Virus record (IMG/VR): IMGVR_UViG_3300009370_000001
Strand: one strand, 5' to 3'
DNA length: 64,000 bases
DNA from: a virus
Taxonomy: Duplodnaviria > Caudoviricetes
In this document: positions 1 through 64,000 of the stretch, piece by piece
Position numbering within the stretch: the stretch's first letter is position 1
How the letters are laid out: the number at the start of each line of letters is the position of its first letter
Made by a program: the position numbers and the translations under genes
The notes under the pieces: generated by a model
The model's database searches: none
What the model was told of the DNA's origin: nothing
What the model saw: only the letters and a program-made list of their open reading frames with translations

Positions 1-498
1 TTAGATAGATCTGTAGATTTTTATAAAATTTTAAGCAAAGACTTTAATGATAAGTTTATAAAAGAATTTACGGAAACAACCGAAAAACCAATTTTCATTT
101 CAACGGGCCTTAGCTCGATAGAAAATATTCGTTCGCTTACAGAACAGATCACTCCGGAAAATAATGCAAGAATTTCTCTGATACACACTCAGTTGAGCCA
201 TGATATTTCTGACGTTAATTTAAACTCTATTCTTAAATTAAGAGATTTAACTGGCAATTCAATTTCTTTTGGCAATCATTGCGAAGACTCTCGTGTGTGC
301 TTTATGTCCCTTCCTTATAATCCACATTCAATTTTTGTATATGTGAAGGGCAATGAAAATTTAGAATATCCGGATAATGAACACGCTCTTAAACTTAATG
401 ATTTTGGAATATTTTGTGAAGATATGAAAAAACTCATGAATGCAATTGGAGACGGAGATAAAAAAGAAATGACTAACCAAATAAGAGGACAAAAATGA
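1..498 (+). CDS. NeuB-like (N-acetylneuraminate synthase family) protein, 5'-truncated by window edge, degenerate motifs
   Basis: Frame 1 is open from base 1 (LDRSVDFYK...KPIFISTGLSS...LIHT...FGNH...PDNEHAL). These match the NeuB motifs KPxxxSTG, LLH, GYSDH and PDH. The ORF track starts it artificially at 193. Confidence 0.65.
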   Translation, partial: LDRSVDFYKILSKDFNDKFIKEFTETTEKPIFISTGLSSIENIRSLTEQITPENNARISLIHTQLSHDISDVNLNSILKLRDLTGNSISFGNHCEDSRVCFMSLPYNPHSIFVYVKGNENLEYPDNEHALKLNDFGIFCEDMKKLMNAIGDGDKKEMTNQIRGQK

Positions 499-1151
499 AT
501 AAAGACAAAAAAGCAATCGTTGTGGCGGGCTCAAGAGGCATCGGGAAAGCAATTGCCGATGGAATTCGAGAACTTGGATACGATGTAGAAGCGCTATCCC
601 GCACTGCTTTAGATACATCAAATTTAAAAAACGTTAAAAATTTCCTTGACAAAGGGCCAGAAACTGATATACTAGTATTAAATACCGGAGGTCCGCCCGC
701 TAAAGATTTTTTTGATATAACGGAGGAAGACTTCAACAAATATTATAATCAGTTATTTTTAAGTTTCTGTCTTTTGCTACAGAAGGTAAAAATTAGGGAT
801 AATGGGTTTGTGTTTTTGGTATCTTCGTATAACATAAAAGAACCAAATCCAAAATTGATATTATCAAATTCTTATAGAATAGCTTTTACTAGTGTTCTAA
901 AATCCGTTTCAAAATTATTTGCAGCGAGAGGGATTAATTGTATAAATATAGCCCCCGGACCAATTAAAACAGATAGGCTTTATGCCTTGGTTGAAGACAT
1001 CAACGTATTAGAAGAAAAGCTGCCACTTAAACGAGCGGCCGAACCTCACGAGATAGGGGACTTTGTTAAATCCATTGTCGAAAACAATATTAAGTATTTA
1101 AATGGTGTAACAATTAATTTTGACGGTGGACACTCAAACTATATTTTATAG
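495..1151 (+). CDS. Short-chain dehydrogenase/reductase (SDR family)
   Basis: Rossmann motif VVAGSRGIGKAIA, plus LVLNTGGP, NIAPGPIKT and C-terminal DGG. Confidence 0.85.
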   Translation: MNKDKKAIVVAGSRGIGKAIADGIRELGYDVEALSRTALDTSNLKNVKNFLDKGPETDILVLNTGGPPAKDFFDITEEDFNKYYNQLFLSFCLLLQKVKIRDNGFVFLVSSYNIKEPNPKLILSNSYRIAFTSVLKSVSKLFAARGINCINIAPGPIKTDRLYALVEDINVLEEKLPLKRAAEPHEIGDFVKSIVENNIKYLNGVTINFDGGHSNYIL

Positions 1152-1175
1152 TATTAATATTAGCGATCAATAAAG

Positions 1176-2000
1176 ATGAAAAAAACAAAAATAATTGCGG
1201 AAATAGGTATTAATCATAATGGCGATATTGATTTGGCAAAAAGACTAATTGATGCTGCCGTTGTAGCCGGCTGCGATTATGCAAAATTTCAAAAAAGAAC
1301 ACCCGATATTTGTGTACCAGATCATCAAAAGTCCAAGCTTAGAAAAACGCCTTGGGGCGAAATTCCATATATCGATTATAAAAAAAAGATAGAGTTTGAA
1401 AAAGATGAATATGATGAATTGTTTGATTATGTAAAAGGAAAACCAATAGAAATATTTGCATCTGTTTGGGACAAGCCGTCTGTTGACTTTATGAAAACGT
1501 ATGGAGGCCCTATGAAAATAGGCTCTGCAATGATAACAGATACAGAACTGTGTTCGTATGCTAGAAAAAATACGGACTTGTTAATAATATCGACAGGAAT
1601 GAGCACTGAATCCGAAATTGAAAAATGTGTCGATGCTTGCAGCCCAGATGTGATAATGCATACAAATTCTACATATCCCAGTCCCGTTTCAGAACTAAAT
1701 TTAAATTATATTAATTGGTTATTAGAGAAATGGAATTGTGATATTGGATATAGTGGACATGAATATGGTTTAGTGACAACCTACGCAGCCGTAGTAATGG
1801 GGTGCAATTGGATCGAAAGGCACCTGACTTTAGATAGAACCATGTGGGGATCTGATCATTCTGCATCAGTTGAACCTCATGGCTTTATTAAATTAGTAAA
1901 AGGAATAAGAGACATTGAAAGATCAATGGGTCCCCCAGCCTCGCAAAGAGTTTGTTTGGGAAGCGAGCTTTCAAAAAGAAACAGCTTGAGGAAAAAATGA
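1176..2000 (+). CDS. neuB: Nonulosonic acid (sialic-acid-type) synthase, NeuB family, lacking the C-terminal SAF/antifreeze-like domain
   Basis: IIAEIGINHNGD, AKFQKR, MKIGS, ISTGMS, HTNSTYP, GYSGHE, WIERHLTLD and GSDHSAS motifs; only 274 aa. Confidence 0.92.
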   Translation: MKKTKIIAEIGINHNGDIDLAKRLIDAAVVAGCDYAKFQKRTPDICVPDHQKSKLRKTPWGEIPYIDYKKKIEFEKDEYDELFDYVKGKPIEIFASVWDKPSVDFMKTYGGPMKIGSAMITDTELCSYARKNTDLLIISTGMSTESEIEKCVDACSPDVIMHTNSTYPSPVSELNLNYINWLLEKWNCDIGYSGHEYGLVTTYAAVVMGCNWIERHLTLDRTMWGSDHSASVEPHGFIKLVKGIRDIERSMGPPASQRVCLGSELSKRNSLRKK

Positions 2001-2647
2001 GCAAACTTAAAATTGAGATTGGTGGAGGGGCCCACCCACGCCCTGGATTTGAGCAGTTTGAGAGTGACGGCGGATTCAATATTATAACTGACGAAATACC
2101 ATATGAGAACAATTCTATTGATGTGGTTTATATGTCTCATATTATTGAACATATACCGTTTTATTGTGCTCCTAACGTTTTAATTAAGATACACAAGAAA
2201 TTAAAACCCGGAGGGTATCTTAGGGTGGTGTGCCCCGATTTAGAACAAATTATTGAGGCATATATAAAAAAAGATTATCTTGCTTTTCCAGCCTATAAAC
2301 ACGAGATCTTCATCGACCCCGATGGACTGCTGCCGCCCATCGAGTCCGCTAGCGGAGGAAGTCTTAGGAATAAATGGGGCGGCATTCATCCTTTGAACGT
2401 CAAATTGGGTATTGGTGGACTTTTTCTTAATCAGATTTGCTCGCAGGCGCCTAATGGCACGGGAGATTTAGATATATATTCTGGTGGACAGAAGGTTTCT
2501 AGCCAATCTCATATAAGTGCTTATGATTTTGAGATGATGCACAACTTGTTGAAATACGTTGGTTTTTCTAAAATTGATAGAACAGAAATAACTTCTTTTG
2601 ATACTTGGAATAAACCGGGACAACTAGCGGTAAATGCGCGGAAATGA
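1997..2647 (+). CDS. SAM-dependent methyltransferase-like protein
   Basis: IEIGGG...IPYENNSIDVVYMSHIIEH...LKPGGYLRVVCPD. Start moved to ATG 1997, an ATGA overlap with the neuB stop. Confidence 0.7.
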   Translation: MSKLKIEIGGGAHPRPGFEQFESDGGFNIITDEIPYENNSIDVVYMSHIIEHIPFYCAPNVLIKIHKKLKPGGYLRVVCPDLEQIIEAYIKKDYLAFPAYKHEIFIDPDGLLPPIESASGGSLRNKWGGIHPLNVKLGIGGLFLNQICSQAPNGTGDLDIYSGGQKVSSQSHISAYDFEMMHNLLKYVGFSKIDRTEITSFDTWNKPGQLAVNARK

Positions 2648-2650
2648 AAA

Positions 2651-2965
2651 ATGAAAATTTTTGTTGACATTGATGAAACTATTTGCAAGTATTTGGGTGA
2701 GCGGCATTACCCGAGTGCTATCCCCATAAAAGAAAGAATACTTAGAATCAATGAACTTTATGATGAAGGTCATGAAATTACGTATTGGACCGCAAGAGGG
2801 GCCCTGACCGGTATTGACTGGCTTGATATTACAAAAAAGCAGCTTAACGACTGGAACTGCAAGTATCATAAATTAAGCGTTGGCGAAAAGCCTGTATATG
2901 ACTTATTGATATGCGATAAAGCGATCAATAGTAATGAATATTTTAAAAAAGAAGAGGCTGAATAG
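2651..2965 (+). CDS. Small capless HAD-superfamily phosphatase
   Basis: HAD motif I FVDIDETI, motif II YWTARG, KP..D and DKA; 104 aa. Confidence 0.8.
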   Translation: MKIFVDIDETICKYLGERHYPSAIPIKERILRINELYDEGHEITYWTARGALTGIDWLDITKKQLNDWNCKYHKLSVGEKPVYDLLICDKAINSNEYFKKEEAE

Positions 2966-2969
2966 CAAA

Positions 2970-3890
2970 ATGTTAGATCTTATTGTCTTTGTAAAGTCTT
3001 CAGGAGCCAACGTTAGACTTGATAATTTGTATGACATGGTTAATTCCTTTATTGTTAAAAATAAAAATTTAAATTATAAATTTTATTTTGCTGTTGACAG
3101 CGGGATAGAGAGTTCTCTAACGAATATGTTAAAAGAAATTAATCATGAGGACAAGATTTTAGATATTGTTACCACCAATAATTCGTGGGCAATTGATTTC
3201 AACATCTTTCTTGATACATATAAGAACGCATCAAAATGGTTGTTAATCACTCATGATGACGTAGTGTTCGAAAGTGATGATTATTTCAATAGGATTACTG
3301 ATGCCGTGAAAGGATACGAAGAGCAGATTGGGTGGGTAACTTCTACTAGTGAATATTACTATAAATATGAAAGAAAAATGATCACTGATACCTTCCGTCC
3401 TGGTTTTTACAAAGATGCCGCCAATTGGGGCGCAATGTTTCAACTTCACACACGCGATTTAGATAAGCCTGATTATCCCAAAGGACCTGTAAAGATCCAT
3501 GGACCAATGTCCGCAATTATGATAACAACAATGAAATCAATGCAAAAAATTGGATTTTGTGAAGATTGGACGCGCTATACTATGCTAATTGATGAAGACT
3601 GGTCCTTGGAAGCGCTAAAGAATAATTTATGGAACGTGTGGGTGCCACATATATATCATCTACACCCTAATAGAAAAAATTTAAGAAAGGCGAATAATCG
3701 TTGGATGGAAGAAGCACACGCCGGCCTAAAGCAAAAATGGGGGTTTGATACAGGTAATCCCACAACTACAGGATGGGAACAAGGTGTCTCTATCCCTTTA
3801 GAGGATTTAAGAAAGATATATGAGAACACCAATATTCCTTGGTCTTCTTATCGAAACAGCTATGATTGGGAATATCTAGATGATGACTGA
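2970..3890 (+). CDS. Glycosyltransferase, GT-A/GT2-like
   Basis: LLITHDDVVF DxD-type motif, DEDWSL and IYHLH. The ATG at 2970 is preferred over the track start at 2934. Confidence 0.6.
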   Translation: MLDLIVFVKSSGANVRLDNLYDMVNSFIVKNKNLNYKFYFAVDSGIESSLTNMLKEINHEDKILDIVTTNNSWAIDFNIFLDTYKNASKWLLITHDDVVFESDDYFNRITDAVKGYEEQIGWVTSTSEYYYKYERKMITDTFRPGFYKDAANWGAMFQLHTRDLDKPDYPKGPVKIHGPMSAIMITTMKSMQKIGFCEDWTRYTMLIDEDWSLEALKNNLWNVWVPHIYHLHPNRKNLRKANNRWMEEAHAGLKQKWGFDTGNPTTTGWEQGVSIPLEDLRKIYENTNIPWSSYRNSYDWEYLDDD

Positions 3891-4467
3891 TTTTTGGAAA
3901 AACATTTGGGATACTAAAGGTGATAGCGCCAGCACGGACCTGCTTTTCCTAGATGGCTATGAACACTTAAATATTGAATTTAATAGCCAAGACCTTTGTG
4001 AGAAGATTGCGCACCTAGGCGAATTTGAATATGGAGAAAAAATCTTAGAGGTAGGCTGTGGCTGTGGATTTTTGGCTCGCGAATTCCAGATCCATTATGC
4101 ATACACAGGTGTAGACTATTCAGAATCAATTATTAATAAACACAAACAACTGTTCCCGACTCACTGTGTAGAGGTGGCGAATTCGGACAGGTTGCCTTTC
4201 GAAGATAATTCCTTCGATAGAGTTTTTTGCTTCGGACTTTTTCAATACCTGCCAAATGAAGAGCATGCAGCTAAAACAATAAATGAAATGCAACGGGTGT
4301 CACGGAATACAGTATTTCTAGGAGATCTTAAGGACTCCACCACTCGTCAAGAACACTTTGTTTTTCCAAAAGAGAAATTAGATGCCCAAGGCTTTAAAAT
4401 GTCGGATTGCCTCTATGACGCGTCAGACGTCGAAAGGTATAACGCAGTTTACGGAGGAAATAGATGA
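3880..4467 (+). CDS. Class I SAM-dependent methyltransferase
   Basis: ILEVGCGCG, GVDYS, LPFEDNSFDRV and FQYL motifs. Confidence 0.88.
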   Translation: MMTDFWKNIWDTKGDSASTDLLFLDGYEHLNIEFNSQDLCEKIAHLGEFEYGEKILEVGCGCGFLAREFQIHYAYTGVDYSESIINKHKQLFPTHCVEVANSDRLPFEDNSFDRVFCFGLFQYLPNEEHAAKTINEMQRVSRNTVFLGDLKDSTTRQEHFVFPKEKLDAQGFKMSDCLYDASDVERYNAVYGGNR

Positions 4468-5027
4468 TTTGGAATGAAATTTTGTGTTTAGGAGACTCCA
4501 TCACATATGGGGCCCGCGACCGATATGGTCGCTCTTATCCTGCAGAATTAGGCAAAATTCTCTTTGAAGAAACTGGAGAATTTTATTATTGCCATAATTA
4601 TAGTCAATGCGGAGACACTAGTTCAGATCTTCTAAGAAAGGCGTGGAACGCTACCAAAGGACACAAAGAAGCGAAGTTGGCGATCATTATGATTGGAACC
4701 AACGATACTCAAAGTGGCATACCTCCGGAAATTTATCGCGACAATCTCAGACAGATTGTTTCAATCACTAAGATTCATGGTAAGATACCTATTGTTGCCA
4801 CTCTTCCGCAGTTGGGATTTACACCTTTATATTTAAAAAATTGTGATTATATTGATTTGTATAATAAAGTAATTTTAGAGCTATCGAAATCAATGGGCTT
4901 TGAAGTATGTGATATGAGTGACACAGAGAAATATTATATTGATAACGTACATTACACACATGAGGGCTATAATTTGCTAGCCCAAAAATTTGCAGATAAA
5001 ATTTTAAGTTTACAAACAAGGAGATAG
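4464..5027 (+). CDS. SGNH/GDSL hydrolase (esterase or O-acyltransferase-like)
   Basis: Block I CLGDSITYG, block III GTND, block V DNVHY. Confidence 0.9.
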   Translation: MIWNEILCLGDSITYGARDRYGRSYPAELGKILFEETGEFYYCHNYSQCGDTSSDLLRKAWNATKGHKEAKLAIIMIGTNDTQSGIPPEIYRDNLRQIVSITKIHGKIPIVATLPQLGFTPLYLKNCDYIDLYNKVILELSKSMGFEVCDMSDTEKYYIDNVHYTHEGYNLLAQKFADKILSLQTRR

Positions 5028-5028
5028 A

Positions 5029-5856
5029 ATGGGTACTGGATATAGTGTAGGAGTAATTGGCGGAGGCTTTGTGGGTTCGGCCGTCGCCTTTGGATTTGGG
5101 AGTAGTAACTCGTATGATTTTGAAGTCAAGGTATATGACTTAGATCCCAACAAGAGCACACATTCATTTGAAGAAACGGTTACGCAATCAGACTTTATTT
5201 TTATGTGTCTCCCGACACCTTCGAGAGAAGACATGTCAATTGACCTTTCATACATAGAAAAGAGCATGGAACAAGTAAGCAAGCTGGTTGATCCGTTTGA
5301 ACAAACAGTGGTTATTAAGTCCACTGTCATCCCTGGCACCTGTCGTAGGCTATCGAAAAAATATGGTCTTAACATCGTATCCAATCCTGAATTCTTGACC
5401 GAGAGACGGGCAAAATGGGACTTTATTAACGCTGCTCAAGTTGTAATCGGAAGCGATGAAAAGGATGCCGGCTCCAAAGTAAAGAGCCTTTATGAAAAAA
5501 GATTTTCGTCTATGAAATATTTGGTAACTGACAGCACCACTGCCGAATTTGTTAAGTACATGTTAAACTGTTTCTTTTCGGTTAAGTTAAGTTTTATGAA
5601 TGAAATGTATCAAGTGGGACAGTCTTTTGGAGTAGATTGGGACGATGCGGTCACTGGATTAGTATCTGATAGTCGCGTCGGTGATTCACACGTCACCGTT
5701 CCTGGCCCAGACGGCAAGTTTGGCTTTGGTGGCCATTGCTTCCCCAAAGATATTAATGCCATGATTAGATTTGCTGAGCGATTAGGGGTCGATACCAAGG
5801 TGTTGAAAGCAGCGTGGGACAAGAATTTAGATATTCGTGAGGAAAACTTGCGATGA
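5029..5856 (+). CDS. UDP-glucose/GDP-mannose 6-dehydrogenase family protein (short form)
   Basis: IGGGFVG, CLPTP, IKSTVIPGT, SNPEFL, catalytic FGGHCFPKD; lacks the C-terminal UDP-binding domain. Confidence 0.9.
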   Translation: MGTGYSVGVIGGGFVGSAVAFGFGSSNSYDFEVKVYDLDPNKSTHSFEETVTQSDFIFMCLPTPSREDMSIDLSYIEKSMEQVSKLVDPFEQTVVIKSTVIPGTCRRLSKKYGLNIVSNPEFLTERRAKWDFINAAQVVIGSDEKDAGSKVKSLYEKRFSSMKYLVTDSTTAEFVKYMLNCFFSVKLSFMNEMYQVGQSFGVDWDDAVTGLVSDSRVGDSHVTVPGPDGKFGFGGHCFPKDINAMIRFAERLGVDTKVLKAAWDKNLDIREENLR

Positions 5857-6800
5857 GAGTTTTAGTAACCGGTGCAAAAGGAGTTGTAGGCTCTAAATTG
5901 AGTGAAACTTTGACGTTAAAAGGCCATAGTGTTTTTGGTGTTGATTTGTTTCACGCTGAAGAACTCTATGGACACGGACTAGGAAAGGTAAAGAATGACA
6001 ATTATTTTCGTTGTGATATCGGAGAATACAGGCAGATAAAAGATGTCATCGAATATGTTCAACCTGAGATTGTATTTAATTGTGCTGCTGAATTTGGGCG
6101 CTGGAATGGCGAACACTTCTATGAACAAGTATGGAAAAGCAACGCCATTGGTTTGAAGAATATTATTAGGCTACAAGAGCAACACGGATTTAAACTTATA
6201 CACTGTTCGTCATCCGAAGTGTATGGCGATTATAAAGATGTGATGTATGAAGATGTATTAGAAAAAATACCGATTAATCAAATGAATGATTACGCAATTT
6301 CGAAGAAAGTTAATGAAATGCAAATTAAAAACTCCCAGGTTATGTATGATACTCAAACTGTACTTATTCGTATTTTTAACACATATGGTCCTGGCGAATG
6401 GTATCATCCTTTTAGAAGTGTAAATTGTCTTTTTACGTACAATCTTTTACACAACAGGCCCATTACGGTTTTCAAGGGGCATACGCGAACGAGTACCTAT
6501 ATCTATGATTGTACTCGAACCATTTCAAACATTATTGATAACTTTAAGAATGGAGAAGTGTACAACATTGCTAGCCAAAGTCACCATACTATCGAAGAAT
6601 TAGTAGAGATGATATTAAAAGCCACTGGCGCAGATCCAGGACTTGTTACTTATAAAGAACACTTAGAAATTTTGACCACAAAAGATAAATTTGTAGATGC
6701 CAAAAAGGCTCGCTCGGATCTGGATCATCAAGATACAGTATCATTAGAGAAAGGCGTCCAGAAGACCGTTGAGTGGATGAAAGAATATTATAGATTATGA
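5853..6800 (+). CDS. NAD-dependent epimerase/dehydratase
   Basis: VLVTGAKGVVG, SSSEVYG, YAISK (YxxxK) and RIFNTYGPG. Confidence 0.9.
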   Translation: MRVLVTGAKGVVGSKLSETLTLKGHSVFGVDLFHAEELYGHGLGKVKNDNYFRCDIGEYRQIKDVIEYVQPEIVFNCAAEFGRWNGEHFYEQVWKSNAIGLKNIIRLQEQHGFKLIHCSSSEVYGDYKDVMYEDVLEKIPINQMNDYAISKKVNEMQIKNSQVMYDTQTVLIRIFNTYGPGEWYHPFRSVNCLFTYNLLHNRPITVFKGHTRTSTYIYDCTRTISNIIDNFKNGEVYNIASQSHHTIEELVEMILKATGADPGLVTYKEHLEILTTKDKFVDAKKARSDLDHQDTVSLEKGVQKTVEWMKEYYRL

Positions 6801-7870
6801 AAAAAATAGTTCACATTGTAGGAACGCGTCCAAATTATGTTAAAGCAGCACCAGTAATTAATGCTATTAATTTTGGAACCCAAACGATCATCAACACAGG
6901 GCAACATTATGATAAAAGCTTATCGGCGGATATTATAAAGTCTCTAAATATGCGCCCTCCTGATATAAATCTAAATATCCCGAAAGGTTTAAATGTGTTC
7001 GATAGAATCTGCCATTTGCTGACAGATATTGCGCAACAACTGGCGGAAATAAAACCTGATATTGTAATATTATATGGAGATGTGGACTCAACATTGGCGG
7101 GAGCGCTCGCAGCTACGCGCTTACTCATACCTACCGCCCATGTTGAAGCCGGCTTACGAAGTTTTGACAATACAATGCCTGAAGAAATAAATAGAAAGAT
7201 TGTAGACAGATTAGCATCCATGCATTTTGTAACAGAAAAATCAGGAATTACCAATTTAAATCATGAAGGTTTTAGCACCAGTGTGCACTTTGTGGGAAAT
7301 ACGATGATTGATTCTTTAGTTGCTGTCATGAATAGTGATTCATATAAAAAGTCTTCTTATGAAAACGATGATAATATTTTATTGACTTGTCATCGCCCCT
7401 TCAATGTGGATACAGAAGACGCCCTACAGAATATATTAAAAATGTGTCAGTCTATTGACGAAAAGATTGTCTGGCCAGTGCATCCCCGGACTGCACATAA
7501 AATGCAATCTTCTGAGAACCTATCGCAAGCTTTTAAGGATACTTCTAATTTGGAACTAATTGAGCCTCTAGATTACTGTAATTTTTTAAAAATGATGGCA
7601 ACTAGCCGCCTTGTGATTACAGATTCGGGAGGGATCCAAGAAGAAACAACATATTTAAAGATTCCCTGTTTAACGATTCGCCCCAACACCGAACGACCGA
7701 TTACGGTTGAAATTGGAAGCAACATTTTGAGTTCATTTGAAGATGTTTCTTCTTATGTGGAGATGGCTTACAAGAACGAATATAAGACTTGCACACTTCC
7801 CCCTAAATGGGATGGCGCCGCCTCTACACGTATTGCTGAAAAACTTTTAAGTTTTATGGAGAAAATATAG
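6797..7870 (+). CDS. wecB: UDP-N-acetylglucosamine 2-epimerase (WecB/NeuC family)
   Basis: GTRPN, NTGQHYD, HVEAGLRS, PEEINR, DSGGIQEE and RPNTERP motifs. Confidence 0.92.
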   Translation: MKKIVHIVGTRPNYVKAAPVINAINFGTQTIINTGQHYDKSLSADIIKSLNMRPPDINLNIPKGLNVFDRICHLLTDIAQQLAEIKPDIVILYGDVDSTLAGALAATRLLIPTAHVEAGLRSFDNTMPEEINRKIVDRLASMHFVTEKSGITNLNHEGFSTSVHFVGNTMIDSLVAVMNSDSYKKSSYENDDNILLTCHRPFNVDTEDALQNILKMCQSIDEKIVWPVHPRTAHKMQSSENLSQAFKDTSNLELIEPLDYCNFLKMMATSRLVITDSGGIQEETTYLKIPCLTIRPNTERPITVEIGSNILSSFEDVSSYVEMAYKNEYKTCTLPPKWDGAASTRIAEKLLSFMEKI

Positions 7871-7871
7871 A

Positions 7872-8699
7872 ATGAGCGATAGAAGACATATTTCATTTGT
7901 AGGCATTAAAAGAAGTGGAAATCATGCAGTACAAAACTGGATTTTACATCAGATCCCAGAACCTATTTCAGTGATCAATAATCACCAATCTGATGCCGCA
8001 AAGCGAATTACTCACCCTGCAGATTTTGATGCACCATCACTGCACACGGGCGCCATGGAAAACGAATCGGCAATGTACACGTATGAAAATCTAAGCCTTC
8101 AAGGAACAGGCCATGGAACTCCAATGCATATTGATGACTTTAAAAAACTACCTCCCTATAATTATTTGGCAAATATATTATTGTTGCGCGATCCGTTTAA
8201 CAACTTGGCTAGTTTATACCAACACGCGCTGCGACGTCCCGGGATGGAGCCCCCTCATATAAAGAACTTTATTATGTTGTGGAAAAGCTATGCGCACGAG
8301 TTTACAAATAATACCAATTTTTTGACACCCCTCGACACCGCCCTGAAGCCTGGAAAAGTGTGTATCTCTTATAATGAATGGTTTAAAAGCAAGCCATATA
8401 GACGTGGTATATCTCAACAATTAGGATTGTCATTCAATGATAATGGGCTACAATTCGTTAATGGATTTGGAAATGGAAGCAGTTTTGATGGTGGGCAGCT
8501 ACAAGGAAACGCCCAGACAATGAACGTTCTTAATCGATGGCGTACCCTCGAAGATCCCCGAGACTCCAAAACGTTTCCTACATATCCATTTCGGGTCTTG
8601 TGGCCAGATGCGCTTAAAATATTAGCTCAAGAACGAGACCTAATGTGGTATGTTCAGATGATATTTCCAGAAATTTTTGCAGAAGTAATAAGACAATAA
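7872..8699 (+). CDS. Sulfotransferase-family protein
   Basis: 5'-PAPS-binding-like GIKRSGNHA and 3'-phosphate-binding-like LLRDPFNNLAS, plus ISYNEW. Confidence 0.6.
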   Translation: MSDRRHISFVGIKRSGNHAVQNWILHQIPEPISVINNHQSDAAKRITHPADFDAPSLHTGAMENESAMYTYENLSLQGTGHGTPMHIDDFKKLPPYNYLANILLLRDPFNNLASLYQHALRRPGMEPPHIKNFIMLWKSYAHEFTNNTNFLTPLDTALKPGKVCISYNEWFKSKPYRRGISQQLGLSFNDNGLQFVNGFGNGSSFDGGQLQGNAQTMNVLNRWRTLEDPRDSKTFPTYPFRVLWPDALKILAQERDLMWYVQMIFPEIFAEVIRQ

Positions 8700-8718
8700 C
8701 AATTATAGGATTTTAAAA

Positions 8719-9099
8719 ATGAAAAACAAAGAAAACACAATGACAACTCTTCTACCAATGACCCATGTAGATAAAGGATGGGGCTGGGAACGCTGGATTG
8801 TTAATTGTGAAGAATACTGTGGAAAATTATTATTCTTTAACAAAGGAAAACGCTGTTCTTGGCACTTTCATAAATTAAAGGATGAAGTATTTTATTTACA
8901 ATCAGGCAAAATGATGATATACTATTCAGATGAAGATGATATTTCTATGGCCAAACAACAAATTTTAAAGGCAGGCGAGAACTTTCATGTATATCGCGGC
9001 CTGCGACACCAAATGGTAGCTTTGGAGGATTCTGAGCTATTCGAATTTTCAACCCAACATTTTGACAGCGATAGCCATAGAGTATTGAAGGGCGACTAA
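8719..9099 (+). CDS. Cupin-domain protein (sugar isomerase/mannose-6-phosphate isomerase-like)
   Basis: VDKGWGWE, CSWHFHKLKDEVFY and GLRHQM cupin motifs; the start may be the second Met. Confidence 0.8.
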   Translation: MKNKENTMTTLLPMTHVDKGWGWERWIVNCEEYCGKLLFFNKGKRCSWHFHKLKDEVFYLQSGKMMIYYSDEDDISMAKQQILKAGENFHVYRGLRHQMVALEDSELFEFSTQHFDSDSHRVLKGD

Positions 9100-9135
9100 T
9101 GGATATTTATTTAAACTCAGGAGTATATTTTAATA

Positions 9136-10065
9136 ATGACTAAAAAAATCTTAGTAACCGGCGGCAGTGGAATGGTAGGCGCCGCATTACAATCTATTTT
9201 ACCAGATGCAATTTATATTTCATCTAGAGAGTTTGATTTACGCAACCCTCTTGATGCTGAAGCCATGTTTGCCATTCATAAGCCGGATTGGGTTATTCAT
9301 TTAGCTGCGCGAGTCGGAGGAGTCAAGGCTAATTCCGAATATGTGGGAGAGTTTTTCTTGGACAATGTACTCATAAACACTAATGTTTTAGAATATTCTC
9401 GCCGCCACAATGTAGAGAAAGTAGTCTCGTTATTGAGCACTTGTGTATATCCTGACAAAGCCACTTACCCCTTGACAGAAGATCAGTTTCACAATGGACC
9501 ACCCCATCTTTCTAATTATGGCTATGCGCATGCCAAGCGCATGATAGAGGTGCAGTCCAGAGCGTACAGAGAACAATATGGTTGTAATTTTATAACTGCA
9601 ATTCCCAATAATCTATTTGGAGAAAACGATAATTACGATCTCGAAGACTCACATGTGATGCCGGCAATTATGCATAAAATGCTATTGGCCAAACGAAATA
9701 AACAAAATATGTTATTATGGGGGGATGGCAGTCCCTTACGCGAATTTACTTATTCGGTTGACTTGGCTAAGATTTTATTATTGTTGTTAGAAAAGTATGA
9801 CGAACCCGCGCCAATTAATGTTGGCAACACGGGTGAACACTCGATTAAAGAAGTAGTAGAGTTGATTGCCAACTTTATGGACTTTGAAGGAGATATCCAG
9901 TGGGACACATCTAAACCTGCAGGCCAATATCGCAAACCATCGGATAATTCTAAGTTAATAGAATTAGGATGGGCGGCTACAGACTATACCGATTTTGAAG
10001 AAGCGTTAGAAAAATCATGTAAGTGGTTTACAGATACATATCCAAATTTAAGAGGTGCGAAATGA
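9136..10065 (+). CDS. fcl: GDP-L-fucose synthase
   Basis: LVTGGSGMVG, HLAARVGG, LSTCVYP, YGYAHAK, PNNLFG, SHV and WGDGSPLREF motifs. Confidence 0.95.
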   Translation: MTKKILVTGGSGMVGAALQSILPDAIYISSREFDLRNPLDAEAMFAIHKPDWVIHLAARVGGVKANSEYVGEFFLDNVLINTNVLEYSRRHNVEKVVSLLSTCVYPDKATYPLTEDQFHNGPPHLSNYGYAHAKRMIEVQSRAYREQYGCNFITAIPNNLFGENDNYDLEDSHVMPAIMHKMLLAKRNKQNMLLWGDGSPLREFTYSVDLAKILLLLLEKYDEPAPINVGNTGEHSIKEVVELIANFMDFEGDIQWDTSKPAGQYRKPSDNSKLIELGWAATDYTDFEEALEKSCKWFTDTYPNLRGAK

Positions 10066-11033
10066 AGAAAACAGCCTTTATAACAGGCGTCACGGGTCAA
10101 GATGGCTCATACCTTGCCGAGCTATTATTAGACAAGGGTTACCGAGTAGTTGGACTTAAGAGAAGAACCTCTTTGATTTGTACTGAACGAATTAATCAGG
10201 TTTTTGATAATCCTAATTTTCATTTGGAATATTATAGTCTTCACGATCCTGGGGTACTTTATCGCTTGGTTGACAAATATGAGCCCGACGAAATTTATAA
10301 CCTTGCCGCCCAATCACACGTTCATGTATCTTTTGATGTGCCCGAAGAAACAGTGGACACCATTGCAATGGGCACCTTGCGAATTTTGGAGACAATTCGA
10401 AATGCATGCCCCCACGTTCGCTTGTATCAGGCTTCTTCATCTGAAATGTTTGGAGATAACCCCGAACACCCGCAGAGTGAATCGACGCGACTGATGCCGG
10501 CTTCTCCTTATGCGTGTGCTAAAGTTTTTGCACACCACCTTATAAGAAACTATCGAGAATCATATGGGATTCATGCTTCTAGCGGGATTTTGTTTAATCA
10601 TGAATCACCTCGACGTGGCGAAACATTCGTAACACGGAAGATTACTTTGGCTGCAGCCCGTATTCGAGCTTGTCGCCAACAGAAACTGTATCTCGGGAAT
10701 CTAGATGCTAAGCGCGACTGGGGCTTTGCAGGTGATTATGTAGAGGCTATGTGGCTGATGCTCCAGCAAGACAAGCCCGATGATTATGTTATTGCCACTG
10801 GCGAAACTCATACTGTTAGGGAGTTTTTAGAGGTTGTATTTGAGCAAGCCGGCTTAGACGTAAACCAATACGTCGAAATCGATCCTCGCCTATTACGCCC
10901 TCACGAAGTGCCACTATTGTTGGGAGATTCTTCCAAGGCTCGTAGAGTACTGAAGTGGGAACCAAAGGTAGATTTTGTAGGATTGGCCAAAATGATGTTT
11001 GAGCATGATTTTGAAAAAGTAGCTTATTTATGA
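10062..11033 (+). CDS. gmd: GDP-mannose 4,6-dehydratase
   Basis: AFITGVTGQDGSYLAE, YNLAAQSHV, YQASSSEMFG, SPYACAK, FNHESPRRGETFVTRK and LGNLDAKRDWG; ATG 10062 overlaps the fcl stop. Confidence 0.97.
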   Translation: MKKTAFITGVTGQDGSYLAELLLDKGYRVVGLKRRTSLICTERINQVFDNPNFHLEYYSLHDPGVLYRLVDKYEPDEIYNLAAQSHVHVSFDVPEETVDTIAMGTLRILETIRNACPHVRLYQASSSEMFGDNPEHPQSESTRLMPASPYACAKVFAHHLIRNYRESYGIHASSGILFNHESPRRGETFVTRKITLAAARIRACRQQKLYLGNLDAKRDWGFAGDYVEAMWLMLQQDKPDDYVIATGETHTVREFLEVVFEQAGLDVNQYVEIDPRLLRPHEVPLLLGDSSKARRVLKWEPKVDFVGLAKMMFEHDFEKVAYL

Positions 11034-11881
11034 TCCTCGTAACTGGACATAAAGGGTATATTGGTAATAAATTATTTGACAAACTTAACACATTAGGTTA
11101 TGATGTATGTGGAATTGATTTACACGCTGGAAACCCAGCAGAAAACGGAGACATCAGAAGAGACCTATTCTCTTACGGCACATCTTGGTATAATCCCCCT
11201 CCCGATGTAATATTCCACTTGGCTGCACAACCCAGCGTACAATGGTGCGTTGACAACCCTTCTGAAGCCCTCTCTCACAACGTGTTAGGCACTTCTAGGG
11301 TGTTGGAATTTGCCAAGCAGGTCAACTGTCGGCGAGTAATTTTTGCTAGCTCAGCGGCCATTTATGGGAACAATGGTTCACCCGATAGTCCTTATGGAAT
11401 GCACAAACTTATGTCCGAATATGAATGTAAACTTTATTCAGAATTATACGATATAGACACTGTCGCCCTGCGCTATTATAATGTTTATTCTGCAGATCAA
11501 CCATATGGCGGATCTTATTCTACTGTAATATCTGCTTGGATGGAGATGATTCGCAATAATCGTCCATTGAGAATTGACGGTGACGGTTCGCAAACAAGAG
11601 ACTTTGTTCACGTTGACGATATTGTTGATGCTAATATATTTTGTATGAATTATGAAAAGAAGTTTTGTGGTCGCCACTATGATGTGGGGACAGGTCACGA
11701 AACGTCTCTAAACGATTTAAAAGAAAAGATAGACACACTATTAAGTGTGCGCTGGGAACACAAACCAGCCAGAATTGGAGATATAGCCAATTCAATTGCC
11801 GATACTGGACCTTTAGAAGAATTAGGATGGACATCCAAAATTAATATAACTGAAGGGTTACAGGATTGTTTTAAGCCATAA
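11030..11881 (+). CDS. NAD-dependent epimerase/dehydratase (UDP-glucose 4-epimerase-like)
   Basis: LVTGHKGYIG, HLAAQ, FASSAAIYG, YGMHK, LRYYNVY and GDGSQTRDFVHV. Confidence 0.9.
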   Translation: MILVTGHKGYIGNKLFDKLNTLGYDVCGIDLHAGNPAENGDIRRDLFSYGTSWYNPPPDVIFHLAAQPSVQWCVDNPSEALSHNVLGTSRVLEFAKQVNCRRVIFASSAAIYGNNGSPDSPYGMHKLMSEYECKLYSELYDIDTVALRYYNVYSADQPYGGSYSTVISAWMEMIRNNRPLRIDGDGSQTRDFVHVDDIVDANIFCMNYEKKFCGRHYDVGTGHETSLNDLKEKIDTLLSVRWEHKPARIGDIANSIADTGPLEELGWTSKINITEGLQDCFKP

Positions 11882-11893
11882 AGGAGAAATAAA

Positions 11894-12103
11894 ATGGAAG
11901 AAATGCAATTATCAAATCAGGCCCTCGGAGCCATTATGCTGGCTCTTCAAGAGTCTTTAATGAATCAAACGGATATTGTTCCGATTCTTAAGGGATTTAA
12001 GCTAAAAGAAGGCACTGATGGACTCACAGTAATGAATCCTCCCACTGTTCGCTTAGACGATACAAATGTTACAGAAGAAGAGCTAGAAACTCTAGTTAAG
12101 TAA
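11894..12103 (+). CDS. Hypothetical protein (69 aa)
   Basis: AAGGAG Shine-Dalgarno upstream; coupled to the next gene by TAATG. Confidence 0.7.
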   Translation: MEEMQLSNQALGAIMLALQESLMNQTDIVPILKGFKLKEGTDGLTVMNPPTVRLDDTNVTEEELETLVK

Positions 12104-12369
12104 TGCCCCGATATCGATATAAATGTCATGCCTGTAACGTGGAGCAGATAATATTTCACAGAATTGCTGAAATGATCACCACTTGTCCTCTTTGTAAAAT
12201 AGAGGATAAAATTCAAAAGCTACTCACTACTCCTAACATTAAAACATCTACTGCGGATGTGCCTAATGTAGAAGTGGGTGCTGTTACTAAAGAACATATC
12301 GAAGCCAACCGCGAGATTTTAAAACAACAAATACAAGAAGCAAAAGAGGAAAAATATGAGCCGTCTTGA
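12103..12369 (+). CDS. FmdB-like zinc-ribbon protein
   Basis: MPRYRYKCHAC...TCPLC matches the MPxYxYxCxxC...CPxC pattern. Confidence 0.75.
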   Translation: MPRYRYKCHACNVEQIIFHRIAEMITTCPLCKIEDKIQKLLTTPNIKTSTADVPNVEVGAVTKEHIEANREILKQQIQEAKEEKYEPS

Positions 12370-12706
12370 AATAATTTTGTCAGCCACGCTGATTTTATCA
12401 ATTTTTATAAATATAGGTTTGATTGCATATGCCCGGGCAGTTGTGATTCGAATTTTATCTGTCTCCGAAGAATTAAATGATTTGCAAACAATGATTGGAT
12501 CTTTTACGACCCATCTGCAAACAGTGTATGAACTTGATTCTTTTTATGGAGACGAGACACTAAGAGGGTTATTAGAGCACGCCATTTCTCTCAATGAACA
12601 AATGGATACTTTTGATTACATTATCTCGTTAACAGAAGCAGATACCCCATCAACAGAAGAAGGATTAGATGACGACACCACCCAAGAAGAAGAGAGCCCG
12701 ACGTAA
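12356..12706 (+). CDS. Membrane-anchored hypothetical protein
   Basis: N-terminal hydrophobic helix followed by a helical, acidic region. Confidence 0.65.
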   Translation: MSRLEIILSATLILSIFINIGLIAYARAVVIRILSVSEELNDLQTMIGSFTTHLQTVYELDSFYGDETLRGLLEHAISLNEQMDTFDYIISLTEADTPSTEEGLDDDTTQEEESPT

Positions 12707-13370
12707 AAATCATTATTTTACCTCGGATCATGAGGAGGCAATAATTCGATATGCAAAATCTACTTGCCAACGCGAGCGCACAGAATTATATGTACAATAT
12801 ATTCAGCCGGCCTTTAATGAAATGGTTGACAAGATTGTTTTTACATATAAATTTACTAACTTGCCAAATTGTGATTCATTGCGAGATGAGTGCAAAATTT
12901 GGTTAATGACCATTTTAGATAAATACGACCCGAGCAAAGGCTCTAAAGCCTTCTCGTATTTTTCCGTAATTACTAAAAATTGGTTTATTCACAAAGTTAA
13001 ACGCCAACAAAAACGCAACAAACGTGAAGTGGATTACGATAATATTTCAAAAGCATATGAAGAAGAATTTCTTTCAACAAATGACTCTTATATCACCGAG
13101 CGTGAAGAAAATGAATTTTGGCAATCCTTCTATAAAGAATTGCAATCGTGGGACGCGTCCCAGATGAAAGAAAACGATTTAAAAGTTTATCAAGCGATTA
13201 ATATCCTTTTTGAATCAAAAGAAGAGATTGATATTTTTAACAAGAAAGCTATTTATTTATACTTACGAGAGATCACCGGGCTGAACACCAAGCAGATTGT
13301 GAATTCTCTTAAAAAGTTTAGAAAAAAATACTATAACTTTAAAGACGACTGGGAAAACGGAGCCTTATGA
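12669..13370 (+). CDS. Phage sigma-factor-like protein (T4 gp55-like late sigma)
   Basis: Region-2-like RDECKIWLMTILDKYDPSKGSKAFSYFSVITKNWF resembles gp55 FDPxKSxNxFAYFT; helical C-terminus. Confidence 0.7.
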   Translation: MTTPPKKKRARRKNHYFTSDHEEAIIRYAKSTCQRERTELYVQYIQPAFNEMVDKIVFTYKFTNLPNCDSLRDECKIWLMTILDKYDPSKGSKAFSYFSVITKNWFIHKVKRQQKRNKREVDYDNISKAYEEEFLSTNDSYITEREENEFWQSFYKELQSWDASQMKENDLKVYQAINILFESKEEIDIFNKKAIYLYLREITGLNTKQIVNSLKKFRKKYYNFKDDWENGAL

Positions 13371-13669
13371 AAAATCAAGATTTAGATACTTTGATAAACG
13401 AAGCGTTAGGTAACATTCGAGATGATCGAAAATCGGCCAAAGAATTTTTAAATGAGATTGCTACTCAGATTGCCAAGGATCCCGAACAAAACAAGTATCT
13501 AAGTCCAGTTGCCGCAAAACACGTTGAAACAATGCAGCGCTCCAATGAACAGCTTGTGAAGATTATTGGGTTGAGACAGAAAACTCATACACAGCTAGAT
13601 ATTCTCTCCGACAAAGACAAAGACAGTATTTTTGATATGTTGCAGGGAGATATCGAAGATGCCGTTTAA
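13367..13669 (+). CDS. Hypothetical protein (100 aa, helical)
   Basis: Intact ORF with ATGA coupling to the sigma gene; no recognisable motif. Confidence 0.7.
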   Translation: MKNQDLDTLINEALGNIRDDRKSAKEFLNEIATQIAKDPEQNKYLSPVAAKHVETMQRSNEQLVKIIGLRQKTHTQLDILSDKDKDSIFDMLQGDIEDAV

Positions 13670-14834
13670 TAGCACAAATGCTTCCTTTGCTCACGAAGCT
13701 CTGGCGGCTTCGCAACAAGCTGTACGACAAGCCGTTGCCACGAGTACTGACCCGCAAACTTTAACTATGACTGGCGTTGTGATTTCGCAACCTCTTCCTT
13801 TGAGCAATGAGGATGTGAGAAATTTTGTAGGGGATCTTCCCGCAGGAGCAGCTGCAGCCACTCCAAGTAATAACATTATAGGAAGGTTCTTTTTTAAAGT
13901 ACGCTTGTTGTCAACGGGAGCTTTCTCCCCTCACGAATATTTGACCAATCCGTGCGAGATGACAACAGCCACTGATACTACTTTCGATTGTATCGCGGAT
14001 TTGATTGCCTTACATACTACGGCTATTTCTGTAGGCGGCTATAATGGAACTAGGCCAAAAGTTGGCGATCATGTAGAAATAGAATTACACAAACTTACCA
14101 AAGGACGAAGTTTTTGGTACAATATTCAAACAGCAACCTTTAAATCTATTCTCGATGGTTCTGTGCAAAGTAGTCCCGCTGCACGCGAGCTTTCTACTGA
14201 ATGCGCAAATTTAGCTACAATGTTCGAACACCAAGATATGTCCTTACTAGGTAGCGGCACCGGCACGGGAACAACCATGGATCCGAATACTGGTGTAACT
14301 ACTACACACACACCCGATACAGGTGTTTATCTTCCAACCAATACAGCAATTACAAATGGCGGACTCCCCGATCACAACTTGATCGGAATTGCTACTGCTG
14401 GACACAGAACACAGCCGCGTCTATTGAAAGAAATTGTAGAAGACTGGAATGAGTTAGCTAGAGCTTTTAATGCCCACTTCGAATCTGAAGGATGGAAGTT
14501 GGGAGCCTGGGGAGATCGTACTTTTGATAGACAGGTAGAGCTTAAGCAGAAAGAGTTGAACGGTACCGGCAACCCCGCCGCCCGCCCGGGCTCATCTGAT
14601 CATGGCTGGGGAGTTGCGGTAGATATGCATTATTATGACGCGAACGGAAATAGACACTCCAAAGACCAGGGCATGAACTGGGATGGAAGAGCATTCTTGT
14701 GGTTGAAGGAAAATGCTGGCACCTATATGTGGATGCACCCTTCTTGGGCATGGCAAAATGGCAGCAAGCCAGAACAATGGCACTGGGAATCTACTAAGAA
14801 AGATCGATTAATTCGCAGAAATACTGTCTCTTGA
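13659..14834 (+). CDS. Baseplate-associated protein: putative OB-fold N-terminus plus C-terminal M15 (VanY-like) zinc peptidase
   Basis: C-terminal RTFDRQ, SSDHGWGVAVD (SxHxxGxAxD) and EQWHWE (ExWH). N-terminal RPKVGDHVEI resembles the gp5 OB-fold motif PxVGxxV. Confidence 0.7.
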   Translation: MPFNSTNASFAHEALAASQQAVRQAVATSTDPQTLTMTGVVISQPLPLSNEDVRNFVGDLPAGAAAATPSNNIIGRFFFKVRLLSTGAFSPHEYLTNPCEMTTATDTTFDCIADLIALHTTAISVGGYNGTRPKVGDHVEIELHKLTKGRSFWYNIQTATFKSILDGSVQSSPAARELSTECANLATMFEHQDMSLLGSGTGTGTTMDPNTGVTTTHTPDTGVYLPTNTAITNGGLPDHNLIGIATAGHRTQPRLLKEIVEDWNELARAFNAHFESEGWKLGAWGDRTFDRQVELKQKELNGTGNPAARPGSSDHGWGVAVDMHYYDANGNRHSKDQGMNWDGRAFLWLKENAGTYMWMHPSWAWQNGSKPEQWHWESTKKDRLIRRNTVS

Positions 14835-14851
14835 AACACAAAAAGTAAATT

Positions 14852-15838
14852 ATGAGCAACACAACACCATTATGGTCTATTTCCGGGTTTACCGCCTCGG
14901 TTCAGAATTATGTTCAATCTTTGGCCTCCAGGCTTGAAGAAGGTCAAACGCTACAGTCGGTACCTGCAAATAGCGGTGTCCTACACACCGAAGTCCAAGA
15001 ACCAACGGTTAATTTTAATCCTGCACCAAGTCAATTTGAAATTAATCACAAAAATGCTTACATTGTTTTAGGCTCAGATCGTCCTGCAGGATTAGCTAGC
15101 GGCTATGGTGCCCTGGGCGCTCAAGGTGCCAATACTATTGATTTAGTAGTAGGAAGAATGGCCGCGGCCGAAAATGTTGCAGACGGCACCATTGTGGATT
15201 CTAATTTTGGTGCAGATGCCGCACGTATTTATATTAGTCAAAAGACCGACGTGGACACAAATTTTGGATTAGCTGATGGGAACATTGGTTCTATCAAAGG
15301 GCATTCAGCTATTGGAATTAAAGCTGATGGTGTGCGTATTATAGCGAAGGAAGGGGTAAAAATTGTAACCGGGAAATCGGATGCCTTTCGAGGATTTGGT
15401 TCGGGTGGAGAGCCCAATTCTTTAGGGGGTACCGTTGAAACTGCACCGCCGATTGAATTAATTGCCGGCAACAATACAGGAGTAAATGAAGTACCGGGCG
15501 TTCCATTTGTGGGAATGGGAGAGACTATCAATTTCTTGCAGGGGATTGCGAGAGGAGAAAACACACGAGACGCTCTTCGAGAATTATCCGATCTATTAGA
15601 AGAAGTGATTGGCGCACTGATGAATTTAACTTTGATCCAGGCGCAATTCAATTCAATTTTAGGTGTTACTCCTATTTATTGGCATGCTGCAGCGGCTCCT
15701 CAAACAGCAATACAGTTTATGTCGAAAGTTCAAATGGCATTATGGCAAACACGGATCAACAAGACCATTTGGGAAATCAACCATTTACAGCCGTATGGAT
15801 ACAAGTATATTTGCAGTAAGAATGTGTTTGCCACATAA
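14852..15838 (+). CDS. Putative baseplate spike/hub (gp5 C-terminal-like) protein
   Basis: Gly-rich short beta-strand pattern (IGIKADGVRIIAKEGVKIVTG); lies upstream of gp25/gp6; identity is inferred. Confidence 0.4.
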   Translation: MSNTTPLWSISGFTASVQNYVQSLASRLEEGQTLQSVPANSGVLHTEVQEPTVNFNPAPSQFEINHKNAYIVLGSDRPAGLASGYGALGAQGANTIDLVVGRMAAAENVADGTIVDSNFGADAARIYISQKTDVDTNFGLADGNIGSIKGHSAIGIKADGVRIIAKEGVKIVTGKSDAFRGFGSGGEPNSLGGTVETAPPIELIAGNNTGVNEVPGVPFVGMGETINFLQGIARGENTRDALRELSDLLEEVIGALMNLTLIQAQFNSILGVTPIYWHAAAAPQTAIQFMSKVQMALWQTRINKTIWEINHLQPYGYKYICSKNVFAT

Positions 15839-15852
15839 GTATTAGAGATAGA

Positions 15853-18800
15853 ATGGCACAATCAGAATTTTTAAAACTACAAGATAAAAATGGCGATCAG
15901 CTTATAGATGAGTGTGGTGATCAGCCAATAGTGCCGGAAGAGCCCCCATGTCCGGATTGTAAAAAAGATCCATACGCGACAACACCAAATTGGAAAACCC
16001 GTAGTGACGATGAACCGTGGCTTAATAAAAAACTTTGTGCTTATCAGGTCACCATTACTACAAGCTATACCACCGCAGCTGCTAGTTCGTCGGATTCCGA
16101 TTCTGCTGCGAATGTATATATTAATAAAAGATTTAAAGAGTATGCTGATACGGCAATAGAATCGTTAATTGTTAACTTTAATAAAAAATTAGATGCAGAT
16201 TCTAAGAAGACAGTAAAAGAGTCGCTGGAATACACACGATTTGATCTAAACGTTCGCGCCAAATCGCGCTTAATATTGCTTTATTCTGTGCCTTCTTACG
16301 TTATCGATGCGTTAGAAGAAGAGGATAATAGCGAAGATCCAGAAGATCCGGAAGAAGAATTCACCGGTGCAACCGTAACTTATGAACCGGCCGATTCCAT
16401 GAGCCTTAAAATGTTGCGCATCCGCAAAGCTCTTCATCTTTATAGGCGATACTATGCCGTTCATCGTTATCAAAAAGGTGGTACCATCGTTCTAGATGGA
16501 ACCAAGATATACAATATAGAAGATTATGGGGATAATGGTGCGTGGGGAGATTCTCTTACGTCGAAGATTTTGCCCGGTATTGATGCTTTTCTTAATTCTA
16601 AAGGTCTCGATATCCCTAAAAGTAGTTCTGGCACACGTGGCGGCGGCTTTTTTAAAAAGAAAATTTCTAAATTAAATATAAAATTTAATGCCGATTATAA
16701 AATAATAAGAATAGAGGCCTTTGTAGGTGATTGCAAAGAACCACAGATTTTTAAAGGTAAAAAATTAAAATCTTTAAATAAAAAAGGCTCTGTTTTCCTG
16801 GATAAAACCGCCATGGCCTACTTTGCTCAGATGGATGAGATGCACCGCGCCTTAGTGGCCCGCGAACCGATGCCGTGGATAGAATTTATACTTAAATTTA
16901 CGAAGCCGTTGCCGGAAGAAATGTTTAATTATAGGGCCGATGAGAATGAAGACGATCCCCGGGCCTTGACCTGTGTGGCAGATCGTCTTAAAGAAGACGC
17001 CAAACAAATAGGAATGGACATCTTGGATGAATCTTTTAGTATTGGAGATGCCATTGCCTACCAGTTTAATAAGAATGTTTGCAAAGAAGATCTTGACGAA
17101 GTAGCTGAAGAAGAGGAAGAACTAGGTCTGAGACCTGGATTCCGAGCCCGGAGAAAGCGGTTCACTAATGCAGTCAATACGGTTCAAGATCCTAATAATC
17201 CTGAGAATTCTCAAACCATGGCCGCCTTTGCTAAAGAACAGGCTTATAAAGAACTCCAGAAAGATCAGCTAAGTTTCGAGCTACTCTGCGCGCAGATGGC
17301 CGGCCTAGCCGAAAGTGGCACTATTTCTGTGCAAGATATGTTCGCTACGACTTTCGATAGAATGAAATTATGTGGATTCCAAGTACTCTTGCTAGACACT
17401 ATGAAATGTTTAATGAGTGGGATGACATTAGATAAAGCGTTGAGCGCCCTCGTTCAGTCAGCCTTGTCAGCAATGTCGCTAGAAAATTTTGGTATTTTAT
17501 TTATAGGGCTGCCTCCGGATAAGCAAGCTCGTTTAGAGGAACTGGTCAAAAGGAACCTAGCAAGTGGTAAAGCTTTTGAGGAGGCAGCAATACCCCGCCA
17601 TGGACTTGGAGATACGAGCCTCACCCCGGAAGAAGAGGAAGAAAAAGCTCGCAAAGAACGCGTAGCCGAAGCGATGGCCGACGAAAGAGCGGGCGCTAGT
17701 GGAGGTGGTGGTGGCACGCTCGGAACTGCTGCAGACATCAAAGCCCGCGAAAACAGCGCAATTAAGAATTTAGTGTTGAGACCATGGGAGAGCGCCCAAG
17801 CTGTTGCCCATGATCGGAAACAACGCCGGAACTCACCAGAAGATGATCAAGCCGAAAAAAGAACCTTAGCACAGCAGTTCGATTTGCAAAACGCAAAACA
17901 AGAATTGGATACTACGCGTGTAATGGAGGCATATATAGCCGCCCTTATAGAAGAGTACTCTGACGATTTGCTTTTTGTTATCGATATGTTGAACGAATTT
18001 CCCGGCGCTCCGCTCATTGCTGGTATTATTGGTTCTTTCGATTGCCCCACTTCCCCTGTTTTTGAACCAACCGCAATGGATTTTATTAAAAGTGTTGACT
18101 TGCCCTTCTGTAGAAGTCCTAAAGATATCCAAGTACCAGTTCTCAAAAATCCTTTTGGATGGTACCCAGCCAAAGCCGACTTTGCTGATGCTTTGTTTGA
18201 AGCGGTAAAAGTAGCACTCCAGAAAGCTCTTATCAAGATCATGATGGAAATTATGGTAAAGACATGTCAAATATTTGGAAGGGCCGCTTGCAAGGGCTTA
18301 GAAGTGGTGGGAGATTTGGCCATGGAAAAGGCTGCCGGTGGAAATACTGCATTTTCTGATCTTGTAAAAGATACAATTTGTGGCCCCGATGCCGATGACG
18401 AACAAGTAGCCGACACAATTCAAGATATAATGACATCTTTGGGCCCGGGCGCCGCTGCCCTTGCCAATACGGAAGAAGCCACTAATTTTACAGAAGACGT
18501 GGCCTCCTCGACTACTCAGAGTGAAATGACAAATGCACTTTTGGGCGATTGTAGTGAAAGCTTTCTAGCTATTGTCGATACGATTATTGAATTTGATTAT
18601 CCTCAATATCGAGAAGGTCTCCCTAACCGCGAAGCTATCTGTCGATTTTTTACGAATGTGGGCAATTTAGCACCTCCCAAAGTTAAACAGGATATGAAAG
18701 ATTTCGCTGATCAGCTTCCTGAAAACGAATTGGTGCCGGCTAATCCGAGCTTATGTATAACTGATGAGCAACAACAAGAATTTTGTGAGTTACGCCAAGA

Positions 18801-21800
18801 ATTATTAGAAGGGCGCGCCACACCCGAACAGATTCGTCGAATGTGTGAAGATGATCAAGAAGATGACGCATCTGATTTAGCAGAACTTGGCGCTGCAGCC
18901 CAAGGAGCCCCTCCCGCACTACCTTCCATAGTATCGCAACCTGGATGTGATGACGGGCTGATTCCGTTTGAATCAGAAGAGGCAGTAAGCGCTACAACTA
19001 AAACTATTGCTAATGGCTTAGAACAATTAAAAGTACAATATGTAAAGGATATGCTTGGTCATGGCGGGTTTGGCATCTTTAATAGTAGTGATGATTGGGG
19101 AATGATGAATTTACTCCTATCAGATACACGCGGAAACGCGCTTACAGTTCACAACACAAAAGCGAATAGGGGTATTGGACCTGTTATGGATTATATCACT
19201 AACGAAAAGTTTACTGCGGCTGACTTTTTTACTCTAGGCTTCAGCATGTTCGTAAAACCAATGCCGACAATTTATCAACACTCGGCATTGCCCACAAAGG
19301 TAGCATCTTGGATGCAAGATACATTGCCAGATGGTTGGGGTAATTTTGAGAGTACTAATGATTGGGGCCCCTCATCGGCAGAATATTATTCTTTTAATGA
19401 ACTGGGCTTCTGGGGATTTTTCGGTCAGGACGTGGATTTGACAGAATTGCGCACTGGATATAATACAGAATTGATTCCTCATTTTGGCTCTACCCTTTCC
19501 TTGGGTGGCGCCGAAGTTCCGCCGGCAGATAGCGTGGAAGTATTAAGATTAGGACGCAAAGCTACTCCCGATTTATCTCTTGCCTTTCAGGATAATGCGA
19601 AAGGAGAAACAAAACAAGATAATCCAAGCTGGGAATATGGCTTTGATATTGGACTCTATTTGAGTGACCTATATGAGCCTTCAACGCTTAAGTATTCAGC
19701 ACTAGAATTACAAGCTGGCCCTCGAACTCGAATATCCACCGGACCCACCATTGGCGCCGCCCCGGAAGCTTCATTACAACAATTTGATAAGATTGTGAAT
19801 GTTCCTAATAATAATTGTCGAGTGGTTATTTCGGATTGGGAGAATAAAAACCCTCCAGCAAACATACCCATTGCCGCGGCCCTGATGGGGCCCACTGCTT
19901 TGGCCGCGGCCGCGATAGCCACAGCCGCACAGAATATGCTTGACGATAAACCCACTATAGAAACAAAATATGAATTTTTTGCTGTTGATGATACTTTAGA
20001 TAATATAAAATTTTCGTCATATCCTAAGTTATTAGCAGCCTTCCAATATCAAAGTGACTACCCCCCACAGTTAATTTTGCTACAAGAACTCATTGAACAG
20101 GCTAACGATGGTACAGTTATCACTATTGAAACTTTAAAAGCGGACTATGATCAAGATAATGCGAATATCGCCGCCGAAGTTCGCGAGATGTTGGAATACA
20201 ACGAAGACGCTTTTAAATTTGGCGCCTCATTTGAAACTTTATCACAATCAGATTTTGATTATTTGGATCCGGACACTGGAGAAGAATATAATTTTGATAA
20301 TGATGAGAAAGTATTAGGAGTTAGCCGAAATCAATGGAACAATGAGCAAAATGGCACACCTGAAGATACTCGGGTTTTTTATCTCGATCCAAATCGAAAA
20401 GGATACAAAGGAACCTATAATAATCCTCCGCTCTATATTAAGCCGCTCAAAAACAAAGGCTGGATGGGTTTTATAGATGCTATTTTCCCTAATTTTTCAG
20501 AATGTAAAAACGCTAATACTGATTTTGTAGATTTTGGCTTAATTAAAGAGCGCGTCCAAGATACTTATGACAAGATTCCTGAAGATATGCGCATGAAGCA
20601 AAGCGCTGAATGTGCGATAGAGCTTCCGTATCATCGAATTCTGGAGCGCGCCGCTAAATCTGGTATTGAGGCACTTATATCAGCCACGCTACAGATTTTT
20701 ATTAGCACTCATTTTGTTAAATGCATGCCAATGTTCAGCTATTTAAAGCCCTCTTTCCCTCAAAATTATAGCAATCTTTATATTAGTTATATGGTGGAAG
20801 CTTTAGAAACAGCACTTAAAGACGCACAAGGCCCGTTTGCTGAGGCTTTTAATACTTTTAAAGATAATGAATTTTGGTATGCGTTTTTAGAGCAAAGCGT
20901 ACAGCTTTATGGTCGTCTAGTAGACGCTGGCACTATTGTTGATGTCCCTGCCAATATTCAAGGAGCCACAACACAATTAAATAATATGCAAAGCGTATAT
21001 GAATACCCCACCAAGGAAGATTTAGTGCAAGCAATTAAACTTGGAGATGAACCGTGGTATCAGATCTTTAATCTTCCGGGTTATCGATCTGAAAAAAACC
21101 TTGAAGCGGTTCAAGCCACAGAAGACGTAGCGAAATTAATCTTAGGGGAACTTTTTAAACGAGAAATTGAAGAATTATCCTCTAAATATGCCGATAATCT
21201 AGAGATGATTGGTTCGCCCGTAGTTTATGAAAAGCTTCCATATTGGTTTGTTTCTGAGGCGTGTTATACCGGTGGCGCTGGTCTTAATTTGAAAGGCAAG
21301 ATTATAGAAGACATTTCGGACACCGACTTAGAAACACGCACTGCTCCCTTCTATACTAACGGCGGCGAACTTTATGTAGATGCCCTAAAAGACCCTGAAT
21401 CTACCTTTAAAACAGGAGAAGATTATGTAGGCTATTATCATACACATACGGATGAAAACGGAGAAAAGGTTTTTATGATGGGCAAAGAACATCTCCTTAG
21501 CCCGCATGATATTTTGGCGCCCTATGTTAATAAAGTAAAAATGATAGATGGCGATGGCAACCGCATTGGCGATATTGCAGATTATGGATCCATCGTCTCC
21601 AGAGTCACTCTACCTTTTAAGATAGAGAAGTATATTAGTATCGACGGCCGAAAGCTACCACCTTCGGCTGCCGTTACCGAGATCAAGCAAAATGATGATA
21701 CAACAAACCTGTCTGAGCACTATCCCGGTACGCTAGAAATAATTTATCGCGATGACGAACAAAAGATTCCGGCAGGTTTAAAGGGTCACTTAGGAGTTCG

Positions 21801-22551
21801 CCATGGCTTAGAATTATCTTATGCAGTAGATACCACTTACTACACTATAACAAATGTAGAAATAGACGCTTTAGATGTATCGATTGCAGATTTCACTATT
21901 GCAGAGCCCGACAGTAAGCTTTTGTTGTGCTTGATCAATAAACTAATAGAAGATGAAAAATTTAGAATGCTGACTGAATATATATTTCCTGTCAACAAGT
22001 TCACTGCGCTAACCGCCGTCTATAACGATATGGCACTTTTTCTCTCTATCGGACAAAACATCTATGAAGAACCGGACAATCCCGAGGCAGAAAGCACCGG
22101 CACCTACGCAGCCGGTTTCGACACCAAACCAGGACTTAGATTTGATTCTGAGGGGTATGCTTTGGAAATAGAAGGTTTGGGAGAAGAAGAACCCCTTCCT
22201 GACCCAAACGGATTTGTAGGTGGAAATGACGGATGGGCAGATTATAAAAAGAGAAAGCGATGGAATTGGCTCCCAAGTCGAGTTGAGTGGGATCAGTGGG
22301 ATCAAATAATCTTAAGAAAGTCCAAGAAAACTATTAAAAATATGTTTAAGACTTACTACTATGCGAGAGACTTTAAAGCAGGAGACCCGCTTCTAGATGA
22401 AAGCCCCTCTGAGACATCTAAGAGGCTTTTGAAGAATTATTTTGTGCCTGAACCTTATGGAAAACAGCTTGTCGGTGTCGGCAAGCGTAAAAAACTTGTA
22501 CCCAACCCATTTGGAAAGTCAGACAAAGAGTGTCGGAAAACCGACGAGTAA
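15853..22551 (+). CDS. Very large virion structural protein (2232 aa), function unknown
   Basis: Long intact ORF between the spike-like gene and gp25; acidic; N-terminal DKNGDQLID Ca-binding-like loop and Cys pairs. Confidence 0.55.
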   Translation: MAQSEFLKLQDKNGDQLIDECGDQPIVPEEPPCPDCKKDPYATTPNWKTRSDDEPWLNKKLCAYQVTITTSYTTAAASSSDSDSAANVYINKRFKEYADTAIESLIVNFNKKLDADSKKTVKESLEYTRFDLNVRAKSRLILLYSVPSYVIDALEEEDNSEDPEDPEEEFTGATVTYEPADSMSLKMLRIRKALHLYRRYYAVHRYQKGGTIVLDGTKIYNIEDYGDNGAWGDSLTSKILPGIDAFLNSKGLDIPKSSSGTRGGGFFKKKISKLNIKFNADYKIIRIEAFVGDCKEPQIFKGKKLKSLNKKGSVFLDKTAMAYFAQMDEMHRALVAREPMPWIEFILKFTKPLPEEMFNYRADENEDDPRALTCVADRLKEDAKQIGMDILDESFSIGDAIAYQFNKNVCKEDLDEVAEEEEELGLRPGFRARRKRFTNAVNTVQDPNNPENSQTMAAFAKEQAYKELQKDQLSFELLCAQMAGLAESGTISVQDMFATTFDRMKLCGFQVLLLDTMKCLMSGMTLDKALSALVQSALSAMSLENFGILFIGLPPDKQARLEELVKRNLASGKAFEEAAIPRHGLGDTSLTPEEEEEKARKERVAEAMADERAGASGGGGGTLGTAADIKARENSAIKNLVLRPWESAQAVAHDRKQRRNSPEDDQAEKRTLAQQFDLQNAKQELDTTRVMEAYIAALIEEYSDDLLFVIDMLNEFPGAPLIAGIIGSFDCPTSPVFEPTAMDFIKSVDLPFCRSPKDIQVPVLKNPFGWYPAKADFADALFEAVKVALQKALIKIMMEIMVKTCQIFGRAACKGLEVVGDLAMEKAAGGNTAFSDLVKDTICGPDADDEQVADTIQDIMTSLGPGAAALANTEEATNFTEDVASSTTQSEMTNALLGDCSESFLAIVDTIIEFDYPQYREGLPNREAICRFFTNVGNLAPPKVKQDMKDFADQLPENELVPANPSLCITDEQQQEFCELRQELLEGRATPEQIRRMCEDDQEDDASDLAELGAAAQGAPPALPSIVSQPGCDDGLIPFESEEAVSATTKTIANGLEQLKVQYVKDMLGHGGFGIFNSSDDWGMMNLLLSDTRGNALTVHNTKANRGIGPVMDYITNEKFTAADFFTLGFSMFVKPMPTIYQHSALPTKVASWMQDTLPDGWGNFESTNDWGPSSAEYYSFNELGFWGFFGQDVDLTELRTGYNTELIPHFGSTLSLGGAEVPPADSVEVLRLGRKATPDLSLAFQDNAKGETKQDNPSWEYGFDIGLYLSDLYEPSTLKYSALELQAGPRTRISTGPTIGAAPEASLQQFDKIVNVPNNNCRVVISDWENKNPPANIPIAAALMGPTALAAAAIATAAQNMLDDKPTIETKYEFFAVDDTLDNIKFSSYPKLLAAFQYQSDYPPQLILLQELIEQANDGTVITIETLKADYDQDNANIAAEVREMLEYNEDAFKFGASFETLSQSDFDYLDPDTGEEYNFDNDEKVLGVSRNQWNNEQNGTPEDTRVFYLDPNRKGYKGTYNNPPLYIKPLKNKGWMGFIDAIFPNFSECKNANTDFVDFGLIKERVQDTYDKIPEDMRMKQSAECAIELPYHRILERAAKSGIEALISATLQIFISTHFVKCMPMFSYLKPSFPQNYSNLYISYMVEALETALKDAQGPFAEAFNTFKDNEFWYAFLEQSVQLYGRLVDAGTIVDVPANIQGATTQLNNMQSVYEYPTKEDLVQAIKLGDEPWYQIFNLPGYRSEKNLEAVQATEDVAKLILGELFKREIEELSSKYADNLEMIGSPVVYEKLPYWFVSEACYTGGAGLNLKGKIIEDISDTDLETRTAPFYTNGGELYVDALKDPESTFKTGEDYVGYYHTHTDENGEKVFMMGKEHLLSPHDILAPYVNKVKMIDGDGNRIGDIADYGSIVSRVTLPFKIEKYISIDGRKLPPSAAVTEIKQNDDTTNLSEHYPGTLEIIYRDDEQKIPAGLKGHLGVRHGLELSYAVDTTYYTITNVEIDALDVSIADFTIAEPDSKLLLCLINKLIEDEKFRMLTEYIFPVNKFTALTAVYNDMALFLSIGQNIYEEPDNPEAESTGTYAAGFDTKPGLRFDSEGYALEIEGLGEEEPLPDPNGFVGGNDGWADYKKRKRWNWLPSRVEWDQWDQIILRKSKKTIKNMFKTYYYARDFKAGDPLLDESPSETSKRLLKNYFVPEPYGKQLVGVGKRKKLVPNPFGKSDKECRKTDE

Positions 22552-22574
22552 GTACTTATGTATGGATATAAAGA

Positions 22575-22943
22575 ATGTCATCACTTAGTGTAAAACTGCC
22601 ATTAACCAAAGATTCAGGTAACGGGTTTACCATGAATAAAAGCATCGTTGGGATGATTAAGCAAAATTTTAAAATGCTTTTGCTCACAGTCCCAGGCGAA
22701 AGAGTAATGGAACCCAACTTCGGTGTAGGTCTAAAGACGTTTTTGTTCTCTAATTACTATGAAGGCTTGGAAAGTCAGATATCTCAGAGAATTAGAGAAC
22801 AAGTAGCAACCTACATACCGACCATAACAGTAAAAAACATTCAGTTTTTAAAAAGCAATATTGATGTCAACACTTTAGGAATTAGAATTACGTATGAAAT
22901 ACCAGCTATCGGACTTCAAGATTTACTTGAATTCACTATTTAA
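22575..22943 (+). CDS. Baseplate wedge protein, gp25/GPW-like
   Basis: LLLTVPGERVMEPNFGVGLKTFLF is a typical gp25 signature; 122 aa. Confidence 0.9.
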   Translation: MSSLSVKLPLTKDSGNGFTMNKSIVGMIKQNFKMLLLTVPGERVMEPNFGVGLKTFLFSNYYEGLESQISQRIREQVATYIPTITVKNIQFLKSNIDVNTLGIRITYEIPAIGLQDLLEFTI

Positions 22944-22958
22944 TTTGAGGTTTTTTTA

Positions 22959-24755
22959 ATGGCAGACGATCAGAAAAAGATTTTACCTATCGACTATACC
23001 CATAGGGAGTTCCATACAATCCGGAATGACTTGATGGAAATTGCCGAAAGGTTTTATCCGGATACTTTCCAAGATTTTAGCGAGGCCTCTTTTGGTAGTA
23101 TAATGTTGGATGCGGTAGCTTATGTGGGCGACCAGCTTTCACTCTATTTAGACTATAATGTCAACGAATCCTTTTTAGACACCGCTTACCAGCGCTCTAA
23201 CATTCTGCGCCACGGCCGCGTGCTTGGTTATAAAGACCCCGGACGCCCATCGACTTATGGACAAGTGGCATTATTTATAATGGTACCGGCATCATCTACC
23301 GGTATCGGCCCTGATAGACGCTATATTCCTATTTTGAAACGAGGAAGTAAATTTACTTCCCAGACCGGTCTAAGCTTCGTTTTATTAGAAAATGTAGACT
23401 TTGCCGATCCTAAAAATCCTATGGTAGTGGCACAAAGTGATGCTTCTACAAATGCTCCCACTCAATATGCAATTAAGGCTTATGGAAATGTGGTATCAGG
23501 CCAGTTTGCACAAAAGCAACTTTCAATTGGTCCTTACCAAAGATTTTTGAAGAGAAAGGTCGGCGCCGATAATATATCTGAGATTATCTCAGTAACTGAT
23601 TCAGAAGGAAATGAATATTTTGAGGTAGACTATTTGGCTCAAGATATTGTTTTTAAAGAAGTTGCAAATGATAATTTCAAAAACGATAATGTTCCTTCTG
23701 TGTTGAAGCCACTGTTAGTCTCTAGAAAATTTGTTGTTGAAACCGATAGGAGCACTACCTCCATACAGTTTGGAAGCGGTAAGGCCGGCCAAACTGATAT
23801 TGTTGCTGCGCCGCAAGAAGTAGCGCTTGAGGTGTTCGGTAAAGATTATATTTCGACCACCACATTCGATCCTTCACGCCTCTCTAATAGCGACAGTTTT
23901 GGAATAGTACCCTCTAATACTACATTAACAGTTGTATATCGAGTTACCAACCCTACTAATTCAAATGTTGCCGTGGGCGGAATCAATACTGTCTCGAATG
24001 CCTTATTGTCCTTTGAAAATCGCCCGTCGTTAGCTACGACTACAGTAAACCAAATTCAGGTCTCACTAGAGGTGCTCAATGAGACTCCTATCGTGGGAGA
24101 TGTTACTAATCCCTCTAGTGGCGAGCTAAAGCGCAGGATTTTTGACACGTTTCCTACACAAAATAGAGCTGTTACCCAATCGGATTATGAAAATCTTGTC
24201 TATCGAATGCCTTCTAAGTTTGGCTCTGTGAAGAGGGTTTCGGTTCAAAAAGATCCAGACTCTCTTAAGCGAAATCTTAATTTGTATGTGATTTCGGAAG
24301 ATTCATATGGAAAGCTTATTGCTACTAATATGGTTATCAAGAACAACATAAAAACATGGCTTAATCAATATAGAATGATCAACGATACTGTTGATATTTT
24401 AGATCCCTATATAGTTAATCTCGGGATTGATTTTGTTGTAAAAACTCAAGCCGGCTCTGATAAATTTGATGTATTAAACCGGTGTATAAACACACTCGCG
24501 GGCAAATATGGGGAAGGCTTTTTTATTGGCGAACCCTTTTATATTAGTGAAATATATGAAACACTCAAGCAGGTAAAAGGGGTGCTGGATGTGATAAAAG
24601 TTAAATTAACTAATAAAGTGGGCGGAAGTTACGCCGATACGATTTTGGAGATTAATGATAACCTTTCTCCGGACGGCTCTTATTTACTTGTTCCCAATAA
24701 TGTAATTTTGGAAATAAAATTTCCCACCCAAGATATCCGAGGAAAAACTAGATAA
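22959..24755 (+). CDS. Baseplate wedge protein, T4 gp6/baseplate-J-like
   Basis: IDYTHREFHTIRNDL...DFSEASFG...LDAVAYVGDQLSLY...NESFLDTA and RAVTQSDYE; follows gp25. Confidence 0.88.
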   Translation: MADDQKKILPIDYTHREFHTIRNDLMEIAERFYPDTFQDFSEASFGSIMLDAVAYVGDQLSLYLDYNVNESFLDTAYQRSNILRHGRVLGYKDPGRPSTYGQVALFIMVPASSTGIGPDRRYIPILKRGSKFTSQTGLSFVLLENVDFADPKNPMVVAQSDASTNAPTQYAIKAYGNVVSGQFAQKQLSIGPYQRFLKRKVGADNISEIISVTDSEGNEYFEVDYLAQDIVFKEVANDNFKNDNVPSVLKPLLVSRKFVVETDRSTTSIQFGSGKAGQTDIVAAPQEVALEVFGKDYISTTTFDPSRLSNSDSFGIVPSNTTLTVVYRVTNPTNSNVAVGGINTVSNALLSFENRPSLATTTVNQIQVSLEVLNETPIVGDVTNPSSGELKRRIFDTFPTQNRAVTQSDYENLVYRMPSKFGSVKRVSVQKDPDSLKRNLNLYVISEDSYGKLIATNMVIKNNIKTWLNQYRMINDTVDILDPYIVNLGIDFVVKTQAGSDKFDVLNRCINTLAGKYGEGFFIGEPFYISEIYETLKQVKGVLDVIKVKLTNKVGGSYADTILEINDNLSPDGSYLLVPNNVILEIKFPTQDIRGKTR

Positions 24756-26302
24756 TGGGAATTAAAAGATATACAGCGAATGCCGATACTACGATTGTTA
24801 ACGCATTTAAGCCTAGCTTAGAAATTCGAGGTACCGGCTCTAATATGGGCGAAGCTGATGTTATGGAGATTTTCTCTATTTATGGGCGCCAATCAGTCTC
24901 ATCTTCGAATTCAACAGGCTCACAAGAACTTTCACGAATTTTGGTTAAATTCCCGATGGATGGAATTACAACTGATCGTAGTAACGGTGTTGTACCAGCT
25001 AGCGGAAGTGTAAGTTTCTATTTGAGATTGTTTAATGCCAAGACATCTAAGACAGTCCCACGCGAATTTACTTTGGTTGCGCGCCCAGTTTCAGGTACAT
25101 CGTGGCAGGAAGGCATTGGCCTTGATTTAGAAGGCTACAAAGATGAGGTTAAAGGCAACACCGGCGCCAACTGGATTTCTTCTTCAAAGGGCAAGCCTTG
25201 GGGGCTAGTCGGTGGTGATTATTATACTGGCTCTGGAGACACTTATACACAAAAATTTGGCACCGGGTTAGGAGATTTAGAAATTGATATTACTCAATTA
25301 GTAGAGCAGTGGATCAACGGGGATTATGCCAACTATGGAGTGGGCGTCCACCTCACAGCTAGCCAAGAAGCTTATTTTTCTGGATCCACTGCCGGCGCCG
25401 TTGGAATGGCCAGCGGAAATGTTCTTGCGTTACCAGACGGTGCGACGGAATCTTATTATACTAAGAGATTTTTTGCGCGCGGCACACAATTTTTCTTTAA
25501 AAAGCCTGTAATTGAAGCACGTTGGAATTCTGCGCGCAAAGATGGCCGCGGCGACTTCATGTATAGTAGCTCTTTGGCTCCAGCCGCAGATAACCTTAAT
25601 ACACTTTATTTGTATAACTATGTCCGCGGACAACTAACCGATATACCTTCAGTAAGCACTGGCGCGATTTACGTAAAGCTTTATTCAGGCTCAGCGGCCC
25701 CTACAGGAAGCAGTCTACTTCTCCACGATTCAAAATATAATGTAACAGGCGGACATGTCACTACCGGCATTTATTCGGCTTCGTTATGTTTGACCGCTGG
25801 AGCAAGTCCCCTCAAGAATGTTTTTGATGTGTGGCACGATGATGGTGTGGTTGAATTTTTTAGTGGCTCGATTAAACCAAAATTATTATTAGCTAACCAA
25901 ACAGTAGAAACTCCTGTTTATTTTATGAAGATAACAAATCTACAAGACAAATATAGAGAAAACCAATCAGCCCGCATGCGTTTGTTTGTGAGAAATAAAT
26001 TCTGGAGCCCCACTATTTATACTAAAGCAACGCAAGGCGTCGAAAGTTCTACGATTCAAAGCGCTTCTTACGAAGTTTATAGAATCTTAGATGGCTTTAC
26101 CGCTATTCCCTACGGTACTGGCAGCGATCTTCACACAATGTTATCGTATGACGTTTCCGGCAATTATTTTGATTTTGATATGAGTTTGCTAGAGCCAGGA
26201 TATGCTTATGGGTTTAAATTTTCATTTTACGACCCTGCACTAAGCACTTGGCTTGAACAGCCATATGTGTTTAAATTTAGAGTAGAGGATTATGAGTATT
26301 AA
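24755..26302 (+). CDS. Baseplate/tail structural protein
   Basis: Coupled to the gp6-like gene; beta-rich Ser/Gly/Thr composition; C-terminal LEPGYAY Ig/FN3-like motif. Confidence 0.55.
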   Translation: MGIKRYTANADTTIVNAFKPSLEIRGTGSNMGEADVMEIFSIYGRQSVSSSNSTGSQELSRILVKFPMDGITTDRSNGVVPASGSVSFYLRLFNAKTSKTVPREFTLVARPVSGTSWQEGIGLDLEGYKDEVKGNTGANWISSSKGKPWGLVGGDYYTGSGDTYTQKFGTGLGDLEIDITQLVEQWINGDYANYGVGVHLTASQEAYFSGSTAGAVGMASGNVLALPDGATESYYTKRFFARGTQFFFKKPVIEARWNSARKDGRGDFMYSSSLAPAADNLNTLYLYNYVRGQLTDIPSVSTGAIYVKLYSGSAAPTGSSLLLHDSKYNVTGGHVTTGIYSASLCLTAGASPLKNVFDVWHDDGVVEFFSGSIKPKLLLANQTVETPVYFMKITNLQDKYRENQSARMRLFVRNKFWSPTIYTKATQGVESSTIQSASYEVYRILDGFTAIPYGTGSDLHTMLSYDVSGNYFDFDMSLLEPGYAYGFKFSFYDPALSTWLEQPYVFKFRVEDYEY

Positions 26303-29300
26303 AAAACTTTTTGGCTCTGTGGAAGATGGCAGAAATTACCTTTCCGATACAGACCAGAAAGAAGCATTCAAAGATGTAGAATCGGAACGCAATTTAGAAC
26401 AGCTTAAAGAAAAGCAATCTAATTTCGTTCCGCAAGTCGATTATTCTGATCCTAGGTTCTTTGCTCGCTTTGGATCTGCCTACTACTATTATAAAGGCGC
26501 GATGGAGCGCATTACGGATTATTATCCTTATGATGGTTCGGATGCCGAAATCAATGGCTTCTACAATAAGCTTTTAGATGTAGAAAAATACATTTTCAAC
26601 AACTTGTATCCACGCACGAACGGATATGTTGAGTTAGGCGAGGCCACAACTACGTCACTTAGCAAGCTTAGCGGCGGATATGCCACTCCCACTACCAAAG
26701 AATATATCACTCTCAAGGGCGGCCCGAACGCCATCGACTCCGCTGGTTCATTAGTTAAAGCTAGCAACAATCCATACTCAGACAAGTTTCAATATTCAAA
26801 TGTATACGACACTAGCATTTATACCACAGCGGGACTTCCTTCCGATTATGGTGTAGGAACACGCCAATCAAATCTTCAATGTAATTTTGATACTGGTGTG
26901 TCTATCGAATTTTGGTTAAAGAAACCCACTTTTGGAACGTGTCCCGAAACTGTCTTTGATTTATGGACAAGCGGCTCACAGAGCGGCTCAGTAGATTATG
27001 GGAGAATCACCGTCGAGCTTACAGGCGCCTCTGGCGTCAGTCCTTTCTTGCTGACGGTGCAGTCAGGAAGTGCAGTATCCATCGAACCCGGAATGACGGC
27101 GGCAGGTATTTTTCAGCAATCGATTGGCTCTGGTATAACAGCCGCCTCACTCGATACCTGGACTCATGTGGCGCTGGTGATGTACAATACTGGTTCTGAT
27201 TTCGCTTCAAAATTATATATTAACGGCGGACTAAACGACACCTATGTAACTGGATCTACGACTATAAATCAACTTAAGCAAAAAGATACTTTTGCGCGCA
27301 TCGGTGCATTATTGACCGCTCCATCTGGCGCTGCAGCCACCGCCGACAGCGCCGTTGCTGATTACGATGGGATTAATAAACTTAGTGCCTCGATGGATGA
27401 GTTCCGATTTTGGAAAGAAAAGCGCTCCGGAGAAGACATTGGGCGCTATTGGTTTTCCCAGGTAAGGGGCGGTACAAACACAGATATTTCTAACACGACC
27501 CTTGGTGTCTATTACAAATTTAACGAGGGCATAACGGAAACCAGCAGTGTTGATAGCAATGTTTTGGACTATGCCGGCCGTATCACCAATGGCGTATGGA
27601 CGGGCTATGGAACCAACTCTCGAAGTACCGGCTCTGCTATGATAGAGTCCAGTGCTTCCGCACAAGAATATAAAGATCCTATTATATATTCCTCACACTC
27701 CTCAGTATCTAATTTGAAGTCTGAATTGCTGGCTACTGGATCATATCATGATGCACAAAATAATTCAATGTTTCGAAATTATGCCCCATCTTGGATTATC
27801 GAAGAAGCAGAGCAATTGGGCAACAATAATCTAGATGTTGTCTCACACATTGTAGGCACTTATTTTGATAGAGTTCACCTGCTTTCACAACAGGTGCCCA
27901 AGTTGAGAGGTATAAATTATACTAGTGCTTCTTCTGAACCAGTTCCATTCGCCCAACACTTACCACAATCATTAGGTCTTTATACTCCCGAAATCTTTAT
28001 CGACGCAAATGTGATGGAGAGATTCTTAAATAGAAACAATGACATGTTGTTTGAAAATGATTTAGATGAAACCAAAAATCTGATCTACCTTAATCTTTAT
28101 AATAATCTAGCTAATATTTTTAAATCGAAAGGCACCGAAAGATCTTTGCGAAATGTTCTTCGATGTTTTAACATTGACGAACAGATTGTTAAAATAAATA
28201 CTTATGCTAAAAATACAACCTTCCCGCTCAGCAACAATTATGAACAAGTAATAGAAAAAGTTTCTTATGCTAATTTCGACAAGAAAGAAAATCGAACTGC
28301 GGTAATTTATCAACGTGCTGATAGTACAAATCCGAATAGCCGAGGTTATATACCGACTGGATCTAAACCCGGTAGCGAAGGAGGAACTGAATACGCCAAC
28401 TACGAAATGCAATATGGTTGTACAATCGAAGGACAGATAATGTTCCCGCATTGGAGTGTAGACTATTCCGACAACCAACGCGATTATACCACCGTCTCTC
28501 TTTTTGGAGGGATTACTCCTTACACCTCGTCGGCCGATGGTCTTACTGGGGCTGACACAAGTGCCAACTATCCGGATTATACCAATTTTCAAGTTCAAGC
28601 CATCAAGACCGGTCCAAATTCTAAAGATGTATACTTTAAACTAACATCTTCTGCTCCTGCTTACGGTGTCCCCGAGCAATTTCCCACATTAACCAGTAGT
28701 GTTTTCTCGAATGTGTATGATAACACTACCTGGAATCTTTCGGTACGAGTTAAGCCCAAGCTTGATGGACCTATTACTACTGTCTCAGGCGCTTCAGTAA
28801 CCCAATATGACGTAATATTTGAAGGAATTAATATTGATTTAGGGACTATCGAAAACAGCTTTACTGTGGGAGGTGTCGTTAGCGCTGCGACAGGCAGCGC
28901 TTCTGACTTCTTGACGCGCCCAAAGCGACTCTATGTTGGTGCCCAGCGAACTAATCTTACTGGCCCCGTAGTACACAAATCAGATGTTCTTGTTGGTTCG
29001 CTGCGCTATTGGGCCAAAGCCCTGAATACCGGCAGCTTGAGCCAGCATGCGCACGATATTGATAACTATGGAATTTCAGGTTCTTATCAAAGTGTGGCGG
29101 CTATTGACACTGCCAACAAGAGTGCCGATGTTTTAAACCTCAACACACTAGCTTTAAATTGGGCTTTTAATCAATTAAGTTCTTCCAACTCTACGGGCGT
29201 CTTTGTGGTGCCTGATATAAGCTCTGGCTCAACATCGTTGGCTACGGATTATGGGCCCATGGGTACTATCACTGGCTATCAGCATAACGGTTATGGATAC

Positions 29301-32300
29301 GATTTTCCGAATAGCAGTACCGATGCAATTGAGAAGAGACTCACCAATACGTTTAAATTTATTTCGCCCGAAAGAGCGACGTCCGCCGACGCAATTCAAA
29401 TTTTATCTGAAGACGACAAGGTCTTTGGGATTACAGAGACAGTACCAAATTATGTCTATACTGTTGAAAAAAGCATGTATCGCGCGGTTTCTGAAGAGAT
29501 GCTTGATTTCTTTGCAGGAGTTGTGGACTTTAATAATGTTATAGGCGCTCCAGTTAATCGTTATCGCGGCCGTTATAAATCATTAGAAAAACTGCGAGAG
29601 ATCTTTTTCCGCAAAGTAACAAAAACAAGCCAAGTTGAGAAGTTTGTTGAATATTATAAATGGTTCGACGACGCCATTGGGCACATCATGGCTCAAATGG
29701 TTCCGGCCTCATCCGATTTTGTTGCGGATGTTTATAATACAGTTGAGAGCCATGTCCTTGAGCGTAATAAATATCAAACCAAGTATCCAAGCTTGGAGAC
29801 CAAACAAAACCATCCCGAAGCTCAAATGGAGGGTGTTGGCGGCCTAGGAATTACTTACAAAAACTATTCTAGCCCAGTGCCAGCCTCTCCTCGTAATACC
29901 AATCAAAATATACAGTATTGGCTTAAAAAAGCAAAACGCTCTGAACCAGAAATTACCTCGGGTAATCCCACAATTGATACGCAAAGAGAAAATATGCGTC
30001 AAATTATTAATACTGCGCCCCGAGCATCGACAAAGCCCGGCGAATTAATGACTTCCGGCATCGCCGGATCCGGAACGAAGTATTTTCAGGATTTCTATCC
30101 TCAAAGAAATTATCAAAAGCTTTATAAATTAAAATCTTATGATGCCGATGCTTCCATTCACGGAGGGGTAAACTTCAGCAAAGATCAAAATATTCAGTAT
30201 ACCTATAACTCTCTATATCCTTTTGGTCCTGTTAGTACCGAAGAGAACCGATTTATTCCTTTGAACGTTCTTGTTGGATTAACCTCTGATCTGGTATCCA
30301 TACAAGATTTTGAAGATGATCGAGAGTTACGCAGAAAAGTAAAAAGAGTTTTCAAAGTGCAGTCTGCACGGCGGTGGTATCAAGATGAGGGATATAGTGA
30401 TGTAAAATCCTCTATGGCCTTCCCTTTTAATATAATGAGTTCATCCCTAAACTCTGGATATAACAAAGAAGTACAAACAAAAGTTGGCGCCAACATTGAA
30501 ATTACAAACTTGCACAATGATACTTACGGCCAAGCGATGGGCACCCCCATGCAAGGGCCCTTTACCGAAAAATACGTAGGAGGACACCAATCACGTCACA
30601 TCACTTATAATTCAGGCGCAACAGATACCTACCTCACACGTCCTGAAGCCTGGAAGCTTTTATTGGGACAGTGCGCAGATCAAGGCTCCGGCGCCATTGG
30701 CATGGCTTCTCCTACCTATCCTTATCCTGATATTGGAGCCCCCCCAAGTTCTGCTTATGGTCGTATTGATTTTACTTCTAATCCGATTACTGATAATTCT
30801 GTGACAATAAGCGATGGAGACACTAGTCTTACATTTACAATTCCCTTTATGAATACATACGCTACTCATCACGCGGATCAGGTCAGAAGCTATATTGTTA
30901 TCGGCGGAGACAATTCCTCTAGCTACGGCAATCCGACTTTAGCAGAACCTCAATATTTTGATATTGACGCAGGAACTTATTCATGTTGGATATCGGGAAG
31001 CATCCCTATGACTGGCAACGGAAACCTTATTATCATGGGTGTGAACCACGCCACTTTTAATTTTAGCCTGATTGATGATGGGTCAACTCCCCCAGGATCC
31101 TCCCCGGCATCTAAATTGAGACTTACACAACAGTGGCTCAACGGCGCATCCGCGGGCTCTACAGTGAATTCTTATTGGACTACTGACAACAAAGAAGTGC
31201 CTTTAGGGCAGTGGAATCACGTGGCGGTTACATGGGATGCTACTACAACCGGCAGTACCGAGCCCGTATTTTTTGTAAATGGAGTGCAGGTCGATTCTTC
31301 GCGCGATGGAAGTGCCGTGCCGACAGCCGCTGGATCTACTTTAAGACTTGCATTGAAAGCCCGCAGCGGTCTTCCTTCTGGAAATCCGAAAGTTACATGT
31401 TTAATAGGTGGTTATAATGCATCAAATGCAATTAGTGGCGCCATGGATGAGGTCTCCATATGGCAATTAAGCATGAGTGCCGATCAAATTAGTGAATTAT
31501 ATGCTACGGGAAGTGTAACTGATCTGATGCAACATTCTGTATATACGAGCAACAATTCCAATCTTAGAGCATGGTATCGAATGGGCGACGATCCCAATGA
31601 TGCTATTGATGGCACAGGAGTTTATGACCTGGGAACCAACTCTATAGTCGACCAAACCGGCAGATATAACGGCACTCCTGGCGAAGACATGACCGTAGAT
31701 TTTGCCACAAATGTTATAACAAGCTCGGCAACAGGAGATAATATAGCCTGGACACGCGGAGGCAACACTAATGCTACTGCCGTTAATTTGACTACAGCTA
31801 TCAATGCTCAAAGCTTTAATATAGTAGCTAGTAACCCCGAAGGTGACGCAGAAACTATTACGGTATCTAACACTAAATATGGAGTTCCGACCTCCACTAA
31901 AAAAGAGGCCCGCGGAAGTCTTGGAAACGTAAGCCTATCAAGAGTCGGCTCTCGTATCAGCGTAGAAGGCATGCAAGGCGGAAGCGATCCACAAATTATA
32001 AACTTTAATGCTCCTCGCGCAACTTATTATCGTGAAGAATTAGCTAAAAGACCAGTTAACATTCGCAACATTCAAATGACCACTGGGTCCACTATTATTG
32101 GAAATTACCAAAACAACTATGAAGTTGTTAGCACGGTTGGAGCTTTCGCTAATCCGCGAGATTTCATCGAAAATCAGCCCACGCTGCCTTCTGTGATTAC
32201 TACTAAAACCAACTTGAATCGCGGCGGAGCCAATCGTTTTACGGGAAGAACTGGGCAAGCAGTATTAAACTATTTAACGCTTGATCGAGCATCTGGTAGT

Positions 32301-35300
32301 CATTACGATTTTGAGCTTGATTATGGCATAACTGATAACAGTGGCTCTTATGCCAATAAGTCGGTTATCATCACGCGCTTCGGAGCCCCCGGCTCTCGCG
32401 AGACCATGGCAAGAGGATACCAAGACTTCAAGTCTTCCGAATTCTCAGCATACAATGCCACCCCTTATAGAAACTTAAGCGTTTTAAATGCAGGACAATC
32501 AAATGAAATAGACGCCCAAACTAAAGTGGGGGGTTTTGGCTATATTGTAAACGATCTTCATAACAGGCCTTTTGGTTTAAACCAACACTTAACACGCCAC
32601 ACCGCACGCTTTGGACGTGACGATATGGCAGTAACAGGCACAACTTTCGCTACAGACGGTCCAGGCGCCTCCTACAATCAATTGCCCGGATTTCACAAGG
32701 TACATCGAAACGTCAAGAGAAGACTTGAAACCATAGGAGACGGTTCACAGGTAACGGCTAGTGTATACGATAACTGGTATGTTAGACATCAAATCCCACG
32801 ATCAGATATGCAATATACATGGATTACCGCATCTTTGGTAAGCAACAATGATCATTTTGGTTACTTGCCTGCCAGTTACGAAGTAAGCACTTCGGCAGGA
32901 TACACGGAACCTTATAATTTTGTGAGCGCCAGCGATTTTGGAATCTACCAATACACCGGTTTCGGTGGTGGACTCTGGCGATTAGGCGCCACTAAGAAGA
33001 TGGTTCAAAATTACTATACCATCGGTGTTGATGCTGATTTTTTACCCTTAGACTTTGCTGGGATGAATACTATTATATATGACCACTTTTCTGCAAGTTC
33101 TAATGTGCTCGGGTTGCGCTCACCGGAGAGTGTTTACGACTATAATCTCTATGACCCACCCCAGACTAGGTTTTATTTCAACACTACTGTGATCACAAAC
33201 GCGGGATTGATTAATCCAGGCATCCCGGGCTGGCTATGGGGCGCTCCGATTCCCAAGGGCGCATTCGACGCGCGCGCATTTAACCTGTTGAACCTTCACC
33301 GTAATGGCCCTTACGGATGGCCAATCTTTAAGCAGATTGATTATAACAATCCTCTCACTCGTTATGAACGCCGCAATAATCAGATTTCAATCTTAATGGC
33401 CGATTCTGGCGCTTATGGTACCGATTTCAAAACTTTCGACTTAAGTCCAGTTTCAATGCGCGCACACCCTGGCAAGATCAACTTTGATAATAATTCTCAA
33501 GATATGACTATTGTGGCTAGTCATAACAACGCGAGAATCTTTTTTAAGGAAGCTGAACTTAACGATCTTGTGAATATTAACTATTCTGATATTGTAACTC
33601 CCTTTGAGCAAATGCTTGACGTCACGACTATGGGAGACAGGTATAGCACCAATTGGATTATGTATAGTCAACAGTTATACCCATCAGAGAGAAATGAGTT
33701 TGAAAGCTATATCACTAAGAGAACTGGATATAACAATAAATTCTGGCGTTCAACACAAGCGCAGCGTATCGATCAAGCTCAAGGTGACGGTGTTCCTCCG
33801 TTGCGAGGCGGAACCCTTATCCCTAATTCGTGGGGATGCCCGTGGCTCGCTCCCCTTCCGGATCAGCGCGCCGCAGCAGGCATGTATGGTGGCAACTATA
33901 TTCAACTTACACAATCATCATGGCCATTAGATCCTGTTAAGGATTTTCTCACGCGTCCTCAAGCTACTCGGCACCCACGCTTAGGTGCCGGCTCGCCGGC
34001 TTCCTACAGAGAGGGCGGTATTAAGTTTAGAAACTCAGGCTCCGGCGAGCTTCAGAATCAATATATTATGCCGGCATTTCGGCCCTCTTATTTAGCATAT
34101 GTGGTTGGTGTTGGAGACTTTGGCTCGCCCGGTGCGCTATATTCTCGTAAACAAACACTAGGCTCTTACAAATCCGTTGTAAGTCCCTATGGCATTGTGC
34201 TGCCTAGCACGGGCGCCCTATCTTCTGCACTAGATCCTCGCGAACAAATTGAGACTTTTGCAGGAGAGGCAGTTTGGGATTGTCCCACTTATGCCGGCAT
34301 TAACATTCAAACTGGAAGCACCTTTACTTTCCAATCTCAAAGTTCCGATCCTTGGTTTAGCGATTACGAGACATTCCAGTACGATTTGAAACTAGCAGCG
34401 AAAGACTATTCTATTGTACCGGAATTCCGCATTAGCGAGCATATTGCGGATTTTAAGAAATATGGATTATTCGGTGCACATAATAGTGATATTTTCGAAA
34501 TTCCCGGTACCGGCATTAATAGTGCAAAGAGCAGCAGCTTCTACCGCGATTATTCTAATTCTGAATTTATGAAGGGCTTTTTAAATATTAAAGAAGATTC
34601 CGGTATTTTACCACGCGAGATAGAAATCGAATGTGAAGCAGCCATTAGATTTAATCCTTATAAAGGATTTTACCCCGTTCAGCGCTCATTAGATCTTGTA
34701 TCCCAATGGTCTAGTTCCTATGCAGACGGGATCACTGTAACCGTTGATGGAGATGGCACAACCTCGATGGGCCCAACAATTGGTTCCAGTAGTTTCGGAC
34801 AGAAGTTGCTTACCGATATGGGGCTCTATATTAGACCTATGATCGCGCCTCTCTTTGCGCCCGGTATTCTCTACAATTCTATTAAGTCTGGAATGGCGGT
34901 AGATTATCCTGTTGTCACAGACGATACAAAGATATTGCGCTGGCCGTTTTTCTCTGCGTCTATCGACACCTCCGGGGTCGCCGACACGATTAAGGGACCA
35001 GAGAAGCGAGATACTTGGGCTTTGACAATCAACCCAAATACCTTAAAAGTTAGCGCTAACGATACTAACGGATATGATGGAAAGTCTTTCTTTGATAAGA
35101 GACTTCCATTTGAAACCATGATCAAGCCTGAAGGTCAGATAGATGGGATGCAATTCATTGATATGGAATCAAATATTTCTTGTTCAGCTTTGACAACTGC
35201 TTCATTTGCTAGTCCTGCTGTCGATGATAATTATACTTTAATGGCTAGCAATTATTTTGCCGAGATTGGGAACTTTTTCCTTAAAGATTCTCACTATACT

Positions 35301-37475
35301 AAATTAGAATCAGATATTATTGCTGATAAGCTTAAATTTGAGAGCGGGAGCGTGTATGCAGCGCGCATTAAACTTAAGAGATCCTATATCGGCGCACGTA
35401 CATATGAAAATGAAATCGATTCCGGCGGGTTTACCTTTGCTGCTAATGGAACCCAAGGCCGATGGCGCCTCTTTGGCGGCGCCGGCCAAGAGATTGATGA
35501 TCTACCATATCCTTCCGGTGCTTATTTTCCTGTGCCTCAAGATCCAACTCGACAAGACGGCTTTAGAGAGAGTTTCACCCTTTACAGTCGACCAACTGCC
35601 TTTGGCCCGCCAATAGCCGCTTTGCGCAAGACAGGATCAAATGCGCATGTTCCCAATGATACCACGGTTGCGCAACTCGAAACCGCGATTAGCGAACAAA
35701 CGGGTAATTACCCTCACGATTCTATTAATGGGTTTAACTGGGCGTTTACTCCCCCTTACTATGATGGAGAATCATGGGCAGATGTTATTTTCCGACCTGA
35801 TTCCACTAAAGAATATAGTGTCCAAGATATCTTAGCCGATTCTAAAGTACGCTACTGGCGCCATGACGCCGGAGGTCCCCATGGCGCGGATTCGTTAGGC
35901 TTCGTGGGAAACCTTTCCGGAGCTTATATTGGTTTGTCCCGCGGTATTTATGATGGAGAAAATATTAACCGTAATGCGATGCAAATATCTGCTAGTATTA
36001 ATTTGTTTGGATTTGAACAAGTGCCATTTACCGAAAGAGATGCTTTCGGGAACGTGGCAACTACCCGTGACACCACGACAGGAACTCGATGGGTTCTCCA
36101 ACCTAAATTTGAAACCCCGCACTTAAACTTTAATGATGCTTATAACCAAGCACAAGTACCTATTTATGGTTCCGCTTCTGTGCCAATTGGGATTTGGCAC
36201 CAATTTGGCAAAATCCCCACAAATCCAGAGGTAGGAATTTTCTTAGAGATTGACGATATACCAGAACAATGGCAAAAATATCACTATGATATGTTTTATT
36301 ATGACAGCATCTATAATGATAATAATGCGGCCTCTTTTGTGGCGGGCAAAACACCATTTAGATCATTGACTGATGTTTTTGGATTCAAGTCCAATAGTAA
36401 ATCTAAACGTCTAGGAGAATTGGCCGATTCGCAAACACTTAGAGAGGCTATTGTGGCTATCCCATATTATACGGAACAAACCCCTGGTGATTATAGTTTG
36501 ACTACCGAGAAGACCGCCCGAACCCAGTATACTAAAAAATTCATTAGTATTCCCAAGGAAAGAATACAAGCCGCAGCCGAAGAGCAAGTGGGTTCTCTAG
36601 AAGGAGATTCTTTGGACACTGCGGGGTCTTCGATTAGAAAGCTTTTACAGAAGATGGATCGCTACGTCCTTCCTCCGCAATTTGATTTTAAATCTAATAA
36701 AAACATTGATCCTATTGCTATGTATATTATAGAATTTGAATATAAACTAGACAAAGACGATTTGTCCTATATTTGGCAAAATATGGCACCGAGAGATTAT
36801 AAGAAGCTTTCATTCCAGAAATCATCTGTAGCCCACGAATTGATGGACACAGAATTATTATCGGGGCATAATATTCTTGAGAGCGAAAATTTACGCTGGA
36901 TGGTGTTTAAGGTTAAACAAAAATCGCAAGCCTTTTATGATGATTCTGTGGTCGCACAAATCGGACAGACAACTAGAGACGCCTTTATTCAGCAACGCCG
37001 AAGAACCGAGCAAGGCTATAATCTAAATTACAACTGGCCTTATGACTATGTATCTTTTGTTGAGATGGTTAAAGTAAACGCCAAGGTGCTTTATGGCGGC
37101 CGCAGCACCGGTGTTCAAGGAGAACGAGTGCCTGCTGGTCAAAACGAACGTGTTCCTGTCTTAGAAACGCCAGCGCGCGAAGGGTCGCGAACTCTTCCGA
37201 GAGCGGCAGCAATAAATGAACAAGTAGCGGAAAGAGTACGAGCCCTCCCCCGGAGAGCACGACGCCGCGCCGCCCGCGGAGCCAGAGGCCGCCAAGCGAC
37301 TCTTCCGCTTGCCGATCAACAAACACGAGCAACTGCTCGTCGCCAGGGGCGCCGGCGTAACAACACTAATACCACACGCCGCGCAACTAATCCGACTCGC
37401 ACGCGAAGAACTCGCCGCGGCAGAGGCGGTGGCGGTAATCGCGGCGGAGGTGGCCGCGGCGGCGGAGGTTATTAA
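26292..37475 (+). CDS. Giant baseplate/tail protein (3727 aa) with two LamG/concanavalin-A-like domains and an Arg/Gly-rich C-terminus
   Basis: LamG-like motifs SIEFWLK...WTHVALV...LYING...MDEFRFW (about 26880-27440) and WNHVAVTWD...FFVNG...MDEVSIW (about 30960-31590); located in the baseplate operon. Confidence 0.7.
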   Translation: MSIKKLFGSVEDGRNYLSDTDQKEAFKDVESERNLEQLKEKQSNFVPQVDYSDPRFFARFGSAYYYYKGAMERITDYYPYDGSDAEINGFYNKLLDVEKYIFNNLYPRTNGYVELGEATTTSLSKLSGGYATPTTKEYITLKGGPNAIDSAGSLVKASNNPYSDKFQYSNVYDTSIYTTAGLPSDYGVGTRQSNLQCNFDTGVSIEFWLKKPTFGTCPETVFDLWTSGSQSGSVDYGRITVELTGASGVSPFLLTVQSGSAVSIEPGMTAAGIFQQSIGSGITAASLDTWTHVALVMYNTGSDFASKLYINGGLNDTYVTGSTTINQLKQKDTFARIGALLTAPSGAAATADSAVADYDGINKLSASMDEFRFWKEKRSGEDIGRYWFSQVRGGTNTDISNTTLGVYYKFNEGITETSSVDSNVLDYAGRITNGVWTGYGTNSRSTGSAMIESSASAQEYKDPIIYSSHSSVSNLKSELLATGSYHDAQNNSMFRNYAPSWIIEEAEQLGNNNLDVVSHIVGTYFDRVHLLSQQVPKLRGINYTSASSEPVPFAQHLPQSLGLYTPEIFIDANVMERFLNRNNDMLFENDLDETKNLIYLNLYNNLANIFKSKGTERSLRNVLRCFNIDEQIVKINTYAKNTTFPLSNNYEQVIEKVSYANFDKKENRTAVIYQRADSTNPNSRGYIPTGSKPGSEGGTEYANYEMQYGCTIEGQIMFPHWSVDYSDNQRDYTTVSLFGGITPYTSSADGLTGADTSANYPDYTNFQVQAIKTGPNSKDVYFKLTSSAPAYGVPEQFPTLTSSVFSNVYDNTTWNLSVRVKPKLDGPITTVSGASVTQYDVIFEGINIDLGTIENSFTVGGVVSAATGSASDFLTRPKRLYVGAQRTNLTGPVVHKSDVLVGSLRYWAKALNTGSLSQHAHDIDNYGISGSYQSVAAIDTANKSADVLNLNTLALNWAFNQLSSSNSTGVFVVPDISSGSTSLATDYGPMGTITGYQHNGYGYDFPNSSTDAIEKRLTNTFKFISPERATSADAIQILSEDDKVFGITETVPNYVYTVEKSMYRAVSEEMLDFFAGVVDFNNVIGAPVNRYRGRYKSLEKLREIFFRKVTKTSQVEKFVEYYKWFDDAIGHIMAQMVPASSDFVADVYNTVESHVLERNKYQTKYPSLETKQNHPEAQMEGVGGLGITYKNYSSPVPASPRNTNQNIQYWLKKAKRSEPEITSGNPTIDTQRENMRQIINTAPRASTKPGELMTSGIAGSGTKYFQDFYPQRNYQKLYKLKSYDADASIHGGVNFSKDQNIQYTYNSLYPFGPVSTEENRFIPLNVLVGLTSDLVSIQDFEDDRELRRKVKRVFKVQSARRWYQDEGYSDVKSSMAFPFNIMSSSLNSGYNKEVQTKVGANIEITNLHNDTYGQAMGTPMQGPFTEKYVGGHQSRHITYNSGATDTYLTRPEAWKLLLGQCADQGSGAIGMASPTYPYPDIGAPPSSAYGRIDFTSNPITDNSVTISDGDTSLTFTIPFMNTYATHHADQVRSYIVIGGDNSSSYGNPTLAEPQYFDIDAGTYSCWISGSIPMTGNGNLIIMGVNHATFNFSLIDDGSTPPGSSPASKLRLTQQWLNGASAGSTVNSYWTTDNKEVPLGQWNHVAVTWDATTTGSTEPVFFVNGVQVDSSRDGSAVPTAAGSTLRLALKARSGLPSGNPKVTCLIGGYNASNAISGAMDEVSIWQLSMSADQISELYATGSVTDLMQHSVYTSNNSNLRAWYRMGDDPNDAIDGTGVYDLGTNSIVDQTGRYNGTPGEDMTVDFATNVITSSATGDNIAWTRGGNTNATAVNLTTAINAQSFNIVASNPEGDAETITVSNTKYGVPTSTKKEARGSLGNVSLSRVGSRISVEGMQGGSDPQIINFNAPRATYYREELAKRPVNIRNIQMTTGSTIIGNYQNNYEVVSTVGAFANPRDFIENQPTLPSVITTKTNLNRGGANRFTGRTGQAVLNYLTLDRASGSHYDFELDYGITDNSGSYANKSVIITRFGAPGSRETMARGYQDFKSSEFSAYNATPYRNLSVLNAGQSNEIDAQTKVGGFGYIVNDLHNRPFGLNQHLTRHTARFGRDDMAVTGTTFATDGPGASYNQLPGFHKVHRNVKRRLETIGDGSQVTASVYDNWYVRHQIPRSDMQYTWITASLVSNNDHFGYLPASYEVSTSAGYTEPYNFVSASDFGIYQYTGFGGGLWRLGATKKMVQNYYTIGVDADFLPLDFAGMNTIIYDHFSASSNVLGLRSPESVYDYNLYDPPQTRFYFNTTVITNAGLINPGIPGWLWGAPIPKGAFDARAFNLLNLHRNGPYGWPIFKQIDYNNPLTRYERRNNQISILMADSGAYGTDFKTFDLSPVSMRAHPGKINFDNNSQDMTIVASHNNARIFFKEAELNDLVNINYSDIVTPFEQMLDVTTMGDRYSTNWIMYSQQLYPSERNEFESYITKRTGYNNKFWRSTQAQRIDQAQGDGVPPLRGGTLIPNSWGCPWLAPLPDQRAAAGMYGGNYIQLTQSSWPLDPVKDFLTRPQATRHPRLGAGSPASYREGGIKFRNSGSGELQNQYIMPAFRPSYLAYVVGVGDFGSPGALYSRKQTLGSYKSVVSPYGIVLPSTGALSSALDPREQIETFAGEAVWDCPTYAGINIQTGSTFTFQSQSSDPWFSDYETFQYDLKLAAKDYSIVPEFRISEHIADFKKYGLFGAHNSDIFEIPGTGINSAKSSSFYRDYSNSEFMKGFLNIKEDSGILPREIEIECEAAIRFNPYKGFYPVQRSLDLVSQWSSSYADGITVTVDGDGTTSMGPTIGSSSFGQKLLTDMGLYIRPMIAPLFAPGILYNSIKSGMAVDYPVVTDDTKILRWPFFSASIDTSGVADTIKGPEKRDTWALTINPNTLKVSANDTNGYDGKSFFDKRLPFETMIKPEGQIDGMQFIDMESNISCSALTTASFASPAVDDNYTLMASNYFAEIGNFFLKDSHYTKLESDIIADKLKFESGSVYAARIKLKRSYIGARTYENEIDSGGFTFAANGTQGRWRLFGGAGQEIDDLPYPSGAYFPVPQDPTRQDGFRESFTLYSRPTAFGPPIAALRKTGSNAHVPNDTTVAQLETAISEQTGNYPHDSINGFNWAFTPPYYDGESWADVIFRPDSTKEYSVQDILADSKVRYWRHDAGGPHGADSLGFVGNLSGAYIGLSRGIYDGENINRNAMQISASINLFGFEQVPFTERDAFGNVATTRDTTTGTRWVLQPKFETPHLNFNDAYNQAQVPIYGSASVPIGIWHQFGKIPTNPEVGIFLEIDDIPEQWQKYHYDMFYYDSIYNDNNAASFVAGKTPFRSLTDVFGFKSNSKSKRLGELADSQTLREAIVAIPYYTEQTPGDYSLTTEKTARTQYTKKFISIPKERIQAAAEEQVGSLEGDSLDTAGSSIRKLLQKMDRYVLPPQFDFKSNKNIDPIAMYIIEFEYKLDKDDLSYIWQNMAPRDYKKLSFQKSSVAHELMDTELLSGHNILESENLRWMVFKVKQKSQAFYDDSVVAQIGQTTRDAFIQQRRRTEQGYNLNYNWPYDYVSFVEMVKVNAKVLYGGRSTGVQGERVPAGQNERVPVLETPAREGSRTLPRAAAINEQVAERVRALPRRARRRAARGARGRQATLPLADQQTRATARRQGRRRNNTNTTRRATNPTRTRRTRRGRGGGGNRGGGGRGGGGY

Positions 37476-37477
37476 TT

Positions 37478-38599
37478 ATGGCTAAATTTTTAAATAAAAA
37501 AGAACAAGTTATCGATTTTAAGCTGACTAATTATGGTCATTATTTATTATCGATTGGCAAAATGAAGCCTGTCTATTATGCGTTCTTCGATGATAATGTT
37601 TTATATGACGGAGAATATGCTGGAATTACCGGTAGCCAAAACAGCATCCATGAAAGAATTAAAGATAACACTCCGTATTTGGAAGGACTTACTCATTTCA
37701 CAAATATTGACGCTGAAATTCTGAAAGTATCCGAAGGCACTACAGACGGCACCGGCGTGCCCGTTCTTGAGGACGATCAAGGGCGCCAGTCCAAGTTTTA
37801 TTTTGCATCGGATCTTACCGCTATAATGCGCGAGCCAAAAGTAGAAAACTTAAAAGCTTCTTCAATGATTGGAGATGCTGCTTTGGATGGGGATAAACAA
37901 AAAGCCGCCGCTTGGAAGGTAGTCTCATTGCAGGGGCAAATTTCTGCTTCCTCTCAAGTGGATGCTAAAAATGATATTCGTATCCCTCAATTAGATATTC
38001 AATTAAATTATGTTAAAAAAATCATTAGTTCGGAAATCGATGCCAACCCCACAGATATTCGCGATTTGATGGATAATGTTGGAGGCTTTGTTGATAACAA
38101 GGCAATTACATTAGAAATGGACAATTTGATGATTTATGCCGAAGAGGTTAATACTGAGCTATTTACTGAAAATTTTGATATTGAAGTGTTTAAAGTTGAG
38201 GCCGGCGATTATGGCTGCAGTGGTTCTCTTCATCCCGCCACCGGAAAGTGTGTACCGAATTCATCAGGCGAGGGAGGAGTATATACAGGTTCATATGCCG
38301 ACTCTTTCGATAGAAAATATTTTGAGAAAAAAGCCTCACAAATAGTTAATAATATGATGATCTCCCCCACACCTATAGAAAATATAGGACAAGTATTAAC
38401 TACGGGAAGTGTAGAATATTATTTTGATGTTAAAAGAGATAGTGAAATAGACGCAACAACTGCATGCAAGAGCGCAGAAATATTTAATAGATCATCTTAT
38501 TATATCGATCTTGACTTTGATTGTGATATGGAAGATGAAGATTTCAGTATATTAGATATTTATGGTAGAGTAACGGAGTCCGAGATATGCCCGACTTAA
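37478..38599 (+). CDS. Tail/baseplate structural protein, N-terminal domain paralogous to 46986 and 48124
   Basis: FLNKKEQVIDFKLTNYGHYLLSIG...YAFFDDNVLY aligns by eye with FLDNAGTIILDAILTDVGRQRLAQG...FSLGDDEIDY. Confidence 0.55.
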   Translation: MAKFLNKKEQVIDFKLTNYGHYLLSIGKMKPVYYAFFDDNVLYDGEYAGITGSQNSIHERIKDNTPYLEGLTHFTNIDAEILKVSEGTTDGTGVPVLEDDQGRQSKFYFASDLTAIMREPKVENLKASSMIGDAALDGDKQKAAAWKVVSLQGQISASSQVDAKNDIRIPQLDIQLNYVKKIISSEIDANPTDIRDLMDNVGGFVDNKAITLEMDNLMIYAEEVNTELFTENFDIEVFKVEAGDYGCSGSLHPATGKCVPNSSGEGGVYTGSYADSFDRKYFEKKASQIVNNMMISPTPIENIGQVLTTGSVEYYFDVKRDSEIDATTACKSAEIFNRSSYYIDLDFDCDMEDEDFSILDIYGRVTESEICPT

Positions 38600-41500
38600 A
38601 CATTAAAGGAAGCACACTAGATAATTTTGGTGAGCATTTGCCCACCCCTATTATTGAATATGTGGGCATTCGCGCCGACAAACTTGAAGTCCAAGTTTCT
38701 TTGTATTTTGATTTCACGGATCTTGAAAAAGATACAGTTACATTTTTAGAATATTTCACCGAGATAACAAAAGCTCCGCTGTATGTAACTGTTGCTTATG
38801 TGATTGGTGATACCTACGCACAAGCCGTCATCGACAAGACCCAACCGGATATTTTTAAAGAACTATATATGACGCCCGGATCCGTTTGTGCTGGCGCACA
38901 ATTTGATTTCAAGGATGGTTCTCGGGGGTGTGCTACATATTCGAATTATAATACCGTTTTTTTCGATGACGCTAGCGGAGCGGGAGACTGGATCGTTTCG
39001 GATCAAAACTTTTATACTGATGATGATAAAAAAATAGTACAATATACCACGACCCTTACCTTAGATTTTGAAGTCGGAAACAAAAATTTTGATATTAATA
39101 ATTTAGACAACAATATCTTTATAGCTCCTGCGACAGGCACTGATAATAGTCTAGCTGATGAGTTTGGCGGTGCCATCACAGTTTTTGCTTTTTCTTCGTG
39201 GTACGATCTCGCTTCACCGGAATTCTCGGGCTGGAACCCGGCCACAAGTCAACAACCTTTTCCTGTTAAAGAAATTGAAATAGACGATGGCTATAGGAAG
39301 CTGCCGACCTTTTATATGGATTTAATGCCCCCGCTTGCTCGTCAGCAAGTATCTGATATTTCTTATCAACAAGTTTTTAAAGACGGAAACGCATACACAG
39401 ATCCCGAAGTTCTCTTTGCAGATGCGGCCGGCATCGTTTATAATCATACTCCTATTTTATCTATTAATGGAAAATACTATAAACAAGACGGCTACACACT
39501 GGAACAAATAGTAGAAGATTTTAGTAGTCTTATATCAGCCTCTGCTATCTTAGACGAGCCTACCACCCAATTAGAATCGATTTTAAATGATTTAGCCTCG
39601 ACGCTCGAAATCTACGGAGAATCTAGCGAGCTTTTAATTCGTCTTAACTTGATCCGTATCGCCTTTCCAGAAAAATCGACTGCCACCGAAGTAGGAAGAT
39701 TTTATGAATTGGTTAAAACTCGATTCTTTAATGCTGAACAGGGAGTAGCAAGCGGTACTCAAGTCTTCGAACAACTAGTTCATACATCTAAAGTTCGTGA
39801 TTTGCGTACTGTGCTACATGGCACATATACTCCTACTGACCAATCAGAGGTGCCTGTTATTTACGGTCAGAATAGAGGATTTAACGAAGGATTGGTGACT
39901 TCTTTAAAAATCTGGGAGTATGGAGCAGACGAGCAATCCGATAGCTCGGTTTTTCTTAGAAATGGTTTTTGGTTTTTTGATATGGAGTCCGCAACGGAGA
40001 ATTATAGCAATCTAGGCCGCGTGTTCTCTATGTCCGGACTCAAAGCTAAATACGGCCCAGAAATAATTGCGGCCTCTTTTAAGGTCAAAGAAGCACGCGT
40101 CAAAAAATGGATTTTTAGCGGAGATCCCCAGCGGCCGCAGGTACCTCGGAATTTAGAGGGGTATGTAGAACAATATCCCTCGGTAACCGAAATCCATGAA
40201 AGCTATCTAGATTGGGTATCGACTATCACGAGTGAAATTGATTACGTGGGGTACACCAATGCACCAATCTCACATAAATACATTCCGCAGACGTCCAAAA
40301 TAAAGATGGAAACTAATAGCGCGTTCCCTGATCAAATGACAGAGACCGGCATCTATTTTTCAACTGTCGCCCCAACGATAAACCCACAAACTGGCAAGCC
40401 AGCGTCCGTCGATCCGTGGGAGGGCGTCTCTCATTATCTATCGTATCTTTTATTAAGAGGAGTAGATGCTTTGGCTGACAGCCAGCTAGACAATTCATAT
40501 GGACTAATGACTTTCCAATTTCAAGATATAGAAAAAAGCTTTGAGTCCCAGGCCGGTTCGAAAGCCCATAAGGATAAGGATATAGTTTATTCATTCGAAG
40601 TTGATGTGGAAGACACCGGCAAGGTAATCATTCAAGCGTTAACTGCTTCATATATAGACTTGTTTGAAAACGAACTAAAACCTTATTATAACTTTGCGAG
40701 CGAAAATTGCAGCTATAATAATGTCGATGGAAAATTCAATTCTTTTTTCACGGAAGGAGTAATGAATTATTACAGCAATGTAGACAAAGATCGCACTCCG
40801 TGGGTTTTGGCCGCGGCCCAATTCATCACTTTTCGCGATATGACCACCAATGCCTATGGAGGAGATATCGAAACGATGACCGAGGCAGCCCGTTCTATTG
40901 TCGGAAAAATAAACCCGGTTAATGGAAATCTGGAAGACTTAACTGTATTTTATAACAACTATAAAGAATTTGCCGACTTGTATTTAGAAGAAGGAGATGT
41001 TTATAAAATAGTAGAGGCGATGGAGGATGTCACCACTTACCAATTTGGCCAAAAGAATGTGTCCCATGGCGATAATACCGTAGTACAATACTTCCCTCTC
41101 CCGGATCCCGTGCCAATTACTACAGACGCGCTAACGGCACCTACGGGATGCCAAATTGCATCATGTCCATCCGGTCAAGAACTTCGGCTTCCTACTGAAG
41201 AAGGATGTTACTGTGATGACTCGAATATCACGACCGTGATAGAGCGCACTATCACGGCCTGGGACAACTCAAACACCCAGTACGAATACGGCTCAACCGC
41301 CTATAGACAGTCCGAGACCTTGCCTGACTTTGTCGACCGCATGCATGGATATTTCAAAGATATACTCCGAGGCTGTGTTGATTGCAGCCAGCGCGAGATC
41401 TCACATACGACCCATATCAGTCTGTCAGAAGAGTCCAAACACCGCCACGGACTTGAATGGGATCAGGTTTATGTCGCGGCCTCAACCGAGTGGTTGGAGA

Positions 41501-41733
41501 AGTCTTGGCGAGAATACTATGATGAGATCGAGAGCGTGCTCTTGTGGTCCTCCGAGAGAGAAGAGCATAAAGATGCTTTGATTCTTTGGTGTCAATGGGC
41601 TTGGAATAACTGTCACTTAACCAGCCATGGCCGCACTGCCACAGGCGTAAACTGGGAGCAGTACATAGATGGTAGCTCATCTACCACCTTGGAAGCCGGC
41701 CCTGGCTGGGGCTATGGCTTGAAAAGTTCGTAA
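38587..41733 (+). CDS. Large putative virion protein (1048 aa)
   Basis: Intact ORF within the structural operon with a CGGAG Shine-Dalgarno; Cys-containing C-terminal segment. Confidence 0.55.
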   Translation: MPDLNIKGSTLDNFGEHLPTPIIEYVGIRADKLEVQVSLYFDFTDLEKDTVTFLEYFTEITKAPLYVTVAYVIGDTYAQAVIDKTQPDIFKELYMTPGSVCAGAQFDFKDGSRGCATYSNYNTVFFDDASGAGDWIVSDQNFYTDDDKKIVQYTTTLTLDFEVGNKNFDINNLDNNIFIAPATGTDNSLADEFGGAITVFAFSSWYDLASPEFSGWNPATSQQPFPVKEIEIDDGYRKLPTFYMDLMPPLARQQVSDISYQQVFKDGNAYTDPEVLFADAAGIVYNHTPILSINGKYYKQDGYTLEQIVEDFSSLISASAILDEPTTQLESILNDLASTLEIYGESSELLIRLNLIRIAFPEKSTATEVGRFYELVKTRFFNAEQGVASGTQVFEQLVHTSKVRDLRTVLHGTYTPTDQSEVPVIYGQNRGFNEGLVTSLKIWEYGADEQSDSSVFLRNGFWFFDMESATENYSNLGRVFSMSGLKAKYGPEIIAASFKVKEARVKKWIFSGDPQRPQVPRNLEGYVEQYPSVTEIHESYLDWVSTITSEIDYVGYTNAPISHKYIPQTSKIKMETNSAFPDQMTETGIYFSTVAPTINPQTGKPASVDPWEGVSHYLSYLLLRGVDALADSQLDNSYGLMTFQFQDIEKSFESQAGSKAHKDKDIVYSFEVDVEDTGKVIIQALTASYIDLFENELKPYYNFASENCSYNNVDGKFNSFFTEGVMNYYSNVDKDRTPWVLAAAQFITFRDMTTNAYGGDIETMTEAARSIVGKINPVNGNLEDLTVFYNNYKEFADLYLEEGDVYKIVEAMEDVTTYQFGQKNVSHGDNTVVQYFPLPDPVPITTDALTAPTGCQIASCPSGQELRLPTEEGCYCDDSNITTVIERTITAWDNSNTQYEYGSTAYRQSETLPDFVDRMHGYFKDILRGCVDCSQREISHTTHISLSEESKHRHGLEWDQVYVAASTEWLEKSWREYYDEIESVLLWSSEREEHKDALILWCQWAWNNCHLTSHGRTATGVNWEQYIDGSSSTTLEAGPGWGYGLKSS

Positions 41734-41748
41734 AAGGAGAAAATTTAA

Positions 41749-42276
41749 ATGCCTAAAATGATACAAATTAGTTCTTTGATGCGAAACAAGATAGTTATCA
41801 AAGGTCGACCCCTGAGAAAGAGTAGCGCGATATCGAACACTAAAATTGAAATGGCAAATGATATTTTTGTCAATACTGGTGCCCTGGTCCCAGGAGCAGC
41901 AGAGAATGCGAACGTAGCGAAGATGTCTCAAAATGTTTTAGCAGTTATCGGATGTAGTATTGATTCCACCACCGACAGAGATTTTTCTCTGTTAACTCAA
42001 CAAACTGATACCGAAGTCATTCAAAACCCTAATATTATTGATGAGACCAAATGGGCCGAATTAAAAAATGAAAAGATCACGGCGCTAGATAAGTTTCCAA
42101 GTGTAGATGATAACTTCTTTAAACCTGATTATCCTATTTCTATAACTGCCAAAGACCAATGGCTGTCTCCGCCTCAAGCGAAAGAAGTAATAAAAAATTC
42201 TAGTGAGGTTGTTAAAGACATTTTAAGGATCAACTTGAAGACTCCTTATAAAAGAACATTACCCCAATTTAAGTAA
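41749..42276 (+). CDS. Hypothetical protein (175 aa)
   Basis: AAGGAG Shine-Dalgarno upstream; intact ORF. Confidence 0.65.
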   Translation: MPKMIQISSLMRNKIVIKGRPLRKSSAISNTKIEMANDIFVNTGALVPGAAENANVAKMSQNVLAVIGCSIDSTTDRDFSLLTQQTDTEVIQNPNIIDETKWAELKNEKITALDKFPSVDDNFFKPDYPISITAKDQWLSPPQAKEVIKNSSEVVKDILRINLKTPYKRTLPQFK

Positions 42277-42291
42277 AAAGGATGGTGTATA

Positions 42292-42921
42292 TTGCCAGCA
42301 AAATTTGAGTATATAAAAGGCGGCGCCATAGCTGAAATACCGTGGTTTCCCGCTGATCCTTTGCTGCTAAATAATTGGAAAGCAGAGGCTATTGATTTAA
42401 TTGAAAACAGTTCGTATGATTTTTGGGTCTGCGGCGGCGCCCTGGAGAAGTGGTTTTCTTGGGATGTTGATGTGGTGTTAACGGGGGAACTGCAAGATTT
42501 AGCCGAACTCAAAGATCTTTTAGATAATATAACACAATTAGGCTTTAATCATCGGCAATTGGTGGATCTATATTGGTGTGATGATTATAGAAAGCCTTTC
42601 GAGTCTGGACCATGCAAACACCTACAGCTTGCATGTGATGCGTATGCCGAAACTGGAAGGTGTACTCTTGAAGAATGTCTAATACAAAAAAGTATAGAAG
42701 TTATCCTCCCTACTGCAGCTATTATAAAAAATGGACGGCAAGTGTGGAGCGCCCCCGCCAATTCCATCGATGTAGGGCATTCATTGTGCAAATATCAAGC
42801 GCGCTCTCCGTCTGTCAAACAGATAAAAAGAATTGAAAGTGGAACTATTTATAAAGGCACCCCCCGTCGTATTACGCGAGATTTAGATTTTAGAGATATA
42901 ATCTACTGGTCACACCAGTAA
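42292..42921 (+). CDS. Putative nucleotidyltransferase (Pol-beta superfamily fold)
   Basis: WVCGGALEKWFSWDVDVVL fits hG[GS]...DhDh, and a candidate third Asp lies in LVDLY; TTG start preceded by AAGGA. Confidence 0.5.
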   Translation: MPAKFEYIKGGAIAEIPWFPADPLLLNNWKAEAIDLIENSSYDFWVCGGALEKWFSWDVDVVLTGELQDLAELKDLLDNITQLGFNHRQLVDLYWCDDYRKPFESGPCKHLQLACDAYAETGRCTLEECLIQKSIEVILPTAAIIKNGRQVWSAPANSIDVGHSLCKYQARSPSVKQIKRIESGTIYKGTPRRITRDLDFRDIIYWSHQ

Positions 42922-42942
42922 GCAAGGAAACCCCCCCCCAAC

Positions 42943-44157
42943 ATGACAAAACAATGGTACCAGCAGCCTGCTAATAATAACGGGTGTACTTCTCCAAAAG
43001 TGCCGTGCACAACTTCGGGGTGCAGCGGGTGCTGCTTTCCCCAACAGAACACCAATGGAAAGTGTAGTGATGGCTCTACTCCTCTCCAGCACGGTACCAA
43101 TGGTAATAGTGGCAAAACCGCGATGTCTGGCTGGTGCAATTCGCAGGGTTTAGTTGATTGCAATACTCAGGGATGTACCACTAAATGCTGTACTAACTTA
43201 CAGAATACCCAAGGTAAATGTGGTGATGGTTCCTATCCTCCACAAGCAAGCGCTGCCACCGAGCCTAGTCCGGAACGAGATTTGTATGGCGGATATCCCG
43301 ACATCGATCTTTATAACCAGACTCCCACTGCATATGGCACTCTTTATTTGCTAAAAGATTTCGGAGGAAATTTGGGGGCCGGCAGCTTTGATATTGATTG
43401 GATGACAACAGATTTATACAGTTATACTACTGTGAAAGCTCCCCTTGAACAAGGCGCCCCTTCCGCAAGCCCAAGCGCAGTTCCCTCGGTTTTTGCCTCT
43501 TTGGCAGGAGTGGGAGAGTTTCGCGGCGCCGAAGTGGCCACAAGCCAAGTGTTGAATGATTATCTGGAGGCGGATCCGCATATACATCCTGGTTTAATAA
43601 TAGGCGCGAGCTTGGCATACACCCCGGGCGCGTCAAATGCAGGGTGGGAAGATAACGGGTTAGATGAGACTGGCGTCCTGTATGGGATAATTTTTCTTGG
43701 CGACAACGCGAGCCCCGCCGGAAATCTGGAAGAATGGCCTGAGCCTTTCGATTGGGATGAGTATAACGCTTATATAAATGCGCGCGGATACAGCCCATGG
43801 GCGGTGTATGTGACGTCCGGCGGCCAATATGAGTACCTGGAGGCTCCTTATTTATTCTATGATAGGACACTAGAGCTACCCTACTTATCCTATAAATTTG
43901 GCTATGGCGATCCACAGGATCCACAAAATACCTATGACACGTCAGGCATGGCCTCATATATCAAGGCCTTGACAGACTGGACAATCGAAACGCTTGCTGG
44001 ACAAATTGTAGCAGATGAAATTCCCAATCAAATTATCAATAATGTTATTGATTATGGCTCCATCAAAGCAAGTCAGTTGAGTAGCTTCGAGACTACCGAG
44101 GCTCTGCAAAGCGGCATTGAATCAACCACTTACACACAGGATTCTGAGGGCACCTAA
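42943..44157 (+). CDS. Putative virion protein with a tandem Cys-rich N-terminal repeat
   Basis: Two 6-Cys repeats in the first ~100 aa; coupled to the next gene by TAATG. Confidence 0.55.
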   Translation: MTKQWYQQPANNNGCTSPKVPCTTSGCSGCCFPQQNTNGKCSDGSTPLQHGTNGNSGKTAMSGWCNSQGLVDCNTQGCTTKCCTNLQNTQGKCGDGSYPPQASAATEPSPERDLYGGYPDIDLYNQTPTAYGTLYLLKDFGGNLGAGSFDIDWMTTDLYSYTTVKAPLEQGAPSASPSAVPSVFASLAGVGEFRGAEVATSQVLNDYLEADPHIHPGLIIGASLAYTPGASNAGWEDNGLDETGVLYGIIFLGDNASPAGNLEEWPEPFDWDEYNAYINARGYSPWAVYVTSGGQYEYLEAPYLFYDRTLELPYLSYKFGYGDPQDPQNTYDTSGMASYIKALTDWTIETLAGQIVADEIPNQIINNVIDYGSIKASQLSSFETTEALQSGIESTTYTQDSEGT

Positions 44158-46967
44158 TGCCTATTTTTACAAAAGAAATCGAGCTTATTGATGCTAATGC
44201 CTTCTCGGGTTCTATGGAATCCCTCCGCAATGAATTAGGAATTTATTGGGAAACGGAGACAACTCCAAACGGCACCGTTGTTACTACTTTTAAAAGGGGA
44301 CTAGAGGGTTCTATTGACTATACGCTAGACCAGAATAGTCAGATTTCATATAAGATCCTGGCTCTCGGGGGGATCACCTCACACTCAGAACGATTGCGCT
44401 ATGTAGAATTACAACCCGCATTTCAGGTAACAGCTTCCACTGACAAAATTGTTCCTAATTTTAAAATTCCTGGTCGATTCTATGGCAATGAAGCTAAAAT
44501 TCGAAGCGATAGTGAGTGGAAGGCTTATCTTTTAGGTGGCACTTATGGAGAAAAAACTTATCCTGGAATATATTCTACGGAGGTGTTTGACGATTATGGC
44601 ACCTCTTATGGGCTGCCTTATGGCTTGGCCGAATTTAATTCCTTATATGGGCTAACTGGTGGCGGCTATCGGTCATCTTCCATTGTTTATCATTATAATC
44701 AACATTTGCCCAAATTTGAGTCATGGGCTGCAACTACCAGCACAATCTTGCTACCTAATATAGCCCAAATGGGGCTGTTGAGCGAAACAAGCGCCAGTAT
44801 TTTTCCTATAAGCGAAGTTGTTACGCGCGATGGAGAATATCCGGAGAGCTTAGAGACAATCTTACAAACGTCACTGACCGGTGTGCTACCGCACACTTAT
44901 TATACTGTTGATCTGTCCGAGCCTAACAAGTATGTCGATGTGACGAAAAACTTGCGAGACTATTTGGAGGCACTTCCCTTATATCCTTTGAGTGATAAAA
45001 CTGTCAGTACTATAAGTATTGGAAGCAACAACCTGCTTTATAACAAAGATTCAAGCAATCTGATTTTTGATGATATAGCCGGCGGAGACGCAAGGACTAT
45101 TTTAGGGAATTACCCTATGTATACCTCTATAGATTTTTATAGACCTGATGATGAAGGCACCTCTTTTCGAGATATCTTTAATGAAACCGATTTTTCTTCC
45201 GAATTATTAAGCCTGTTAGCTGCTGTGTTTGAGAGAAACAGTACTGAAAAAACTTATGTAACGAAAGTCAAGCAAGACACCATATCGAACAAAGAGCTTA
45301 ATGAAACAGAAACGGTGAGTTCGACCGGCATCCGGGTTTTGGATGCAGTGGATGCTTTGACTAGCGGCTATACTTTAATGGGGGATCTTGCACCACTAAA
45401 TGTCAGAAGCCTTCTTGTACCAGGGTTGGCTGCTGCAGAAGCCGGCGGAGACCAATTTGCCGAGGGCGCCCTTAGTTTGGATCCCTTATCAAATAGTACG
45501 CGTTTTTTAAATTCTTACACCACCCTTACCACACTGACGCGGTTATTGTCATTGCTCGATAGTGACTATGCAACTGGAGACATCGCTGCAGATTTAAACC
45601 ATTTCGAGAGTAACATACCAGGCAAAAATGGAATGTACACACTTCTACAAAAAGCCGGTACCCCCAATTATAAAGAGACAATAGCCTATAGACTTGAAAA
45701 GACAGATGCTCTCGGCAATGTTCAAAATGTGTGGTTCTACAATGAGTCCCCCAATAGCTCCCGTGACACCGGAGAGGGATTGTTCCAATATTGGGACTCA
45801 CAAGTAAAGTATGGAGAGACTTATACATATAATATTTATGCGTATGTGATGATCACAGGAATGAAATACCGAATGGCAGACTTGCGAATTGGAAAGAACA
45901 TCGGCACCGGTAGCATAGTAAACAGCTCTGCGGATAAGTTTTGCGTCCAATTTCAAGACCCCACCACAGGAGAGATAGCAGAACAGCTTTTTGCTAGCAG
46001 TGATAGCAAATGGAGTGACTATAGTGGTGTACAATACCATGGCGTGTATAATGAACTGGCTACCGATAATACTTTCTCTACTAATGCTGAAGCCTTGTCG
46101 ACATATCCTTATTTGGCCGACTTTAATCTTTATTATGAGCCTACACTTCAAATCTTACAAATCCCCGTCACCTCTAATACTGTGACGATTTTAGACAACC
46201 CAGCGCCGGGTTTGGATGTTGTGCCTTTCCAGGTGATCGACAATTCACAAAAGATCGGATTCTATATTCAAGCCGAAGTTTATCAGCCTGCGGACACTTT
46301 TCCTACTATTATTCAAACATCAGATGAGACATACAAGACTAACTATTTGGCATCTACTGGGTTGTCGGAGAGCGATGAAATTGGAAGGCCTCCAGTTTCA
46401 GATCAGGCTTTTATTCAAATATTTCGAAGAGATACAAAACCAGCTACTTATAAAGATTTCAACAACCATCTTTATAAGACAATCTCTTTAAAAATTCGCG
46501 GTGACGTTTCTACCGACATGTCGTATTACCAACCCAGTAAAGCATTTCACGATACAATAGAGACTAATAAAAAATATTATTATGTGATGCGGTTATTGAA
46601 CGCGCATCAAGAGCCCGGATCTCCTTCGGCTATAATTGAGGCTGAATTGGTGGATGATGGTGGCTATAAATATGCGCTCTTTAAAGAGTTGTTTGAAGAA
46701 GATCTTGCAGACGAAGTTTTTGTCAATCCTTCGATTAAATTTAAAAAGCTTTTTCAAATTATTCCAAATTTTCAACAACTCGCTTTGGATACCAGTAATG
46801 TAGATTTCACTCAGACTGCGGAAAGTCAAATCAGCGCACTATCCGTAGGGGCCCCGGGGATGGAAGAATCAATTTTCGATCAGAAATTTAAAATTAGATT
46901 GACTTCTAAAAAAACAGGCAAGAAAATTGATTTAAATTTAACCTTTAATTTAACGGAAGAAGTATAA
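44157..46967 (+). CDS. Large putative virion protein with FN3/Ig-like motifs (936 aa)
   Basis: DSQVKYGETYTYNIYAY and DTIETNKKYYYVMR resemble FN3 tyrosine-corner motifs. Confidence 0.5.
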   Translation: MPIFTKEIELIDANAFSGSMESLRNELGIYWETETTPNGTVVTTFKRGLEGSIDYTLDQNSQISYKILALGGITSHSERLRYVELQPAFQVTASTDKIVPNFKIPGRFYGNEAKIRSDSEWKAYLLGGTYGEKTYPGIYSTEVFDDYGTSYGLPYGLAEFNSLYGLTGGGYRSSSIVYHYNQHLPKFESWAATTSTILLPNIAQMGLLSETSASIFPISEVVTRDGEYPESLETILQTSLTGVLPHTYYTVDLSEPNKYVDVTKNLRDYLEALPLYPLSDKTVSTISIGSNNLLYNKDSSNLIFDDIAGGDARTILGNYPMYTSIDFYRPDDEGTSFRDIFNETDFSSELLSLLAAVFERNSTEKTYVTKVKQDTISNKELNETETVSSTGIRVLDAVDALTSGYTLMGDLAPLNVRSLLVPGLAAAEAGGDQFAEGALSLDPLSNSTRFLNSYTTLTTLTRLLSLLDSDYATGDIAADLNHFESNIPGKNGMYTLLQKAGTPNYKETIAYRLEKTDALGNVQNVWFYNESPNSSRDTGEGLFQYWDSQVKYGETYTYNIYAYVMITGMKYRMADLRIGKNIGTGSIVNSSADKFCVQFQDPTTGEIAEQLFASSDSKWSDYSGVQYHGVYNELATDNTFSTNAEALSTYPYLADFNLYYEPTLQILQIPVTSNTVTILDNPAPGLDVVPFQVIDNSQKIGFYIQAEVYQPADTFPTIIQTSDETYKTNYLASTGLSESDEIGRPPVSDQAFIQIFRRDTKPATYKDFNNHLYKTISLKIRGDVSTDMSYYQPSKAFHDTIETNKKYYYVMRLLNAHQEPGSPSAIIEAELVDDGGYKYALFKELFEEDLADEVFVNPSIKFKKLFQIIPNFQQLALDTSNVDFTQTAESQISALSVGAPGMEESIFDQKFKIRLTSKKTGKKIDLNLTFNLTEEV

Positions 46968-46985
46968 TTACTCACGAGAACCAAT

Positions 46986-48059
46986 ATGTCATTCTTAGAT
47001 AATGCCGGCACTATCATACTCGACGCAATCCTTACAGATGTGGGTCGCCAACGATTGGCTCAAGGAAACTTCCAAGTCACCAAGTTCTCATTAGGTGATG
47101 ATGAGATTGATTATAAGCTATACATAGCGCCTATTGCTAATAATGATCCTCCGGCTTGGACCTCCTTTAGCGATCCGGCTGGATATCTTATTCTTTCGCA
47201 ATCTTGTTTTGAAGCGCTTAATAACACAAGCGCCACTATAAACTACGGACTTACTTCCTTTGAAAGAAATGATCTTCTTTATTTGCCTGAATTAAAAATT
47301 AATTATTCTGGCTCTGCTAGTACAAAGGGTAACACAGGACAGCCTCATGAACACCCGGGTATAGCGCGCCCAGTTAGTGGATCGGTTTTTTATTTGGCAG
47401 TTAATGGTGAAACTAGCAAAAAATTGAAATCTGCGCTTGGAAGTACTAATTATATATTAGAGAGCTTAGGATATAATAAAACAAAAATCGTAATTGAATC
47501 CGGAATCACCACTGACCAACTGGCCGGCAATTTAGAAAATTCGCGAGCATTCATTGTACAGCCGGCTGTGTTAGACACTTATTACTATGTTCATGTAGAC
47601 AGTCGTTTTTTTGTCAACATTATAGGCTCCGGCGCCGATGCAGTTTTTAAGAACAGAACCAATGGTGAATTAGAGATGAATTTTAAAACTTTTAAGCCAC
47701 ATACGAGAATATCGATAACTAGCCCGCTCGATAAATTTGATTCTTATATGGTAGCAGCGGGACCAAATAGAGTTTATAGTACCAACAATACGGGACCATT
47801 GACGGATCGTTCTATTTCTGCTATTGCTGGACCTCGCGGAACTGTTATGGCTTTGGGGCTCACTATCGTAAATGAGATAGGCGGTAGTTCCGGAACCACA
47901 CGAAATCAAAAATATACTATTTTTGGAAAAAATGATCAAATATTATTTGGTGGAAGTGATAAATACGATTATATAGATACGACTATTTATGTTAAAGGCG
48001 CAACAACCGGCGCCCAAGTTCAAATTCCTTTGAGAATAATACGCTATGCTGGCACATAA
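46986..48059 (+). CDS. Tail structural protein, paralog of 48124
   Basis: Near-identical N-terminus and shared C-terminus (QIPLRIIRY vs QVPLRLIRY) with the next gene. Confidence 0.6.
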   Translation: MSFLDNAGTIILDAILTDVGRQRLAQGNFQVTKFSLGDDEIDYKLYIAPIANNDPPAWTSFSDPAGYLILSQSCFEALNNTSATINYGLTSFERNDLLYLPELKINYSGSASTKGNTGQPHEHPGIARPVSGSVFYLAVNGETSKKLKSALGSTNYILESLGYNKTKIVIESGITTDQLAGNLENSRAFIVQPAVLDTYYYVHVDSRFFVNIIGSGADAVFKNRTNGELEMNFKTFKPHTRISITSPLDKFDSYMVAAGPNRVYSTNNTGPLTDRSISAIAGPRGTVMALGLTIVNEIGGSSGTTRNQKYTIFGKNDQILFGGSDKYDYIDTTIYVKGATTGAQVQIPLRIIRYAGT

Positions 48060-48123
48060 CAAACTAACTATTTATGGTAAAACAAATAAAATACACACTA
48101 TTTATACAAGAGAGGAAAAATAA

Positions 48124-49131
48124 ATGGCTTTTTTAGACAATTCTGGCGACATAATCCTTGACGCAGTATTAACCGACACCGGCCGCCGCAGGCTATCCGA
48201 AGGGAACTTTCAAATTCGAAAGTTTGCGCTTGGAGACGACGAGATACAATACAACCTTTTTGACAAAAACAACCCGTCAGGCTCAGCATACTACGATTTA
48301 GAGATCTTACAGACACCCGTAGAAGTCGCCCACACTAAAGCTTCTGAAATTCAATATGGACTTCTCACTTTAACTAACAACAATTTGTTATACATGCCCT
48401 CTTTGGCCTTAAACGAGCTAACAACCCAGTCCGTATTAAAATACCAAAAAGTCCTATATGTTGCAGTAAATGTTGAAACAAGAAACAAAATAGTAAACTC
48501 CTCTAATGTCGATGAAAAATATGTATTAATGTCCAACATCCGGAATCCTACTCGCGCTGTAGTGGTTGAATCCGGAATCAACACAACAGACCTTAAAGGC
48601 ACCCCTGCTAACCGCACGGCCTACTTGCAGAGTACGAACCTCATAGACTCAAGTTTTACGGTATCGGTAGATTCTCGATTTATTAATGGAGTGTGGGGGA
48701 CCGGGCCAGCTTCCACTTTTTCTAATAATACCGATGGCGCCCCTAATGTGGCGTTTGGACCTCTTGTGAACGCGCGCGGTCCAGGCACCTCTAGAGGACT
48801 CGTCAACTTTCAAACTTATGCCGCTAATACAGTAGATGATTTGGTGTCTTACTATGCTTCTCAAGGAGCGAACTTGGACACCCTTATTTCGGCTATCTCG
48901 GGTCCACGAGGAACCGCAGCCAAATTAAACTTTAATGTACCTGATGATTTGCGAGAATTAGCAGGGGGAACTAGAGCTACCGAGTGGACTAAATACGGAC
49001 AAGTGGCGCAAAATGTATTTAGTACTGGTCAGCTATATGATATTATTGACACTTTCACCCTAATAGCCGGCTCAAATACAAATGCTTCAATCCAAGTACC
49101 CTTAAGACTTATCCGGTACGTAAGTGGCTAA
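48124..49131 (+). CDS. Tail structural protein, paralog of 46986
   Basis: MAFLDNSGDIILDAVLTDTGRRRLSEGNFQIRKFALGDDEI; AGAGG Shine-Dalgarno. Confidence 0.6.
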   Translation: MAFLDNSGDIILDAVLTDTGRRRLSEGNFQIRKFALGDDEIQYNLFDKNNPSGSAYYDLEILQTPVEVAHTKASEIQYGLLTLTNNNLLYMPSLALNELTTQSVLKYQKVLYVAVNVETRNKIVNSSNVDEKYVLMSNIRNPTRAVVVESGINTTDLKGTPANRTAYLQSTNLIDSSFTVSVDSRFINGVWGTGPASTFSNNTDGAPNVAFGPLVNARGPGTSRGLVNFQTYAANTVDDLVSYYASQGANLDTLISAISGPRGTAAKLNFNVPDDLRELAGGTRATEWTKYGQVAQNVFSTGQLYDIIDTFTLIAGSNTNASIQVPLRLIRYVSG

Positions 49132-49147
49132 ATCACGGAGATATTAA

Positions 49148-50230
49148 ATGCCCCAAAATTATCAATTATTAAACCCCAACACAGATCGCACGACTACCAA
49201 GACGTTGTTGCATGAGGCGATCCCCGTCACAGGCGCTATTTTAAGTGCCACCTACGGAACTTATCCAAACGAGGGTAATATCAAGAACTATACTCATGGA
49301 ATGTTTCAATCGGTATATGATTATCCTTATTTAAGTTCTTCAGCAAATCACATCTTTGATATTACAATGGGATACGACGAAAGCTCTGTCTTATCGCAGT
49401 CTTCACACACGGCGGTGATGATGCAAAAGAAGAAAATTAACATTTATAATCAGATGTCGCAGGTATTGTTGGGATATACCGGCTCAAATAACGAAGTTGA
49501 AATTTTTGAAAGTGATTTAGACTATGGTGACAATGATCGCCAGATGAGAGAATGCTTTTTCGTTAATTTCTCTCGGCTTCTTAGTAAAGATCAAATTAAA
49601 CCGGGCACCTTCTCTATCACCCTTGGTTCTGGCTCATGGGCTGCTCCATATAGTGTCGGCGGCGGTGGGCGCCTCACCTTGACTGATAGATCGGCTTCCC
49701 TGACACAAGGAACCAAGAATACTCCCGGTGGAACTTATGGAGTTCTTTATTCGGGTAGTAATGCTGATTCGCGCTGCGGATTAGTGTTTTATGAAGCAGC
49801 AATTGTAGTCCTCTCGGCTTCGTGTTGGATGTCCGGCGCTACAGAGACCTCGCGCGCAGACTTTTACAATCTGGACTACACCGAGCGTTCTACTACAGGC
49901 TCCATGATCTCTTCATCGATTTCCGGAAACTGTGATGCCCTCCGACATAGAATTTATGACCTCTCTTATAACAACACAACCGAGATCAATTCTACCATTT
50001 ATTTCTGTAGGGCTCCTCATAATAGTTTCAACTATAGTTCGAACCCGACCTACACGACAAGCGGCAAGATTAATGTGAAAAACGTCGCCTCTGATCCGCC
50101 GGTGTCTTATATTACTACTGTTGGGCTTTATAATGCACAGAATGAACTCCTCGCTGTGGCCAAGTTATCGGAACCGCTCAAGAAGGATCCTTCAAACGAG
50201 ATTACGCTGCGAGTAAGATTGGACTACTAA
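49148..50230 (+). CDS. Tail/baseplate structural protein sharing a C-terminal domain with 50232
   Basis: C-terminal FNYSSNPTY...YITTVGLYNAQNELLAVAKLSEPLKK...LRVRLDY. Confidence 0.55.
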   Translation: MPQNYQLLNPNTDRTTTKTLLHEAIPVTGAILSATYGTYPNEGNIKNYTHGMFQSVYDYPYLSSSANHIFDITMGYDESSVLSQSSHTAVMMQKKKINIYNQMSQVLLGYTGSNNEVEIFESDLDYGDNDRQMRECFFVNFSRLLSKDQIKPGTFSITLGSGSWAAPYSVGGGGRLTLTDRSASLTQGTKNTPGGTYGVLYSGSNADSRCGLVFYEAAIVVLSASCWMSGATETSRADFYNLDYTERSTTGSMISSSISGNCDALRHRIYDLSYNNTTEINSTIYFCRAPHNSFNYSSNPTYTTSGKINVKNVASDPPVSYITTVGLYNAQNELLAVAKLSEPLKKDPSNEITLRVRLDY

Positions 50231-50231
50231 A

Positions 50232-51659
50232 ATGTCCTTCAAGAAGTTTGGACAAAATGATATCCTTATAAATACAATGATGGCAGAGCCTCATTGTGAA
50301 TTCTTCATTTATGATGGGGATATCTTTTATAACAATACACCGAGCAAAGCCGGCACTTCTACTGCAGGCGGCGGCGGTTCTGCTGTGTCTGAAGTTCGTA
50401 TGGTATCCCCCGGCAGTATTAGCTTGTATGAGTACAATATTGATCGACCAGATACAAGCGGGGATGATAAGATTATCGGTGAGGCCGGCCCTCACTCTAG
50501 AGGAGGCGGCTCTTATACCCAGGCTGTCGCCGATCTTGGACCAGAACCCCAGACATTTGTTCAATATACTGGACGCATCTATCCTTGGATTTCCAAAGAC
50601 AGCGCCGGCGCAAGCTGGAAAACAGTTAATGCTACCGGTTATGCTACCGAATATATGTATGGTGATGTTCTAACCGGAACCTATCCTCTCTCCGCCTCAA
50701 TAGTGCGCAAATATATAGTCGGCGGTTCTACAGGTCCCACTTTTGGCGCGGTGGGGGAGACGTCTGGCTCCGGCGCCGACGAGGTATCCATCGAGGGCAA
50801 GTTAACAGCATTAGGAGATGGTCCTTCTGGTTCTCTCGATAGGCACTTCTATAGTTTAAAAGGTCGTTTAAATTTTTATGGCATTCGAAGTGCGCACTAT
50901 AAAGTTTCTGCTTCTCTAGGATCGGACTCGTGGAACAAAAATGAACAGACCTTAAATTTAATCGCCATTCCATCAATAGCCTTTGGCTCTCAAATCAAGC
51001 CCGGAACGGTCTCTTTAAAATGGTATTATGACGGCGGCCTGATTGGAGAACTTCAAGACCGTCGACAAAACGGAGAATTAATTCAAGTTTCCGCTTCCAC
51101 AGGGTATACAGCTAATAATAATAAAGTTGCAGGAGTTATTATGTACGATGAGGGATACATTGTCTTAACTGGCTCGTGGGCTTTAAATGCGGCTGCTATC
51201 CCATTACAGACGGCCGTGAATTCCTCTCCCACATGGCTTTATTTTGGTGTCGGTGCGAATGATGGACTTAATCAAAGTAACACTGGGACTAATTTTGCAA
51301 AAGCTTCTTTTAGCTTATCTTTCAAGGGGCAGACGAAAACACAAGTAATGACACTGTTTACGCATGCTAAGCGTGGAGAAGCCAATTTCTCTAATAACCC
51401 CACATATTTAAAGTATGGACAAGACAAACTACAATATACCTCTTCACAAGTTTATGAAGAAAATCCTGATCAATTCCTTGCCAACACCGTCAGTTCGAGT
51501 TATAATGATTATGAGGCTCCGTTTAAACGGAGTGTGTATATTTCCAAAGTGGCAGTCTATGATGAGAATAAGAATATGATCGGCGTTGCAACGTTAGCAA
51601 ATCCAGTTCTCAAAGAAGAAGATCGAGACTACTCCTTTAAATTAAAATTGGATATTTAA
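50232..51659 (+). CDS. Tail/baseplate structural protein sharing a C-terminal domain with 49148
   Basis: C-terminal ANFSNNPTY...YISKVAVYDENKNMIGVATLANPVLK...FKLKLDI. Confidence 0.55.
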   Translation: MSFKKFGQNDILINTMMAEPHCEFFIYDGDIFYNNTPSKAGTSTAGGGGSAVSEVRMVSPGSISLYEYNIDRPDTSGDDKIIGEAGPHSRGGGSYTQAVADLGPEPQTFVQYTGRIYPWISKDSAGASWKTVNATGYATEYMYGDVLTGTYPLSASIVRKYIVGGSTGPTFGAVGETSGSGADEVSIEGKLTALGDGPSGSLDRHFYSLKGRLNFYGIRSAHYKVSASLGSDSWNKNEQTLNLIAIPSIAFGSQIKPGTVSLKWYYDGGLIGELQDRRQNGELIQVSASTGYTANNNKVAGVIMYDEGYIVLTGSWALNAAAIPLQTAVNSSPTWLYFGVGANDGLNQSNTGTNFAKASFSLSFKGQTKTQVMTLFTHAKRGEANFSNNPTYLKYGQDKLQYTSSQVYEENPDQFLANTVSSSYNDYEAPFKRSVYISKVAVYDENKNMIGVATLANPVLKEEDRDYSFKLKLDI

Positions 51660-52234
51660 TGATACTTGGTGTGGATATTTCCACCAGCATCACAGGTTTT
51701 GCGATTGTTACCGATAACGTGCTGGTATATTATGACTCTATTGATTTGCGAAAATACAAAGGCTTTTTCGCTAAGACAATCGCTATAAAAGAAAAGATAC
51801 TGGACATTTTCGAAATGTACCAGCTTAATAACGATGACAAGATGACTGGAGATTCTGAGTTTCCTATTCAGCACATCTATATTGAGCAATCTCTCCATAT
51901 GTTTATGGGAGGCCGCTCATCAGCTAAAACACTTTCAACACTCACGCGCTTTAATGGCGTCGTAGCGTGGCTTCTCTTCGAACTATTTGAAATCGAACCA
52001 CAATTTATCGGCGCTTCGTCTGCTCGCAAGCAAGTCGGCATTAGAGTTCCGAGAGGTGAGAAAGCAAAACAAGTTGTTTTGAAATATTTACTTGACAACG
52101 AACCCACTTTTAAGATACAATATACAAGTAAGGGCAATCCCAAACCTGAATCTTATGATCGGGCGGATGCAATTATAATCGCGAGAGCGGGAGATATAAT
52201 TGAGCGAGAAAAAGAAACACAAGATTCTGTGTGA
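51659..52234 (+). CDS. RuvC-like Holliday junction resolvase
   Basis: MILGVDISTSITG, IYIEQ and DRADAIIIA RNase-H-fold acidic residues. Confidence 0.8.
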   Translation: MILGVDISTSITGFAIVTDNVLVYYDSIDLRKYKGFFAKTIAIKEKILDIFEMYQLNNDDKMTGDSEFPIQHIYIEQSLHMFMGGRSSAKTLSTLTRFNGVVAWLLFELFEIEPQFIGASSARKQVGIRVPRGEKAKQVVLKYLLDNEPTFKIQYTSKGNPKPESYDRADAIIIARAGDIIEREKETQDSV

Positions 52235-53135
52235 TGTATTAGGATATTCACATACAAATGGTTCCGAAACACTTTTCAAATGCCCTGCGTGCGATCACCA
52301 CAAGCTTAAACTCTCTGTTAACATCCGCAAGAATGTTTTTAAGTGTTGGGTATGTGATTATCGTGGTCGTAATATTCGCCGGCTGGTTCGTCGTTTTGGA
52401 ACGTTTGTTCAACTACAGCGATGGGAAGAACTCACGGGTCGCCACGATCTCGATAGATTTGCTGAGCTATTTGATGATAGCGTTCGTGTGGACCCTCAGC
52501 CCACTTTGGATCTTCCAGAAGAATTTGTAAGTCTCGCCAGCAATGTGCCGGCAACTGGTGTATACGCTTATAAATACTTGTACTCACGCGGTATAACAAA
52601 GGCCGAGATTCTTAAGTGGAAGATAGGTTATTGTTTCAGCGGCGAGTATCGCAACCGCATTATCATCCCGTCCTTTAACGATGACGGCAATGTCAGTTAT
52701 TTCATCGCGAGATCCTATAACGGAGATTCATACAAGTATAAGAATCCCAGAGCATCTAAAGACATTGTGTTCAATGAGCTATATATTGATTGGAACGATG
52801 ACTTGACAATCGTGGAAGGGGTGTTTGATGCCATTACTGCCGGAAACAGCGTACCTATTTTGGGGTCCACTCTGCGATCTGACTCCGATCTCATCCGCAA
52901 AATCGTGTACAACGATACACCAGTCTTCGTTGCACTCGACCCCGATGCGCGAGAAAAAGAGAACAGGATTATTGAGACGCTTCTTAAATACGATGTCGAA
53001 CTTTACAAGATTGACGTGAGTGGTTACGAGGACGTGGGCTCCATGCCGAAAGAGGTTTTCCGAGAGCGAAAACAAAAAGCAGAATTCATAGATAGAGACG
53101 ACTATTTACTCATGAATTTACTCTCGGCAGTATAA
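52200..53135 (+). CDS. DNA primase (zinc-binding domain plus Toprim)
   Basis: CPACDHH...FKCWVC zinc ribbon, RIIIP, Toprim IVEGVFDA and VALDPDA; TTG start. Confidence 0.88.
   Translation: MSEKKKHKILCDVLGYSHTNGSETLFKCPACDHHKLKLSVNIRKNVFKCWVCDYRGRNIRRLVRRFGTFVQLQRWEELTGRHDLDRFAELFDDSVRVDPQPTLDLPEEFVSLASNVPATGVYAYKYLYSRGITKAEILKWKIGYCFSGEYRNRIIIPSFNDDGNVSYFIARSYNGDSYKYKNPRASKDIVFNELYIDWNDDLTIVEGVFDAITAGNSVPILGSTLRSDSDLIRKIVYNDTPVFVALDPDAREKENRIIETLLKYDVELYKIDVSGYEDVGSMPKEVFRERKQKAEFIDRDDYLLMNLLSAV
53085..53135 (+). repeat. Direct repeat copy 1 (functional primase 3' end)
   Basis: 51 bp encoding FIDRDDYLLMNLLSAV*; 44/51 identical to 54514-54564. Confidence 0.9.
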
Positions 53136-53140
53136 ACCGC

Positions 53141-53169
53141 TTGACATTTACAGATAGATCGCTTATAAT
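53141..53169 (+). promoter_or_regulatory. Consensus sigma70 promoter
   Basis: TTGACA (53141-53146), 17-bp spacer, TATAAT (53164-53169). Confidence 0.9.
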
Positions 53170-53175
53170 AAGAAT

Positions 53176-53445
53176 ATGAAAGTAACAGCACTAAGGTGTA
53201 ACAATTGCAACACCCTAATTTATTCTCGTACTCGTCACGATATGAGAGGCTGCCGGTGTTGGAAGAACGATTACGATAACATCGGAATTGCAATTGACGG
53301 CGGGTTCGACTATTGCAAGGTTCACGCCAGTCCAAAATCAGACTATGATTTTATTGCCGAGTATGATCTTGGAGAGGTTGACAGGAAAACGCTTTATCAA
53401 GATTGGAACACTCGAACCGATAATTATGGGATGATTACAGAATGA
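53176..53445 (+). CDS. Small Cys/His-rich (putative Zn-binding) phage protein
   Basis: RCNNC...SRTRHDMRGCRC...IAIDGGFDY pattern. Confidence 0.7.
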   Translation: MKVTALRCNNCNTLIYSRTRHDMRGCRCWKNDYDNIGIAIDGGFDYCKVHASPKSDYDFIAEYDLGEVDRKTLYQDWNTRTDNYGMITE

Positions 53446-54020
53446 ACGAAGAAAACGACTTTAGACTTGTGAGAGCTTTCCCGCTCCTTTATGCAGATAG
53501 GGGCGGCTCTAAGCAATCAACGCTCATGTGTTGGGGCTTCTCGTGCGGCGATGGCTGGTTTGATCTTATCTGGGATCTCTCAGAGAAGCTTGAGCCGATC
53601 ATCAAGAAGTTTGTTGATGAAAATCCAAACCTTGAATGTTCGAATTGCGGCTGCAAGAAAGACAGACACTATGCTTGCAAGACCCGCAATCCCGGCAGGT
53701 GCCTATCGGTTCACGTCGATCCGGATTCAGATGAGGAGCCCCCTGGCAACTATTATGCTTGCTTCTGTGATAGTTATGTGTCAAGTCATCCAAGGGCTGT
53801 TCAGGTGAAAGAGAAGTTCGGATCGCTTAGGTTCTATATGACATCAGAAAACGACGAGATCCGCAGCCTAATCGGCGAAGCCGAAGCAAAATCGTGTGAA
53901 ACCTGCGAGGAATGCGGAGATCCCGGCAAAGAAAGAGACACAAGTTGGATCCGAACGCTCTGCGACGGATGCTATGAGAATTGGGAGCAGATCCGAGCAG
54001 CGAGATGGAGCAAAGAATGA
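53442..54020 (+). CDS. Cys-rich hypothetical phage protein
   Basis: FSCGDGWFDLI...VQVKEKFGSLRFY...TCEECG...TLCDGC; ATGA coupling. Confidence 0.7.
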   Translation: MNEENDFRLVRAFPLLYADRGGSKQSTLMCWGFSCGDGWFDLIWDLSEKLEPIIKKFVDENPNLECSNCGCKKDRHYACKTRNPGRCLSVHVDPDSDEEPPGNYYACFCDSYVSSHPRAVQVKEKFGSLRFYMTSENDEIRSLIGEAEAKSCETCEECGDPGKERDTSWIRTLCDGCYENWEQIRAARWSKE

Positions 54021-54262
54021 AACCAACACTTGAGTCTGGTGATATCATAATCCGTCGCGCAAGTAATGGTTGGATTGTATTTGTAGAATCAGAGCACGAG
54101 CCAGATCACTTTATCACTCTCCTTTATGAAATCCCCGACACTGAATTCGGGGAACAAGAGTGCTTTATGAACCTTTTAGGAGCAGAGTTCCCAGAGCAAT
54201 TTCAGTCAAAACATCGTGGCGGTATTCAAATGGAGTTGCGAACCAAGGGACGAGAGCATTAA
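54017..54262 (+). CDS. Hypothetical protein (81 aa)
   Basis: ATG 54017 overlaps the upstream stop (ATGA) and has a TGGAG Shine-Dalgarno. Confidence 0.6.
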   Translation: MKPTLESGDIIIRRASNGWIVFVESEHEPDHFITLLYEIPDTEFGEQECFMNLLGAEFPEQFQSKHRGGIQMELRTKGREH

Positions 54263-54289
54263 GAAAAATATTGAAGTGATTGAAGAATA

Positions 54290-54511
54290 ATGAGCGAGAA
54301 CACCAAAAAAGAAGATTGGCAGAGACTAGAAATCACAGATGTGATCGACAATCCTGACGGAACTTCAACATTAGTTTTTGAACTCGAAGACGAGTTCAGA
54401 GAGTGGTTCAAGAAATCATTCGGATTAAAAAGGTGGAGCGACAAAAGGTTCGAGAAGGTGTTTCTTGAAGCAATTAGAGGCTATATAGAGAGGGAGACCG
54501 GAAAAGATTAA
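54290..54511 (+). CDS. Hypothetical protein (73 aa)
   Basis: Intact ORF and last gene of the cassette. Confidence 0.6.
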   Translation: MSENTKKEDWQRLEITDVIDNPDGTSTLVFELEDEFREWFKKSFGLKRWSDKRFEKVFLEAIRGYIERETGKD

Positions 54512-54513
54512 TC

Positions 54514-54564
54514 TTTATCGATAGAGAAGACTATTTATTGATGAATTTACTCTCGGCAGTGTAG
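54514..54564 (+). repeat. Direct repeat copy 2 (orphan primase 3'-end relic)
   Basis: Encodes FIDREDYLLMNLLSAV* with no start codon for the full segment; nearly all differences from copy 1 are synonymous. Confidence 0.9.
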
Positions 54565-54574
54565 GAGAGCCCCG

Positions 54575-55633
54575 ATGAAAGTAACCAAATCAAAACTAAA
54601 GCAGATTATTAATGAAGAACTGGGACAAGAACTCCAAGAACTTTATATCCCTTTTATTGGCGGGAAACTTCCCGAGAAAGAATATGCAATCCGTAGGAAG
54701 CAGTTGGACGCCATTGGCGATATGGCAAATGACCTAAGCGCGGAAGAGGAAGAACAATTCTTAAGGTACGCGAGCCGGTTGGTAGCACCCAAGGAGGAAG
54801 GGGAAGGCTTTGTCCTGCTGAGCGACAGGATAGAAGCTGGTCTTCTAGGACAATTGTTTCAACAACTGAGGCGCCTTCTGTATGACCGTCACCCTAAACA
54901 TAAAGCACAGAGTCTTATGAACCGTTTTGATCAAAACGCAGATCGGTTGTCCAAAGAGTTGGGCGGACTAGCCCAAGAAATAGCCGATCAGAAAGCTGAT
55001 GCTGCGGCAAGAGAAAAGGCCGCCCGGGAAGAAAGGTATGAGAGGGAACAACGAGAAGAAGAAGAAGAAAAAGCAAGAGCGCGAAATAGGAGAGACGCAG
55101 AAGAAGCCCGTTCGGCGCAGGAGTACCTGAGTATGTCCGATGCAGAACGTACTCGACTGCGCAAGCGGTCAGGATCGTCGTCCCACCGCGTTAACCCCGG
55201 CTTTGCAGGCTCAGGAAACATGGGCTATGGAGAATCACTCGATAGGAGAATCCCAATGAAAGTAACCAAAGCACAACTTCAAGAGATCATCCTTGAAGAG
55301 CTTACAATCGCTTTAGACGAGCTTGGCGCTGGCAAAGGCGCCGGCATGAGCCTGCGCGCTGCCCAACTCGGTGGAACCGGACACGGCAAGCGCGATGAAG
55401 ACGAAGAATACGTCGATCCCGAAGTCGATCCTTATGAGAAAGCGCTGGAAGCTCCGTTGGCCGAAGAAGAGGATGACGAGTGGATTCAAGACGCAGAGAA
55501 AGATATTAAAAAGCGCGGCACCGAGGGTGTCTGCACTGGGGATAAATTTGGTGGTCCCACATGCAAGCCTGGAACGAAACGATACAACTTAGCAAAGACG
55601 TTCCGGAAGATGGCGAAAGACCGCAAAAAATAA
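54575..55633 (+). CDS. Leader-motif protein (352 aa) with an internal second leader and a C-terminal Cys-containing module
   Basis: Starts MKVTKSKLKQIINEEL after AGGAGA; second MKVTKAQLQEIILEEL in frame at 55256. Confidence 0.75.
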   Translation: MKVTKSKLKQIINEELGQELQELYIPFIGGKLPEKEYAIRRKQLDAIGDMANDLSAEEEEQFLRYASRLVAPKEEGEGFVLLSDRIEAGLLGQLFQQLRRLLYDRHPKHKAQSLMNRFDQNADRLSKELGGLAQEIADQKADAAAREKAAREERYEREQREEEEEKARARNRRDAEEARSAQEYLSMSDAERTRLRKRSGSSSHRVNPGFAGSGNMGYGESLDRRIPMKVTKAQLQEIILEELTIALDELGAGKGAGMSLRAAQLGGTGHGKRDEDEEYVDPEVDPYEKALEAPLAEEEDDEWIQDAEKDIKKRGTEGVCTGDKFGGPTCKPGTKRYNLAKTFRKMAKDRKK

Positions 55634-55637
55634 AAGC

Positions 55638-55666
55638 TTGACTCTTGCTTGACAATGAGTTATACT
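55638..55666 (+). promoter_or_regulatory. Sigma70-like promoter upstream of the Mre11-Rad50 fusion
   Basis: TTGACT (55638-55643), 17-bp spacer, TATACT (55661-55666); GGAGG Shine-Dalgarno at 55683-55687. Confidence 0.75.
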
Positions 55667-55691
55667 ATAAGAGTATCTATGCGGAGGGTAC

Positions 55692-58600
55692 GTGAAGTTT
55701 GCACATATAAGTGATACTCATATCAAAAATCTGAAGTATCATTATGAATATCGAGTCATTTTTGAGCAGTTGTATGAAACGCTGCGGGAACAAAAAGTCG
55801 ATTACATTATACACTGTGGGGATATAGCCCACACCAAGACCCAGATCTCACCAGAGTTTGTTGAGATGTGTTCTGATTTTTTTCGCAGTCTCGCTGAGAT
55901 TGCACCAACCTATATCATTCTAGGAAACCATGACGGCAACCTAAAGAACAGCAGTCGTCAAGACGCACTGACACCGATTGTCGACGCGCTCAATCTGCCG
56001 ACACTGCACTTGCTTAAAGATTCAGGCGAGACTCATTTGAACGACGATTTCTGTTTGAATGTCTTGTCTGTTTTTGATCGAGACAACTGGATGAAGCCCA
56101 CCAATACTGACAAGATCAATATTGCACTTTATCATGGCTCAATCTCTAATTGTAAAACTGATACCAATTGGACGATGAGTTTTGGTGAAGATGATATATC
56201 TATCTTTGACGATTTTGATTTTTCTATGCTTGGTGATATTCACCGTCGCCAATTCCTAGATCACGATGGACGCGTTTGGTATGCTGGCTCAACTGTTCAG
56301 CAGAACCATGGCGAGACCAACGACAAAGGTATTCTCATTTGGGATATCAAATCTAAAGACGAATGGGACATTGAGCCGATTGTGTTTAAAAACCCTAAGC
56401 CGTTCTTTACAATCCCGCTCACACTCAAGGGGCGGATGCCTCGCAATCTCCAAGTACCCACTGGCGCACGCCTGCGATTGGTTAGTAACAATAACCTTCC
56501 GCTTAACACGATGCGCCGAGCAATGGACATTGCGAAGCATCGCTTTAAGCCCGAGAGCATCTCGTTTCTCAACAGAGCAGCAGGCGAGCGCGGTAATGTA
56601 GAAGATCTAACTGACGGTATTAAGACAGAAAACCTGCGAGACATTAAAGTCCAAGAAGAACTGATTGACGAGTTCCTTTCAGATTACCAGACCGATGCCA
56701 CAACCCTAGAGCGCGTGTTTGAGCTTAACAGCAAGTACAACAAGATTATCGAGGACCGAGAAGAGATCTCTAGAAACGTAAACTGGAGAATCAAGTCGTT
56801 TAAATGGGACAATCTGTTTAATTACGGAAAGGATAACTCCATCGACTTTGAAAACCTTAACGGCATCATTGGCGTTTTTGGAAAGAACTTCAGCGGCAAA
56901 TCTAGCATCATTGATGCGGCCCTGTATACATTGTTCAACACCACCTCAAAGAACGAGCGCAAAAACCTCAACGTTATTAATCAACATCAAGAATCTTGCG
57001 AAGGCGTTTTAGAGATCGAGATCGGACACAAAGTCTACAACATTAAGCGCACCTCTGAAAAATATACGAAACGCTTGAAAGGTGTTGAGACCTTAGAAGC
57101 CAAAACAGATTTGAACTTCGAAGTCTATGACCCTGTCACAGACGAGACAACATCCTTAAACGGCACCACACGCAATCAGACGGACGCAAATATTCGAAAG
57201 CACTTCGGGTCCATGGATGATTTTATGGTGTCTTCTCTGGCAAGCCAGCACGGTGCATTGGGATTCATTGATGAGGGTTCGACACGTCGAAAGGAAATCA
57301 TCGCCAAGTTCCTCGATTTGGAGCTGTTTGACCAAAAGTTTAAGATGGCCAAAGACGACTCTGTTGAGGCCAAGGCTCTCCTGCGCAAGTATGAGGATCG
57401 GGATTACAACACTGAGGTGCAGGCATTAGAAACCAGCTTGGAAGACTTGACTGTACAAGCGGAAACTAATCGCACAACTTGCGAGGATTATCGTAAAGAA
57501 CTTAAACTTCTGAACGAAGGAGCGAGACGCTTAGACGAGAAGATCAATTCTATTCCTGGCAAGCTTATTGACATCACAAAAGTCATGACAGAGCAAAAAG
57601 ATAAGCAAGTGTTGTCGAAGTTGTTGGAGGAGAAGATAACAAGCCAAACAGCACTGGCACTTGTCAAGCAGCAGAAAGTGGCAATATCAGAGAGCTTATT
57701 AGAGCTTATCGATCATGCCACCCTCACAGCCGACAAAGCAGAAATTGATACTTTAGATCATAGTATTATGAATCTTCGAGAAGAGATTGAAAAGATTGGC
57801 AAAAAGGAAAAGCTTTTGAAGAGTATCCCCTGCGGCGATTCTTATCCTTCGTGTCGATTTATCAAAGATGCCTATATTGACGTAGCTAACAAGCCAGGAA
57901 TTGAAGCAGACCTTCACGCGGCCGCTATGCGTTTAGAAACGTTGTCTCCTGACGACACAGCCGAAAAGCTTGAAGAGTATCGTTTAACGCAAGAACTGAT
58001 TGTAGAACTAAAGGCGGAAGTTGCCGCGCTGCAATTAGAATGCGAACGTAATAAGAACACAAAGGCCACAACTGATCAAGAATTGATCACTCTCACCACC
58101 AAGGTCGCTGAATATAAGCAAAACAAAAAGGTTATTGATGGACTTGAAAAAGTCATCAAAGAACGACAAGGTTACCAAACTAAGATCGAGACTAAAAAAG
58201 AAAAGATTGAAATCTGTGATAACGAGACATTAGAGATTGTACGACAGGTGGGTTCCTATGAAGAGAAGATTGAATCTCTCAAGGCTCAAAGTAAGGAGTA
58301 TCAAGACCTTCAGAATAGTTATGCGGCATACGATTTGCTTATGCAATGCATGCACCCTAACGGAATCGCTTACGATATTATCAAGAAAAAGATTCCAGTC
58401 ATTAACCAGGAGATTGCAAAAGTTCTCGCCAACATTGTTGAGTTCGAAGTGTTTTTTGAGACCAGCGGAAACAAGCTTGACATCTTTATTAAGCATCCTA
58501 AGCACGACGAACGGCCCATTGAAATGGCGTCAGGTGCAGAAAAGACAATGGCCGCGATGGCAATTCGTTTGGCTCTTTTAAGTGTTTCTTCACTTCCAAA

Positions 58601-58799
58601 GTCGGACTTGTTTATCCTCGATGAGCCGGGCACCGCATTGGACGAAGAAAATATGGAGGGTTTTATTAGGATCTTGGAACTAATTAAGGTATATTTTAAG
58701 AACGTTCTCTTGATCTCGCATTTAGACTCTCTCAAAGATTGCGTCGACATGCAGATTGTAATAGAAAAGAAAAAAGGCTACGCAAAGGTAAACCAATAA
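55692..58799 (+). CDS. Fused Mre11/SbcD nuclease - Rad50/SbcC ATPase (gp47-gp46-like)
   Basis: Phosphoesterase motifs HISDTH, CGDIAH, GNHD, YHG and GDIH; Walker A GKNFSGKSS; coiled coil; signature ASGAEK; Walker B ILDEPGTALD; H-loop ISH; GTG start. Confidence 0.92.
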   Translation: MKFAHISDTHIKNLKYHYEYRVIFEQLYETLREQKVDYIIHCGDIAHTKTQISPEFVEMCSDFFRSLAEIAPTYIILGNHDGNLKNSSRQDALTPIVDALNLPTLHLLKDSGETHLNDDFCLNVLSVFDRDNWMKPTNTDKINIALYHGSISNCKTDTNWTMSFGEDDISIFDDFDFSMLGDIHRRQFLDHDGRVWYAGSTVQQNHGETNDKGILIWDIKSKDEWDIEPIVFKNPKPFFTIPLTLKGRMPRNLQVPTGARLRLVSNNNLPLNTMRRAMDIAKHRFKPESISFLNRAAGERGNVEDLTDGIKTENLRDIKVQEELIDEFLSDYQTDATTLERVFELNSKYNKIIEDREEISRNVNWRIKSFKWDNLFNYGKDNSIDFENLNGIIGVFGKNFSGKSSIIDAALYTLFNTTSKNERKNLNVINQHQESCEGVLEIEIGHKVYNIKRTSEKYTKRLKGVETLEAKTDLNFEVYDPVTDETTSLNGTTRNQTDANIRKHFGSMDDFMVSSLASQHGALGFIDEGSTRRKEIIAKFLDLELFDQKFKMAKDDSVEAKALLRKYEDRDYNTEVQALETSLEDLTVQAETNRTTCEDYRKELKLLNEGARRLDEKINSIPGKLIDITKVMTEQKDKQVLSKLLEEKITSQTALALVKQQKVAISESLLELIDHATLTADKAEIDTLDHSIMNLREEIEKIGKKEKLLKSIPCGDSYPSCRFIKDAYIDVANKPGIEADLHAAAMRLETLSPDDTAEKLEEYRLTQELIVELKAEVAALQLECERNKNTKATTDQELITLTTKVAEYKQNKKVIDGLEKVIKERQGYQTKIETKKEKIEICDNETLEIVRQVGSYEEKIESLKAQSKEYQDLQNSYAAYDLLMQCMHPNGIAYDIIKKKIPVINQEIAKVLANIVEFEVFFETSGNKLDIFIKHPKHDERPIEMASGAEKTMAAMAIRLALLSVSSLPKSDLFILDEPGTALDEENMEGFIRILELIKVYFKNVLLISHLDSLKDCVDMQIVIEKKKGYAKVNQ

Positions 58800-59707
58800 T
58801 GAAATTATTAATGGAAAATTGGCGAAAATTTGTCAATGAAACTGAAGAAAATCTTCACGAACTGGATAAGGGCGCGCTTTATGCGTTAAATAATCCAGGC
58901 ACTCCCTTGGCAACTTACGTCGCGGTACTTAAGAAATATGCGAATGATCCAGAATTTGATAAGATCGCCGGCGCAGGCCAAGCCGATGGCCAGCCGGCCG
59001 ATGAGGTGGCTAAGGTGCAGCCGGGCGCTATAGCTGCACAAGATCTCACAGCGACCCAAGCAGAAATTGGATTTGGAAATAGTCTGGCTGATCAGGTAGC
59101 TAATAAATACGACGCCACTAAAACTGCTCTTGGACTAAACGGATCTCCAATTGTTATGGCTTCGAAGTCAGGTCCAGTTCCAATTTTAGTATACAATGGA
59201 AAATATATTTTAGACGGGCATCACCGGTGGTCACAAATTATGATGGTCAATCCAGGTGGTACTGTTAAGGTCGACAATTTAACTGGACCCGCTATCGACA
59301 ATGAAGAAGAGGCTCTTAAGGTTATGCAATTCGCCATCGCTGCGACTGCTGACAAAGTAGTGACAAAGCCATTTGAGGGTGAAAATTTAATGCAAGCAAA
59401 CGAGCAACAAGTAGCGAACTTTGTTCTTAAAAATGTTACTGATGAAGTCTTGCAGCTTTTAGTTCAGGCTGAGAAGATTGAAAAACCAGATAAACGCCTC
59501 GCTGCCCAATATATTGCTGGTAATCTGCCGGTCATTAAGAAGTCTGCCGGCCGGTTCTCTCGCGAGAAAAGTATGCCTCAAGCCGGCGACTCTGGCGTTT
59601 CACAGGATGCGGTTAATCAAGCGCTTGGCACAGGCAAGGTTAACTTTGATAGCCCCAAGCCGGCCGACGCATATGGGAACCGCCCAGAGAAAAAAGCCGC
59701 AGAATAA
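58799..59707 (+). CDS. ParB/Sulfiredoxin-like domain protein with an N-terminal MKLLMENWRKF leader
   Basis: LTATQ, PILV...YILDGHHRWSQ motif; the true start is probably ATG 58799 (TAATG overlap). Confidence 0.7.
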   Translation: MKLLMENWRKFVNETEENLHELDKGALYALNNPGTPLATYVAVLKKYANDPEFDKIAGAGQADGQPADEVAKVQPGAIAAQDLTATQAEIGFGNSLADQVANKYDATKTALGLNGSPIVMASKSGPVPILVYNGKYILDGHHRWSQIMMVNPGGTVKVDNLTGPAIDNEEEALKVMQFAIAATADKVVTKPFEGENLMQANEQQVANFVLKNVTDEVLQLLVQAEKIEKPDKRLAAQYIAGNLPVIKKSAGRFSREKSMPQAGDSGVSQDAVNQALGTGKVNFDSPKPADAYGNRPEKKAAE

Positions 59708-59722
59708 TAAACGGAGATTATA

Positions 59723-60850
59723 ATGAACAACCCTGACGATTTTGATTTTGCCGAGACAGCAACGGAAACCAATCCGCCTGCTCTCGAAACCCCTAAAACT
59801 AGTGAGTTCGACGACTTTGATTTCGTCGATCACTATGGAGACGATGAAGAAGTAACCCACGAGAATTTGCTTCCGGAGAACACTGTTCCCGCATCACTGA
59901 ACTGTGCCATTGTTGGCGTAGGTGGAGGTGGGGGCAAGATGGCCAAAGCCTTTCTCGATCTTGGCTACAACAGGACTCTGCTTGTTAATACCACTGCTAA
60001 AGATATCCCTGACGCTGTGGGTGATGAGCATGTGGTTTTGATTCCCGATGCCGATGGCATTGGAAAAGATGTGAATTTAGGAAAAGCTGTGTTTGATGCA
60101 AACAGTACAGTCGTAGAAGATGCCCTCCGCACAAAATTAGGCAAAGTTGACTGGCTGTTCGTTTGCGCTGGAGGTGGCGGTGGAACTGGTTCTGCCGTCG
60201 CTTCTCTACACAGCGTCTTTGAGCGCTACCTTAAGTCGGTACAAGCCGAAGGCGAGGTAGTATACATTACGTCGTGGCCGACCGCACAAGAATGCTTGAA
60301 TCCAACAATTAGCAAGAATGCGTTAGCTTTACTTAATGATGTTTCCCAGCACACTCACATCGTTTTGGACAACGAACGCCAAGTTAAATTGTTGCGCGGA
60401 AAGGTGGGGATGCTGAATCTGTTTCCTTCTGCCAACACGGCGTTTGCAAAGTTAATGACTCAAATTCTCAAACTCTCCAGCGATAAATCGCCGATTCAAT
60501 CGTTTGATACCAAAGATCTAGAAAGATGTTTGCGAACCCCACAAAGAATGTTTATTGGATCGACAATGGTAAAAGATCCCGCTACGCCAAACCTAGGCGC
60601 TACGATTCTTCAGAATTGTATGAAGCGTTCTCCGTGTCCCGCCCCCAAAGGTAAGCCCCAAACCGGCGCATTATTATTGATTGCGTCGTCTGAGATGGCA
60701 AACGATCCAGAGATTAGCAAACACATGGATGCAGCGATTGGATATGTTGGCGGCAGAACAGACACACTTTTTTCAGGTGTTTATATTAATGATAATGTAC
60801 CTGGGCTCGTTGCCATACTATGTATGAATGGGCTACCCAAAGGAAAATAA
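59723..60850 (+). CDS. FtsZ/tubulin-family GTPase
   Basis: IVGVGGGGGK, LVNT, DGIGKD, signature AGGGGGTGS, LDNE, and T7-loop-like SFDTKDL; CGGAG Shine-Dalgarno. Confidence 0.9.
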   Translation: MNNPDDFDFAETATETNPPALETPKTSEFDDFDFVDHYGDDEEVTHENLLPENTVPASLNCAIVGVGGGGGKMAKAFLDLGYNRTLLVNTTAKDIPDAVGDEHVVLIPDADGIGKDVNLGKAVFDANSTVVEDALRTKLGKVDWLFVCAGGGGGTGSAVASLHSVFERYLKSVQAEGEVVYITSWPTAQECLNPTISKNALALLNDVSQHTHIVLDNERQVKLLRGKVGMLNLFPSANTAFAKLMTQILKLSSDKSPIQSFDTKDLERCLRTPQRMFIGSTMVKDPATPNLGATILQNCMKRSPCPAPKGKPQTGALLLIASSEMANDPEISKHMDAAIGYVGGRTDTLFSGVYINDNVPGLVAILCMNGLPKGK

Positions 60851-60853
60851 TAA

Positions 60854-61015
60854 ATGAGTACACCACGAGATTTAGCGCGAGATACATGGGCAAGAACGAA
60901 GCAGCTTGTTTTGCTTAACGGCGCATTAGAAGATTATGTCCTGCTCGCCGTTACGAAAGTAACGTGTTTGGCTATCGGACTTGCCGCTGGCTGGCACATG
61001 TGGGGAGGAGTATAA
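60854..61015 (+). CDS. Small membrane protein (53 aa), not in ORF track
   Basis: Translated by hand as MSTPRDLARDTWARTKQLVLL...CLAIGLAAGWHMWGGV; fills the gap exactly and abuts the next ATG. Confidence 0.6.
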   Translation: MSTPRDLARDTWARTKQLVLLNGALEDYVLLAVTKVTCLAIGLAAGWHMWGGV

Positions 61016-61360
61016 ATGAAAATCACCAAATCCCAATTGATGCAGATTATTAAAGAAGAAACATCTAGCTTAAACGAAATGCCGTATCGGCAAGGGGGTC
61101 GCCACGCCGGCTACGACGCCAATTGGCGCCGCACGTTTGGTGAGCCAGATCCCTCTCAAAAAGATACGGAAGCACAAGCCATTGCAGACATGGATGTGGG
61201 AATTGCGCGAGAGTTTGCGCAAGACGTTGTAGAATTTGTACGCCAGAATGTAGCTTCTGAGCAGGCACCAGCCCTGGCAGAAATGTCGATGGGGGACTTT
61301 TTGAGACTAGCTGCTGATTTAGCAGGCGATGAGCCGCTGGTAACACAAGTCGGAGAATAA
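61016..61360 (+). CDS. Leader-motif protein (114 aa)
   Basis: Starts MKITKSQLMQIIKEETSSLNE; GGAGG Shine-Dalgarno. Confidence 0.75.
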   Translation: MKITKSQLMQIIKEETSSLNEMPYRQGGRHAGYDANWRRTFGEPDPSQKDTEAQAIADMDVGIAREFAQDVVEFVRQNVASEQAPALAEMSMGDFLRLAADLAGDEPLVTQVGE

Positions 61361-61361
61361 G

Positions 61362-61598
61362 ATGAAAGTAACCAAGTCCCAATTGATGCAGATCATCAAA
61401 GAGGAGATTACGAATATGAATCGTGGACTTCGAGAGTTTGCAGAATGGGTGATGGAAGTAAATGGACATATTGAAAGCTTGTCTGACGAATATGTATCGG
61501 CAGACGAATTGGCCACCGACGTTAATCTGTATGATTTATGGTACCAGGGAATCCCGGCTGCCGCGGCTGCGCAAGATCTTATAAGCGGTGACTATTGA
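61362..61598 (+). CDS. Leader-motif protein (78 aa)
   Basis: Starts MKVTKSQLMQIIKEEI; CGGAG Shine-Dalgarno. Confidence 0.75.
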   Translation: MKVTKSQLMQIIKEEITNMNRGLREFAEWVMEVNGHIESLSDEYVSADELATDVNLYDLWYQGIPAAAAAQDLISGDY

Positions 61599-61732
61599 TG
61601 AAGCTTTGGAATAAACTAAATCACTGGCTCGACTGGCGCGGCATTAAGTGGACCGACATTATCGGCTCGGGTGTAGCGTTTGGAACAATCATCGGACTAG
61701 TTATAGTATTAACCTGGGCAGGATTGCAATGA
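61598..61732 (+). CDS. Small membrane protein (44 aa), not in ORF track
   Basis: MKLWNKLNHWLDWRGIKWTDIIGSGVAFGTIIGLVIVLTWAGLQ; TGATG and ATGA couplings on its two sides. Confidence 0.6.
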   Translation: MKLWNKLNHWLDWRGIKWTDIIGSGVAFGTIIGLVIVLTWAGLQ

Positions 61733-61926
61733 GAGAAAGGCTTCGAAGGTTATGGAGTGTAGACGTGCTGGCTGTAGGGCTGGCATTACTTGCTTTGGCA
61801 TACGCGTGCTGTGTGCACCATCGAGCCCAAGAAAGATTGAATGAAATTGAAGGCGTGGTTAACGAAGGAATTCATATTCCGACACAGCCAACTCCACCAG
61901 TGAGGTTCGAACCAGAATGTCAATAA
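61729..61926 (+). CDS. Small membrane-anchored protein with a Pro-rich tail (65 aa)
   Basis: MRERLRRLWSVDVLAVGLALLALAYACC...IPTQPTPP; ATG 61729 overlaps the upstream stop. Confidence 0.55.
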   Translation: MRERLRRLWSVDVLAVGLALLALAYACCVHHRAQERLNEIEGVVNEGIHIPTQPTPPVRFEPECQ

Positions 61927-62921
61927 AGATTACAAAAAAGAAACTGATGGAAACTGTGGAGAAGGAAATGAAAAATGTCCTTCTAGAGACATATTTGCGC
62001 ATCCACCTTTCACAAGTTTTAACAGAGCGAACTGAGGGAATGTCGACTGCTAAAATTGAGGCGCTGCTCTCATCTGTGATTGACAATTTGGAGGGTATCG
62101 ATATGAGTATCGATTACCTCACTTCAGCGATAACTGGTCATGATCCATATTCTTTGGGGATCGCACAGAAGGTGGCCGGCCGCGGCGGCGGACGCTTCTC
62201 TCCTGTTCCATCCCCTCCGGAACAAGTCTCTGAAGCGGAAGAATTGTCGGAACTAAACCCTAATAAAACATTGGACCAACAAGAGCCCGAGGACTTTGAA
62301 GAGCCCGAGGAAGATCCTGACGCTTTAAGGTCCGATACAGTTTTAGGGGCCACCGGAAAATGGCCTGAAGAGCCTTCTGAGCCAGCGCAACAACGGCCTC
62401 CTCGTGAATATCGAAGTAAGGCCATTGAACTTTTGGCTTCGTTTCATGTAAATGTTGATCAGCAAGCTATAGATGCAGTGGCGTGGCAACTATACCACAA
62501 TGCCATGGGCGCCCCCACGCAGGCGATGGAAGAACCCCCGAAGAAACGAAAAAGATTTAAGTTTTTTGAAAACGTAGGAAAACGCCCTAATGCTGAGCTA
62601 CTAGCTTTATTGCGAACAATGTTGAAAACTGCCGAAGATCCTTATGCAGATGAACAACGACTCCTATCTTTAGGAGGTGAATTAGAAGACATGCTCGGCC
62701 AATTGGCGCCGGCAGCCGAGTGGGCCCAAGAGCAGGGCTATGACCGGCCTACATATAGTGAAAACCTACAGCAGTATATTAGAGAAGAACTCGAAGCTTA
62801 TTTGGAAGAAGAGGAAAAGAATAATCCTTGGGCCATATGCACTAGTTCTGTCGGCAGAGAAGATAAAGAAAAATATGAGAAATGCGTAAAAAGCATAAAA
62901 GCACAAAATAGAGGAAAATAA
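61917..62921 (+). CDS. Acidic leader-motif protein (334 aa) with a C-terminal NPWAICT module
   Basis: N-terminal IKITKKKLMETVEKEM; internal LQQYIREELEAYLEE; C-terminal NPWAICTSSVGREDKEKYEKCV. Confidence 0.7.
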   Translation: MSIKITKKKLMETVEKEMKNVLLETYLRIHLSQVLTERTEGMSTAKIEALLSSVIDNLEGIDMSIDYLTSAITGHDPYSLGIAQKVAGRGGGRFSPVPSPPEQVSEAEELSELNPNKTLDQQEPEDFEEPEEDPDALRSDTVLGATGKWPEEPSEPAQQRPPREYRSKAIELLASFHVNVDQQAIDAVAWQLYHNAMGAPTQAMEEPPKKRKRFKFFENVGKRPNAELLALLRTMLKTAEDPYADEQRLLSLGGELEDMLGQLAPAAEWAQEQGYDRPTYSENLQQYIREELEAYLEEEEKNNPWAICTSSVGREDKEKYEKCVKSIKAQNRGK

Positions 62922-62922
62922 A

Positions 62923-63114
62923 ATGAGTGTATTAAGTAACTTATGGAATAGCACCGTCACAGCCGCAGGTCACGTATGGAGCGTTGCCCTGGATTTAGGA
63001 TGGTCAGTATGGCACGAAGTCAAAGATGGCATTAGTCGTTTAAGCTGGTGGTTATTGGTCGGATTGGTCTGGCTCGATGGACTAGCAGTAGGCTGGTGGC
63101 TGTGGAGTAGCTAG
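62923..63114 (+). CDS. Small Trp-rich membrane protein
   Basis: C-terminal hydrophobic LSWWLLVGLVWLDGLAVGWWLW; GAGG Shine-Dalgarno. Confidence 0.6.
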   Translation: MSVLSNLWNSTVTAAGHVWSVALDLGWSVWHEVKDGISRLSWWLLVGLVWLDGLAVGWWLWSS

Positions 63115-63308
63115 TGGCTGAGCATAAAGGATTTTTAGATACGTGGTTGTTAAAGCTTACTTCTCGTAAGTTATTGGTATGGATAACTGCGTCTGCATTA
63201 GCCTTTACCGGGTATTTGACGAGCGGTGATTGGGTAGTTATTAGTACCGTCTTCATTGGCACCCAAGGTGCCGTCGACATTGTTGAGAGATTCAAGGGAC
63301 GCAAGTGA
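63114..63308 (+). CDS. Putative holin
   Basis: 64 aa; SRK followed by two hydrophobic segments and a basic C-terminus (RFKGRK). Confidence 0.55.
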   Translation: MAEHKGFLDTWLLKLTSRKLLVWITASALAFTGYLTSGDWVVISTVFIGTQGAVDIVERFKGRK

Positions 63309-63691
63309 CACCACAACAACTGATCATCCAGTTCTTAGTAAAGAATTGGAAAGGAGTATTGATCGTTCTTTTGTCTGGCGTAGTGATGGGCAAAATGCGC
63401 TATGACTATAAGCAGATGCAAGCGGCATACGAGGCTTCAGAACAATCTCTGCAAGCTCAGATTGCTGGACTGCAAGAGATCCACAAGAAGCAAATGGCGG
63501 ATATGGAAGAATCACTACAGGTCTACAAAGATACCTTAGATCAAGTAGAACAAGATTACCAAGAGAGCCAAGAAGAATTGCTCGAAGAGATCGAGAACCG
63601 TAGAGAAGAATACGGAAGACAATTCTCTCAAGACCCAGAAGAACTAGCGGAGACTATAATGTTAATGTACGGATTTAATTATGTTCCTTAG
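63305..63691 (+). CDS. Putative i-spanin (Rz-like)
   Basis: N-terminal transmembrane helix followed by a long coiled coil; follows the holin-like gene. Confidence 0.5.
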   Translation: MTPQQLIIQFLVKNWKGVLIVLLSGVVMGKMRYDYKQMQAAYEASEQSLQAQIAGLQEIHKKQMADMEESLQVYKDTLDQVEQDYQESQEELLEEIENRREEYGRQFSQDPEELAETIMLMYGFNYVP

Positions 63692-64000
63692 TCTATTATT
63701 AATGTTAACAGGCCCGGCCCAGGCCGAGGACGCAGGACAATTTACCTTTCTAGGGCACCAGCAGTGTGCCCCGTTTGAGGGTGTGCTTTTTGATGTGCCA
63801 GCGTTGTCTGAAATCATGGCGCGCCAGTCCACCGCCAATCTCGCATGCCAAGCACGAATTGACTATGAACTTTCAGTTGAAATTGCAAGCTACGAGCTAG
63901 AACTTCGCAATTGGGAGATTCAGTATAACGCCCTACATGAAGAAAGCAGTCTTCTGATCTTCCAGAAGGATGAAGAGATTGACCACCTTCAAAGAACTCT
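63681..64000 (+). CDS. Secreted/periplasmic protein, 3'-truncated by window edge
   Basis: ATG 63681 opens MFLSLLLMLTGPAQAEDAG (signal peptide with AQA cleavage site); the frame stays open to the window end. Confidence 0.65.
   Translation, partial: MFLSLLLMLTGPAQAEDAGQFTFLGHQQCAPFEGVLFDVPALSEIMARQSTANLACQARIDYELSVEIASYELELRNWEIQYNALHEESSLLIFQKDEEIDHLQRT

What the first reader, a model, noticed from the sequence alone, without database searches (positions are those of the whole stretch)
58799..60850. ParB-like protein adjacent to an FtsZ/tubulin GTPase in a T4-like phage: possible new genome-positioning module
Seen: a DGHHR-type ParB/Srx-domain gene is followed 15 bp later by an FtsZ/tubulin homolog with intact GGGTGS and T7-loop-like DxxD motifs. 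Established: PhuZ positions DNA in phiKZ-like phages, TubZ partition systems use TubR adaptors, and ParB normally partners ParA ATPases. Inference: a ParB-fold adaptor paired with a tubulin is an unusual combination. It could position phage DNA or capsids, or interfere with host division. The ParB-like protein carries the MKLLMENWRKF leader, so it may be delivered from the virion.
Basis: partly seen in the sequence, partly recalled or inferred. Interest (0 to 1): 0.75.

Follow-up and report, generated by a model that had tools for sequence, protein, structure and literature searches.

The report
Phage tubulin with swappable ParB-like neighbour
An uncultured marine T4-like phage carries its own, apparently undescribed tubulin/FtsZ-type filament protein, but the ParB-like gene in front of it is an exchangeable gene cassette that is missing from the closest relatives, so the two are probably not a fixed DNA-positioning pair.

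Summary
Gene A (58799-59707) has a ParB/sulfiredoxin fold with an invariant DGHHRW motif and the MKLLMENWRKF leader. Gene B (59723-60850), 15 bp downstream, is a complete tubulin/FtsZ-fold GTPase. Its GTP loops and its T7 Asp pair are invariant across the 20 aligned relatives.

The "ParB adaptor plus tubulin module" reading fails its own synteny test:
- Relatives with 91-93% identical tubulin have the SbcCD nuclease gene joined directly to the tubulin gene. Gene A is a clean 911-bp insertion or deletion between AATAA repeats.
- Other close relatives hold unrelated DGHHRW genes in the same slot.
- Four complete tubulin-bearing genomes have no such gene, and two near-complete genomes have the ParB-like gene but no tubulin.
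- The ParB-like family usually lies in the T4-type head/packaging module, next to the prohead protease or upstream of the large terminase. The tubulin also sits in or beside that module, in five different slots. A shared module can therefore explain why the two recur close together.

The tubulin is a separate, virus-only clade. By structure it is nearest CetZ/TubZ. It is not PhuZ, and the genome has no chimallin and no ParA.

This scan reached the same verdict earlier on another genome (e1-3420088).

The parts
55692..58799 (+). Fused SbcD-SbcC (T4 gp47/gp46-like) nuclease, 1035 aa. It is the conserved left flank of the variable slot.
   Evidence: Pfam Metallophos plus SMC_N; PHROG 77 and 100. 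It lies directly upstream of the tubulin in relatives L001, L005, L006, L008, L049, L065 and others.
58799..59707 (+). Gene A: leader-tagged ParB/sulfiredoxin-fold protein, 302 aa.
58799..58840 (+). Portable N-terminal leader MKLLMENWRKFVNE, a candidate capsid-targeting tag.
   Evidence: The same leader stands on unrelated neighbouring genes in relatives and on 8 ORFs of this genome. Leader-bearing family members abut the prohead protease gene. Function untested.
59045..59059 (+). LTATQ box (residues 83-87; usually L-x-P-T-Q) of the ParB/Srx core.
   Evidence: L83 and Q87 are invariant in 31 sequences. A P(T/S)Q-type box is present in the divergent DGHHRW genes next to tubulins.
59213..59230 (+). 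DGHHRW motif (residues 139-144), at the position of ParB box II (GERR).
   Evidence: Invariant in the alignment. It is the only stretch matched in SerK/1VK1 by profile search.
58800..59710 (+). The 911-bp cassette that is absent from the closest relatives. It is bounded by AATAA at 58795-58799 and 59706-59710.
   Evidence: The L001 junction reads CCAATAA-ACGGAGATT with nothing in between. L004 has a different DGHHRW gene at the same left junction.
59708..59722 (+). 15-bp spacer with the ribosome-binding site GGAG (59713-59716).
   Evidence: The same ACGGAGATT sequence precedes the tubulin in L001.
59723..60850 (+). Gene B: tubulin/FtsZ-superfamily GTPase, 375 aa, with no C-terminal tail.
59723..59887 (+). 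Acidic, disordered N-terminal arm (residues 1-55, net charge -16) with two DDFDF motifs (59735-59749 and 59810-59824). The second belongs to the conserved DDFDFVDHYG block.
   Evidence: D31, F32, F34 and H37 are invariant. pLDDT is below 50 for residues 1-45. Charge.
59915..59938 (+). T1 phosphate loop GVGGGGGK (residues 65-72).
   Evidence: G65, G67, G68, G70, G71 and K72 are invariant.
60170..60193 (+). Tubulin signature (T4 loop) GGGGGTGS (residues 150-157).
   Evidence: G152-S157 are invariant.
60500..60517 (+). T7 loop SFDTKD (residues 260-265) between helices H7 (231-253) and H8 (263-271).
   Evidence: D262 and D265 are invariant. Helix positions come from the model.

Best explanation
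The tubulin gene is the conserved element. It is a stand-alone, self-polymerising cytoskeletal GTPase. It belongs to a large clade of uncultured marine T4-like phages and always lies in or beside the head/packaging gene block.

The ParB/Srx-fold gene in front of it is a leader-tagged accessory cassette. Its usual home is the same head module, next to the prohead protease or upstream of the large terminase. In this genome it occupies a variable slot between the SbcCD nuclease gene and the tubulin gene.

Shown:
- the folds and the motif conservation of both proteins;
- presence/absence and swapping of the cassette among near-identical flanks;
- independent occurrence of each gene in complete or near-complete genomes;
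- the head-module context of both families.

Inferred:
- The tubulin forms GTP-dependent filaments late in infection that organise head assembly or bring capsids and DNA together. This is a PhuZ-like job done without a phage nucleus, with the conserved acidic N-terminal DDFDFVDHYG arm replacing the C-terminal tail that FtsZ, TubZ and PhuZ use for contacts.
- The ParB-like protein is loaded into the prohead through its leader. There it acts as an NTP-binding enzyme or regulator rather than as a centromere-binding partition protein.
For: Tubulin:
- Pfam Tubulin is above cut-off.
- The profile matches CetZ 3ZID over the full length (37.8 bits).
- Foldseek gives E about 5e-19. VIA gives Z 31.5 to CetZ2, 31.3 to TubZ and 27-28 to FtsZ over about 294-312 residues at 2.5-3.0 A.
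- The GTP loops, the T7 aspartates and the N-terminal motif are invariant.
- There is one copy in the genome.
- 59 of 80 tubulin loci have terminase, portal, protease, scaffold or major capsid genes within 8 kb on the same strand. The tubulin occupies five different slots in that block. In this genome it lies 5.6 kb upstream of terL.

Cassette:
- L001, L005, L006 and L008 (tubulin 90-93% identical) join SbcCD directly to the tubulin.
- L002, L003, L004, L009 and L011 carry different DGHHRW proteins in the slot, with the same leader junction where checked in L004.
- The tubulin tree needs at least 12 gains or losses of a DGHHRW neighbour, of which at least 7 are forced by well-supported branches.

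Independence:
- G001, G002, G004 and G005 (CheckV 100% complete) have the tubulin but no ParB-like core. The same holds for four further large tubulin-bearing records.
- G012 (98% complete) and G015 (100%) have the ParB-like gene but no tubulin. Cultured Microcystis phage Mel-JY01 is the same by tblastn.

Home context of the ParB-like family:
- about 16 of the roughly 77 loci with a detectable ParB-like ORF abut the prohead protease (within 50 bp);
- about 21 lie 0.4-3.4 kb upstream of terL;
- 4 abut the major capsid gene.

No ParA-type ATPase and no repeat array around the pair were found.
Against: - The association is more frequent than random placement predicts. Every DGHHRW gene found within +/-8 kb of a tubulin lies within about one gene of it. 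This holds in at least seven divergent subfamilies and arrangements, including a distant tubulin subfamily in L098/L100. In the large tubulin-bearing records checked, the gene was either adjacent or absent. In the two ParB-like-bearing records that also hold a divergent tubulin (G006, G007), the two genes lie about 15 kb apart.
- In this genome gene A is the only ENW-tagged gene outside the 12-29 kb tag cluster. A 'cargo island' does not explain its position here.
- Filament formation, timing of expression, leader cleavage and packaging are all untested.
- The head-module position is context, not function.
Confidence: 0.7

Rival explanations
1. Facultative functional pair. DGHHRW ParB/Srx proteins are optional adaptors or regulators of the phage tubulin. 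They might link filaments to DNA or capsids, or modify the filament. They evolve fast and are often lost or displaced.
For: - DGHHRW genes adjoin the tubulin in at least five tubulin clades and at least seven arrangements: upstream, downstream after the protease, and as large fusions directly downstream.
- The adjacency also occurs with a distant tubulin subfamily (L098/L100).
- The arrangement here is operon-like, with a 15-bp spacer and a 1-base overlap with SbcCD.
- In the large tubulin-bearing records checked, the gene is adjacent or absent.
- Phage ParB-like proteins without a DNA-binding domain can act as protein activators (PMC13229309).
Against: - The cassette is absent from the closest relatives.
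- Four complete tubulin-bearing genomes lack it.
- About 70 of 80 ParB-like loci have no tubulin within 8 kb, and two near-complete genomes have none at all.
- The family's dominant neighbours are the prohead protease and terL, not the tubulin.
- The tubulin's N-terminal motif is the same with and without the neighbour.
Confidence: 0.15
2. The ParB-like protein is a DNA-packaging or DNA-modification accessory of the kind often found upstream of phage terminases. It is not a packaged cargo protein. Its position near the tubulin only reflects closeness to terL.
For: - About 21 loci have the gene 0.4-3.4 kb upstream of terL. Those examined lack the ENW leader.
- Co-occurrence of ParB with terminases and DNA-modification enzymes in phages is documented (PMC13229309).
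- In this genome the gene lies 6.6 kb upstream of terL.
Against: - This copy and its closest homologues carry the portable leader, and in many relatives they abut the prohead protease among head-core genes.
- The canonical GERR box is replaced by GHHR.
- The protein is acidic overall (pI 5.3).
Confidence: 0.2
3. The tubulin acts on the host rather than on the phage. It poisons or replaces host FtsZ to block cell division and enlarge the infected cell.
For: It has the FtsZ-like fold with intact polymerisation residues but lacks the membrane-tether tail.
Against: - It is only 16-20% identical to FtsZ structures, and E. coli FtsZ scores 22 bits against the family profile. Co-polymerisation is therefore unlikely.
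- The head/packaging-module position is kept across lineages.
- No close relatives were found in 185,579 species genomes.
Confidence: 0.1

Closest known systems
CetZ (archaeal tubulin/FtsZ homologue; PDB 4B45, 4B46, 3ZID)
   Same: It is the best match by sequence profile (3ZID 37.8 bits over the full length) and by structure (Z 31.5, rmsd 2.5 A, 294 residues). Both have the two-domain core.
   Different: Identity is only 19-22%. Gene B is viral, has an acidic N-terminal arm with DDFDFVDHYG, and ends at the core. No CetZ sequence was available for a tree.
TubZ of Bacillus plasmids and Clostridium phage c-st (the TubZ/TubR/tubC partition system)
   Same: Structure Z is 27.8-31.3 and the N-terminal GTPase half scores 30 bits. 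TubZ is also carried on a phage or plasmid. Distant metagenomic relatives of gene B carry Pfam TubZ_C hits.
   Different: Gene B has no C-terminal tail for adaptor binding, and no iteron array is nearby. The genome is that of a lytic-type T4-like phage, not a plasmid prophage. The neighbour has a ParB/Srx fold, not a TubR winged helix.
PhuZ of nucleus-forming Chimalliviridae (phiKZ gp39, 201phi2-1 gp59)
   Same: Both are phage-encoded tubulins. PhuZ is known to position DNA and traffic capsids. The proposed late, head-related role is analogous.
   Different: phiKZ PhuZ scores -1.5 bits against the family profile. There is no Pfam TubZ_C_2 hit, no chimallin in the complete genome, and the conserved arm is at the N-terminus rather than an acidic C-terminal tail.
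ParB/Srx-fold enzymes and regulators with a DGHHR-type motif (SerK 5X0B/1VK1, SbnI, sulfiredoxin, Atu1540)
   Same: They are the top structural matches (Z 4.7-5.2). They share the motif region and have an N-terminal ParB/Srx domain plus a helical domain.
   Different: The Z-scores are modest and no sequence match is significant. Gene A carries a portable leader and a C-terminal domain with an invariant M-P and near-invariant Q (MPQ). Its activity is unknown.
Canonical ParB (ParABS CTPase clamp) and orphan phage ParB-like activators (PMC13229309)
   Same: [quoted passage not shown] Phage examples also lack a clear DNA-binding domain and lie near terminases.
   Different: GERR is replaced by GHHR and QPR by TQ(A/D/S). 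There is no ParA, no parS-like repeats, and Pfam ParB_N finds nothing in the genome.
T4 internal proteins with a capsid-targeting sequence (IPI-III, Alt)
   Same: Both have a short conserved N-terminal leader on unrelated proteins. Gene A's family lies beside the gp21-type prohead protease.
   Different: The leader sequence differs, and neither cleavage nor packaging has been shown.

Membership tests
Tubulin/FtsZ superfamily | GTPase domain with the T1 loop and the GGGTG(S/T) signature | tested here: met
   Pfam PF00091 scores 35.1 bits against a cut-off of 33. GVGGGGGK and GGGGGTGS are conserved.
Tubulin/FtsZ superfamily | Two-domain fold: N-terminal GTPase domain, helix H7, C-terminal domain | tested here: met
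   AF2 model with pLDDT 80. VIA Z 25-31.5 over residues 56-375. Foldseek E about 1e-18.
Tubulin/FtsZ superfamily | T7 loop acidic residues that activate GTP hydrolysis in the neighbouring subunit | tested here: met
   D262 and D265 are invariant, in the loop between H7 and H8. Activity itself was not tested.
FtsZ proper | C-terminal linker plus conserved peptide that binds FtsA/ZipA; FtsZ_C domain signature | tested here: not met
   The protein ends at the core (GLVAILCMNGLPKGK). No FtsZ_C hit in Pfam at E<=1. E. coli FtsZ scores 22 bits against the family profile.
PhuZ / Chimalliviridae spindle | PhuZ-type C-terminal domain (PF22334) and an acidic C-terminal tail | tested here: not met
   PF22334 hits phiKZ gp39 at 128 bits but not gene B. 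phiKZ PhuZ scores -1.5 bits against the family profile.
PhuZ / Chimalliviridae spindle | Co-occurrence with chimallin (the nuclear shell protein) | tested here: not met
   PF25677 finds nothing in the complete 203-kb genome at E<=1.
TubZ/TubR/tubC partition system | TubR DNA-binding adaptor and a centromere of repeats next to tubZ | tested here: inconclusive
   No repeat array lies in 55500-62000, and the neighbour has a ParB/Srx fold rather than a winged helix. No dedicated TubR search was run.
ParB/Srx superfamily | ParB/sulfiredoxin fold of the core domain | tested here: met
   The six best VIA matches are all ParB/Srx-fold proteins (Z 4.2-5.2). AFDB ParB/Sulfiredoxin clusters match at E 1e-13 to 1e-9, TM 0.49-0.68. 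The top Foldseek PDB hit is the pNOB8 ParB N-domain, prob 0.94.
Canonical ParB (CTP-dependent partition clamp) | Box II GERR arginine patch and box I QPR | tested here: not met
   The family has an invariant DGHHRW and L-x-(P/A)-T-Q followed by a non-basic residue. Pfam ParB_N finds nothing in the genome.
Canonical ParB (CTP-dependent partition clamp) | ParA-type ATPase partner and parS sites | tested here: not met
   No PF13614 hit in the genome. No repeated or palindromic site array near the locus.
Canonical ParB (CTP-dependent partition clamp) | Helix-turn-helix DNA-binding domain after the N-terminal domain | tested here: inconclusive
   Residues 185-290 are helical and mildly basic (pI 8.9), but no match singles out an HTH.
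T4-type capsid-targeted internal proteins | Portable N-terminal leader shared by unrelated proteins | tested here: met
   The leader stands on 8 ORFs of this genome and on many unrelated neighbours in relatives.
T4-type capsid-targeted internal proteins | Cleavage by the prohead protease and presence in the virion | not testable with these tools
   The only evidence is context: leader-bearing homologues abut the gp21-type protease gene.

The most novel reading that the evidence does not exclude
The fast-evolving DGHHRW ParB/Srx proteins are interchangeable adaptors of a head-module tubulin. Loaded into or onto proheads through their leaders, they would couple capsids or the incoming or packaged DNA to phage tubulin filaments. 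This would be a capsid/DNA transport system in ordinary T4-like phages, built from a tubulin and a ParB-fold protein instead of TubR or ParA.
Probability: 0.1. Interest if true: 0.85.

Novelty: new variant of a known kind. Interest (0 to 1): 0.5.

Why it matters
Phage tubulins are known from nucleus-forming jumbo phages (PhuZ) and from plasmid-like prophages (TubZ). Here a separate tubulin clade is a conserved gene of an abundant group of uncultured marine T4-like phages:
- it has more than 1000 metagenomic homologues;
- none of 50,697 GenBank phage records contains a relative;
- no relative turned up in 185,579 species genomes.

It sits within the head/packaging genes, and the genome has no chimallin. 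If it forms filaments, cytoskeleton-assisted virion assembly would not be restricted to nucleus-forming phages.

The negative result matters too. The striking ParB-tubulin juxtaposition is a cassette polymorphism, so it should not be annotated as a partition system.

Tried and rejected
- Complex prediction of tubulin with the ParB-like protein (both as alignments): no support, score 0.00 against a mark of 0.32, controls not run. This counts neither for nor against binding.
- blastn and tblastn of both genes against GenBank phages found nothing for the tubulin even at E<=10, and one ParB-like homologue, in Microcystis phage Mel-JY01.
- A pattern scan of species genomes found no tubulin relative.
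- Pfam on nine divergent DGHHRW neighbours found nothing. Their homology rests on the shared P(T/S)Q...DGHHRW core and HMM hits.
- T4 late-promoter (TATAAATA) and TTGACA searches upstream of the tubulins found no consistent motif.
- The tree with FtsZ, PhuZ and c-st TubZ was not useful. The three references sit on branches of 4-8 substitutions per site, so their placement is meaningless. Profile scores and structural Z-scores were used instead.
- I looked for a universal tubulin neighbour. The RKNKKFIDPRY-leader genes follow the tubulin in 19 of 80 loci only, and not in this genome.
- The 'cargo island' explanation was rejected for this genome. The other ENW-tagged genes lie at 12-29 kb, far from the pair.
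- Literature searches found no description of a tubulin in marine T4-like phages. Absence from this library is not proof.
Full report
**What is there**

The window is part of a complete 203,204-bp viral genome with direct terminal repeats.
- Gene A runs from 58799 to 59707. Its ATG shares one base with the TAA of a 1035-aa fused SbcD-SbcC nuclease.
- Gene B runs from 59723 to 60850, after a 15-bp spacer that holds GGAG.
- Both are conserved coding genes. Gene B has more than 1000 metagenomic homologues and gene A has 302, on contigs of up to about 199 kb.
- The genome is T4-like. It has baseplate wedge, primase and RuvC genes in the window. A terL-portal-protease-scaffold-major capsid block starts 5.6 kb downstream of gene B.

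**Gene B is a genuine tubulin/FtsZ-superfamily GTPase**

- It passes Pfam Tubulin.
- A family profile matches CetZ 3ZID over its full length (37.8 bits), c-st TubZ (30.7 bits) and S. aureus FtsZ (about 30 bits).
- The AF2 model (pLDDT 80; residues 1-45 disordered) has the full two-domain fold.
- Foldseek gives E of about 5e-19.
- VIA gives Z 31.5 to Haloferax CetZ2 (2.5 A, 294 residues), 31.3 and 30.8 to Bacillus TubZ, 30.1 to CetZ 3ZID, 27-28 to FtsZ and 27.8 to c-st TubZ. No PhuZ appears among the 50 rows shown.
- The T1 loop, the GGGTGS signature and the T7 pair D262/D265 are invariant in the 20-sequence alignment.
- The protein ends at the core and has no tail. Instead an acidic arm precedes the core and carries the block DDFDFVDHYG, in which D31, F32, F34 and H37 are invariant.

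**Gene B belongs to none of the named families**

- E. coli FtsZ scores 22 bits against the family profile and phiKZ PhuZ scores -1.5 bits.
- The PhuZ C-terminal Pfam domain is absent.
- The genome has no chimallin.
- An exhaustive profile search of 1.8 billion representatives gives only 770 hits at E<=0.001. The core family is a tight clade (97% SH-aLRT support) within a wider set of mostly phage-borne metagenomic tubulins.
- No relative was found in 50,697 GenBank phage records. None was found in species genomes by pattern scan.

**Gene A has a ParB/sulfiredoxin fold, but not the canonical ParB motifs**

- Pfam alone is sub-threshold.
- The AF2 model is confident (pLDDT 90).
- Its six best VIA matches are all ParB/Srx proteins: SerK, sulfiredoxin, SbnI, Atu1540, PadC and KorB, with Z 4.2-5.2.
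- AFDB clusters named ParB/Sulfiredoxin match nearly the full length, at E 1e-13 to 1e-9.
- Family invariants are L83, Q87, DGHHRW, P152, A235, M259, P260 and G279.
- The canonical GERR and QPR boxes are not kept.
- The genome has no ParA-type ATPase, and there is no repeat array near the locus.
- The family looks nearer the enzyme/regulator branch of the fold than centromere-binding ParB.

**The synteny test**

Of 80 viral contigs that carry the tubulin, only about 18 have a DGHHRW gene within 8 kb.

The closest relatives are decisive:
- L001, L005, L006 and L008 have tubulins 90-93% identical to gene B. In them the SbcCD gene is joined straight to the tubulin gene.
- The L001 junction reads CCAATAA-ACGGAGATT. 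This genome holds 911 extra bases there, between two AATAA copies.
- L012 has the orthologue of gene A.
- L002, L003, L004, L009 and L011 hold different proteins in the same slot. These share only the leader and the P(T/S)Q...DGHHRW core.

On the tubulin tree the neighbour needs at least 12 gains or losses.

At genome level:
- Four CheckV-complete tubulin-bearing genomes have no ParB-like core anywhere. The same holds for five further large tubulin-bearing records.
- Only about 10 of 80 ParB-like loci have a tubulin within 8 kb.
- Two near-complete genomes and the cultured Microcystis phage Mel-JY01 have the ParB-like gene but no tubulin.

Gene A is therefore an exchangeable cassette, not a fixed partner.

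**Why the two genes still meet so often**

The recurrence is real. Every DGHHRW gene within 8 kb of a tubulin is within about one gene of it. This holds in at least seven arrangements and with a distant tubulin subfamily.

The best explanation I found is a shared home.
- Using head genes identified by PHROGs in L059, the ParB-like family lies beside the prohead protease in about 16 loci, 0.4-3.4 kb upstream of terL in about 21, and beside the major capsid gene in 4.
- The tubulin has head/packaging genes within 8 kb in 59 of 80 loci. It occupies five slots: upstream of terL, between two genes that follow the portal gene, before the protease, before the scaffold, and after the major capsid gene.
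- Two accessory genes confined to one block of roughly 20 kb will often be neighbours.

I cannot exclude a facultative functional link, and I give it about 0.15.

**Mechanism, marked as inference**

- The invariant GTP-binding and T7 residues argue for a polymerising GTPase.
- The head-module position argues for a late role in head assembly, or in bringing capsids and DNA together. This is analogous to PhuZ capsid trafficking but without a nucleus.
- The conserved N-terminal arm probably replaces the C-terminal tail used by FtsZ, TubZ and PhuZ.
- For gene A, the portable leader and the protease-adjacent context suggest loading into the prohead, as with T4 internal proteins. A packaging or DNA-modification accessory role, as for other phage ParB-like proteins (PMC13229309), is the main alternative.

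**Relation to earlier notes of this scan**

- The leader tag was noted in this genome (e1-5378495).
- Tubulins in head modules were noted in other genomes (e1-5411260, e1-5411274).
- One follow-up on another genome reached the same verdict on the ParB neighbour (e1-3420088).
- I saw these three notes only after my own synteny and head-module analyses were done. The leader note came first.

Noticed in passing
L002:4521-5045, L007, L009, L051, L068-L074 and others (locus coordinates): A third portable N-terminal leader, M(x)RKNKKFIDPRYFMDEKTE, heads proteins of 75-685 aa with unrelated bodies. They lie directly downstream of the tubulin in 19 of 80 relatives. This genome has none.
   Followed up: partly
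window 56207-56222, 59734-59749 and 59809-59824: The 16-nt string TGACGATTTTGATTTT (peptide DDFDF) is identical in the Mre11-like part of the SbcCD gene and in the tubulin's N-terminal arm, and a third copy is 81% identical. About 0.005 such pairs are expected by chance in 6.5 kb. The meaning is unknown.
   Followed up: no
L034:9662-10645, L052:9662-10642, L032:1797-2774, L041:8648-9652: ParB-like proteins of the head-module type carry an MK(L/I)S(R/K)E.L..MI(K/E)EE leader at the N-terminus. They carry a near-copy of it (ISKERLQEIIKEELQNRKR) at the C-terminus.
   Followed up: no
window 61016-61059 and 61362-61405: Two adjacent small genes begin with the same 44-nt leader (MKITKSQLMQIIKEE / MKVTKSQLMQIIKEE), 86% identical at the DNA level. 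This is a second leader type clustered just downstream of the tubulin.
   Followed up: partly
window 55692-58799: SbcD (Mre11-like) and SbcC (Rad50-like) are fused in one 1035-aa ORF with a GTG start. T4 has two genes here (47 and 46).
   Followed up: no
window 15853-22551 and 26292-37475: Two giant ORFs of 2232 and 3727 aa lie near the baseplate wedge gene. No family search was run on them.
   Followed up: no
L180:13263-14342 (Clostridium phage c-st): In phage c-st a gene annotated 'putative ParB protein' (CST185) lies about 2.4 kb from tubZ (CST189). This is another ParB-fold gene near a phage tubulin. No link between them was examined here.
   Followed up: no
L177:12873-16268 and L177:2520-5216: A contig with a distant phage tubulin has a T4-type portal gene interrupted by two inteins and another intein-bearing 898-aa gene.
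   Followed up: no
L179:6607-9875: A bacterial-looking contig carries two tandem tubulin-family genes of 391 and 624 aa, the second with an AAA-lid region. Both are distant relatives of the phage family.
   Followed up: no
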